DNA of 32,000 bases from Massilicoli timonensis. Lineage in GTDB: Bacteria; Bacillota_I; Bacilli_A; Erysipelotrichales; Erysipelotrichaceae. The position numbers were made by a program, and so were the translations under genes. Under the pieces are notes generated by a model. That model was not told the DNA's origin. It was given only the letters and a program-made list of their open reading frames with translations, and ran no database searches. Below, one piece after another: positions 1-32,000 of the stretch. Position 1 is the first letter of the stretch. The number at the start of each line of letters is the position of its first letter. The DNA is taken from assembly GCF_900199515.1 (NCBI RefSeq), contig NZ_LT963434.1, positions 1,562,180 through 1,594,179 of the forward strand, in the 5' to 3' direction.

Positions 1-67
1 AGTAAAACAAAGGTAGTAAGAAAGCGATAGAATATGATAAAATGTAACAAGACATTGAGGTGAGCAT

Positions 68-985
68 ATGGAGAAAAAAGGAAAGATCGTTACCGTTGTC
101 GGCACGAACGCATCGGGGAAAAGTGATTTGGCGGTGTATTTGGCTAAAAAATATAACGGTGAGATCATATCGGCAGATTCTCGGCAGATCTATCGGGGGT
201 ATGATCTGGGAACGGGGAAATTGAGCAAAGCGGAAATGCAGGGCGTTGTGCATCATATGATCGATATTCTCGACAGTAACGAACTGTTTTCAGTCGCTGA
301 TTTTCAAGCGCGTGCTTATGCGTGCATCGACGATATCTTAAGGCGGGGGAAACTGCCGATCATCGCGGGAGGAACGGGTCTTTATGTGCGCAGTGTGGTA
401 AAGGGTTATACGTTTGTAAAGATGGAACCGGATCTTGAACTGCGCGAGGCACTGGAAAAGAAAACGACAGAAGAGCTGTATGCACAATTAGCGGAAATAG
501 ATGAGCAGGCGGCAAAACGCAATACGAAGGAAAATCGGCGGCGGATCATCAGAGCGCTGGAAAAGTACCATGTACTTGGAAAAGAGGCGCTGCAGGATCA
601 TTATGAACCGCGCTATGAAGCACTGCAATTAGGGGTAACGTGGCCAAATGCGATCTTGCATGAACGCATTGATGTGCGCATGAGAAAACGCTTTGATGAA
701 GGCATGATCGAAGAGGTAAAAGGATTGATGGAGCAGGGAGCAACCGCAGCATTCATGGAAGCACTGGGATTGGAGTATCGTCATATCTACTATTATTTAA
801 GTGGAAGATACCAAAGCAAGGAAGAACTCTATACCGAATTGAGCAGAGCGATCAAACGCTTTGCCAAACAGCAGAAAACGTGGTTTCGCAAAGATCATGA
901 CATTATCTGGCTGGATATGGAACAAGATTATAAAGCGCAGGCAGAAGCACAGATCGAAGCGTTTCTGCATGATTCAGACAAATAA
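68..985 (+). CDS. miaA: tRNA dimethylallyltransferase (MiaA)
   Basis: 305-aa ORF. N-terminal P-loop GTNASGKS followed by IISADSRQIYRGYDLGTGK, the characteristic MiaA/IPP-transferase signature. SD-like GAGGTGA at 57-63. Confidence 0.9.
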   Translation: MEKKGKIVTVVGTNASGKSDLAVYLAKKYNGEIISADSRQIYRGYDLGTGKLSKAEMQGVVHHMIDILDSNELFSVADFQARAYACIDDILRRGKLPIIAGGTGLYVRSVVKGYTFVKMEPDLELREALEKKTTEELYAQLAEIDEQAAKRNTKENRRRIIRALEKYHVLGKEALQDHYEPRYEALQLGVTWPNAILHERIDVRMRKRFDEGMIEEVKGLMEQGATAAFMEALGLEYRHIYYYLSGRYQSKEELYTELSRAIKRFAKQQKTWFRKDHDIIWLDMEQDYKAQAEAQIEAFLHDSDK

Positions 986-1014
986 GCGCTGTTTGGTAAT
1001 CAGAGATAGCAGAA

Positions 1015-1048
1015 TATGAAAAAAGATCGCTGAAAAGCGGTCTTTTTC
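1015..1048. terminator. Bidirectional intrinsic terminator between convergent miaA and the PBP gene
   Basis: Hairpin GATCGC-tgaaaa-GCGGTC (1025-1042, one G-U pair), flanked by an A-run upstream and TTTTT downstream. It lies between the two stop codons. Confidence 0.6.
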
Positions 1049-1072
1049 GTATCATGATAAGCAAAAGACGGA

Positions 1073-2944
1073 TCACTCATTTTCGGCCTTATACCAGTAA
1101 ACAGAGCCGCTGCTGCTTTCTTTTCCGCTGATCGGATCGACTCGTTTTTCAATGATCGCATCACTGCGCTTATACCAGCTCCCGCCTCCCTCTGGATAAA
1201 GGGCATTGAACGTATCTCGCCAGATCAGTTTCGGGGTCTTAAAGTAAGCTTCATCCAGCTCAGAATGATCGTCATTGCCGCTCCATACGGCAACACAGTA
1301 GTCGGGATTAAAGCCTGCCGCCAGTGCATCATAATCACTGGTGCCGCTTTTTCCCGCCACCTTGACATTCGGCACGGCATCCAGCAGGGTCGGTACATTA
1401 TGCCCGATATTCTTTGGATCATAGGTGGCTGTCAACAACTGATTTAAGATCAGTGTTTCATCACGCAGCAGCAGTCGTTTGCAGGCGATCTCTTTCTCGT
1501 AAATGATCTTGCCGTTCCCATCGGTAATATGATCGATGAAAGACGGTTCTTCATATAATCCTTCTGATGCAAAGGCAGTATAGATTTTTGCCAGCTCTAA
1601 GATCGACATCTGTGTCGTGCCCAGTGCCATCGAAGGATTTTCCTCTACATCTTCGATCCCAAATGAGAGCAGCGCTTCCTTTAAGGTATCCATTCCTAAA
1701 AACAGATGGGTCTTTTCCGCATAAATATTGTCGCTGACCGCAATCGCCTGTATCATGGAAATATCCCGATAAGCGTAAATATCCTTAAAATTAGTCGGTG
1801 CGTAAGTTGTTTTTTCATCGATCTGGAAGGTGGTCGGCTGTGAGGTAAAGGTAGTGGATGGGGTGAAGCCTTGCTGCAGGGCGGTATAGTAAAGCAGCGG
1901 CTTGATCGTGGAAGCAACCTGCCGTTTGGCATAAAGCGCACGATTATAAGAGGATAACGTATAATCTTTTCCTCCGGCGATCGCTTTCACCTTAAAGGTA
2001 AAAGGCTCCATAACAACAGCGCTGACTTCCAGTTGTTCCTTCGTATCCACATGTGCCTCGATCGCATCACTGAGTGCTTTTTGTGCCTGTGGGTCATAGT
2101 TGGTATAAACATAGAGGGGCTGATCTAAACTGATATTTTGTTCTTTCAAGGAAGCGATGACCGCGTCAATGTAGTATTGTTCACTGCCTTTTGTTTCGTT
2201 GATCTGATTGATGTGCAGTTCGATTGCTTCTTCCTTTGCTTCACGATGCGCTTGTTTTGACAAGAGTTCCTCCTCATATAAAATATCTAAGATCAGGTTT
2301 TTTCGCTCTGTTGCCTGTTCGATGGAAATGAGCGGAGAATAGATGGAAGGGCCGTTTGGAATGCCGATCAGGACTGCGAGTTCACAATCATCTAAATCAG
2401 ACAGATCTTTAGAGAAGAAAAATTGGGAAGCATTGGCGATGCCATACACTCCGTGTCCATAATACAAAGTATTCAAATAACCTTCCAATATTTCTTCTTT
2501 GTCATACTGCATTTCCATACGCAGTGCATAAAATACTTCGGAAATTTTACGCTGCAAGGTCTGTTCATTGCTTAAATATAAATTTTTCGCATACTGCTGG
2601 GTGATCGTACTGCCGCCTTGTGTGATCTCTTGATGGATGAGATTGTTGAAAAACGCTTTTCCGATGCGCAGCGGATCAAAGCCGATATGCGTGTAAAAGC
2701 GTTTGTCCTCAACTGCCAGCACGGCGTTCTGCACCCGTTTCGGAATTTGATCTAAATCGGTCCAGTGAATATTTTTTTTGAAGTTTGTTTCATATAATAC
2801 ATTGCCGTGCACATCATACATGGTGATGCTGGATCGTTTTTCGTATAATTCCAGTTCATCGAACCGGGCATAAAACAAGACGGCGATGAATATCGTTGCG
2901 AAAAGAAAGGCAACGATCAAAAGGATTTTTCCCGCTTTTTTCAC
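1073..2944 (-). CDS. Class A penicillin-binding protein (bifunctional GT51 transglycosylase / transpeptidase)
   Basis: 623-aa ORF with an N-terminal TM helix. GT51 motifs EDKRFYTHIGFD and GGSTITQQYAKN. Transpeptidase motifs STIKP (SxxK), SDN (SxN) and KSGT (KTG-type). Confidence 0.85.
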   Translation of the reverse strand: MKKAGKILLIVAFLFATIFIAVLFYARFDELELYEKRSSITMYDVHGNVLYETNFKKNIHWTDLDQIPKRVQNAVLAVEDKRFYTHIGFDPLRIGKAFFNNLIHQEITQGGSTITQQYAKNLYLSNEQTLQRKISEVFYALRMEMQYDKEEILEGYLNTLYYGHGVYGIANASQFFFSKDLSDLDDCELAVLIGIPNGPSIYSPLISIEQATERKNLILDILYEEELLSKQAHREAKEEAIELHINQINETKGSEQYYIDAVIASLKEQNISLDQPLYVYTNYDPQAQKALSDAIEAHVDTKEQLEVSAVVMEPFTFKVKAIAGGKDYTLSSYNRALYAKRQVASTIKPLLYYTALQQGFTPSTTFTSQPTTFQIDEKTTYAPTNFKDIYAYRDISMIQAIAVSDNIYAEKTHLFLGMDTLKEALLSFGIEDVEENPSMALGTTQMSILELAKIYTAFASEGLYEEPSFIDHITDGNGKIIYEKEIACKRLLLRDETLILNQLLTATYDPKNIGHNVPTLLDAVPNVKVAGKSGTSDYDALAAGFNPDYCVAVWSGNDDHSELDEAYFKTPKLIWRDTFNALYPEGGGSWYKRSDAIIEKRVDPISGKESSSGSVYWYKAENE

Positions 2945-3018
2945 ATGATCACCTCTAGATTAGTGTTGCCTGCCGTATCGGAAATAAACGGGCAGGTTGA
3001 AAAAAGTGCAACTTGCTA

Positions 3019-3046
3019 TTGCATTGTATTGATATTTTGCTATACT
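3019..3046 (+). promoter_or_regulatory. Sigma-A-like promoter for the DUF1934-rpoE pair
   Basis: TTGCAT (3019-3024), a 16-nt spacer ending in TGc, then TATACT (3041-3046): an extended -10 configuration. Confidence 0.45.
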
Positions 3047-3066
3047 ATCTCATGACAAGTGGTGAT

Positions 3067-3459
3067 ATGATGAAAAAACATGTAACGGTAAGGCAGAAAA
3101 ACTGCACAGATCAAAGCCGGTGTGTGCTGCATGACGGCGTTTGTGAATATACTTGTGAAAAGGATCAGATCACCCTTTCCTATCGGGAAAAAGAAGGCGG
3201 CGAAGTCGTGCTGAAGGCCGATGCAAAAGAGCTGATGATCTTTCGCAAAGGCGATGTAACCAGCCGGCTGCGGTTTCGGCGGGATACGAATACGACCGCG
3301 ACGATCACAAGTCCGTACGGCAGTTTTGAAATAGCGCTGTACACTTATTTTTATCGGATCAGTGAACAGATGATCGTGGTGGAATATGATGTATTGTCAG
3401 ATATGCGGGAAAAGACAAGACTGCGCTTTAGCTGGCATATCAAAGGTGCATGTTCTTAA
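3067..3459 (+). CDS. DUF1934 (YwiB-like) small beta-barrel protein
   Basis: Start trimmed from the ORF-track 3013 to ATG 3067/3070, downstream of the promoter. The pattern L.Y.E...V.LK...I.R.G.V.SRL.F...T...SPYG.F.I matches my recollection of the DUF1934 family. Confidence 0.6.
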   Translation: MMKKHVTVRQKNCTDQSRCVLHDGVCEYTCEKDQITLSYREKEGGEVVLKADAKELMIFRKGDVTSRLRFRRDTNTTATITSPYGSFEIALYTYFYRISEQMIVVEYDVLSDMREKTRLRFSWHIKGACS

Positions 3460-3496
3460 GCAGCGAGAAAAAGGTATCGGTTTCAGGAGGTATGAA

Positions 3497-3826
3497 ATGA
3501 AAAAGTCGATGATTGATGTCGCATATGAATTGATGTCGAAGAAGAAAAAAGCGATGACATTCGCAAAACTATGGGAAGAAGTAACACAGGCGCTGGGTAT
3601 GGATGAGATGCAGAAAGAGGAAGCGATCGCACATTTTTACTCTGATCTGTCATTAGATACGCGTTTTCTGCATGTCGGCGATAATAAGTGGGATCTGCGC
3701 AACCGTCACACTTTTAACGAAACGATCATTGATACAAGCGCATTGCTGATCGATGATGAGGCAGAAGATAGTGAAACGCTTGAAGAAGCAGAAGAGGAAA
3801 AAGAAACAAACGAGGAATTTGATTAG
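3497..3826 (+). CDS. rpoE: DNA-directed RNA polymerase delta subunit
   Basis: ATG 3497 lies 6 nt after AGGAGG (3485-3490). The core IAHFYSDLSLDTRFLHVGDNKWDLR matches the delta signature (B. subtilis IAQFYTDLNIDGRFL...WGLR). Acidic C-terminal tail DDEAEDSETLEEAEEEKETNEEFD. The ORF-track N-terminal extension from 3386 was rejected. Confidence 0.85.
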   Translation: MKKSMIDVAYELMSKKKKAMTFAKLWEEVTQALGMDEMQKEEAIAHFYSDLSLDTRFLHVGDNKWDLRNRHTFNETIIDTSALLIDDEAEDSETLEEAEEEKETNEEFD

Positions 3827-3830
3827 CGTG

Positions 3831-3877
3831 CAAGGCGTGGCGATCGAAGATGATCTGCATACGCCTTGTTTGTTTTT
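3831..3877 (+). terminator. Intrinsic terminator after rpoE
   Basis: CAAGGCGT (3831-3838) pairs with ACGCCTTG (3861-3868). There is an inner GATC/GATC stem, and the hairpin is followed by TTTGTTTTT. Confidence 0.6.
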
Positions 3878-4034
3878 GGCAAGGGAAGTACGCTTCGAAA
3901 AAAGGGTATTTGCCTTTTGTAGGCACGGCTGTGAAGATGTGTGCATATTCTTGCGTTTCTGCGGTATTGGGACTTTTCAAAAAGGGAAAAATGCAGTAGA
4001 ATAAGAGTGTCAAATAAATAAGGAGGAAATTGAT

Positions 4035-4901
4035 ATGGCATTAGTATCAGCAACTGAAATGCTTAACAAAGCACATGCGGGACATTACGCAGTCGGCGCA
4101 TTTAACATCAACAATCTGGAATGGACGAAAATGATCCTGTTGGCAGCGGAAGAAGCAAAATCTCCGGTTATGCTGGGTGTTTCCGAAGGTGCGGCAAAAT
4201 ACATGTGCGGTTTCAAGACCGTTGTGGCAATGGTAAAAGAAATCCATGACAGTTTAGGTATTACCGTTCCGGTAGCACTGCATTTGGATCATGGTTCTTA
4301 TGAAGGTGCAAAGGCTTGTATCGAAGCTGGATTTACATCGGTTATGTTTGACGGTTCCCATTATCCGTTTGAAGAAAACGTAGCAAAATCAAAAGAGATG
4401 ATCGAATTGGCACATGCAAAAGGTGTTTCGATCGAGTGTGAAGTCGGCGGTATCGGCGGTGAAGAAGACGGTACGGTATCAAACGGCGAATTGGCTGATC
4501 CGCAGGAATGTAAGACGATCTGCGAGCTGGGCGTTGATTTCTTAGCAGCAGGTATCGGTAACATTCACGGTAAATATCCGGCAAACTGGGCAGGTCTGAA
4601 CTTTGATCGTCTGGCGGAAATCCAGAATGTAACAAACGGCAAACCGCTGGTATTGCATGGTGGATCCGGTATCCCGGCTGATCAGATCGCAAAAGCAATC
4701 GACTTAGGTGTTTCTAAGATCAACGTAAATACGGAATTGCAGTTGGAATTTGCGGCCGCAACACGTAAATACATTGAAGCGGACAAAGATCTGGAAGGCA
4801 AAGGATACGATCCTCGTAAACTGCTGAAACCGGGTGCAGACGCAATCAAGGATAAAGTCATCGCAATGATGAAACAGTTTGGTTCTTATAACCAGGCATA
4901 A
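4035..4901 (+). CDS. fba: Fructose-bisphosphate aldolase, class II
   Basis: 288-aa ORF. Begins GAFNINNLE. Has LHLDHG (Zn ligands), GNIHGKY and LVLHGGSG motifs. AGGAGG-type SD (AAGGAGGAAA) ends 6-7 nt upstream. Confidence 0.92.
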   Translation: MALVSATEMLNKAHAGHYAVGAFNINNLEWTKMILLAAEEAKSPVMLGVSEGAAKYMCGFKTVVAMVKEIHDSLGITVPVALHLDHGSYEGAKACIEAGFTSVMFDGSHYPFEENVAKSKEMIELAHAKGVSIECEVGGIGGEEDGTVSNGELADPQECKTICELGVDFLAAGIGNIHGKYPANWAGLNFDRLAEIQNVTNGKPLVLHGGSGIPADQIAKAIDLGVSKINVNTELQLEFAAATRKYIEADKDLEGKGYDPRKLLKPGADAIKDKVIAMMKQFGSYNQA

Positions 4902-4939
4902 TTGCTTATTGGGATAAAACGTATCAATAAAGAGTAAAG

Positions 4940-4973
4940 GCACAAATCAGGTGATCTGGTTTGTGCTTTTTTT
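4940..4973 (+). terminator. Intrinsic terminator after fba
   Basis: GCACAAATCAG-gtgat-CTGGTTTGTGC (one mismatch) followed by TTTTTTT (4967-4973). Confidence 0.75.
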
Positions 4974-5160
4974 ATAGAAACGGTTATTGACTTTGGCGAA
5001 ATATCTATGGAGATCTAGTATATGTGCCATGTGTTCCGCTCATCTGCGCTTTTCCTATTGATCATGTTTTTCTGTTTCAATAAACAGATTGCAGCAGATA
5101 GAAAAAGCATGTTTTATTTTTGCTTGAATATGAAAATAATTGCATAAAAGGCAAAAAATC

Positions 5161-5272
5161 GGGGGGGGGGGGGGGGGGTAAAAAAAAAAAAAATTTTTGG
5201 AATTTTTGGGTTTTCCCTTCAAACCGGGCTCTTATAAACATCTAAAGGGGTATAAGAGAAAGGGGGGGGGGG
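5161..5272. repeat. Homopolymer-stutter low-complexity block
   Basis: Direct reading: G18 (5161-5178), T, A14 (5180-5193), T5, GG, AA, T5, GGG, TTTT, CCC, TT, C, AAA, CC, GGG, and later G11 (5262-5272). I saw no homopolymer longer than about 8 elsewhere in the window. Confidence 0.9.
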
Positions 5273-5321
5273 CTAAAAATGAAAAAATTCTTGTAAATTA
5301 TGGATTTCCCCTTATAAAGTG

Positions 5322-5350
5322 TTGAATTGTTAGGGAAATGTAGATATAAT
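5322..5350 (+). promoter_or_regulatory. Orphan near-consensus sigma-A-like promoter
   Basis: TTGAAT (5322-5327), an exact 17-nt spacer, then TATAAT (5345-5350). There is no ORF downstream; it points into the 3-prime end of convergent galU. Confidence 0.4.
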
Positions 5351-5424
5351 CAGTGTGTAAATTGGTGCGTAAAAAAGGCGTTTTTTTCATGTATGCACGC
5401 TTTTTGAAAAAAGCGGTGCATCAT

Positions 5425-5449
5425 AAAAAAACTGCGCGGATAACGCAGT
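5425..5449 (-). terminator. Intrinsic terminator of galU (minus strand)
   Basis: On the minus strand: ACTGCG-ttatccg-CGCAGT followed by TTTTTTT, beginning 5 nt after the galU stop. The stem is only 6 bp. Confidence 0.5.
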
Positions 5450-5453
5450 CATT

Positions 5454-6332
5454 TTACTGAATAGATTGTTCTTTGATGATTTGTATCATGTCGTCGCGCA
5501 GATCTTCGCGTGCTAATGCGAAATCGATCTGAGCCTTCAAAAAGCCGCGTTTATCGCCCACATCGTAGCGCTTTCCTTCAAAGTCGTAAGCGCAGACGTT
5601 TTCATGGGCGAGCAGACGGTTGATCGCATCGGTCAGTTGGATCTCGTTGCCGCTTCCCGGCTCCTGGGTTTCCAGCAGTTCAAAGATCTTTGGGGTCAGG
5701 ATATAGCGTCCTAAAATGGCGATGTCGCTTGGTGCTTCTTCCTGTTTCGGTTTTTCCACAAAACCTTTGACAGCGAAGCAGCGTTCGCTTAATGTTTCTT
5801 TCGGATCGATGATACCGTATTTAGAGACTGCGGCAGGCTCTACGCGCTGTACGCCGACTACGCTGCTTTGATTGACATGGAAGGCGTCGATGAGCTGTTT
5901 GGTTGCCGGATCGCCGTTTGGATTGACCACGATGTCATCGCCAAGCAGAATGGCAAACGGTTCATCACCAACGAATGTTTTGGCGCACAGAACGGCATGA
6001 CCTAAACCGCGGGGGTTTTTCTGACGAACGGAATAAATGTTAGCCATTTGCGAGATTTCCCGTACCATTTGCAGCTGTTCTTGACTGCCGGACGCCTCTA
6101 AGCGCTTCTCCAGTTCAAAGCTTTGGTCAAAATGATTTTCAATGCTGGCCTTATGCGCATTGGTAATGATCAGGATTTCTTCGATTCCGCTGGCTACGGC
6201 TTCTTCAATGATATATTGAATGGTCGGTTTATCCACGATCGGCAGCATTTCCTTAGGAATGGCTTTTGTTGCCGGCAGAAAGCGGGTGCCGAAACCGGCC
6301 GCGGGGATGATGGCTTTTTTCACTTGTTTCAT
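5454..6332 (-). CDS. galU: UTP--glucose-1-phosphate uridylyltransferase
   Basis: MKQVKKAIIPAAGFGTRFLPATKAIPKEMLPIVDKPTIQYIIEE is the canonical GalU N-terminus. The start was moved to the second ATG (6332) on the basis of homologous N-termini; the ORF-track start at 6359 remains possible. Confidence 0.9.
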   Translation of the reverse strand: MKQVKKAIIPAAGFGTRFLPATKAIPKEMLPIVDKPTIQYIIEEAVASGIEEILIITNAHKASIENHFDQSFELEKRLEASGSQEQLQMVREISQMANIYSVRQKNPRGLGHAVLCAKTFVGDEPFAILLGDDIVVNPNGDPATKQLIDAFHVNQSSVVGVQRVEPAAVSKYGIIDPKETLSERCFAVKGFVEKPKQEEAPSDIAILGRYILTPKIFELLETQEPGSGNEIQLTDAINRLLAHENVCAYDFEGKRYDVGDKRGFLKAQIDFALAREDLRDDMIQIIKEQSIQ

Positions 6333-6357
6333 AAACTTTATCACACTCCATGGCTCC

Positions 6358-6366
6358 ATTCTATCA
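6358..6366 (-). promoter_or_regulatory. Extended -10 element for galU
   Basis: The minus strand reads TGATAGAAT (TGnTAGAAT). It overlaps the ORF-track upstream ATG, which supports the shorter galU start. No convincing -35. Confidence 0.35.
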
Positions 6367-6462
6367 TATTTATGATAAATGACCAGTGGGAAAGTAACAA
6401 TTTATCGCAAAGTGTGTGATTCGGGAAAAGATGCAAATCAAAGGATAGAAAGCAAAGTGAGG

Positions 6463-8349
6463 ATGATTGAAGTGATCGCTTGGATATTGAATAACAAATT
6501 TTACCAGAAGTACCGGGAGTATTTTCTGTTGCTGCTGGATCTGTTTCTGGTATGTGTGTCGTTTCTGATCGCGTTCTGGACCAAAGAGGATTTCCTGTTC
6601 CGGTTTGAGAATCATTTGGCACTAAAAAATGTCTTATTGTGGGCCGTGCTGGTAATCGGTGTCTACACTGTGAATTTTTTGATTTTTAAGGTACATCGCA
6701 GTCTGTGGAAATACATTGGGCCGATGGAAGCGGTCAGACTATGTCTGGCTGATGGCTTTGCGACGTTGATCTTGATGGGGATTGCGACATTTATTACCAA
6801 AGACGGCTATTATACAAGTGTTATTTTTGTAGCCGGTTTATTGAATGTGCTTTTGATGCTGGTGATACGCTTCGGGTATCGTTTGTTGAGACGCTATCAG
6901 ATCGATGAAAAGAAAAATACGATCAATGCGCTGATCATCGGTGCGGGAGACGGCGGCTATATCCTGTTGAAGGAGCTTACGCAAAATGAAAGCTATCATG
7001 CGCATGTAGTCGGCTTTTTAGATGATTTTCGTCATGATAAGATCGTTGCGGGGAAACCGGTGCTGGGTACGACGGAAGATCTGGCAGAGGTTGTGAAAAA
7101 GCATCGGATCCAGATCGTTTTTATCGCGATTCCCAGCGCTTCAAAGAAAGATGTGCGCAGGATCTATGAAAAATGTCAGGATCTGAATTTAGAAACGAAG
7201 ATCATGCGGCGTGGAGAAACGCTGCTTAGCGATACGCCGGGGAAAGAAACCTATCCGGTAAAAGATATTGCGATCGAGGATTTGTTGGGACGTGGTGAGA
7301 TTCGCTTGAATCAACAGGAGATCCGCTCTTATATTACCGGGAAAGTCGTTGCGGTTACCGGTGCGGGCGGTTCGATCGGTTCTGAATTATGCCGGCAGAT
7401 CGTGAAGTTCCATCCGAAACGACTGGTTTTGATCGATATCAATGAAAATACACTGTATATGCTGGAACAGGAATTTAATCGGGATCGAATGCATGGCAAA
7501 CTGGATCCGGAAATCGAGATCGTTTCTTATATCGCTTCCATTCGGGAACGTAAGGCGATCAATGAAGTGTTTGAACAAAATAAACCTGAGGTCGTTTATC
7601 ATGCGGCAGCGCATAAACATGTTCCGCTGATGGAAACAAGGCCGCAGGAAGCGATCAAAAACAATGTGTTCGGAACGAACAATGTCATTTCCCTCTGTAT
7701 TGCGCACCATGTTTCGCGCTTCATCATGATTTCAACGGACAAAGCGGTCAATCCGACAAATGTAATGGGAGCGACGAAGCGAATGACGGAAATGATCTTG
7801 CAGGCAAATGGCAAGAACGGTATTACGAAGATGGCAGCTGTGCGTTTTGGCAATGTGCTGGGCTCAAATGGTTCGGTAATTCCGATCTTTCAGCAGCAGA
7901 TTGCCGAAGGTGGACCGGTTACGATTACCGATAAAGGGATCATTCGTTATTTTATGACGATACCGGAAGCGGCGCAGCTGGTATTGCAGGCAGGCTATTA
8001 TGCGGATAAGGGAGAGATCTTTGTTCTGGATATGGGAGAACCGGTAAAGATCTTGAATTTGGCAGAGAAAATGATTCGTCTGTCCGGTCTGAAGCCTTAT
8101 GAGGATATTGATATCGTAGAGATCGGTTTAAGACCGGGTGAAAAGATGTTTGAGGAACTGCGTCTAGATGGCGAAGATACGGTAAAGACAAAGAATGATT
8201 TGATCTTTATCAATAAAGTAATGGATATTTCAATGAGTGAGATCAATGCAAAATTGCATACATTAAGTGAAATGCTTGCGTGTGGCGCTACGCGGGAAGC
8301 GTATCGGGAAACGATGCTGGAGATGATCAAAGACGTTAGCGCCGGCTGA
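6463..8349 (+). CDS. Membrane-anchored CapD/EpsC/PglF-family polysaccharide biosynthesis protein (UDP-HexNAc 4,6-dehydratase type)
   Basis: About 4 N-terminal TM segments, then a Rossmann fold IIGAGDGG and the SDR motif VTGAGGSIGSEL, plus YHAAAHKHVPLME and ISTDKAVNPTNVMGATKR. The start is uncertain (ATG 6463 or GTG 6472 after GAGGA); the ORF-track start at 6379 is unlikely. Confidence 0.85.
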   Translation: MIEVIAWILNNKFYQKYREYFLLLLDLFLVCVSFLIAFWTKEDFLFRFENHLALKNVLLWAVLVIGVYTVNFLIFKVHRSLWKYIGPMEAVRLCLADGFATLILMGIATFITKDGYYTSVIFVAGLLNVLLMLVIRFGYRLLRRYQIDEKKNTINALIIGAGDGGYILLKELTQNESYHAHVVGFLDDFRHDKIVAGKPVLGTTEDLAEVVKKHRIQIVFIAIPSASKKDVRRIYEKCQDLNLETKIMRRGETLLSDTPGKETYPVKDIAIEDLLGRGEIRLNQQEIRSYITGKVVAVTGAGGSIGSELCRQIVKFHPKRLVLIDINENTLYMLEQEFNRDRMHGKLDPEIEIVSYIASIRERKAINEVFEQNKPEVVYHAAAHKHVPLMETRPQEAIKNNVFGTNNVISLCIAHHVSRFIMISTDKAVNPTNVMGATKRMTEMILQANGKNGITKMAAVRFGNVLGSNGSVIPIFQQQIAEGGPVTITDKGIIRYFMTIPEAAQLVLQAGYYADKGEIFVLDMGEPVKILNLAEKMIRLSGLKPYEDIDIVEIGLRPGEKMFEELRLDGEDTVKTKNDLIFINKVMDISMSEINAKLHTLSEMLACGATREAYRETMLEMIKDVSAG

Positions 8350-8357
8350 TATAGGAA

Positions 8358-8386
8358 TTGTTATAACCGCTCTAAAGTGGTATAAT
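8358..8386 (+). promoter_or_regulatory. Sigma-A-like promoter of the polysaccharide operon
   Basis: TTGTTA (8358-8363), a 17-nt spacer ending in TGg, then TATAAT (8381-8386). This leaves a leader of about 155 nt before ATG 8543. Confidence 0.55.
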
Positions 8387-8542
8387 AATTTAGATTGGTA
8401 TCTATGATGCCATTTACAGGATTATGCGGATTGAAATCGTCGCCCAGCGCGCGTTTCATGAAGGATATGGTCATTTCGTAACGGTCTATCTGATTTTTTT
8501 GGTTGGGTGGATAGGCGTAGCCTACCTGAAAGGAGTTTTTTT

Positions 8543-9061
8543 ATGGAAAACTGGTATGTGATACAGGTGAGAAGCGGGCAAGAGGAGCGGATCTTACGCA
8601 AGTGCCGCCTTTTGATCGACCATGCGGTTTTACATGATTGCTTTCTGCCGAAATGCGAGCGAATGAAAAAGATACGCGGACATTGGGAAAAGGTGGAGGA
8701 GCTGTTGTTTCGGGGCTATGTTTTTTTGATCAGTGATGATGTGCAGGCGTTGTATCATGAATTGTATAAAATTGATGATCTGACAAAGCTGCTGGGAAAG
8801 CATGGGGAGGATATTTATCCGCTGTATGAAAAGGAAGTGGCGTTTTTGAAGTCATTTGGCAGGATGGAGCATTTGGTCGAGATGTCTGTCGGCTATATGG
8901 AGGGAGAACGGATCGTTGTTATGGAAGGACCTTTGATGGGGAAAGAGGGGATGATCTGCAAGGTGGATCGCCATAAGCGGATCGCTGTGATTGAAGTAGA
9001 AATGTTTGGGAAGACGACGACCGCGAAGGTCGGACTTGAGATAGTGGCGAAACGCACATGA
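8543..9061 (+). CDS. Specialised NusG-family paralog (LoaP-like transcription antiterminator)
   Basis: 172 aa from ATG 8543 (AGGAG at 8531-8535). NGN motifs WYVIQVRSGQE and LFRGYVFL. C-terminal KOW GERIVVMEGPLMGKEGMICKVD. It sits at the head of a polysaccharide operon rather than in a secE-nusG-rplK context. Confidence 0.8.
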   Translation: MENWYVIQVRSGQEERILRKCRLLIDHAVLHDCFLPKCERMKKIRGHWEKVEELLFRGYVFLISDDVQALYHELYKIDDLTKLLGKHGEDIYPLYEKEVAFLKSFGRMEHLVEMSVGYMEGERIVVMEGPLMGKEGMICKVDRHKRIAVIEVEMFGKTTTAKVGLEIVAKRT

Positions 9062-9130
9062 TATGGATTTAAGCAAATAACAGTAAAATGATATAAGAAA
9101 AGGATAATCGCATATTATCCATAGGTAAGG

Positions 9131-9160
9131 AAGCAGTTGAGAGATCAGCTGTTTTTATTA
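9131..9160 (+). terminator. Candidate intrinsic terminator between the NusG paralog and the first biosynthetic gene
   Basis: CAGTTGA-gaga-TCAGCTG (9134-9151; 7 bp including one G-U, GNRA-type loop) followed by TTTTTATTAT. It is preceded by a separate perfect hairpin GGATAAT-cgcat-ATTATCC (9102-9120). Free energy was not computed. Confidence 0.5.
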
Positions 9161-9179
9161 TGGGTTAGGAGGAAATAGA

Positions 9180-10397
9180 ATGGAAAGTAGAACGATCCCT
9201 TTCAGTCCGCCGGATATCAGTGAAGCGGAGATTGCGGAAGTAGCGGAAGCATTACGTTCCGGATGGATTACAACAGGACCGAAAACAAAAGAATTTGAAA
9301 GACAGATTTCTGCCTATGTCGGCACAGAAAAAACAGTATGCCTGAACAGCGCAACTGCCGCAATGGAATTAACCCTGCGTTTGCTTGGGATCGGACCGGG
9401 AGATGAAGTAATCGTACCTGCCTATACTTATACGGCATCTTGCTCTGTCATTTGTCATGTTGGTGCGACACCGGTCATGATAGATTGTGCAAAAGACAGT
9501 TTTGAGATGGATTATGAACAAATGGCAAAGCGGATCAATGAAAAGACCAAAATGATCATACCGGTTGATTTGGCGGGTATCGTTTGCGATTATCGGAAGA
9601 TCTTTCAGATCGTAGAGGATAAACGCGCTTTATTTCATGCGAATCATGCGCTGCAGGCAGCATTTAACAGAATTATCGTCATGGCTGATTGTGCACATGG
9701 ATTTGGGGCAATGCAGAGTGATGTAAAAGCAGGGAATATTGCGGACTTTACGTGTTATTCTTTCCACGCCGTGAAGAATTTAACAACAGCTGAAGGCGGC
9801 GCGGTCACATGGAAAACCATACCGACAATCAGCAATGATTTTATTTATCAGCAATTTCAGCTGTTATCTTTGCATGGACAAACAAAAGATGCCTTGCACA
9901 AAAATCAGTTAGGCGCATGGGAGTATGATATTGTTGCACCGGCCTATAAATGCAATATGACAGATATTATGGCTGCCATCGGATTAAAGCAGTTAGAGCG
10001 ATATGAGGATCTGTTGAAGCGTCGTCATAAAATAATCCAAATGTATGATACAGCCTTGAAAGATTTGCCGGTAAAAGTATTGACACACAGCAGCAATCAC
10101 CACCGTTCCAGCGGTCATCTGTATTTTGTCAGAATCGAGGGGATCGGTGAAGAAACACGAAATGAGATCATTACCTCTATGGCAGAGGCAGGCATCGCAT
10201 GTAATGTTCATTATAAACCGCTGCCGATGCTTACCGCTTATAAAAACTTAGGATTTTCCATTGCAGATTTTCCAAATGCTTATCATCAGTATGAAAATGA
10301 AATCACGTTGCCGTTGTATAGTAAATTAAGTGATGAAGATGTTGCCTATATTCTGCAATGCTTCAAAGAGAGCTTGGAGAAGCATCAATGTTGTTAA
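9180..10397 (+). CDS. DegT/DnrJ/EryC1-family PLP aminotransferase (PglE/EpsN/WcfR-like, sugar 4-aminotransferase type)
   Basis: 405 aa. N-terminus FSPPDISEAEIAEVAEALRSGWITTGPK. Putative PLP-lysine context YSFHAVKNLTTAEGG. AGGAGG SD. The 3-prime end overlaps the next gene. Confidence 0.85.
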   Translation: MESRTIPFSPPDISEAEIAEVAEALRSGWITTGPKTKEFERQISAYVGTEKTVCLNSATAAMELTLRLLGIGPGDEVIVPAYTYTASCSVICHVGATPVMIDCAKDSFEMDYEQMAKRINEKTKMIIPVDLAGIVCDYRKIFQIVEDKRALFHANHALQAAFNRIIVMADCAHGFGAMQSDVKAGNIADFTCYSFHAVKNLTTAEGGAVTWKTIPTISNDFIYQQFQLLSLHGQTKDALHKNQLGAWEYDIVAPAYKCNMTDIMAAIGLKQLERYEDLLKRRHKIIQMYDTALKDLPVKVLTHSSNHHRSSGHLYFVRIEGIGEETRNEIITSMAEAGIACNVHYKPLPMLTAYKNLGFSIADFPNAYHQYENEITLPLYSKLSDEDVAYILQCFKESLEKHQCC

Positions 10398-11074
10398 AAA
10401 AATGGGATGATCTTCCGGTCTTCATGAAAAATGATGAAGTAAGAAAATATTATGATGTGCTTTCTAAAAAACGCGTCCACTTATGGTTGAAGCGTTTATT
10501 TGATATAGCAGCATCTTTTATTTTGCTCATTTTGTTATCACCGGTTTTTTTGTTACTGGCTATATGGATCAAAATGGACAGTCGGGGATCAGTTTTTTAT
10601 CGACAGGAACGAGTAACGCAGTATGGGAAGACATTTCGGATCTTCAAGTTTCGAACAATGGTAACGAATGCTGATCAGATCGGTGCATTGATTACCGGTC
10701 AAAACGATACACGCATTACAAGGGTGGGGGCAAAGATCAGAAAATCCCGTTTGGATGAGATACCACAGTTGTTGAACATTTTACGTGGAGAAATGAGTTT
10801 TGTGGGGACGCGACCGGAAGTACAAAAATATGTTGATTGCTATTCTGATGAGATGAAAGCAACACTGCTGATGCCGGCCGGGGTTACGTCTTTAGCAAGT
10901 ATCAAGTACAAAGATGAGGATGCATTGTTGGAAGCGGGAAGCATGAAAGGCAAGACAATCGATGAAATATATACGAAAGAGATATTGCCACAGAAGATGA
11001 AATATAACTTGGAGTATTTAAGGGAGTTTTGTTTTGTAAAGGATTTGAGCTTATGTGTGAAAACGGTGGTGTAA
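10388..11074 (+). CDS. Small monotopic phosphoglycosyl (undecaprenyl-phosphate sugar) transferase, PglC/WcfS/EpsL-like
   Basis: Bacterial sugar transferase motifs KRLFDI, one re-entrant hydrophobic helix, FKFRTM and RLDEIPQLLNILRGEMSFVGTRPE. ATG 10388 lies after GGAGAAG and overlaps the aminotransferase stop by 10 nt. Confidence 0.85.
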   Translation: MLLKKWDDLPVFMKNDEVRKYYDVLSKKRVHLWLKRLFDIAASFILLILLSPVFLLLAIWIKMDSRGSVFYRQERVTQYGKTFRIFKFRTMVTNADQIGALITGQNDTRITRVGAKIRKSRLDEIPQLLNILRGEMSFVGTRPEVQKYVDCYSDEMKATLLMPAGVTSLASIKYKDEDALLEAGSMKGKTIDEIYTKEILPQKMKYNLEYLREFCFVKDLSLCVKTVV

Positions 11075-11078
11075 TACA

Positions 11079-12284
11079 ATGAAAGTATGGTTAATACAGG
11101 CAAATGAGCCAATACCGGCGGTAGATAAAAATCAAAGACCTTTTCGTACCGGTATGCTTGCAGAAGCATTACTGAAACAGGGGCATGAAGTGGTATGGTT
11201 TGCCGCAACATTTGATCACTACACAAAAACACAGCGATTTTCTGTTAATCAAATGGTGCAAATTGAGGACAATTTTCAAATTCAATTTTTATATGGCTGC
11301 CGTTATCAAAAAAATATTTCTTTACTGCGAATAAAAAATCATATCCAAATTGCTAAACAATTCAAACGCGTATCAAGGAAGCTGCAACAGCCAGATTTAA
11401 TTTATTGTTCATTCCCGCCAATCTATCTTGCCAAAAAAGCACTCAGTTACGCAAATCAAAAAAATATAAAATTTGTATTAGATGTTCGAGATTTATGGCC
11501 AGAAGTATTTGAACGAGCTGTTCCTAAAAAAATGTATTGGGTTACTAATCCGATTTTTCGCTACTTACATCGTTTAGTAAATCAATTATATCGTAATTCA
11601 TACGCTGTAAATGCTGTTTCGAATGAATGTGTTAATTACGTAATAGAAAAATCCGGAAGAAAAAAGAAAAAATATGATAGCGGCTATTTTATTGGCTTTC
11701 CGAATCGCTATCAATTAAGTGCAGAAGAGAGTTTGATAGCCAGAGCAGAAAAAGTACAAATTATTTTTGTAGGTACATTAAGTAATCAGATCAACTATGA
11801 TTTGATATGTAAGATAGCAATGAAACTTAAAAACATTGATTTTATTATTGGTGGCGATGGACCGCTTTCAGAAGATTTCCATACGTTGGCAAAAGATCTC
11901 CCTAATATCCAATTCAAAGGGTGGTTAGATGCAAATACAATTCAACAATATATGAAACAAGCATCCTTTGCGTTGATCCCATATTATGATACTTTTGATT
12001 TTCAATTAGGCGTAGGAAATAAATTTGCAGAAGCACTTTGCTATGCTTTACCACCGATTGTATTGTGCAATGGTGTAATGAAAAATCTTATATTAAATAA
12101 TCAATGTGGTGTTTTTGGAAAGGATGCCCATGATGTAGCATATCAAATCACTGAGCTTTTAGATGATGACATAAAATACCAAAATTATGTTAAAAATGCA
12201 CATCATCTTTATCAGGAACAATTTGATTCTAGCAAGATTTATCCAAATTTAGTAAATGATCTAGTGAAATTACAGGAGGAATAG
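11079..12284 (+). CDS. Glycosyltransferase (GT4/GT-B-like)
   Basis: 401 aa. The C-terminal half has a GT-B-like pattern (IIFVGTL..., GGDGP, ALIPY). The assignment rests on general architecture only. Confidence 0.6.
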   Translation: MKVWLIQANEPIPAVDKNQRPFRTGMLAEALLKQGHEVVWFAATFDHYTKTQRFSVNQMVQIEDNFQIQFLYGCRYQKNISLLRIKNHIQIAKQFKRVSRKLQQPDLIYCSFPPIYLAKKALSYANQKNIKFVLDVRDLWPEVFERAVPKKMYWVTNPIFRYLHRLVNQLYRNSYAVNAVSNECVNYVIEKSGRKKKKYDSGYFIGFPNRYQLSAEESLIARAEKVQIIFVGTLSNQINYDLICKIAMKLKNIDFIIGGDGPLSEDFHTLAKDLPNIQFKGWLDANTIQQYMKQASFALIPYYDTFDFQLGVGNKFAEALCYALPPIVLCNGVMKNLILNNQCGVFGKDAHDVAYQITELLDDDIKYQNYVKNAHHLYQEQFDSSKIYPNLVNDLVKLQEE

Positions 12285-12287
12285 ACA

Positions 12288-13367
12288 ATGAAATATGCAC
12301 TGATCGGATGTGGGAGAATATCCCCGAATCATATAGCAGCCGCAATACAAAACGAACTGGAAATCATCGCGGTATGCGATATCGTAAAAGAGAACATGGA
12401 AAACTTATTAAGCAGATTTACATATGATTTCCATCAAACAAACCGATATACAGATTATAAAGAGATGATCCTAAAGGAACAGCCGGACCTAGTCGCAATC
12501 GCAACAGAATCCGGCCTTCATGCAGAGATCGCTCTTTTTTGTATCGCTCATAAAGTCAATGTCATCATCGAAAAACCGATCGCTATGAATATGAAAGATG
12601 CACGCATGATCTGTGAAGCAGCGGAAAAGTATGATGTCGTTGTATGTGCGAACCATCAGAACCGCTTTAATAAATCCATTCAGAAGATCCATGAAGCAAT
12701 GGAAGAAAAGCGATTCGGGAAACTGTTTCATGCAGCTGCTCATGTGAGATGGAACCGCAATAAAGGTTATTATGATCAGGCCAAGTGGCGCGGTACTTGG
12801 GTAAATGACGGAGGCTGTCTGATGAACCAATGTATTCATAATGCCGATCTATTAAGATGGATGATGGGAGATGAAGTGGAAGAAGTCATGGCTTACACCG
12901 ATAATCTGAATCATGATTATATTCAGGCAGAAGATCTGGGATTGGCTGTGATCAAATTCAAGAACGGCGCTTATGGACTATTTGAAGGAACGGTCAATGT
13001 CTATCCGAAGAATTTGGAAGAAACGCTGTATATCTTTGGCAGTAAAGGGACAGTGAAAGCCGGAGGGAAATCAGTGAATATCATTGAAGAATGGGAATTT
13101 GCGGATGAAAAAGAGGATGCGGAAGCAGTAAAGCAAGCGCATAGTGAAAATCCGGAGAATGTCTATGGCTTCGGACATGATCCGTTATATGCAGATGTGA
13201 TCGGTGCGATCAAAGAACACCGTAAACCATTGGTAGATGCAGAAGCAGGGATGCGTGCATTGGAATTGATCTTGGCGATCTATGAATCGGCGGCGACGGG
13301 GAAAGCGGTAAAGCTGCCGTTAGGCGATATTGCTTCTACTGATTATGAAGGAAGATTCGGTGAATAA
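12288..13367 (+). CDS. Gfo/Idh/MocA-family NAD-dependent sugar oxidoreductase (WbpB/WlbA/GnnA-like)
   Basis: N-terminal Rossmann fold YALIGCGRISPNH and the EKP motif (VIIEKPIAMN). AGGAGG SD. Context with an aminotransferase and a sugar dehydrogenase. Confidence 0.75.
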   Translation: MKYALIGCGRISPNHIAAAIQNELEIIAVCDIVKENMENLLSRFTYDFHQTNRYTDYKEMILKEQPDLVAIATESGLHAEIALFCIAHKVNVIIEKPIAMNMKDARMICEAAEKYDVVVCANHQNRFNKSIQKIHEAMEEKRFGKLFHAAAHVRWNRNKGYYDQAKWRGTWVNDGGCLMNQCIHNADLLRWMMGDEVEEVMAYTDNLNHDYIQAEDLGLAVIKFKNGAYGLFEGTVNVYPKNLEETLYIFGSKGTVKAGGKSVNIIEEWEFADEKEDAEAVKQAHSENPENVYGFGHDPLYADVIGAIKEHRKPLVDAEAGMRALELILAIYESAATGKAVKLPLGDIASTDYEGRFGE

Positions 13368-13368
13368 G

Positions 13369-14076
13369 ATGAAGTTTACTTATGATGCTTACCGTAAACT
13401 GCTCTTAACTTTCAAAAACAACGGTTATCAGGATATTTTTTATCAGGAAGCGGATATGACAAAAAAGCAGGTCATTTTAAGACATGATATCGACAATTCG
13501 ATAGAAGATGCCTTAAAAATAGCGGAGATAGAGAAAGAAGTAGGTATGAAGAGTACCTATTTTGTATTGATCGGTACAGAATTTTATAATCTTTTTACAA
13601 AGCGTTCCAAAGAGATGATCGAAAAAATAATCGCCTATGGACATTCCGTGCAGTTACATTTTGATGTTACTAATTATGACATCAGCTCAAAAGAGGATCT
13701 GATCCAAATGATCGAGAAAGAAATGCGAATACTGGAGATGATTACGAAACAGCCGGTCCATGTCGTGTCTTTCCATAGACCTTTGCGAGAATATTTTAAT
13801 GAAACGATTTCAAATTCTTTCATTTCTGCTTATGACAAACAGTTTTTCAGCGACTTCAAGTATGTCAGCGATTCACGAAGAAACTGGAAAGATGACCCTT
13901 ATGAAGCAGTGGCGAATGGTTACCGACATATCCAGTGTTTGACACATGCTTTTTGGTATGATGAAAGGGAAAGGACCGCACATGACAAGATAGCGTTATT
14001 TAAGACAAAATGTGCAGATAAAACGCAAGAAGCATTATATCAAAACATAACCGATTTAGATGAATTGATAAAGTGA
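13369..14076 (+). CDS. Hypothetical protein, possibly a divergent polysaccharide-deacetylase-like beta/alpha-barrel
   Basis: 235 aa from ATG 13369. ILRHDIDNS...A..IAEIE...G.KSTYFVL resembles the RHDVD/STYF pattern I associate with divergent CE4-like deacetylases. This is a weak recollection and needs an HMM search. Confidence 0.35.
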   Translation: MKFTYDAYRKLLLTFKNNGYQDIFYQEADMTKKQVILRHDIDNSIEDALKIAEIEKEVGMKSTYFVLIGTEFYNLFTKRSKEMIEKIIAYGHSVQLHFDVTNYDISSKEDLIQMIEKEMRILEMITKQPVHVVSFHRPLREYFNETISNSFISAYDKQFFSDFKYVSDSRRNWKDDPYEAVANGYRHIQCLTHAFWYDERERTAHDKIALFKTKCADKTQEALYQNITDLDELIK

Positions 14077-14087
14077 GAAGGTGATGA

Positions 14088-14975
14088 ATGATGGATGCAT
14101 ATGATGTCCTAAACTATCTTAATGAAAAGAAAGTCCATTATCGGGTAAATGGATTAAAGCAGATTTTGATCACACAGTATTGTCCGTTAAAAGAATTAAA
14201 GCCGCATGCGATTACATGGTTGAAGCAATATGATGCGAAAATTACCGAAGCAAACCCGGAAACATTGTTCGTGTGCAAAATAGAAGATCATACAGAGCAT
14301 GGCGATAACGTCATCTTTGTAGAATCCTTAAAGAGAACGTTTTTTCGGATCATTCGTGATCTTTTCAACCTTGATGCAATGAAAGAAAGTAAGATCGAAC
14401 CAAGTGCAGTCGTGCTATCCAAACAAGTAGGAGATGCGGTTTATATCGGACATCATACTTTTATTGATAAGGAAGTAACGATCGGAGACGGTACGATCAT
14501 CATGCATAATGTTACCATTCAAGGAAAAGTCGTGATCGGTGATGACTGTTTGATCGAATCAGGTGCCGTGATCGGCGGCTGTGGGTTTGGTACTTATCTG
14601 GATGAAGAAGGACATCCTGAATTAGTGCCGCATCCGGCAGGTGTAACAATAGGCGATCATGTTAAGATCTTTGCCAATACATGCATCGTGAGAGGCTGTC
14701 TCTCTGATACGATCATCGAAGATCATGCAATGGTAGATAATCTGTGTCATATTGCACACAATGTTCATTTACATGAAAACGTACAGGTCGCGGCTTGTTC
14801 CGAGATTTCCGGCAGTGCAACGATAGGAAGAGACAGTTGGATTGCACCGGGGGTAACGATCTTAAACGGTATCCATGTTGGAGAAAATGTTTATACGGGA
14901 ATCGGAAGCAATCTGGTAAAAGATGTGCCGGACCATACTTTGGTATATGGGAATCCGGCAAAGTCGAAAAAATAG
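14088..14975 (+). CDS. LpxD-type left-handed beta-helix UDP-sugar N-acyltransferase, paralog 1
   Basis: A non-LbH N-terminal domain of about 100 aa, then hexapeptide repeats. IGGCGFGTY...VTIGDHVKIFANTCIVRGCLSDTIIEDHAMVDNLCHIAHNV aligns with E. coli LpxD IGSDGFGY...[41 protein letters not shown], including the catalytic His context. Confidence 0.7.
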   Translation: MMDAYDVLNYLNEKKVHYRVNGLKQILITQYCPLKELKPHAITWLKQYDAKITEANPETLFVCKIEDHTEHGDNVIFVESLKRTFFRIIRDLFNLDAMKESKIEPSAVVLSKQVGDAVYIGHHTFIDKEVTIGDGTIIMHNVTIQGKVVIGDDCLIESGAVIGGCGFGTYLDEEGHPELVPHPAGVTIGDHVKIFANTCIVRGCLSDTIIEDHAMVDNLCHIAHNVHLHENVQVAACSEISGSATIGRDSWIAPGVTILNGIHVGENVYTGIGSNLVKDVPDHTLVYGNPAKSKK

Positions 14976-14984
14976 GAGGTAGTT

Positions 14985-16127
14985 ATGCAATTCATAGACT
15001 TAAAAGCACAATATGAAGTGTTAAAAGATGAGATCGATGCAAATATACAAAGTGTATTGGATTCAGGGCAATACATGATGGGAGATCATGTAAAACAATT
15101 GGAAAAAGAATTAGCGGAATATGTCGGAACAAAGCATTGTATTACCTGTGCAAACGGGACCGATGCCTTACAGCTTGCTTTGATGGTCTGGAACATCAAA
15201 GCAGGAGATGCGGTATTCGTTCCGAGCTTTACCTTTTATTCTACTGCCGAGGTCGTATCGCTTCTAGGCGCTACACCGATCTTTGTAGATACCAATCCGA
15301 GAACCTTTAATATTGATACAGTAAAATTAGATCAGGCGATCCAAAAAGTAAAACAGGAAGGGAAATTAACACCGAAGGTCATCATTCCTGTCGATCTGTT
15401 TGGTCAACCGGCTGATTATGAAAGCATCAGACGAATTGCCAATAAACATAAGCTGTATGTATTGGAAGATGGTGCACAGGGATTTGGCGGAACGATCGAT
15501 GGAAAGAAAGCATGTTCATTCGGCGATATTTCCACTACCTCTTTCTTCCCGGCAAAACCGCTTGGCTGTTATGGAGATGGCGGAGCGCTCTTTACGGATT
15601 CAGATGAATACTATGAGTTGCTTACTTCTTTGCGTGTCCATGGGAAAGGAACATTCAAGTATGACAATGTACGAGTGGGAATGAACTCACGTTTAGATAC
15701 ATTACAAGCAGGTATCTTGTTACCGAAGTTAAAGGCATTCAAAGACCATGAGATGGAAAAGCGCAATCTCTTTGCGAAGCAGTATACGATGCTGTTAAAA
15801 GAGCATGTCATCACTCCATATGTGCCGGAAGGGATGGAGTCCAGCTGGGCGCAGTACACGATCCTGCTTCGATCAGAAGAGGAGCGCACCTTCATACAAG
15901 AGCGATTGAAGAAAAAACAGATTCCGACAATGATCTATTATCCGAAGCCGCTTCATCAGCAGAGCGTCTATCAGGATTACGATTTTAACTTAGATGAGTT
16001 GAAAGAATGCGAGCATGTGGCAAAGGTTTGTTTGAGTTTGCCGATGCATCCATATTTAGATACAGAAACAGTGAATTATATTGCCAATAGTTTGATTGAA
16101 TGCTTAAAGGAGTATCGCCATGTTTAA
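14985..16127 (+). CDS. DegT/DnrJ/EryC1-family PLP aminotransferase (WbpE/WlbC/GnnB-like, sugar 3-aminotransferase type)
   Basis: 380 aa. MQFIDLKAQY start typical of this subfamily. TTSFFPAKPLGCYGDGGA (PLP-Lys context). AGGAGG SD. Confidence 0.85.
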   Translation: MQFIDLKAQYEVLKDEIDANIQSVLDSGQYMMGDHVKQLEKELAEYVGTKHCITCANGTDALQLALMVWNIKAGDAVFVPSFTFYSTAEVVSLLGATPIFVDTNPRTFNIDTVKLDQAIQKVKQEGKLTPKVIIPVDLFGQPADYESIRRIANKHKLYVLEDGAQGFGGTIDGKKACSFGDISTTSFFPAKPLGCYGDGGALFTDSDEYYELLTSLRVHGKGTFKYDNVRVGMNSRLDTLQAGILLPKLKAFKDHEMEKRNLFAKQYTMLLKEHVITPYVPEGMESSWAQYTILLRSEEERTFIQERLKKKQIPTMIYYPKPLHQQSVYQDYDFNLDELKECEHVAKVCLSLPMHPYLDTETVNYIANSLIECLKEYRHV

Positions 16128-17010
16128 GTTATCGGAATTATTTGAAGAAGTCCATCAAGATGGGTGCTTTGAAGTATTAGGAATTCTAGATTCCAAAACA
16201 TCAAGACCGATGCTGACCTTTATTGAAAGCGAAAAGCATATCGATCAGCTCATGCAGAAAAATAATGTTACCTGCGTCATCACGAATGAGGAAACATACC
16301 ACAGTCTTCCAAAAGAACATACTTTCGGTGTTGTTATCAGCAATGATCCCCGTAATACTTTTTTTCGCCTGCATAATTCTTTAAGTATAGATGCGTGCTA
16401 TAAAAGAGAACAATTCCCAACTAAGATCGGAACAGATTGTCAGATATCGCCGCTTTCCTGTATCGCAGAACATAACGTTGTGATCGGCAATCATGTCAAG
16501 ATCGAAGAATTTGTTTCTATCAAAGAAAATGTTGTGATCGGAGATAACTGCATGATTCGCAGCGGCACTGTTATCGGCGGATGTGGCTTTGAATTCAAGA
16601 AAGATGGCGATGCACAGTATCGGGTCGAGCATTTAGGCGGTGTTATCATCGGTCATGACGTTGAGATCCAGCATAACTGTGCGATCGATAGAGCCGTATA
16701 TCCGTGGGATGATACGAAGATCGGTGATTATTCAAAATTGGATAATCTGATCCATATCGGACATGCAGCTAAAATAGGGAATAATGTCATGATGCCGGCC
16801 TTATCAGTGATCGGCGGCAGAACGGAAATAAAAGATCACGCCTGGATCGGAATCGGTAGTGTGATCAGGAATGGATTAGTAATTGGCACGCATGCCAGGA
16901 CCAATATGGGAGCAGTGGTAACAAAGGATGTTGCAGATCATCAAGCTGTTACAGGCAATTTTGCAATTGAGCATAAGAAGTTTATAGAAAAGCTAAAAAA
17001 GGAGAATTGA
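16120..17010 (+). CDS. LpxD-type left-handed beta-helix UDP-sugar N-acyltransferase, paralog 2
   Basis: Same architecture as 14088-14975. IGGCGFEF...VIIGHDVEIQHNCAIDRAVYPWDDTKIGDYSKLDNLIHIGHAAKIG. The start ATG overlaps the aminotransferase stop (ATGTTTAA). Confidence 0.7.
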   Translation: MFKLSELFEEVHQDGCFEVLGILDSKTSRPMLTFIESEKHIDQLMQKNNVTCVITNEETYHSLPKEHTFGVVISNDPRNTFFRLHNSLSIDACYKREQFPTKIGTDCQISPLSCIAEHNVVIGNHVKIEEFVSIKENVVIGDNCMIRSGTVIGGCGFEFKKDGDAQYRVEHLGGVIIGHDVEIQHNCAIDRAVYPWDDTKIGDYSKLDNLIHIGHAAKIGNNVMMPALSVIGGRTEIKDHAWIGIGSVIRNGLVIGTHARTNMGAVVTKDVADHQAVTGNFAIEHKKFIEKLKKEN

Positions 17011-17015
17011 GGGAA

Positions 17016-18329
17016 ATGAAAGAACTACTATTGAATAAAATCGCAAATAAAGAAATCGTTGTCGGTGTAGTCGGATTAGGGTATGTAGGACTGCCTTTGG
17101 CAGTGGAAAAAGCAAAGGCAGGATTTCAGACGATCGGCTTTGATGTGCAAAACGAAAAAGTGGACATGGTCAATGCAGGAAAAAACTATATCGGCGATGT
17201 TGTGGATGATGATCTTTCGGATTTGGTAAAAAACGGCATGTTAAGTGCAACGACAGATTTCAGTTTCATCAAAGATGTGGACTTTGTGGCTATTTGTGTT
17301 CCGACACCGCTTGATACGCATCAGCAGCCGGACATCAGTTATGTAAAAGCAAGCTCGGAAGCAATTTCAAAACATTTGAGAAAAGGAACGATGGTCGTAT
17401 TGGAGTCCTCTACTTATCCGGGAACGACTGAGGAATTGGTAAGACCGATCTTAGAAGAAGGATCAGGACTGATATGCGGTACTGATTTTTATTTAGGCTT
17501 TTCACCGGAACGAGTAGACCCGGGGAATGCAGTCTATCACACAAAAAATACACCGAAAGTAGTCGGAGCAATCGGGAAAGATGCGACGGAAGTCATTGCG
17601 GCCATGTATCGTGCGGTGCTGGATGGCGATATCCATGAAGTGTCCTCTCCGGCAGTAGCAGAGATGGAGAAGATCTTGGAAAACACATATCGGAATATCA
17701 ACATCGGATTGGTGAATGAGATCTGTATGTTATGTGAAAAGATGGGGATCTCGGCATGGGAAGTGATCGATGCAGCGAAAACAAAGCCATTTGGTTATCA
17801 GGCGTTTTATCCGGGACCCGGATTAGGCGGACATTGTATCCCGCTTGATCCATATTATCTGACATGGAAGGCTAGAGAGTATGGGTTTCATACATCTATG
17901 ATCGAGAACAGTATGATCATCAATGACAAGATGCCGGAATACTGTGTAGAAAGATGTTACAAGGTGTTAAACAAGCAGAAGAAAGCGATGTCAGAAGCGA
18001 AGATATTGGTGCTTGGTGTGGCATATAAGAATGATATAGATGATTATCGGGAAAGTCCGGCATTGAAGGTAATCGAATTATTGAAGGCAGAGGATGCGGA
18101 TGTGGATTTCTATGATCCGTATATTCCGACATATCGTTATAAAGGAGAAAGCTATACGGGAATTAAGGGAATCGATCCGGAAGTGTTACAGGGATATGAT
18201 CTGGTAGTGATCACGACCGCACATAAATCATATGATTTGGAAATGATCCAGAAGAACAGCAAGGCCATCTTTGATACGAGAAATGCGATGAAAGATTATT
18301 TTGCATATGATAATGTTGAATTGCTTTAG
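17016..18329 (+). CDS. UDP-N-acetyl-hexosamine 6-dehydrogenase (WbpA/WbpO/TviB-type nucleotide-sugar dehydrogenase)
   Basis: Rossmann fold VVGLGYVGLPLA, catalytic-Cys motif GGHCIPLDPYYL, and GFSPERVDPGN. ATG 17016 preferred over the ORF-track TTG 17007. Confidence 0.8.
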   Translation: MKELLLNKIANKEIVVGVVGLGYVGLPLAVEKAKAGFQTIGFDVQNEKVDMVNAGKNYIGDVVDDDLSDLVKNGMLSATTDFSFIKDVDFVAICVPTPLDTHQQPDISYVKASSEAISKHLRKGTMVVLESSTYPGTTEELVRPILEEGSGLICGTDFYLGFSPERVDPGNAVYHTKNTPKVVGAIGKDATEVIAAMYRAVLDGDIHEVSSPAVAEMEKILENTYRNINIGLVNEICMLCEKMGISAWEVIDAAKTKPFGYQAFYPGPGLGGHCIPLDPYYLTWKAREYGFHTSMIENSMIINDKMPEYCVERCYKVLNKQKKAMSEAKILVLGVAYKNDIDDYRESPALKVIELLKAEDADVDFYDPYIPTYRYKGESYTGIKGIDPEVLQGYDLVVITTAHKSYDLEMIQKNSKAIFDTRNAMKDYFAYDNVELL

Positions 18330-18361
18330 CAGATTAAGGATTTAATGCCATGGAGAAAAAC

Positions 18362-19309
18362 ATGACTTCCTTAAAAACAGGTATTGTAATTTTGAATTAT
18401 AATACAAGTGAAGAAACGAAAAAATGTGTTTACTCAATTCGTAAATTTGAAAAGCAATATACAATATATATCGTAGATAACTGTTCATCAGACCATTCAT
18501 GGGATGATTTATATCATACTTTTCATAATGATCACGATATAGTGTTACTCCGCGCTTCCCGAAATGGTGGTTATTCATACGGAAATAATATCGGTATTAC
18601 AAAATGTTTAGAAGACAACTGTGATATTATTTATATAGTTAATAGTGATATAGAGCTATTGAATAGTGCATTTACGATCATGACCAAAACACTGATCAAT
18701 AATCCGCATTGTATGATAATAGGGCCTTCTGTAGTAGATAACCATGGAAATGAAGTGCAACTGGCAAAAAAGAAGTTAACTCTAAGAAATTTTATTTATG
18801 GACGACATCCTTTTTGTAATATTTCCTTTTTTAAGAAGAAAGTTGATCGTTTGTATGATATACCTGTAAATCAGCGTTTTTTTATTTTTCAAGGCATGGC
18901 TTCCGGTTGCTGTTTTGGAATACGGGCAACTGACTTTAAGCAAATCCACTATTTTGATGAAAATGTATTTCTTTATTACGAAGAAGATATTTTAATTTGT
19001 AAACTTGCTTCTCATGAACGAAAGGCTATTATTGATCATGACGCAAAAGTTTGGCATAAAGAAAGTGTATCGACTAAAAAATCTGGGTTTGCTTTTATCA
19101 GATATCATCGCTGGAACAGTGTAACATATTATTTATACGAATATTTACAACTTAATTTTTTTATTAGGACATTGATATTTATTTGGAACACAGTTACATG
19201 GCTGCTGCTTTCAATACGATCAAGGACATACCGAGAATTGCTGCATGATTTTATAAAAAAGCAAACAAAACTATTGTTTAAGCGATACGATACATCTATT
19301 AAAAAATAA
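18362..19309 (+). CDS. Family 2 glycosyltransferase
   Basis: GIVILNYNTSEETKKCVYSI, VDNCSSD and NGGYSYGNN are classic GT2 N-terminal motifs. ATG 18362 (after GGAG) preferred over 18350. Confidence 0.7.
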   Translation: MTSLKTGIVILNYNTSEETKKCVYSIRKFEKQYTIYIVDNCSSDHSWDDLYHTFHNDHDIVLLRASRNGGYSYGNNIGITKCLEDNCDIIYIVNSDIELLNSAFTIMTKTLINNPHCMIIGPSVVDNHGNEVQLAKKKLTLRNFIYGRHPFCNISFFKKKVDRLYDIPVNQRFFIFQGMASGCCFGIRATDFKQIHYFDENVFLYYEEDILICKLASHERKAIIDHDAKVWHKESVSTKKSGFAFIRYHRWNSVTYYLYEYLQLNFFIRTLIFIWNTVTWLLLSIRSRTYRELLHDFIKKQTKLLFKRYDTSIKK

Positions 19310-19329
19310 CGAAGAAGGCGGTATTAGAC

Positions 19330-20409
19330 ATGTATTTATTATTGCATTGCTTGTTTTTACTGGGAATATCTTTATATAGTGGAATTGGTACTAAGTTTTT
19401 TCCTAAGCAACACGAGCAGAAAGTAATTATAGGAATATTATTTCTATATTCTTTACTCATTGCATTACGTCCCTTAGATACAAAAGATACTTTGGCATAT
19501 GTAAACTTATATAACCAAATAGATGGTTTGGTATTGCCTGCTTTTGGTTTGTTCTCGAAAGTTAAAGGTATTGAGTATGGTTTTATCGTTCTAATGAAAA
19601 TCATGAGTTTTTTCTGTATCCCTTATCAACTATTTTTATTCATCCTTGCATTCTCAACAAATCTTTTGATTTATAGTTTTTTTACTTATTTTATCAAAGT
19701 TTATTATCCGTCTTTATTTGAAAAATCAAACATATTGATCATTATCTTACTGTTTTACATTTGCAGTTATGGACTGATGTATAGTGGTGTCGCAATACGA
19801 GCAGGATTATCTGTCGGTGTAATGTTGTTGGGCATACGGATTTTAGAACAAAAACATATTAAATCAGCAATTTTACTTATGTTGATTGCTTTTTCCTTTC
19901 ATAAAATGTGTATTGTAATTGTTATTGCCTACATGATTTGGAAATATATTCCAGTATTAGAGAAACGCATTTATTTTATTATTACTTTGTTATTGGGTCT
20001 GCTATTAGTATCTGGAGCTACAGATTTTCTTTTGAGAATATCACTCTCAAGTATAAATGGAATCTTAACCTTTTTAGGAATTCATGGATATAGTGCATAC
20101 TTTAATAGTATTGACTCTGCCATTGGAATCATTGATTTATACTGGCTTTTTTATACTCTTGTTCTCTGCTACTTTCTCAGCAATGAAAAAGCAGATAAAA
20201 AGGTTTTTCAAATTATATTATCAGGTTTGCTCGTCATTAGCTTTTTCCATGGAATCAGAGCAATCAATCGTATTTATGACTATTTTTATATTTTTTCTAT
20301 TGTTCCTATATGTAAGATGATTTATGCAGAAAACAGAAACATACGTTTAATCTCCTGTTTTTTAATATTCTGCAATGCAGTTTTAATGATAAGACTTTGC
20401 TTTTTCTAG
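19330..20409 (+). CDS. EpsG-family / Wzy-type polytopic membrane protein (putative repeat-unit polymerase)
   Basis: 359 aa, about 10 predicted hydrophobic segments, very AT-rich. Its position among glycosyltransferases and next to a flippase is typical of polymerases. No catalytic motif verified. Confidence 0.55.
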   Translation: MYLLLHCLFLLGISLYSGIGTKFFPKQHEQKVIIGILFLYSLLIALRPLDTKDTLAYVNLYNQIDGLVLPAFGLFSKVKGIEYGFIVLMKIMSFFCIPYQLFLFILAFSTNLLIYSFFTYFIKVYYPSLFEKSNILIIILLFYICSYGLMYSGVAIRAGLSVGVMLLGIRILEQKHIKSAILLMLIAFSFHKMCIVIVIAYMIWKYIPVLEKRIYFIITLLLGLLLVSGATDFLLRISLSSINGILTFLGIHGYSAYFNSIDSAIGIIDLYWLFYTLVLCYFLSNEKADKKVFQIILSGLLVISFFHGIRAINRIYDYFYIFSIVPICKMIYAENRNIRLISCFLIFCNAVLMIRLCFF

Positions 20410-20429
20410 CATGAAATGAGGTGAGTAGT

Positions 20430-21539
20430 ATGAAAGGTATTTTTATTACCTATGTACCAACAGAAAAAGATACTACCGGTGTGGGGAAAAAAATAAGAGG
20501 CCAGATTCAAGCTTTTAATAAAAATGATCTTTATTGCAGTGAAATCACGATGTATCATTCTACAAGCAAATTGATGCGTCTTCTTTATAAATTTCCATTT
20601 TACAATGGCGCTCCGATTTGGAAGTGGGATACATGTTTTGAGCAGATCGATTATTTATATATGCGGCGTCCATTAGTTGTTTCAGGCTATATGATAAAAT
20701 TCTTAAAGCGCATAAAAAAGAGAAATCCTTTCGTAAAAATTATTTACGAAATACCTACTTATCCTTATGACAAGGAATTATATTCCTTTAAGTTTCGTCA
20801 TTTACTGATATGGAAAGATCGGTTTAACCGAAAAAAATTACATGATGTTGTGGATAGAATTGTCACTCTTACAGATGATAAAATTATTTTTCATACGCCG
20901 ACCTTAAAAATTCTAAATGGGGTGGATCTTAAAGAAAACAGTGTAAAAAAGATAAGCAGAAATAATGATGAGACGATTCAGATCTGTGCAGTTGCAATTT
21001 TTAAGGAATGGCATGGTTATGAACGCGTTTTATATGGTTTAGCACAATATTATCATAATGGTGGCACAAGAAATATCGTTTGTCATTTTGTCGGTGATGG
21101 AAGTGAATTAGCGTTCTATAAGAAAATAGTCGATGAAAAACAGCTTAATGAACATGTTAAATTTTATGGGATGTTAAAAGATCAGGAATTGATTTCTATT
21201 TATAATCAATGTAGGCTATCTTTAGAATCATTTGGTAGTTATAAGAAAAACATCAAGATTTCATGTGGACTAAAATCCAGAGAGATGCTTGCCAGAGGCT
21301 TACCTCTAATTGCCGGGAATCATGTAGATTTATTCATGGATCGAGATTTTCCGTATTTTTTAGAATTCCCTAACAATGATTCTATTATTGATTTTCAAAA
21401 GATTATAGATTTTTATGATCGCATTTATACTACTGAAAGTGAAGAAGTTGTCATACAAAAAATCAGAAGTTTTGCTGAAAATCATGTTGATATTGAAGCA
21501 GGTATGAAAACAGTGATCGAGTACATCAAGTGCGGCTAG
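20430..21539 (+). CDS. Glycosyltransferase (GT-B-like)
   Basis: ATG 20430 lies after GAGGTGA. The C-terminal half VGDGSELAFYKKIVDEKQLNEHVKFYGML resembles the GT4 donor-binding region. Weak assignment. Confidence 0.5.
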   Translation: MKGIFITYVPTEKDTTGVGKKIRGQIQAFNKNDLYCSEITMYHSTSKLMRLLYKFPFYNGAPIWKWDTCFEQIDYLYMRRPLVVSGYMIKFLKRIKKRNPFVKIIYEIPTYPYDKELYSFKFRHLLIWKDRFNRKKLHDVVDRIVTLTDDKIIFHTPTLKILNGVDLKENSVKKISRNNDETIQICAVAIFKEWHGYERVLYGLAQYYHNGGTRNIVCHFVGDGSELAFYKKIVDEKQLNEHVKFYGMLKDQELISIYNQCRLSLESFGSYKKNIKISCGLKSREMLARGLPLIAGNHVDLFMDRDFPYFLEFPNNDSIIDFQKIIDFYDRIYTTESEEVVIQKIRSFAENHVDIEAGMKTVIEYIKCG

Positions 21540-21551
21540 ACGGAGGTAATC

Positions 21552-22658
21552 ATGAAAATATGTCATATATGTTCATATTTCGATAATATTCTTTTTTCTG
21601 ATTTATTTGAAGCACTGCAAAAACAAGAAATAGATGGAAGAGTTTACTATTTTAAGGCTAATGGATATCCACCAACAAATGCTGATCATCCATATGTTGA
21701 TTTGAGGTACTGCTTTGAAGATCATCAAAAATATTTATTTCATTGGAAACACAGTAAAGTCTGGAATGATTTTAAGCAGTATGGCAGTACGCAAACATTC
21801 GATTTATTATTTGCTCATTCCCTTTTTTCAAATGGTTATATTGCGTATAAATGGAAAAAAGAAAAAAATATCCCTTATATTGTATATGTTCAAAATACCG
21901 ATATCAATGTATTTTTCAAGTATAGACTGTTTTTACGTAAACTCGGATTAACAATACTAGAACATGCTGATCGAGTAGTTTTTGCTTCAGAAAGTTATAG
22001 AACCACATTATTTCAACAGTATGTAAAAAGTAAAAGGCAACGAGAGCAGCTTATGAAGAAATCGGTAATCATCCCATACGGTATTAACGATTTATTTTTC
22101 CATAAATTCTCAAAAAAGCCAAAAGAAAAGAGATCGGAAATTAAAATTCTTTGCGTCGGCTTGATTTGCAAAAATAAAAACCAAATCACCCTTCAAAAAG
22201 CAATTGAGATTTTAAGAAAAAAAGGTTTAGATGCTTCCCTTACTCTTATTGGAAAGCATCAAAATGATCATATTTATCAATCACTGTGTAATTGTGAGTT
22301 TGTCAGAATTGTAGAGTATATGTCAAAAGAAGAATTACTAAAATACTATAGAGAAAGCGATGTTTTTTGCTTACCTTCATTAACAGAAACCTTCGGATTG
22401 GTATATGCAGAAGCAATTTCACAGGGGCTACCGATTTTATATACAAAAGGACAAGGATTTGATTGCCAATTTCCTGAAGGAACAGTCGGTTATCACGTAA
22501 ACGCAACTGATCCATTTGATATTGCTAATAAGATTATGTTAATTTGTAATGAACCCAATAAATATAATGCTTGTATAAGCAATGCCAAAAAATTTTCATG
22601 GGAACGCATCGCATATGATTATAAAGTGCTATTCAATTCTGTTATTCAAAAACAATAA
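21552..22658 (+). CDS. Family 4 glycosyltransferase
   Basis: FCLPSLTETFGLVYAEAISQGLPILYT contains the GT4 E-x7-E region. GGAGG SD. Confidence 0.75.
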   Translation: MKICHICSYFDNILFSDLFEALQKQEIDGRVYYFKANGYPPTNADHPYVDLRYCFEDHQKYLFHWKHSKVWNDFKQYGSTQTFDLLFAHSLFSNGYIAYKWKKEKNIPYIVYVQNTDINVFFKYRLFLRKLGLTILEHADRVVFASESYRTTLFQQYVKSKRQREQLMKKSVIIPYGINDLFFHKFSKKPKEKRSEIKILCVGLICKNKNQITLQKAIEILRKKGLDASLTLIGKHQNDHIYQSLCNCEFVRIVEYMSKEELLKYYRESDVFCLPSLTETFGLVYAEAISQGLPILYTKGQGFDCQFPEGTVGYHVNATDPFDIANKIMLICNEPNKYNACISNAKKFSWERIAYDYKVLFNSVIQKQ

Positions 22659-22717
22659 GCTGAGCAGCATGAAATAGGGCAACACTAAAATTCGTTTTTT
22701 AGGAAAGGAAGGATATT

Positions 22718-24187
22718 ATGGGGAAAATAAAGTCTGTGCAATATAATTTTATTATGAATTTTATATTAACATCTTCTAATTTTTTATTTCCTTTGATTAC
22801 CTTCCCTTATGTTTCTAGAGTGTTAATGGCAGCCGGTAATGGGAAAGTGTCATTTGCTACTTCTATTGCCAACTATTTTATTATGGTTGCATCTTTGGGT
22901 ATACCGACTTACGGAATTCGAGTATGTGCAAAAGTCAGAGATGATAAAGATGCACTGTCTAAATCAGTTCATGAATTATTGATCATAAATCTGATAATGA
23001 CAGGTATAACAACAATATTGTTTTTAATATCAATAGTTACTGTTGACAAACTTTATGCAGAAAAGGAATTGATGTTCATAAATCTTATTGGTATGGTACT
23101 TAATACATTTGGAGTAAACTGGCTATATTCGGCGTTGGAACAGTATAGTTACATTACGATTCGATCTATTGCATTCAAAGCTTTATCAGTCATTTTAATG
23201 TTTTTATTTGTTTCGCAACCAAGTGATTATATTATTTATGGAGGCATTACCGTTTTTGCTACAGCAGGCTCGAATATCTTGAATTTTATTAGGATCAAAA
23301 AGTATATTTATTTGAAAAAATATGATCATTATGAATTTAGACGTCATATAAAACCAATCTTACTTTTTTTCGCACAAAGCGTTGCTGTTGTGATAAATAC
23401 AAATCTGGACTTAGCTATGTTAGGTTTCTTAAAAGGTGATGTAGATGTAGGGCTATATACTGTCGCAATAAAAATAAAGTCTATTCTTGTAACACTGGTT
23501 ACTTCATTGGGAACAGTGTTGCTCCCAAGACTTTCTTATTATGTTGCTCATCATAAAATCGATTTATTTGAATGCTTAATTAAAAAGGCAACAAGCTTTG
23601 TTTTAATCATCAGTATTCCATTATCAGTTTTCTTCATCGTTATGGCAAAAGAAAGTATTTTATTTTTAGCTGGCGGTGGATATCTTGAGGCAACTTTTGC
23701 CATGCAGCTCATTATGATATGTGTTATTATTATCGGATTAACCAATATAACAGGTATCCAAATTTTAACTCCATTAAATAGAGAAAGAGAAGTTTTACAC
23801 TCTATTGTAGTAAGTGCGATTATCAATATTGTTACAAATTCAATTTTTATTCCGCTCTATGGCATAAACGGAGCGGCACTTTGTACGGTTGCAGCACAAT
23901 TATCTGGTTTTATAGTGCAATTATATGTGATTAGGCAAACACCATTCCACAACATTTTTAATTATGTTGAAATATGTAAGATCTTATTTTGCTCGATCTG
24001 CCCGATCATTTTACTTTTGATTGTAAAATCATCTATTGATACTCCATTCCTTTCTCTGTTTGTTGGAAGTTGCTTTTATTTTGGTATATTTTTATTACTT
24101 TGCGCATTACTTAAAATTGATTTAGTACAAAATACATTACACTCATACTTTAAGAAAATCAGTAATTTCTTTAATCTTAAAAGATGA
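22718..24187 (+). CDS. Wzx-type oligosaccharide flippase (MOP superfamily)
   Basis: 489 aa, about 12-14 hydrophobic helices. The N-terminus NFILTSSNFLFPLITFPYVSRVL is typical of polysaccharide-biosynthesis (PST) flippases. It is the last gene of the plus-strand operon. Confidence 0.75.
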   Translation: MGKIKSVQYNFIMNFILTSSNFLFPLITFPYVSRVLMAAGNGKVSFATSIANYFIMVASLGIPTYGIRVCAKVRDDKDALSKSVHELLIINLIMTGITTILFLISIVTVDKLYAEKELMFINLIGMVLNTFGVNWLYSALEQYSYITIRSIAFKALSVILMFLFVSQPSDYIIYGGITVFATAGSNILNFIRIKKYIYLKKYDHYEFRRHIKPILLFFAQSVAVVINTNLDLAMLGFLKGDVDVGLYTVAIKIKSILVTLVTSLGTVLLPRLSYYVAHHKIDLFECLIKKATSFVLIISIPLSVFFIVMAKESILFLAGGGYLEATFAMQLIMICVIIIGLTNITGIQILTPLNREREVLHSIVVSAIINIVTNSIFIPLYGINGAALCTVAAQLSGFIVQLYVIRQTPFHNIFNYVEICKILFCSICPIILLLIVKSSIDTPFLSLFVGSCFYFGIFLLLCALLKIDLVQNTLHSYFKKISNFFNLKR

Positions 24188-24467
24188 TTACAGAAAACAT
24201 ATATTCACAAAAAGATAGATTATTCATGTTGATTCACGTATTTTCATGCATTCAACTCAGTCAAGTTATGTGTTAAAGGGCAATTTTAACTCTAAAACAC
24301 TCATTTTTACCCTTTTTCATACATAATTTTTGCAATCAAAACAGCAAACCCCCTAAAAAAACAAAAAAATCAACTTTTTCTTGTAATTCGACAAAATACG
24401 CGTGTAAAAATCTGGAAATGTAGTATAGTAATAGATGTGTTCAGCTGCTAAGGGGAGGTTTAGAGAA

Positions 24468-24818
24468 ATGAATATTAGAATAGTACAAATGTTACGCATC
24501 TTAGGAATACCAGCACACGTGAAAGGCTATGAATACATTAAGACAGCTATTATGTTGATGTACGACGATGATTCTTATCGCTACAACATAACCAAACGAT
24601 TGTATCCGAAAATTGCAAAGATATACGGAACTACACCGGCAAGAGTTGAACGCGCAATGCGGCATGCAATCGAAATTGCTTTTACAAGCGGGAATATTGA
24701 ATTGCTGTATAAGATCTTCGGTTATACGATTGCCTATCACAGATCAAAAGCAACAAATTCGCAGTTCATTATTACTATACTAGAAACGCTAACACTATCT
24801 GACTTAAGGTTTTCGTAA
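24468..24818 (+). CDS. Stand-alone Spo0A C-terminal (DNA-binding effector) domain protein, with no receiver domain
   Basis: 116 aa from ATG 24468 (GGAGG 9 nt upstream). LGIPAHVKGYEYIKTAI...ITKRLYPKIAKIYGTTPARVERAMRHAIEIAFTSGNIELLYKIFGYT...KATNSQFI is colinear with B. subtilis Spo0A residues ~150-260 (IGVPAHIKGYLYLREAI...[47 protein letters not shown]...KPTNSEFI). Confidence 0.8.
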   Translation: MNIRIVQMLRILGIPAHVKGYEYIKTAIMLMYDDDSYRYNITKRLYPKIAKIYGTTPARVERAMRHAIEIAFTSGNIELLYKIFGYTIAYHRSKATNSQFIITILETLTLSDLRFS

Positions 24819-24960
24819 AAAGTAACAAATACGATACCTATTAAAACTATACATATTCTAAAAAAACTAAAAAATTATACACGGAAAGAGAAAGCAGTTT
24901 GAATACTAAATTAGGTTGGGCACTACATGAGCAAGTGCATTGAAATAGAGTATGCCCACC

Positions 24961-25016
24961 AAAAAAAGCGCCTTATATTGTCCACGGAGGACCACAGAGA
25001 AAAGGCGCTTTTTTTA
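24961..25016. terminator. Strong bidirectional intrinsic terminator
   Basis: A perfect 9-bp stem AAGCGCCTT (24966-24974) / AAGGCGCTT (25002-25010), extendable through the flanking A7/T8 runs. The 27-nt loop has an internal GTCC/GGAC pair. Confidence 0.7.
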
Positions 25017-25269
25017 TTTCATATTTACTTTAGATGGATTAATTACTTTATTTGGCTTAAGTAAATGAGTGGTAGATCTAACGATAAATTCATACTATAA
25101 ATGTATACTAGTGAAATAATATTTCCGCTTAACGATAGTGTCATAATTTTAATGAATTTTTTGATTCTCTCAGACTTCTTTTGTTTTCAACAAATACATG
25201 CAAAGTGTGCTTCATTTATTATCTTTTTTATTTTGTCCTATCGCAAACCATAAATAAATGACCTATTGT

Positions 25270-25348
25270 TTGAAAAGTGTATATTTTAGATGTATAAAAT
25301 CATTGAAAAGTGTATATATTATGGTTATAATTTATTTGAAAAGTGTAA
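25270..25348 (+). repeat. Three direct copies of TTGAAAAGTGTA at exact 33-bp spacing (degenerate 33-bp tandem repeat)
   Basis: Copies at 25270-25281, 25303-25314 and 25336-25347 (12/12 identical; the first two are identical over 14 nt). The flanking unit sequence is partly conserved between units 1 and 2. Confidence 0.85.
25303..25331 (+). promoter_or_regulatory. Sigma-A-like promoter inside repeat unit 2, with a weaker twin in unit 1
   Basis: TTGAAA (25303-25308), 17 nt, then TATAAT (25326-25331). Unit 1 gives TTGAAA (25270-25275), 17 nt, then TATAAA (25293-25298). The SD AAGGAAG at 25347-25353 precedes ATG 25361. Confidence 0.5.
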
Positions 25349-25360
25349 GGAAGTGATTTT

Positions 25361-26713
25361 ATGTTGTATAGAAAAATAGAGCATTCCATTAAAGCACATC
25401 TTAAATCAAGCAGCAGTAAGATACTGCTTGTAGAAGGTGCTCGACAAATAGGAAAAAGTTTTATCATCCGCAAGGTCGGTCAAGAACTATTTCAAAACTA
25501 CATTGAACTGAATATGGTTGAAGATAAAGAATATAATCACCTATTCGAACATGTCCATAGTACAGATGACTTTTACATAGCAGTAAGTTCTATTGCAGGA
25601 GATAAAATGGATCAAAAAGAAAATACGCTGATCTTTATCGACGAGATTCAAGAATATCCTCAATTATTGACATTACTTAAGTTTTTACGTGCAGAAGACA
25701 AATACACTTATATAGCAAGTGGTTCTCTTTTAGGCTTAGCACTTGCTGAAACAACTTCCATCCCGATCGGATCAATAGAAAGAAAAAGAATGTATCAACT
25801 TGATTTTGAAGAATTTTTAATAGCCAATGGAGTTGGATTTGATGTAATTGAAAATATGCAAAACCATTTTAGAAACAGAGTATCACTGAATGAAAACATC
25901 CATAATCATATTATGAGTTTATTCCGTCGTTATTTAATTGTCGGTGGAATGCCGGATTGTGTAAATGAATACTTGGCTTCAAGGAATGTAGCATTGATCA
26001 GGCAAATACAGACGGATATTATCCGCTATTATCGGGCAGACGCAAGTAAGCGAGATGAATTAAAGAAGCTAAAAATCAGACGTATTTATGACATGCTGCC
26101 TTCTACTATGCAAAGTACCAAAAAAAGGATTGTCGTAAAAGACATTGAGGGCATAAAAGGCAAACGCTATCATAACTATGCAGATGAGTTTGATTATTTA
26201 ATCAATAGCGGTATCGCCAATGATGTAAAAGCAATTTCGAACCCAACCTTTCCGCTTTGTCAGTCAGAAGATAAGAACTTATTAAAACTGTACATGAATG
26301 ATGTAGGATTGTTATCCTGTTTGCTATATCAGAATAATACTAAGCCAATTTTAGATGATGTGCGGTCGATCAATTTGGGTGCATTATATGAAACTGTGAT
26401 TGCAAGCGAATTGAAAGCCATTGGCTTTGAGCGTTTGTTTTATTACGATAATCGAAAAAATGGTGAAGTAGATTTCTTAATCGATGATTATGATACACTT
26501 TCTGTCTTGCCAATCGAGGTAAAAAGTGGAAGAGATTATCAAATACATCATGCTATTACAAAATTCGTGACCAATAAAGATTATCCGGTAAAAGAAGGCA
26601 TTGTATTATCTAATAACCGAGATGTCGTTATTTCTAATGATATCGTATATTTGCCAATTTACTATTGTATGTTTTTGAAAAATGAGGTGGAAAATGCAGA
26701 ACTGTTATTATGA
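25361..26713 (+). CDS. AAA ATPase (AAA_14-type) with a DUF4143 region and a C-terminal PD-(D/E)xK-like motif
   Basis: 450 aa. Walker A GARQIGKS, Walker B LIFIDEIQ. The C-terminus GEVDFLIDD...LPIEVKSG fits a D...ExK restriction-endonuclease-fold motif. Confidence 0.8.
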   Translation: MLYRKIEHSIKAHLKSSSSKILLVEGARQIGKSFIIRKVGQELFQNYIELNMVEDKEYNHLFEHVHSTDDFYIAVSSIAGDKMDQKENTLIFIDEIQEYPQLLTLLKFLRAEDKYTYIASGSLLGLALAETTSIPIGSIERKRMYQLDFEEFLIANGVGFDVIENMQNHFRNRVSLNENIHNHIMSLFRRYLIVGGMPDCVNEYLASRNVALIRQIQTDIIRYYRADASKRDELKKLKIRRIYDMLPSTMQSTKKRIVVKDIEGIKGKRYHNYADEFDYLINSGIANDVKAISNPTFPLCQSEDKNLLKLYMNDVGLLSCLLYQNNTKPILDDVRSINLGALYETVIASELKAIGFERLFYYDNRKNGEVDFLIDDYDTLSVLPIEVKSGRDYQIHHAITKFVTNKDYPVKEGIVLSNNRDVVISNDIVYLPIYYCMFLKNEVENAELLL

Positions 26714-26925
26714 TCGGTAAAGAGATTGACTTATGCGAAATTTCTATTTCGTAATAATAATCCAGTTTATTGTCTGCATAATTGCATAGATAAAATCGGA
26801 AGTATTTAAGCAAGGTATATTATTCTTTTATTGGAGAAATTACATAATTTATAGAGTAATTTGATTTATAACTACTATAAGTGTATGTTTGAGCTCTGTT
26901 TTCATAAAATCCATTACTTTGATGC

Positions 26926-26973
26926 AAAAAAGCATTCCTCAAATGCCGGTTTTGGCTTTAGGGGAATGCTTTT
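26926..26973 (-). terminator. Intrinsic terminator of the minus-strand fnlB-fnlC operon (weakly bidirectional)
   Basis: Stem AAGCATTCC (26930-26938) / GGAATGCTT (26963-26971). The minus strand reads hairpin then TTTTTT; the plus strand has only TTTT. It lies about 100 nt past the fnlC stop. Confidence 0.6.
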
Positions 26974-27074
26974 GATCATTAGTATTTCATGGGAATAAAA
27001 TCTATGTGAATTGTTTGAAATTCTATTACTTTCAAATAATATATTTCTCGTATTGTAAAATGCAAATAAGCATT

Positions 27075-28211
27075 CTATTTTCTCCACACCATCTTGTTTA
27101 CAACACCGGTATAAGACTGTATCAGTTTTACTACCTTATTGCTTACATCTTCCTCATATACCGGTACCGGTATTCCATTGTCTCCATTCTCATTCATCGC
27201 AACTGCTAATTCTACTGCCTGTTCTACTCCCCCTTCATTGATCCCTGCTAATACAAAACATCCCTTGTCCAATGCTTCCGGCCGCTCTGTGCTTGTCCTT
27301 ATACAGATAGCCGGAAATGATTCTCCTATTGATGTAAAGTATGATGATTCTTCCGGTAATGTCCCACTATCGCTTACCACCGCATATGCGTTCATCTGGA
27401 GATGATTATAATCATGAAAGCCTAACGGCTCATGCAACCTGACTCTCTCATCTAATTTGAAATCTCTCGCCTCCAAATATTTCTTGCTTCTTGGATGACA
27501 AGAATAAAGTATCGGCATATCATATCTCTCTGCCAGATGATTGATCGATGTAAACAGTTCCATAAAGTTCTTCTCTGTATCGATATTCTCTTCCCGATGT
27601 GCGCTTAACAAGATATAGTTCCCTTTCGTCAGCCCTAATCTTTCCAATACATCAGAAGATCGTATCGCTTCTATATTGGCACGCAGCACCTCTGCCATCG
27701 GTGATCCCGTTACATAGGTTCTTTCCTTCGCTGTTCCTTCCGCATTCAGATATCGTCTCGCATGCTCGCTGTAACATAAATTCACATCGGCAATATGATC
27801 CACGATCCGTCTGTTTGTTTCTTCCGGCAGACATTCATCAAAGCATCTATTTCCTGCTTCCATATGGAAGATCGGAATATGCAGCCTCTTGGCGCTGATC
27901 GCACTTAAGCAGCTATTCGTATCTCCTAATATCAATAGCGCATCCGGCTTTACTTCACTCATCAACCGATAGCTTTTCGCAATGATATTCCCGATCGTCT
28001 CGCCTAGGTCCTGTCCCACTGCATCCAGATAATGATCCGGCGCTCTTAATCCCAGATCATCAAAGAATACTTGATTCAAGCTATAATCATAGTTCTGTCC
28101 TGTATGGACCAGTATCTGATCAAAATAACGATCACATTTCTTGATCACCTCTGAAAGACGGATGATTTCCGGTCTAGTGCCTATGATGGTCATCAGTTTT
28201 AATTTTCTCAT
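27075..28211 (-). CDS. fnlC: UDP-2-acetamido-2,6-dideoxy-L-talose 2-epimerase / non-hydrolysing UDP-HexNAc 2-epimerase (CapG/FnlC type)
   Basis: MRKLKLMTIIGTRPEIIRLS...ILVHTGQNYDYSLNQVFFDDLGLRAPDHYL...LILGDTNSCL...FHMEAGNRCFD is near-colinear with S. aureus Cap5G. ATG 28211 follows GAGGAGG and sits 1 nt after the fnlB stop. The ORF-track extension to 28262 was rejected. Confidence 0.88.
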   Translation of the reverse strand: MRKLKLMTIIGTRPEIIRLSEVIKKCDRYFDQILVHTGQNYDYSLNQVFFDDLGLRAPDHYLDAVGQDLGETIGNIIAKSYRLMSEVKPDALLILGDTNSCLSAISAKRLHIPIFHMEAGNRCFDECLPEETNRRIVDHIADVNLCYSEHARRYLNAEGTAKERTYVTGSPMAEVLRANIEAIRSSDVLERLGLTKGNYILLSAHREENIDTEKNFMELFTSINHLAERYDMPILYSCHPRSKKYLEARDFKLDERVRLHEPLGFHDYNHLQMNAYAVVSDSGTLPEESSYFTSIGESFPAICIRTSTERPEALDKGCFVLAGINEGGVEQAVELAVAMNENGDNGIPVPVYEEDVSNKVVKLIQSYTGVVNKMVWRK

Positions 28212-28212
28212 G

Positions 28213-29373
28213 TCAGACCTCCTCAAAATAAGTATCGGGATGATTTGGGTCAAAGGCTTCATTTGCCCACATCACCGTTACCAGTTCTTCTGTTTCCGAT
28301 AAATTGATGATGTTATGCGTATATCCCGGCAACATGTGTACTGCCTCGATCTTGTCCCCGCTTACTTCAAATTCTATTACTTCATCTGTCCCGATCTTTC
28401 TTTCCTGTATCAATCCGTGTCCGCTTACTACGATAAAAAACTCCCACTTGCTCTGATGCCAGTGCTCTCCTTTGGTGATCCCCGGCTTCGATATGTTCAC
28501 TGATATTTGTCCGCACTTTTCTGTCTTCAATAATTCCGTAAAGCTCCCTCTCTCATCTACCTTCATCTTCAATGGAAACTTGGTCTTTCCCTTAGGCAGA
28601 TATGACAAGTAAGTAGAATATAATTTCTTCTCGAAACTGTCATTCGCTATCTCAGGCATCATAAGCGTCTGCGGCTGTTCCTTAAACCGATGTAATAGAT
28701 CTGCGATCTCTCCTAACGTCACATGATAGGTTGTCGGTACATAACAATACTTGCCTTCTCGATGCTCCTTATTTTCCAATGCATCTAACAGCTCTGCTAT
28801 GACATCATCTATATAGAGCAGTTCTAATTCCGTATTTCTGTCATTTACTTGGATCGGCAGATCATGTGCGATATTATGACAAAACGTTGCCACTGCACTG
28901 TTGTAATTCGCTCTGCACCATTTCCCAAATAGATTAGGGTAACGATATACCAATACCTTGCTTCCGCTCTCCTTCGCATAAGCAAACATCAGTTCTTCTC
29001 CCGCCAGTTTGCTTTTCCCATATTCGCTCCCTGCATATCTTCCTTCTAATGTTGCCTGGATAGAGGAAGAAAGCATGATAGGACATGTATTCCCGTATTT
29101 CTTCAATAATGATAATAGTTCGGAAGTAAAACCGAAATTTCCTTTCATGAATTCATCATTCTCTTTCGGACGATTCACCCCTGCCAGATGAAAGATGAAA
29201 TCACAATCCTTACAATAGGTATCCAGTTCTTCTAAAGTAGAATCCATATCGTATTCATAAATGGCATCGATCTGCACGCTCCTTGTTTTATCTTTCCCAT
29301 CTCTGATATTCTTTAAGGTTTCCACCAGATTTCTTCCTACGAATCCTTTTGCTCCTGTGATCAATATGTTCAT
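28213..29373 (-). CDS. fnlB: CapF/FnlB-type bifunctional SDR reductase with a C-terminal cupin (L-FucNAc/L-6-deoxy-HexNAc pathway)
   Basis: MNILITGAKGFVGRNL...HLAGVNRP...YPNLFGKWCRANYNSAVATFCHNIA...LYSTYLSYLP...DERGSFTE...SVNISKPGITKGEHWH...MWANEAFDPNHPDTYF matches S. aureus Cap5F throughout. ATG 29373 lies after GGAGG. Confidence 0.88.
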   Translation of the reverse strand: MNILITGAKGFVGRNLVETLKNIRDGKDKTRSVQIDAIYEYDMDSTLEELDTYCKDCDFIFHLAGVNRPKENDEFMKGNFGFTSELLSLLKKYGNTCPIMLSSSIQATLEGRYAGSEYGKSKLAGEELMFAYAKESGSKVLVYRYPNLFGKWCRANYNSAVATFCHNIAHDLPIQVNDRNTELELLYIDDVIAELLDALENKEHREGKYCYVPTTYHVTLGEIADLLHRFKEQPQTLMMPEIANDSFEKKLYSTYLSYLPKGKTKFPLKMKVDERGSFTELLKTEKCGQISVNISKPGITKGEHWHQSKWEFFIVVSGHGLIQERKIGTDEVIEFEVSGDKIEAVHMLPGYTHNIINLSETEELVTVMWANEAFDPNHPDTYFEEV

Positions 29374-29488
29374 AAGACCTCCACTAATATATATTATTTC
29401 AATAAAATCATTACTAATATAAAAACTATGTTTATGCAATATTAAGATATATTAATTTGAAACTGACTAGATCATTCAACTAATGTAT

Positions 29489-31012
29489 TTACTTTTTTAT
29501 TAAGAGCATTCTTCCTCGCTTTACTAAATATGATAATTCTTTTCTAGCAAAAATAAGACTAATAAAGATTGCGACTGAAGAATTGATTAGTGTCAGTATA
29601 AATCCAGTTGTTATAAATTCTATTACACCTGAAATTTCTACAAAAAAATTTGTTTCAAGATAGCAACAAATAAACCCGCTGATAAGAAAGGGTACCAACA
29701 GTCTGATAAGTTCGTTAATTTTGTTTTCAAAAAAAACTGCGTGAACATACCATATTTCTAAAAATGCTAATAAAATTGAAACAATTAAAACAGCCCAAAG
29801 AAGTCCATAGATGCCAAAATTTATACCACCAATCATCATTAGTATAAGTAAGACGACACATGAAATAATTTGAATATTTTTTGCTATCTTAAACTTACCT
29901 GCCATATTAATGAGATGTCCACTAGGAATATGGATTAATTCAAAAACAGCAATTAATACCATTAAAAACGCTATCCAAAAGTCATAATATGTAGCATCGG
30001 AAATGCCTTCTGTATAAATAGAGATGAATGGTAGGATAAGGATGTAAGCTGTACATAATGTTACAAAGATTGAAATAAATACAATATATTCATATTGAGC
30101 AAAAATAAACCAGACATTTTCTTTCTTCTCTTCTGTTAGTAATTGTCCTATTCCCAGTCTAGGCGCATCAATAATTCCTCTTAATATACTTTTTATCATA
30201 TTAAAAATATTATTATAAACTGCGTAAACACTGGCTAACACAGTCCCACCAGTTGTTGACATTGATATGAACACAATCGGCAAGGAGTTGTAAATCACTC
30301 CAGTAATTTTTTGTGCCATAACATCTTTTGTGCCACTGATGTTTATATTTTCATATGAAACATTTAGATTAATAAACTTATTTTTCTTCTTAACATAGTT
30401 GCCTATAAGAATGCTGTTTATTAATGCAAATAACATCGTAATTGCTCTTACCAGCCATATAGGGCCATTACATATAATAAGCAAAATGTTCCCTAAATGC
30501 CCTAATCCAATTGTGCTCATAGTGATGATATTGATAACATATTCTTTTTGCTGTGTTTGCAATAGTACACGATATGTCGTTGCATAATATAAATTAAATG
30601 CTGCGGGCACAATAGTCATGATAATAACACTAAATATAAGTTCGTTACTTAGCCTGCTATTAATCATAAAAGTATATATAATTGAAATGACAATTCCACA
30701 TATCAGAAATAGCCATCCGATACTCTCGAACTTCTTTTTCGTCAAAGCCAGTATTGAATTTACTATAGTGTAATCTTTTTTTGTTAATGGATAAAATAGA
30801 GTTACATTTGATGCTAATGTAAATCCCCCTTCCACAATCAGTAGAACATTAACAATTTGATTTGCAGTAGAATTTAATCCATTAAAATCTGAACCATATG
30901 TGTTGATTATCATTTTTGTAACAACGATTCCTAAGACTCCATTTACTAGCGTTAATAACACTGCAGAGAGTGCGTTAAAAATACTATATTTATTTCTGTT
31001 TGACTTTTGCAT
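29489..31012 (-). CDS. Second oligosaccharide flippase (MOP/Wzx-like)
   Basis: 507 aa, more than 12 hydrophobic helices, very AT-rich. It overlaps the upstream membrane-protein gene by 23 nt. Confidence 0.65.
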   Translation of the reverse strand: MQKSNRNKYSIFNALSAVLLTLVNGVLGIVVTKMIINTYGSDFNGLNSTANQIVNVLLIVEGGFTLASNVTLFYPLTKKDYTIVNSILALTKKKFESIGWLFLICGIVISIIYTFMINSRLSNELIFSVIIMTIVPAAFNLYYATTYRVLLQTQQKEYVINIITMSTIGLGHLGNILLIICNGPIWLVRAITMLFALINSILIGNYVKKKNKFINLNVSYENINISGTKDVMAQKITGVIYNSLPIVFISMSTTGGTVLASVYAVYNNIFNMIKSILRGIIDAPRLGIGQLLTEEKKENVWFIFAQYEYIVFISIFVTLCTAYILILPFISIYTEGISDATYYDFWIAFLMVLIAVFELIHIPSGHLINMAGKFKIAKNIQIISCVVLLILMMIGGINFGIYGLLWAVLIVSILLAFLEIWYVHAVFFENKINELIRLLVPFLISGFICCYLETNFFVEISGVIEFITTGFILTLINSSVAIFISLIFARKELSYLVKRGRMLLIKK

Positions 31013-32000
31013 AAATTGACTTACTCCATTTATATATTTTAGTATTCGCTTTTGTTGCTCTCCACAAAATAAGTGTTACAAAAAAAGCAAACATTGTATA
31101 TGGTGTCTGAAATAACTGATTATTACAAGGTATAAAAAACACTGCTAGTGAAAGGAGACAAACCAATGTAATCGCAAACGGATTATCGGTTTCAAGAACA
31201 TCTTTATATGCCATGGCGAATAAATAAGCGAATGCAAATATTATAATTCCGACCCCTAAGAAGCTGACATCATTTGCAATCCAACTATAGGCACTGTGCC
31301 ATCGTATATCAGGATCCCATCCAAACTCTTGCAACCTCGATTGATATGAGTTTAGTAAAAAATCATCAGTAATATATTTTGAAAAAAACTTTTGCAAATA
31401 CATGCTACTTCCAATCCCAAAAGTAGGAATCCATTTAATCCTCAAGCATAGCGACATTCCATAGTATCCTTGAGTTAAATAAGCAGCGCCTGCTACCAAA
31501 AGCATGTACAAGCTTTCTGGTACAATTTTGAAAAATATACTATCCTTATTTAAGGATATTCCGCCAATATTATAACTACTATCATTAAAGTACAATATTC
31601 CACCTCGGCTTTTCATTGTCATATCAAAAATGAAAGCAACTAGAATAAAACTTATTCCAACTATAACTAATATAATTTTCATTAACCTCTTTTTTTTAGA
31701 TCGATCCCAAATGAGCGATTTTTTATATAATTTCATAATGAAAATAATAATACTTGGAAAAATAATTCTAAATAACCCAATATTTGTTCCTGTGGACAAA
31801 TATGCTAATATACTAATTAAGATTGTAGATATAGTAATTACCTTGTATCTTTTTGTCAACTTCTTAAAATAGATAATGCTTAATAGAAGAACCAAAAAGG
31901 CGACGCATTCCCAAATCAAATTAAAAACTGTAAATAGATTTCCACCTAATAGATCCGCGCCTGAAACTTCTCCTATTGACTCCTGAAAAGTATTATAACT
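30990..32000 (-). CDS. Polytopic membrane protein, Wzy-like polymerase candidate (5-prime partial, runs off the window)
   Basis: The ORF-track start at 31919 is a TTG. I translated the frame upstream (…SYNTFQESIGEVSGADLLGGNLFTVFN-LIWECV…) and found no stop up to position 32000, so the gene is truncated by the window edge. It has multiple TM helices and one larger loop (DPDIRWHSAYSW). Confidence 0.5.
   Translation of the reverse strand, partial: SYNTFQESIGEVSGADLLGGNLFTVFNLIWECVAFLVLLLSIIYFKKLTKRYKVITISTILISILAYLSTGTNIGLFRIIFPSIIIFIMKLYKKSLIWDRSKKKRLMKIILVIVGISFILVAFIFDMTMKSRGGILYFNDSSYNIGGISLNKDSIFFKIVPESLYMLLVAGAAYLTQGYYGMSLCLRIKWIPTFGIGSSMYLQKFFSKYITDDFLLNSYQSRLQEFGWDPDIRWHSAYSWIANDVSFLGVGIIIFAFAYLFAMAYKDVLETDNPFAITLVCLLSLAVFFIPCNNQLFQTPYTMFAFFVTLILWRATKANTKIYKWSKSIYAKVKQK

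Follow-up and report, generated by a model that had tools for sequence, protein, structure and literature searches.

A LoaP-type leader with a conserved ops-like box and a proposed antitermination gate in a polysaccharide locus of Massilicoli timonensis

To our knowledge, experimental work on LoaP has been limited to two Bacillus polyketide operons, whose leaders hold a hairpin and a terminator. The RNA hairpin of the B. velezensis dfn and mln operons is the defined recruitment element of LoaP, needed in vivo as well as in vitro, and hairpin-dependent antagonism of NusA has been demonstrated at a NusA-dependent terminator (PMC12691694). In dfn, the hairpin, a pause and the terminator are placed in one 417-nt leader with no open reading frame between them. 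In Bacteroides, variable capsule loci carry the gene of the NusG paralog UpxY at the head or close to it, followed by upxZ as the second gene; the UpxY site, opsX, consists of a hairpin with a GCG(A/T)AGC box right behind it, a short distance before the paralog start codon, and the terminators are reported to lie within the 5' leader, upstream of upxY (PMC11685472). RfaH of E. coli is likewise a specialized NusG paralog serving long envelope-polysaccharide operons, but it is encoded elsewhere, acts on a DNA element only and works mainly against Rho.

The locus described here belongs to Massilicoli timonensis (GCF_900199515.1, NZ_LT963434.1, positions 1,562,180-1,594,179); this whole stretch of 32,000 nt is referred to below as the window. 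A capD-like gene, a promoter, a leader, loaP, a hairpin, a terminator-like site and 14 polysaccharide genes follow one another on the + strand. As in dfn, an intrinsic-terminator-like site lies downstream of a LoaP-type hairpin and ahead of a long biosynthetic operon. However, the target is a polysaccharide rather than a polyketide locus, the leader has about 150 nt instead of 417, and loaP itself is placed in cis between hairpin and terminator. The terminator thus comes after the paralog gene, unlike in Bacteroides, and the position of upxZ is taken by a DegT aminotransferase gene, with no UpxZ-like second gene. The features, in window coordinates, are as follows.

6379-8349, + strand: CapD/PglF-like polysaccharide dehydratase gene (Pfam Polysacc_synt_2, E 4e-117)
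8358-8386, + strand: predicted sigma-70-type promoter with extended -10, TTGTTA-17-TGgTATAAT (consensus scan 10/12, TG present)
8419-8425, + strand: GGATTAT box within a conserved A-rich element, 10-20 nt 5' of P1 (related leaders)
8432-8458, + strand: P1, dfn-type hairpin, UGAAAUCGUCGC-CCAGC-GCGCGUUUCA (shared frame, covariation, covariance model)
8469-8474, + strand: conserved single-stranded GGUCAU box between P1 and P2 (columns 43-49 of leader alignment A3)
8484-8512, + strand: P2, second leader hairpin, variable in sequence, covarying (RNAfold -10.6 kcal/mol)
8513-8524, + strand: ops-like box AGGCGTAGCCTA, core GCGTAGC at 8515-8521 (conservation, ops match)
8530-8535, + strand: Shine-Dalgarno sequence AAGGAG of loaP (read from the sequence)
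8543-9061, + strand: loaP, NusG paralog of 172 aa with NGN and KOW domains (NCBIfam and Pfam models)
9102-9120, + strand: palindromic hairpin GGATAAT-CGCAT-ATTATCC (perfect 7-bp stem, weak, -4.4 kcal/mol)
9131-9159, + strand: intrinsic-terminator-like hairpin with loop GAGA, core stem 9134-9151 (folding, hairpin-plus-T-tract scan)
9167-9172, + strand: Shine-Dalgarno sequence AGGAGG of the first gated gene (read from the sequence)
9180-24187, + strand: 14 polysaccharide biosynthesis genes (ORF list, domain matches)
24966-25018, + strand: first strong downstream terminator (hairpin of -16.5 kcal/mol followed by TTTTTATT)

The 172-aa protein is a specialized NusG paralog of the LoaP branch. It matches the NCBIfam model antiterm_LoaP (NF033641), the family to which B. 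velezensis LoaP also belongs, with 179 bits against a cut-off of 125 and over 166 of 166 model positions. The scores with the models of housekeeping NusG (TIGR00922, 68.7 bits), UpxY (NF033644, 54.8 bits) and RfaH (38.2 and 29 bits) remain below the respective cut-offs of 135.7, 100, 144.5 and 124. The preliminary description of this DNA, made from the letters alone, had recognized an NGN+KOW protein and proposed an HMM search and phylogeny against NusG, RfaH, UpxY and LoaP; both the domains (Pfam NusG NGN domain at E 5e-11, plus KOW) and the LoaP assignment are confirmed. Among PDB entries, 8f5g is the best match (E 9e-20), and homologues carry the name LoaP in Erysipelotrichaceae and Lachnospiraceae. 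The RNA-binding residues of BvLoaP are E40, R41 and I143.

Transcription is predicted to begin near 8393, giving a 5' leader that extends to 8542 and has about 150 nt, close to the ~155 nt given in the preliminary description, whose promoter is also the one found by the consensus scan. Several related loci have extended -10 boxes at a similar place. At the position of the GGATTAT box, related leaders carry AAAGGAUAAU, AAAAGAUUAUC or ACAAAAUCUU. The same heptamer occurs in the native dfn leader, but there on the 3' side of the hairpin, whereas in M. timonensis it precedes P1; the essential 10 nt on the 5' side of the dfn hairpin are CACCTATTAA, without a GGATTAT box (PMC12691694). In the dfn leader, the bracketed "pause site" starts with CCGUCAUGG, which may be related to the GGUCAU box. 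Pairing of this box with the AUGGC(GAAGC) region in a pseudoknot was considered and dropped, as a mutual-information scan gave no covariation support.

Leaders of this kind, about 100 nt long, occur widely among gut Erysipelotrichaceae, Lachnospiraceae and Eggerthella and are absent from Rfam. No Rfam family reached its gathering threshold over the 32-kb window, and at E values up to 10 the matches within 8300-9250 were at chance level (E at least 0.17), all of them inside the loaP reading frame. A covariance model built without the window matches 8428-8535 with 53.8 bits (E 2e-12), the only strong match in the 32 kb. The next-best match, considered as a second copy of the leader, has 14.7 bits (31829-31920) and is probably due to chance.

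P1 is proposed as the LoaP recruitment element on the basis of its likeness to dfn. The preliminary description had regarded the recruitment element of polysaccharide-linked LoaP-type proteins as undefined and had pointed to a compact leader and terminator pair in the gap behind loaP. The dfn/mln hairpin is already defined, however, and a hairpin of the same type is found in the 5' leader, while the gap holds none. The frame AAUCG...C(G/A)CGUU is common to the dfn hairpin oligo (GGCCAAUCGCGUCUUCGGCACGUUGCC), the native dfn leader (UUUCAAUCGCUGUUUCGGGCACGUUGAAGA; sequence from the supplement of PMC12691694), the window (UGAAAUCGUCGCCCAGCGCGCGUUUCA) and the related locus L007 (GAUCGUUGCAUUGUCACGUC), and all of these hairpins share one folding topology. 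Of 80 loaP loci, about 75 have the P1 pattern upstream of loaP. A scan of metagenomes with the dfn hairpin oligo returned seven chance matches, all in coding regions of high-GC organisms.

The structure is further supported by covariation. With the curated P1+P2 pairing, 90.8% of cells pair, compared with 27-48% when the partners are slid; changes on both sides are seen in 13 of 16 pairs, and none of 500 shuffles reaches the observed values. The register given by RNAalifold for upper P1 (U13-G24) was replaced by C14-G24 with G15-C23, which comprises 46 CG, 4 UA, 1 UG and no unpaired cases and explains why C-to-U and G-to-A changes are coupled. In most relatives the loop has four bases, NNNG (UUUG, UUCG, AUCG), and the G is present in 50 of 51 sequences. 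In the window, CCAG is followed by CG, probably forming a pentaloop (CCAGC) closed by C-G rather than a UNCG tetraloop, which differs from the UUCG loop of dfn.

Compared with dfn, additional conserved parts are present: P2, the invariant GCGNAGC box and, behind loaP, the GGATAAT palindrome. Both-side changes occur in all five pairs of P2. The core of the ops-like box begins 2 nt past P2, and the loaP ATG (8543) lies 19 nt past the end of the box at 8524. In 71 of 77 loci, GCGNAGC occurs no more than 200 nt 3' of P1, mostly at 49-76 nt, compared with a background frequency of 0.28 per kb, and the GCG(A/T)AGC core is invariant in an alignment of 51 leaders. The box matches the B. fragilis PSE ops (CTGCGAAGCATA), the PSA ops (CCGCGTAGCGCA) and the E. 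coli ops core (GCGGTAGC), and the 10-mer GCGAAGCATA is common to the Bacteroides PSE ops and many LoaP leaders. At the level of sequence and geometry, the UpxY-type order of a hairpin, then GCGNAGC, then the paralog gene is present here. The UpxY leader features covered from PMC11685472 include no dfn-type RNA hairpin. With E. coli ops only the GCG-N-AGC core is shared: the 12-nt element GGCGGTAGCGTG is not present in the leader, and the box is one nucleotide shorter in the loop. We found no earlier report of P2 and a GCGNAGC box in LoaP leaders in the literature covered, which includes PMC12691694 and PMC11685472. P2 with GCGAAGC and a U-run was also considered as a general terminator upstream of loaP; this combination is seen only in some loci (e.g., L058, L051 and L017) and not in the window.

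We tentatively suggest, as a possibility that we hold somewhat less probable than its opposite, that polysaccharide-associated LoaP uses a two-part loading signal: the P1 RNA hairpin and, ~55 nt downstream, an ops-type P2 + GCG(A/T)AGC, which would form a mini-hairpin in the non-template DNA and pause the polymerase as at RfaH ops or UpxY opsX. The box may also have a role at the RNA level. Contact of LoaP with non-template DNA was explicitly left open by Jermain 2025 (PMC12691694).

Between loaP and the first biosynthetic gene there is a 118-bp gap (9062-9179), which folds better than its shuffled versions (z = -3.1; 1 of 200 shuffles folds equally well). The size of the gap, the 7-bp hairpin and the terminator-like hairpin with its U-tract are all located where the preliminary description had placed them, and the folding that it proposed recovers the latter. 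The terminator-like core stem has three G-C pairs and -7.4 kcal/mol, or -12.2 when extended by A-U pairs over 9130-9155, and the U-tract consists of T5 at 9152-9156, followed by 9158-9159. A simple consensus terminator scan missed 9134-9160, whereas the hairpin-plus-T-tract scan listed it. The T-tract is separated by only about 10 nt from the next ribosome-binding site, and neither inspection nor the promoter scan revealed a promoter between the T-tract and 9180. We propose, from this arrangement of sequence elements, that 9131-9159 is the LoaP-controlled gate.

That the paralog is encoded upstream of a terminator-like site, as claimed earlier, is not peculiar to this genome. When sites within 125 nt of the stop codon are counted, 44 of 76 non-redundant loaP stops are followed by a terminator-like site, compared with 63 of 325 stops of other ORFs at these loci. 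The order of loaP, terminator and biosynthetic genes thus recurs across loci, and in four of them the terminator keeps its position with a different stem sequence. The other 32 of the 76 have no post-loaP terminator under the criteria used, many of their gaps being only 2-50 nt.

The genes on both sides identify loaP as part of a polysaccharide locus. All 14 downstream genes have polysaccharide-type domains: they include DegT aminotransferases, of which one, DegT/PseC-like, comes immediately after loaP, as well as a sugar transferase, glycosyltransferases, an oxidoreductase, acetyltransferases, a UDP-sugar dehydrogenase, an EpsG-like polymerase and a Wzx-like flippase. Their same-strand run to 24187 is as described previously, with gaps of at most 59 bp. 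The description of loaP as heading the operon holds for these genes but not for the upstream side, where the capD-like gene lies on the same strand, ending 9 nt before the -35 hexamer; in 46 of 69 related loci, too, a homologue on the same strand immediately precedes loaP. The capD-like gene is part of a conserved left flank that is identical across the metagenome contigs L001-L006. This flank stops at 9174-9177, 2-5 nt 3' of the AGGAGG and just before the ATG, where the contigs diverge (from 9176-9177, AAGG in L005 and L006, TAGA in the other five). From the ATG onward the genes differ, so that an identical P1 leader, loaP and gap stand ahead of different cassettes.

We consider it probable that the locus contains a LoaP processive-antitermination module acting in cis, in which LoaP would most likely override the weak terminator and switch on about 15 kb of sugar-polymer genes. 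Transcription would start at the 8358-8386 promoter, probably with some read-through from the capD-like gene, which may blur the gate. It would produce the structured leader, about 150 nt long, in which P1 represents the kind of hairpin bound by LoaP in dfn/mln. The polymerase would pass P2 and the GCGTAGC box, where we infer a pause, transcribe loaP and then meet the weak intrinsic terminator. With too little LoaP, most transcripts would stop there, at 9152-9159, and yield LoaP alone. Once accumulated, LoaP would bind P1 on the nascent RNA and load onto the polymerase, and, by analogy with dfn, counteract NusA-stimulated termination, which is likely the mechanism in both systems; read-through into the 14 genes would follow, the polymerase staying terminator-resistant up to about 25 kb. 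Because loaP lies upstream of the terminator, its own transcription is independent of read-through. The layout is thus a gate that depends on the dose of LoaP, without obvious positive feedback, and not the self-reinforcing switch suggested before. Genuine positive feedback is to be expected solely where, as in some Lachnospiraceae loci, a strong terminator is also placed between the hairpin and loaP.

Two alternatives assign a different role to the gap. It is very improbable that the 9102-9120 hairpin is the LoaP site, with the terminator as its target, so that both parts of a self-reinforcing switch would lie within 118 bp. The gap does show the hairpin-then-terminator order of the dfn leader, and GATAAT-N5-ATTATC, which has a single exact copy in the window, is found with a conserved stem sequence between loaP and the terminator in L009, L011 and L029 as well. 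However, this hairpin lacks the AAUCG...CGUU frame, which P1 has; the same palindrome lies 5' of P1, not beside the terminator, in L017-L021, and it is missing from most loaP loci. Moreover, read-through would give no feedback on a loaP gene that is upstream of the terminator. The terminator might instead merely end or insulate a short loaP transcript, with the biosynthetic genes served by leaky read-through or a LoaP-independent signal and LoaP acting mainly elsewhere in trans. The weakness of the terminator agrees with this, as do the action of LoaP in trans on two B. velezensis operons (PMC12691694) and the genomes having two loaP loci with identical leaders (L018/L019, L020/L021). We nevertheless regard it as unlikely, given the short distance to the ribosome-binding site with no promoter predicted there, the leader, loaP and gap that move as one conserved flank before different cassettes, and the single leader copy detected by the covariance model in the 32-kb window.

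Recruitment might also be mainly DNA-based as for RfaH and UpxY, with P2 and GCGTAGC (8484-8524) read on the non-template strand and P1 being auxiliary. The invariant core, the covarying hairpin that stops 2-3 nt 5' of it, and the match in sequence and hairpin-then-box geometry to the B. fragilis PSE/PSA ops and the E. coli ops core all point in this direction. Conversely, the RNA hairpin is essential for B. velezensis LoaP, which showed no specific binding to ssDNAs taken from the 50-nt stretch that precedes the dfn hairpin, a set without an ops-like sequence (PMC12691694). The dfn leader has only a degenerate AUGCGAAACAUUC, and the protein encoded here falls below the cut-offs of the RfaH and UpxY models. 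We therefore consider a mainly DNA-based recruitment quite unlikely and favor P1 as the recruitment element.

Placing the regulator inside the unit that it controls, between the RNA site and the terminator, appears to be the common arrangement in gut Firmicutes. The regulator thereby occupies the conserved margin of a capsule or exopolysaccharide locus, and strains exchange the biosynthetic cassette of that locus. Should the proposed gate operate, the expression of surface polysaccharides would depend on the dose of LoaP in many gut commensals. A functional ops-like box would mean that loading of NusG paralogs through RNA and through DNA represents two parts of a single ancestral signal. A two-part signal would tie LoaP, the branch that reads RNA, to the RfaH and UpxY branches, which read DNA, and would make the ~100-nt leader a compact model for NusG-paralog loading in Gram-positive bacteria, one in which contact of LoaP with non-template DNA becomes directly testable.

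At the distal end, the preliminary description had reported no further terminators, which is roughly correct for the 14-gene run, where only weak internal candidates are found (e.g., 13540-13560, an 8-bp stem followed by TTTGTATT), but the strong terminator at 24966-25010 lies beyond it. This terminator is likely the end of the transcription unit. It is preceded by an ORF at 24435-24818 with a Spo0A_C domain only.

The known LoaP mechanism probably operates here in a new cis-arrangement. The preliminary description had assigned the regulator to the LoaP branch of NusG paralogs and proposed a terminator gate, both of which stand, but its views on the site and novelty of the recruitment element, on a "self-reinforcing" circuit and on loaP "heading" the operon do not. 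The protein passes the NCBIfam cut-off for LoaP alone (179 bits vs 125), scoring below the cut-offs for NusG (68.7 vs 135.7), UpxY (54.8 vs 100) and RfaH (38.2 vs 144.5). Database searching found relatives at 45–67% identity in Erysipelotrichaceae, Lachnospiraceae and related gut taxa, and the named ones are called "antiterminator LoaP". The nearest solved structure is 8f5g (E 9e-20; housekeeping NusG chains, about 4e-9), probably the LoaP–RNA complex. The promoter, the NGN+KOW protein, the 7-bp hairpin and the 14 same-strand downstream genes described earlier were all recovered, as listed here.

6379-8349, + strand: CapD/PglF-like dehydratase gene (656 aa), its stop 9 nt before the -35 hexamer
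8358-8386, + strand: promoter-like site TTGTTA-17-TATAAT with TG upstream, among the region's best matches in a consensus scan
8543-9061, + strand: loaP ORF, 172 aa, NusG NGN domain and KOW motif (ORF call, domain search)
9102-9120, + strand: perfect 7-bp hairpin GGATAAT-N5-ATTATCC, though weak (-4.4 kcal/mol)
9134-9151, + strand: core stem of a terminator-like hairpin, -7.4 kcal/mol (-12.2 with its A-U extension), then T5 at 9152-9156
up to 24187, + strand: 14 genes with gaps of at most 59 bp (ORF call, domain searches)

Domain searches assign the 14 genes to two DegT aminotransferases, a Bac_transf sugar transferase, glycosyltransferases, an oxidoreductase, two hexapeptide acyltransferases, a UDP-sugar dehydrogenase, an EpsG-like protein and a Wzx-like flippase.

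The preliminary description considered the recruitment element undefined, which is out of date. In B. velezensis, LoaP is known to require a small RNA hairpin of the dfn and mln operon leaders, which it binds with sub-micromolar affinity, and it acts by antagonizing NusA at an intrinsic terminator that depends on NusA (PMC12691694). The dfn hairpin oligo is GGCCAAUCGCGUCUUCGGCACGUUGCC, and the native dfn leader includes (UUUCAAUCGCUGUUUCGGGCACGUUGAAGA) (PMC12691694 supplement). The matching hairpin in the window, P1 (UGAAAUCGUCGCCCAGCGCGCGUUUCA at 8432-8458), lies in the 5' leader upstream of loaP and has the AAUCG...CGUU frame in common with dfn. Among 80 loaP loci taken from reference genomes for comparison, about 75 have the pattern ATCG-YYG-N-loop-C(G/A)CGT at a distance of 96–402 nt ahead of loaP; in two Sharpea genomes it lies downstream of the gene. 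The dfn hairpins and those of the loaP-locus family share one predicted fold topology. In Sharpea porci (L032) and S. azabuensis (L038), P1, the second leader hairpin P2 and the GGCGAAGC motif all lie about 20 nt past the loaP stop, which leaves loaP outside the unit it would control.

P1 is part of a longer structured leader. In an alignment of 51 non-identical leaders (A3), the order is P1, a conserved GGUCAU box, the sequence-variable hairpin P2 and an invariant GGCG(A/T)AGC box; the lower stem of P1 covaries freely, and its upper part is almost invariant. RNAalifold recovered both hairpins. In the curated P1+P2 structure, 90.8% of cells pair, compared with 27–48% when the 3' partners are slid, and both partners have changed in 13 of the 16 pairs; none of 500 shuffles reached the observed pairing and covariation values. 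A covariance model trained on 50 leaders, with the window excluded, matches the window at 8428-8535 (53.8 bits, E 2e-12) and has no other comparable match in the 32 kb, and a search of the window against Rfam 15 gave no family matching the leader. We regard the conserved leader with its ops-like box as unreported and as the most interesting lead, although two primary LoaP papers may already cover leader conservation. The second-best match of the covariance model (31829-31920, 14.7 bits, rough E 0.013), which contains GGCGACGCAT, lies in AT-rich sequence near the window end, overlaps a minus-strand ORF and is probably due to chance.

The ops-like sequence, AGGCGTAGCCTA at 8513-8524, lies 2 nt past P2; most relatives carry (A/G)UGGCGAAGCAUAC there. 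In 71 of 77 loci a GCGNAGC core follows P1 on its 3' side at a distance of no more than 200 nt, mostly at 49–76 nt, against a background of 0.28 per kb. RfaH ops sites have GCGGTAGC in common, and UpxY sites have YGCGNAGCR hairpins in non-template DNA, as in the Bacteroides sequences of PSE (ttggctgagaaaaagagtctcacccaaCTGCGAAGCATA) and PSA (...CCGCGTAGCGCA) (PMC11685472). The Bacteroides UpxY sites match the LoaP leaders in their order (hairpin, 2–3 nt, GCG(A/T)AGC), in the 10-mer GCGAAGCATA and in the short distance to the start codon of the paralog. Since the 7-mer is invariant while the P1 and P2 stems covary freely, the pattern points to sequence-specific recognition of the box, as non-template DNA, RNA or a pause signal, rather than simple RNA pairing. 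For B. velezensis LoaP, single-stranded DNAs from the 50-nt stretch preceding the dfn hairpin were bound only nonspecifically, and the authors left open whether LoaP contacts DNA in the active complex (PMC12691694). In the dfn leader, the bracketed pause region, CCGUCAUGGCUGUUUUCGGGCAUAUU, opens with GUCAU (PMC12691694 supplement), comparable to the GGUCAU box; about 17 nt past it comes a small hairpin and then only a degenerate AUGCGAAACAUUC, resembling AUGGCGAAGCAUAC. Both likenesses to the polysaccharide leaders are weak. The same pause region also nearly repeats the apical portion of the dfn hairpin (CUGUUUCGGGCA).

The predicted fold of the 118-bp gap between loaP and the first biosynthetic gene is more stable than that of shuffled sequence (z = -3.1). 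A consensus terminator scan did not list the site at 9134-9156; a purpose-built hairpin-plus-T-tract scan detected it. The proposed architecture, a regulator gene just before a terminator ahead of biosynthetic genes, recurs: of 76 non-redundant loci, 44 have a hairpin with a T-tract no more than 125 nt from the loaP stop, compared with 63 of 325 other plus-strand ORF stops in the same loci. In the window and loci L009, L011 and L029, the terminator position is kept but the stem sequences are unrelated, as selection for structure predicts. In the window the T-tract and the next ribosome-binding site are only about 10 nt apart, and the promoter scan predicted no promoter between them; therefore, the downstream genes must be reached via read-through. 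The weakness of the terminator would fit the NusA-dependent class that LoaP counters in dfn.

The palindrome at 9102-9120 is not a LoaP-type hairpin. Its stem (GATAAT/ATTATC) is conserved but its position varies: it lies between loaP and the terminator in the window, L009, L011 and L029, and about 25 nt 5' of P1, at the leader 5' end, in L017–L021. Half-sites (GGATTAT, GATTATC or GATAAAT) precede P1 in other loci, and at 8419-8425 in the window, whereas in dfn GGATTAT comes after the hairpin.

Because loaP lies upstream of the terminator, its own transcription needs no read-through, and the circuit would be a dose-dependent gate rather than an obvious positive-feedback loop. Positive feedback would be expected in five Lachnospiraceae loci (L047, L054, L055, L061, L064), where extra strong terminators (-23 to -34 kcal/mol) sit between the leader motif and loaP, 100–260 nt upstream of the gene, so that LoaP would have to read through to express itself. 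Within the gene at 13330-14076, a clean 8-bp hairpin, GTAGGTAT-GAAGA-GTACCTAT followed by TTTGTATT (13540-13560), is a possible internal terminator for LoaP-modified polymerase to bypass.

Because a capD homologue adjoins it upstream, loaP is the head of the gated part only, not of the whole locus. Of 69 loci with sufficient flank, 46 have such a homologue immediately upstream of loaP on the same strand, and in some of these the capD stop codon is just 17–21 nt away from the P1 ATCG core. In the window, the annotated start codons of the divergent galU-like and capD-like genes (5454-6379) are only 19 nt from each other; other contigs call these starts differently (296 vs 301 aa; 625 vs 656 aa), so that neither the true starts nor the capD promoter is certain.

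Six metagenome contigs (L001–L006) encode the identical LoaP within a nearly identical galU-capD-leader-loaP-gap flank, with six variable columns of about 845. The flanks stay alike until the final bases ahead of the next start codon (window 9174-9182), and gene content beyond differs in three of the six. A cassette-exchange breakpoint appears to lie at the ribosome-binding site just past the terminator, and the loaP module forms the conserved border of a polysaccharide locus with variable content. A Bac_transf gene comes directly next in L005 and L006, and other glycosyltransferases in L003. Two loaP loci per genome, about 27–32 kb apart in opposite orientation, occur in Merdibacter massiliensis (L018/L019) and Merdibacter sp. 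(L020/L021); within each pair the leaders and the 5' portions of loaP are identical, the downstream genes differ and capD lies upstream of one copy only. Cross-talk or inversion between the two polysaccharide loci is a possibility.

A 127-aa ORF at 24435-24818, 247 nt past the flippase gene, encodes the Spo0A C-terminal DNA-binding domain alone (Pfam Spo0A_C, E 4e-35). It may share a transcript with the polysaccharide operon; the region's first strong terminator (24966-25018, -16.5 kcal/mol, then TTTTTATT) directly follows it.

Follow-up and report, generated by a model that had tools for sequence, protein, structure and literature searches.

A Wbp-type nucleotide-sugar module with a putative N-acyl-editing gene pair in a polysaccharide locus of Massilicoli timonensis

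RESULTS

Six contiguous genes in a Wzx/Wzy-type locus

The window analysed is a 32,000-nucleotide stretch of DNA from Massilicoli timonensis, a gut Firmicute of the Erysipelotrichaceae. An ORF check confirmed the six plus-strand genes that an initial annotation, made from the sequence alone, had placed at 12288-18329. Their surroundings were assigned with Pfam (models in brackets), the locus head running from the dehydratase to the phosphoglycosyl transferase (6379..11074, +).

6379-8349, +, PglF/CapD-like 4,6-dehydratase (Polysacc_synt_2)
8507-9061, +, NusG paralogue (NusG and KOW)
9180-10397, +, PglE/EpsN-like aminotransferase (DegT)
10358-11074, +, PglC-like phosphoglycosyl transferase (Bac_transf)
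11079..12284, +, GT4 glycosyltransferase, directly upstream of the module (Glycos_transf_1, Glyco_transf_4)
12288..13367, +, WlbA/WbpB-like UDP-GlcNAcA 3-dehydrogenase of the Gfo/Idh/MocA family, 359 aa (GFO_IDH_MocA N- and C-terminal domains)
13369..14076, +, 'CE4L', cytoplasmic 235-aa protein of CE4/NodB fold, predicted to N-deacetylate a UDP-sugar (AF2, Foldseek, conserved residues)
14088..14975, +, AT1, 295 aa, LpxD-like LbH N-acyltransferase, with a predicted role in re-acylating the amine that CE4L exposes (family profile against LpxD)
14985..16127, +, WbpE-like PLP aminotransferase, 380 aa (DegT, PF01041)
16120..17010, +, AT2, second LpxD-like LbH N-acyltransferase, 296 aa, in the WbpD (3-N-acyl) slot (family profile against LpxD)
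17007..18329, +, UDP-HexNAc 6-dehydrogenase of the WbpA/TviB/WecC class, 437-440 aa (TIGR03026; three UDPG_MGDP_dh domains)
18350..24187, +, remainder of the Wzx/Wzy-type locus, with GT2, EpsG-like polymerase, two GT4 and Wzx flippase (Glycos_transf_2, EpsG, Glycos_transf_1 twice, Polysacc_synt)

The junctions between the six ORFs are, in order, +1, +11, +9, −8 (an overlap) and −4 or +5 nt, the last according to whether the final gene starts at 17007 or at the ATG at 17016. The latter start is likely, and DNA identity with conspecific contigs picks up again at 17016. The starts are preceded by Shine-Dalgarno-like sequences. The translational coupling proposed initially is borne out as far as tight packing goes, and co-translation of the six genes is plausible. 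The region 18350..24187 differs among conspecific contigs. A delta subunit, also claimed for this DNA, is real (HARE-HTH at 3503-3826).

Core enzymes of the Wbp/Wlb type

Four genes make up a Wbp/Wlb core: the 3-dehydrogenase, the aminotransferase, the 6-dehydrogenase and an N-acyltransferase. The top solved relatives of the 3-dehydrogenase are 3q2i/3q2k (E = 6e-72, residues 2-345), which we take to be WlbA structures, and its gene is 98.7% identical at the DNA level to conspecific contigs. The aminotransferase matches PF01041 with E = 9.5e-105 and the WbpE structures 3nyu, 3nu7 and 3nys with E ∼1e-100, while the 6-dehydrogenase scores 432 bits against TIGR03026 and matches PDB 4r16 and Cap5O with E = 2e-74 and 5e-66, respectively. 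The initial family calls (Gfo/Idh/MocA, DegT, NDP-sugar dehydrogenase and two LbH proteins) were upheld, and homology supports assignment of the module to a Wbp/Wlb-type route to a 2,3-diamino-2,3-dideoxy uronic acid.

A divergent CE4-like protein

The 235-aa protein had been described as deacetylase-like, and structure prediction bears this out as a CE4/NodB deacetylase fold. For an AF2 model built from a 61-sequence alignment (pLDDT 96.6), the 18 best Foldseek matches in the PDB were all CE4 proteins (probability 1.0, TM 0.41-0.57), with ArnD at rank 19. The RHDID (residues 38-42) and STYF (62-65) motifs noted earlier are present and conserved family-wide. Invariant residues across 61 diverse sequences (RHDxD, H97-x-D99, H136/P138, SDSRxxW and H193) run in the same order as CE4 motifs 1-5. 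The match to PF01522 is 20.6 bits, under the 23.1 cut-off, the second metal-binding His of CE4 motif 2 is a Glu in the profile alignment, and the best structural matches include CE4 pseudoenzymes (BA3943). On the model, CE4L is a divergent, only distantly related CE4 member. Its family is a large one, with 3614 representatives at E ≤ 1e-3, for which there is no Pfam model. No signal peptide or TM segment was found in the CE4L sequence.

Two LpxD homologues lacking the ACP-recognition extension

AT1 and AT2 are 37% identical to each other. The AT1 family profile matches Escherichia coli LpxD with E = 4.5e-64 and the AT2 profile matches Acinetobacter baumannii LpxD with E = 4.8e-38, both spanning the N-terminal domain (i-E 1.3e-11 and 6.6e-8, respectively) as well as the LbH. 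The family-invariant His224 of AT1 and His215 of AT2 align to the catalytic His239 of LpxD. By sequence comparison, both are true LpxD homologues, with N-terminal domain, β-helix and catalytic His, and they are far nearer to LpxD (E = 1e-38 to 1e-64) than to other LbH sugar N-acyltransferases (1e-11 to 1e-22, with weaker PDB matches).

The 'full LpxD layout' initially ascribed to both proteins holds for these three elements and fails elsewhere, so that the observation as a whole, sound in its ORFs and family assignments, is partly confirmed. AT1 stops at the end of the LbH, at about LpxD residue 310 of 341, and the AT2 tail is only 13 residues, so the C-terminal helical ACP-recognition extension of LpxD is missing; one N-terminal LbH coil is also absent. 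AT1 and AT2 fall under the curated LpxD cut-offs (174.5 and 155 versus 207; 163.9 and 141.4 versus 242.5). Given these scores and the missing helices, acyl-CoA is a likelier donor than acyl-ACP, and the ACP-derived long acyl chains suggested initially are unlikely, since the ACP-recognition C-terminus is absent from both enzymes. Acyl-donor genes (MaoC, ACP, ligase or others) were not found in the window.

AT2 is exchanged among conspecific strains

In blastn comparisons with the conspecific contigs L001, L002 and L003, only AT2 is replaced: window positions 16117-17015 have no DNA match there, whereas identity is 98.5-98.7% on either side. In its place stands a gene for a 193-aa WbpD-type LbH protein (L001, L003) or a 244-aa formyltransferase (L002). 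Since AT2 alone is swapped for these enzymes, its position would be the 3-N-acyl slot, and the slot appears to serve chemical diversification. The initial proposal of two different N-acyl groups gains from this exchange a plausible second position. In two further loci, L011 and L012, a 67%-identical AT2 homologue is the sole acyltransferase of a WbpB-DegT-AT2-dehydrogenase module. Because AT2-like proteins serve alone in such plain Wbp modules, AT2 may simply transfer acetyl, as a long-form 3-N-acetyltransferase.

Linkage and fusions of CE4L across species

Linkage was counted over 80 species-representative CE4L loci. A long LpxD-like LbH gene adjoins CE4L in 53 of these, with an AT1-type gene directly downstream in 52; other neighbours were a formyltransferase (3/80), an ATP-grasp protein (2/80) and a GNAT protein (2/80). 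Among nine long representatives examined, CE4L is fused to GNAT in seven, to ATP-grasp in one and to a UDP-GlcNAc 2-epimerase in one, architectures consistent with a nucleotide-sugar substrate and the subsequent formation of an amide. In GCA_029782595.1, an ATP-grasp gene stands in AT1's position beside CE4L, inside the same Wbp module. The deacetylate-then-reacylate logic put forward in the initial annotation is strongly suggested by this linkage to LpxD-like genes or, failing these, to formyltransferase, ATP-grasp or GNAT. The CE4L and AT1 gene pair is common in Firmicutes and uncharacterised. There is no adjoining re-acylating gene in 20/80 loci and no Wbp core gene nearby in 21/80, so the substrate of the pair may not be a diamino uronic acid.

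A clue to the donor comes from other species, where a MaoC (R)-hydratase adjoins the long LbH gene in all 10 loci having MaoC, which points towards hydroxyacyl-CoA. These loci include that of [Eubacterium] hominis, source of the closest non-conspecific relative of AT1 (50% identity). There, AT1, a short WbpD and an AT2-like protein are encoded together, the short WbpD directly beside the AT2-like gene; with three acyltransferases for two amines, the assignment of roles is incomplete.

DISCUSSION

Proposed pathway and alternatives

The explanation that we favour, with moderate confidence, is that the six genes are a Wbp/Wlb nucleotide-sugar module to which an 'N-acyl editing' pair, CE4L and AT1, has been added. 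By homology, the 6-dehydrogenase converts UDP-GlcNAc to UDP-GlcNAcA, the WlbA/WbpB-like enzyme forms the 3-keto sugar, and the WbpE-like aminotransferase yields UDP-GlcNAc3NA. Judging from the gene-slot replacement, AT2 would then acylate the 3-amine, taking the role that falls to a WbpD acetyltransferase or a formyltransferase in conspecific strains. The CE4L-AT1 pair probably strips the native N-acetyl and installs a different acyl group: fold, conserved residues, linkage and fusions suggest that cytoplasmic CE4L hydrolyses the 2-N-acetyl of the UDP-sugar and that the freed 2-amine receives an acyl group other than acetyl, which AT1 takes from acyl-CoA. Like LpxD, AT1 would use a uridine-binding N-terminal domain and a catalytic His, without the ACP-docking domain. 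A non-acetyl group is expected because deacetylation followed by re-acetylation would be a futile cycle. The product would be a doubly N-acylated UDP-2,3-diamino-2,3-dideoxy-hexuronic acid, bearing acetyl on no more than one of its two amines, from which the Wzx/Wzy locus would build a strain-specific surface polysaccharide.

Counted against this explanation were the distance of CE4L from other CE4 enzymes (TM 0.41-0.57), its motif 2 His to Glu change and the BA3943 pseudoenzymes among its matches; the 20/80 and 21/80 loci without a re-acylating neighbour or a Wbp core gene; the absence of an acyl-donor gene from the window; the three acyltransferases of [Eubacterium] hominis; the AT2-like proteins alone in plain Wbp modules; and the literature searched, in which no biochemical or structural-chemistry data on any family member were found. 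Overall, the initial interpretation is partly supported.

Several of these points would equally suit a plain Wbp module with redundancy, in which AT1 and AT2 are acetyl-CoA N-acetyltransferases (long-form WbpD) yielding UDP-GlcNAc3NAcA, and CE4L is a pseudoenzyme or has an unrelated role, such as leaving a free amine for a zwitterionic polymer. The solitary AT2 homologues of L011/L012, the window's lack of donor genes and the CE4 pseudoenzymes among the structural neighbours of CE4L favour this reading. We nevertheless consider it unlikely: the 53/80 linkage and the other amide-forming partners and fusions are hard to square with independent action, all 61 diverse CE4L sequences retain the Asp and His residues of catalytic type, AT2 is swapped for an acetyltransferase or formyltransferase in conspecific strains, and [Eubacterium] hominis keeps a short WbpD directly beside its AT2-like gene.

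Still less probable is that one LpxD-like enzyme N-acylates the UDP-4-amino-4,6-dideoxy-HexNAc of the PglF/PglE-like enzymes (6379-8349 and 9180-10397), standing in for a PglD/EpsM-type acetyltransferase. By Pfam, the PglF/PglE/PglC-like trio has no PglD-type gene beside it or elsewhere in the window, and LbH 4-amino-sugar N-acyltransferases (WeeI 4m9c, PerB, VioB) are among the weaker PDB matches. However, L001 has the PglE- and PglC-like genes (98.8% DNA identity) without AT2 or a PglD-like gene, so AT2 is not needed for the 4-amino sugar, and the AT2 slot lies between WbpE and the dehydrogenase, where enzymes of WbpD or formyl type can take its place. The CE4L-AT1 pair is accompanied by PglD-like genes in 9/80 loci, so AT1 is not a PglD substitute.

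True lipid-A-like chemistry, with AT1 and/or AT2 using long-chain (R)-3-hydroxyacyl-ACP so that a Firmicute makes a lipidated diamino sugar, a glycolipid of the GnnA/GnnB kind, is highly improbable. In its favour, no solved or curated family is closer to either enzyme than LpxD, NCBI names their homologues LpxD, and a Gram-negative stain was reported for the type strain (PMC6796691). Against it, the ACP-docking C-terminal helical domain is absent, both score under the LpxD cut-offs, the locus is of Wzx/Wzy type and includes a uronic-acid dehydrogenase, neither LpxA, LpxC nor LpxB was found near the module, the same families occur across Lachnospiraceae, Oscillospiraceae and Bacillales, and the linked donor gene, where present, encodes a MaoC hydratase, whose substrates are CoA thioesters.

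Comparison with known systems

The favoured pathway shares with Pseudomonas aeruginosa WbpA/B/E/D/I and Bordetella WlbA-D (UDP-GlcNAc3NAcA/UDP-ManNAc3NAcA) a clustered 6-dehydrogenase, 3-dehydrogenase and aminotransferase, and an N-acyltransferase after the aminotransferase. It differs in that the WbpD slot holds a 296-aa LpxD-like protein rather than the ∼190-aa WbpD/WlbB type (AT1 and AT2 match WlbB 3mqg weakly, E = 3e-4 to 7e-6), in the inserted CE4-like and second LpxD-like genes, and in having no 2-epimerase within the module. LbH N-acyltransferases with non-acetyl CoA donors (AntD; the QhbA/WeeI class; QdtC, PerB, VioB) are also of the trimeric LbH class acting on nucleotide-linked amino sugars, but are shorter proteins whose N-terminal domain is either different or missing and whose catalytic arrangement is another; some LbH sugar N-acyltransferases add 3-hydroxybutyryl-type groups (PMC3628348).

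Deacetylation and re-acylation has precedents in LpxC/LpxD, NodB/NodA and VimE/VimA; the pairing of CE4L with an LpxD-like enzyme is itself uncharacterised. In Raetz lipid A synthesis, a UDP-GlcNAc-type sugar is likewise deacetylated and its 2-amine acylated by an enzyme with the LpxD N-domain, LbH and catalytic His, and the 3-amino lipid A variant has an analogous oxidase and transaminase pair, GnnA/GnnB. Here, however, the deacetylase has a CE4 rather than an LpxC fold, AT1 and AT2 lack the ACP-recognition C-terminus and fall under the LpxD model cut-offs, and the sugar would be a uronic acid for a polysaccharide repeat unit, with no other lipid A genes nearby. In Nod factor synthesis, a CE4/NodB-fold N-deacetylase and an N-acyltransferase also exchange acetyl for another acyl group, but NodB acts on a chito-oligosaccharide rather than a nucleotide sugar, and NodA, which takes its acyl group from fatty acyl-ACP, has no relation to the LbH enzymes. 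On a 2,3-diamino uronic acid, too, the logic has a precedent, the Wbp/Vim pathway proposed in 2020 for Porphyromonas, in which the CE4 enzyme VimE would remove the 2-N-acetyl of the Wbp product and VimA would add seryl or glycyl to the 2-amine (PMC7468200). The P. gingivalis/Tannerella forsythia system thus shares the proposed logic and the sugar, whereas its re-acylating enzyme is FemAB/GNAT-like rather than an LbH/LpxD homologue, VimE reportedly matches a CDD CE4 model at 1e-83 (PMC7468200) while CE4L misses the Pfam CE4 cut-off, and the context is T9SS/A-LPS rather than a Firmicute Wzx/Wzy locus.

Module layout and the Wbp/Wlb core

The module comprises six open reading frames at 12288-18329 on the + strand, and the positions given by the initial annotation match the sequence exactly.

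Genes of the module
From 12288, + strand: gene 1, Gfo/Idh/MocA oxidoreductase (Pfam/NCBIfam domains)
13369-14076, + strand: gene 2, 235-aa protein, CE4L (PF01522 match below threshold only)
14088-14975, + strand: gene 3, left-handed beta-helix (LbH) protein of 295 aa, AT1 (Pfam/NCBIfam)
Between AT1 and AT2, + strand: gene 4, DegT aminotransferase (Pfam/NCBIfam)
16120-17010, + strand: gene 5, LbH protein of 296 aa, AT2 (Pfam/NCBIfam)
To 18329, + strand: gene 6, NDP-sugar dehydrogenase (Pfam/NCBIfam)

The first three junctions are gaps of 1, 11 and 9 nt, followed by overlaps of 8 and 4 nt. With the ATG at 17016, where identity with related contigs resumes, as the dehydrogenase start, the final overlap would instead be a gap of 5 nt. 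Shine-Dalgarno-like sequences lie upstream of the gene starts. Chance juxtaposition of the six genes is ruled out by the synteny, which is kept in conspecific and distant genomes.

Three of the products were matched to solved structures. The Gfo/Idh/MocA enzyme aligned over its full length with 3q2i/3q2k (E = 6e-72), which we take to be WlbA structures, the aminotransferase matched the WbpE structures 3nyu/3nu7/3nys (E = 3e-100 to 2e-99) and the 6-dehydrogenase matched UDP-HexNAc dehydrogenase structures (4r16, Cap5O; E = 1e-66 to 1e-74). These matches indicate that the Wbp/Wlb core of the module is real, with both a WbpB/WlbA-type 3-dehydrogenase and a WbpE/WlbC-type PLP aminotransferase predicted. 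The 6-dehydrogenase scored 432 bits against TIGR03026, yet fell under every equivalog cut-off (TviB, WecC, archaeal ManNAc dehydrogenase); it is clearly an NDP-sugar dehydrogenase by its family scores, which do not fix its sugar specificity. The core differs from the known pathway in that the ∼190-aa WbpD/WlbB-type 3-N-acetyltransferase is absent and its slot is filled by the 296-aa LpxD-like AT2, which matches WlbB (3mqg) only weakly (E = 2.9e-4).

CE4L is a distant CE4 protein with a variant motif 2

CE4L belongs to a large family, with 1042 matches in a word-indexed search and 3614 representatives at E ≤ 1e-3, for which there is no Pfam model. The CE4 domain model PF01522 gave 20.6 bits on CE4L against a gathering cut-off of 23.1, and reached E ≤ 0.01 in only 19 of 61 family members. 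Sequence comparison with CE4 chains in the PDB was marginal, at E = 0.004-0.09 even with a profile. Structure prediction was more informative. While a single-sequence AlphaFold run gave a pLDDT of 48.8, the model built with a 61-sequence alignment reached 96.6 and was the one used. Its best 18 Foldseek matches in the PDB were all CE4/NodB deacetylases (probability 1.0), at TM scores of just 0.41-0.57, with ArnD at rank 19. The HMM and AlphaFold/Foldseek analysis of 13369-14076 that the initial annotation had proposed for this deacetylase-like gene returned a NodB-type fold and a sub-threshold PF01522 match, and the predicted CE4 assignment is convincing by fold comparison only, not by sequence.

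Canonical CE4 enzymes carry the motifs D-D, H(S/T)xxH, RxPY, DxxDW and LxH, which provide an Asp-His-His metal triad with a catalytic base and acid. The invariant residues of the CE4L family (RHDxD, H97-F-D99-E100, H136-R-P138, SDSRxxW and L-T-H193) follow the order of these five motifs. Motif 2 normally has two metal-binding His residues; in the profile alignment H97 corresponds to the first of these and E100 to the second, which suggests a variant metal site in which Glu takes the place of the second His. CE4L is a distant CE4 protein with a non-canonical motif 2 and a putative deacetylase; pseudoenzymes are found among its structural neighbours. It has no signal peptide or transmembrane segment, and its site of action is therefore expected to be cytoplasmic. 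A close-relative scan of genome contigs with the single 235-aa CE4L query gave no match, and the exact 235-aa product has no database record because gene callers use a start further upstream.

AT1 and AT2 are LpxD homologues lacking the ACP-docking extension

AT1 and AT2 share 37% identity. The HMM search of both proteins, which had also been suggested initially, gave LpxD as the closest solved and curated family, with family-profile matches of E = 4.5e-64 (AT1) and 4.8e-38 (AT2). Separate significant stretches covered the N-domain of LpxD, with i-E values of 1.3e-11 (AT1) and 6.6e-8 (AT2), and its LbH. The catalytic His239 of LpxD aligned with AT1 His224 and AT2 His215, each invariant in its own family. 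The N-terminal uridine-binding domain, the LbH and the catalytic His of LpxD are thus all present in the profile alignments, and to this extent the 'full LpxD layout' claimed initially was borne out.

The remainder of that layout is missing. LpxD has a C-terminal helical extension of ∼35 residues that docks acyl-ACP, as in LpxD-ACP complexes, and one more LbH coil than AT1 or AT2. AT1 ends with its LbH, at about residue 310 of the 341 in LpxD, AT2 has a tail of 13 residues beyond, and the profile alignments of the two families end at LpxD residues 300-317. Both proteins also scored under the curated LpxD cut-offs (NF002060, 207 bits; TIGR01853, 242.5 bits), with 174.5 and 163.9 bits for AT1 and 155 and 141.4 bits for AT2. 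The absent extension, the missing coil and the sub-cut-off scores together indicate that AT1 and AT2 are LpxD homologues but not LpxD. A genuine LpxD or lipid A function was rejected as unlikely in view of the missing ACP-docking domain, the sub-threshold scores and the polysaccharide-locus setting; the lipid A genes LpxA, LpxC and LpxB were not found within the 32-kb window. The missing docking region and the missed cut-offs likewise count against the ACP-derived acyl donor that had been considered, and an acyl-CoA donor appears more likely than acyl-ACP.

The AT2 slot is exchanged within the species

The window was compared with three conspecific contigs (L001, L002 and L003). Identity was 98.7% over 12288-16116 and 98.5% over 17016-18303, and the AT2 gene between them (16117-17015) had no DNA counterpart in any of the three. 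The slot holds a 193-aa WbpD-type LbH protein in L001 (12773-13353) and L003, and a 244-aa formyltransferase in L002 (8344-9076). In addition, an AT2 homologue with 67% identity is the sole acyltransferase in a plain module of WbpB, DegT, AT2 and dehydrogenase genes. From these alignments, the AT2 slot is the predicted WbpD (3-N-acyl) slot, diversified within the species to carry an acetyl-, formyl- or AT2-type enzyme. AT2 itself may simply be a long-form acetyltransferase. A role as a substitute for PglD was rejected, as L001, which lacks AT2, still has the same PglE/PglC-like genes. The swap of this single-gene cassette is precise, and differences among the window, L001 and L002 extend to the genes for glycosyltransferases, polymerase and flippase.

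CE4L is linked to amide-forming partners across Firmicutes

Scanned with a profile, the species-representative genomes included at least 545 with a CE4L relative. Gene neighbours were analysed at 80 loci, mostly from Lachnospiraceae and Oscillospiraceae and also from Ureibacillus, Planococcus, Filibacter, Gordonibacter and Fusobacterium, with neighbouring genes called by phmmer using the window's proteins as queries. A long LpxD-like LbH gene adjoins CE4L in 53 of the 80 loci, and an AT1-type gene lies directly downstream in 52. Other neighbours are a formyltransferase (3 loci), an ATP-grasp protein (2) and a GNAT (2), while 20 loci have no adjoining partner. At least one Wbp core gene lies no more than 6 kb from CE4L, on its strand, in 59/80 loci and all three in 23/80, with no Wbp gene in 21; two or more long LbH genes are present in 12/80.

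Gene fusions involve similar partners. The nine long CE4L representatives examined comprised seven GNAT fusions, one ATP-grasp fusion and one fusion to UDP-GlcNAc 2-epimerase, the GNAT partners and fusions being of the Acetyltransf_3 type. In GCA_029782595.1, ATP-grasp and CE4L genes replace the CE4L-AT1 pair in the same Wbp module, and a short WbpD-type gene follows the aminotransferase. A MaoC (R)-hydratase gene directly adjoins a long LbH gene in all 10 loci that have MaoC, including that of [Eubacterium] hominis, the source of the closest non-conspecific AT1 relative (50% identity).

The [Eubacterium] hominis locus (L007:1780-7891) has the order MaoC-AT1-CE4L ... DegT-short WbpD-AT2, with three LbH acyltransferases and one CE4-like gene. 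Three transferases for two amines mean that a picture of one enzyme per amine is incomplete. An [Eubacterium] infirmum-type locus (L009:924-7906) has three long LbH genes and one CE4-like gene, with no uronic-acid dehydrogenase.

At four Lachnospiraceae loci (L018:6968-13868, L026:6986-12067, L031:6956-12011 and L074:7001-11836) a CE4L-AT1-like pair is found away from any polysaccharide module. The genes that follow it encode a CotH kinase-like protein of 530-544 aa (missing from L026 and L031), a VTC-domain protein, a DUF4956 protein and a protein of 650-667 aa without a Pfam match. Because of this company of CotH, VTC-domain and DUF4956 genes, the substrate of the pair may be a more general UDP-HexNAc.

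Surrounding locus and host

The module is set in a Wzx/Wzy-type polysaccharide locus, followed by a second glycan cluster.

Genes flanking the module
Upstream: PglF-like dehydratase, NusG paralogue, PglE-like aminotransferase, PglC-like initiating transferase, GT4 glycosyltransferase
Downstream: GT2 glycosyltransferase, EpsG-like polymerase, two GT4 glycosyltransferases, Wzx flippase

Second glycan cluster (27075-31919, - strand, convergent)
27075-28262, - strand: UDP-GlcNAc 2-epimerase
28213-29439, - strand: SDR and cupin/Polysacc_synt_C protein, CapF-like
Within the cluster, - strand: 507-aa multi-TM flippase-like protein and 309-aa multi-TM protein, neither with a Pfam match

The NusG paralogue (8507-9061; NusG N-terminal and KOW domains) lies shortly before the first biosynthetic genes and resembles the locus-specific antiterminators of the LoaP/UpxY type; a related locus, L011, is also headed by a NusG gene. 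The PglF-, PglE- and PglC-like genes at 9180-11074 are not accompanied by a PglD/EpsM-type acetyltransferase, in the window or in L001. The amine of the initiating 4-amino-4,6-dideoxy sugar may stay free (AAT-like), or the product of a gene located elsewhere may acylate it. The two glycan clusters are separated by a 127-aa protein with the Spo0A C-terminal (DNA-binding) domain and no receiver domain (24435-24818) and an AAA_14/DUF4143 ATPase (25361-26713). This block is ∼96% identical in L001 and L002, where it is inverted relative to the module.

The delta subunit noted initially was confirmed as a HARE-HTH gene in the window, and the host is likely monoderm from its taxonomy (Erysipelotrichaceae). 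The 90%-identity clusters of MiaA, GalU, AT1 and AT2 carry the name Massilicoli timonensis. The species description gives a Gram-negative stain and a 3.1-Mb genome of 53% GC (PMC6796691). The GC content of the window, ∼30-47%, is out of line with that figure, and the longest contig with these proteins measures 2.09 Mb; there may be an inconsistency in the published statistics or in the naming.

A possible N-acyl editing cassette

Deacetylase activity, regiochemistry, the order of steps and the acyl donor used by this module are all inferred here. In the proposed mechanism CE4L would free an amine on a UDP-sugar and an amide-forming partner would then add a different group. The partner most likely adds a group other than acetyl, since re-acetylation after deacetylation would be futile. 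The amine freed is most plausibly N-2, because the sugar enters the module with N-2 as its sole N-acetylated position; this reasoning has also been applied to VimE of the Wbp/Vim pathway (PMC7468200). UDP-sugar substrates are suggested by the homology of the AT1 N-domain to the uridine-binding domain of LpxD and by the epimerase fusion. Genes for acyl-donor supply (MaoC, ACP, ligase) were not found in the window. What the initial annotation observed was for the most part correct, and gene linkage supports the deacetylate-and-reacylate logic it put forward as a probable mechanism.

We tentatively propose, as a possibility that falls somewhat short of probable, that in Firmicutes CE4L and its LpxD-like partner form an 'N-acyl editing cassette' that is self-contained and shuffled horizontally. 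The cassette would act in the cytoplasm on UDP-HexNAc-type nucleotide sugars, replacing the universal N-acetyl with another acyl group, for example (R)-3-hydroxyacyl from CoA thioesters, and its combination with exchangeable 3-N-acyl enzymes would diversify the serotypes of gut commensals. On this view, the proteins annotated as 'LpxD' hundreds of times in monoderm Firmicutes would be this LpxD-like enzyme, which branched off from the acyltransferases of lipid A synthesis and works independently of ACP.

If true, this would give a function to two large families, one CE4-like (3614 or more representative clusters, in no fewer than 545 species genomes) and one LpxD-like, of which ∼950 clusters in monoderm Firmicutes would be mis-named as a lipid A enzyme. 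It would also allow capsule and O-antigen-like loci in gut Clostridia and Erysipelotrichia to be read by a simple rule, whereby CE4L with a partner means that the 2-N-acetyl is replaced and the gene after WbpE sets the 3-N substituent. The chemistry is directly testable with the natural set of three alleles in Massilicoli timonensis (LpxD-like, WbpD-type and formyltransferase, with near-identical flanks). N-acyl decorations of surface glycans bear on immune recognition, phage receptors and glycoengineering.

Comparison with known systems

A literature search found no characterised pair of a UDP-sugar CE4 deacetylase and an LbH protein, no characterised family member, and nothing on LpxD homologues in Gram-positive capsule loci. 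Three features appear to be new. A CE4 subfamily that has no Pfam model is paired with an LpxD homologue that lacks the ACP domain, the CE4L-AT1-type pair is widely distributed in Firmicutes, and the 3-N-acyl enzyme is swapped within one species. Deacetylation followed by reacylation has precedents in LpxC/LpxD and NodB/NodA and, on the same sugar, in VimE/VimA. VimE is a CE4 deacetylase tied to Wbp genes, and CE4L likewise lies inside a Wbp module; VimA is a FemAB/GNAT-like aminoacyl transferase, whereas the partner here is an LbH protein homologous to LpxD.
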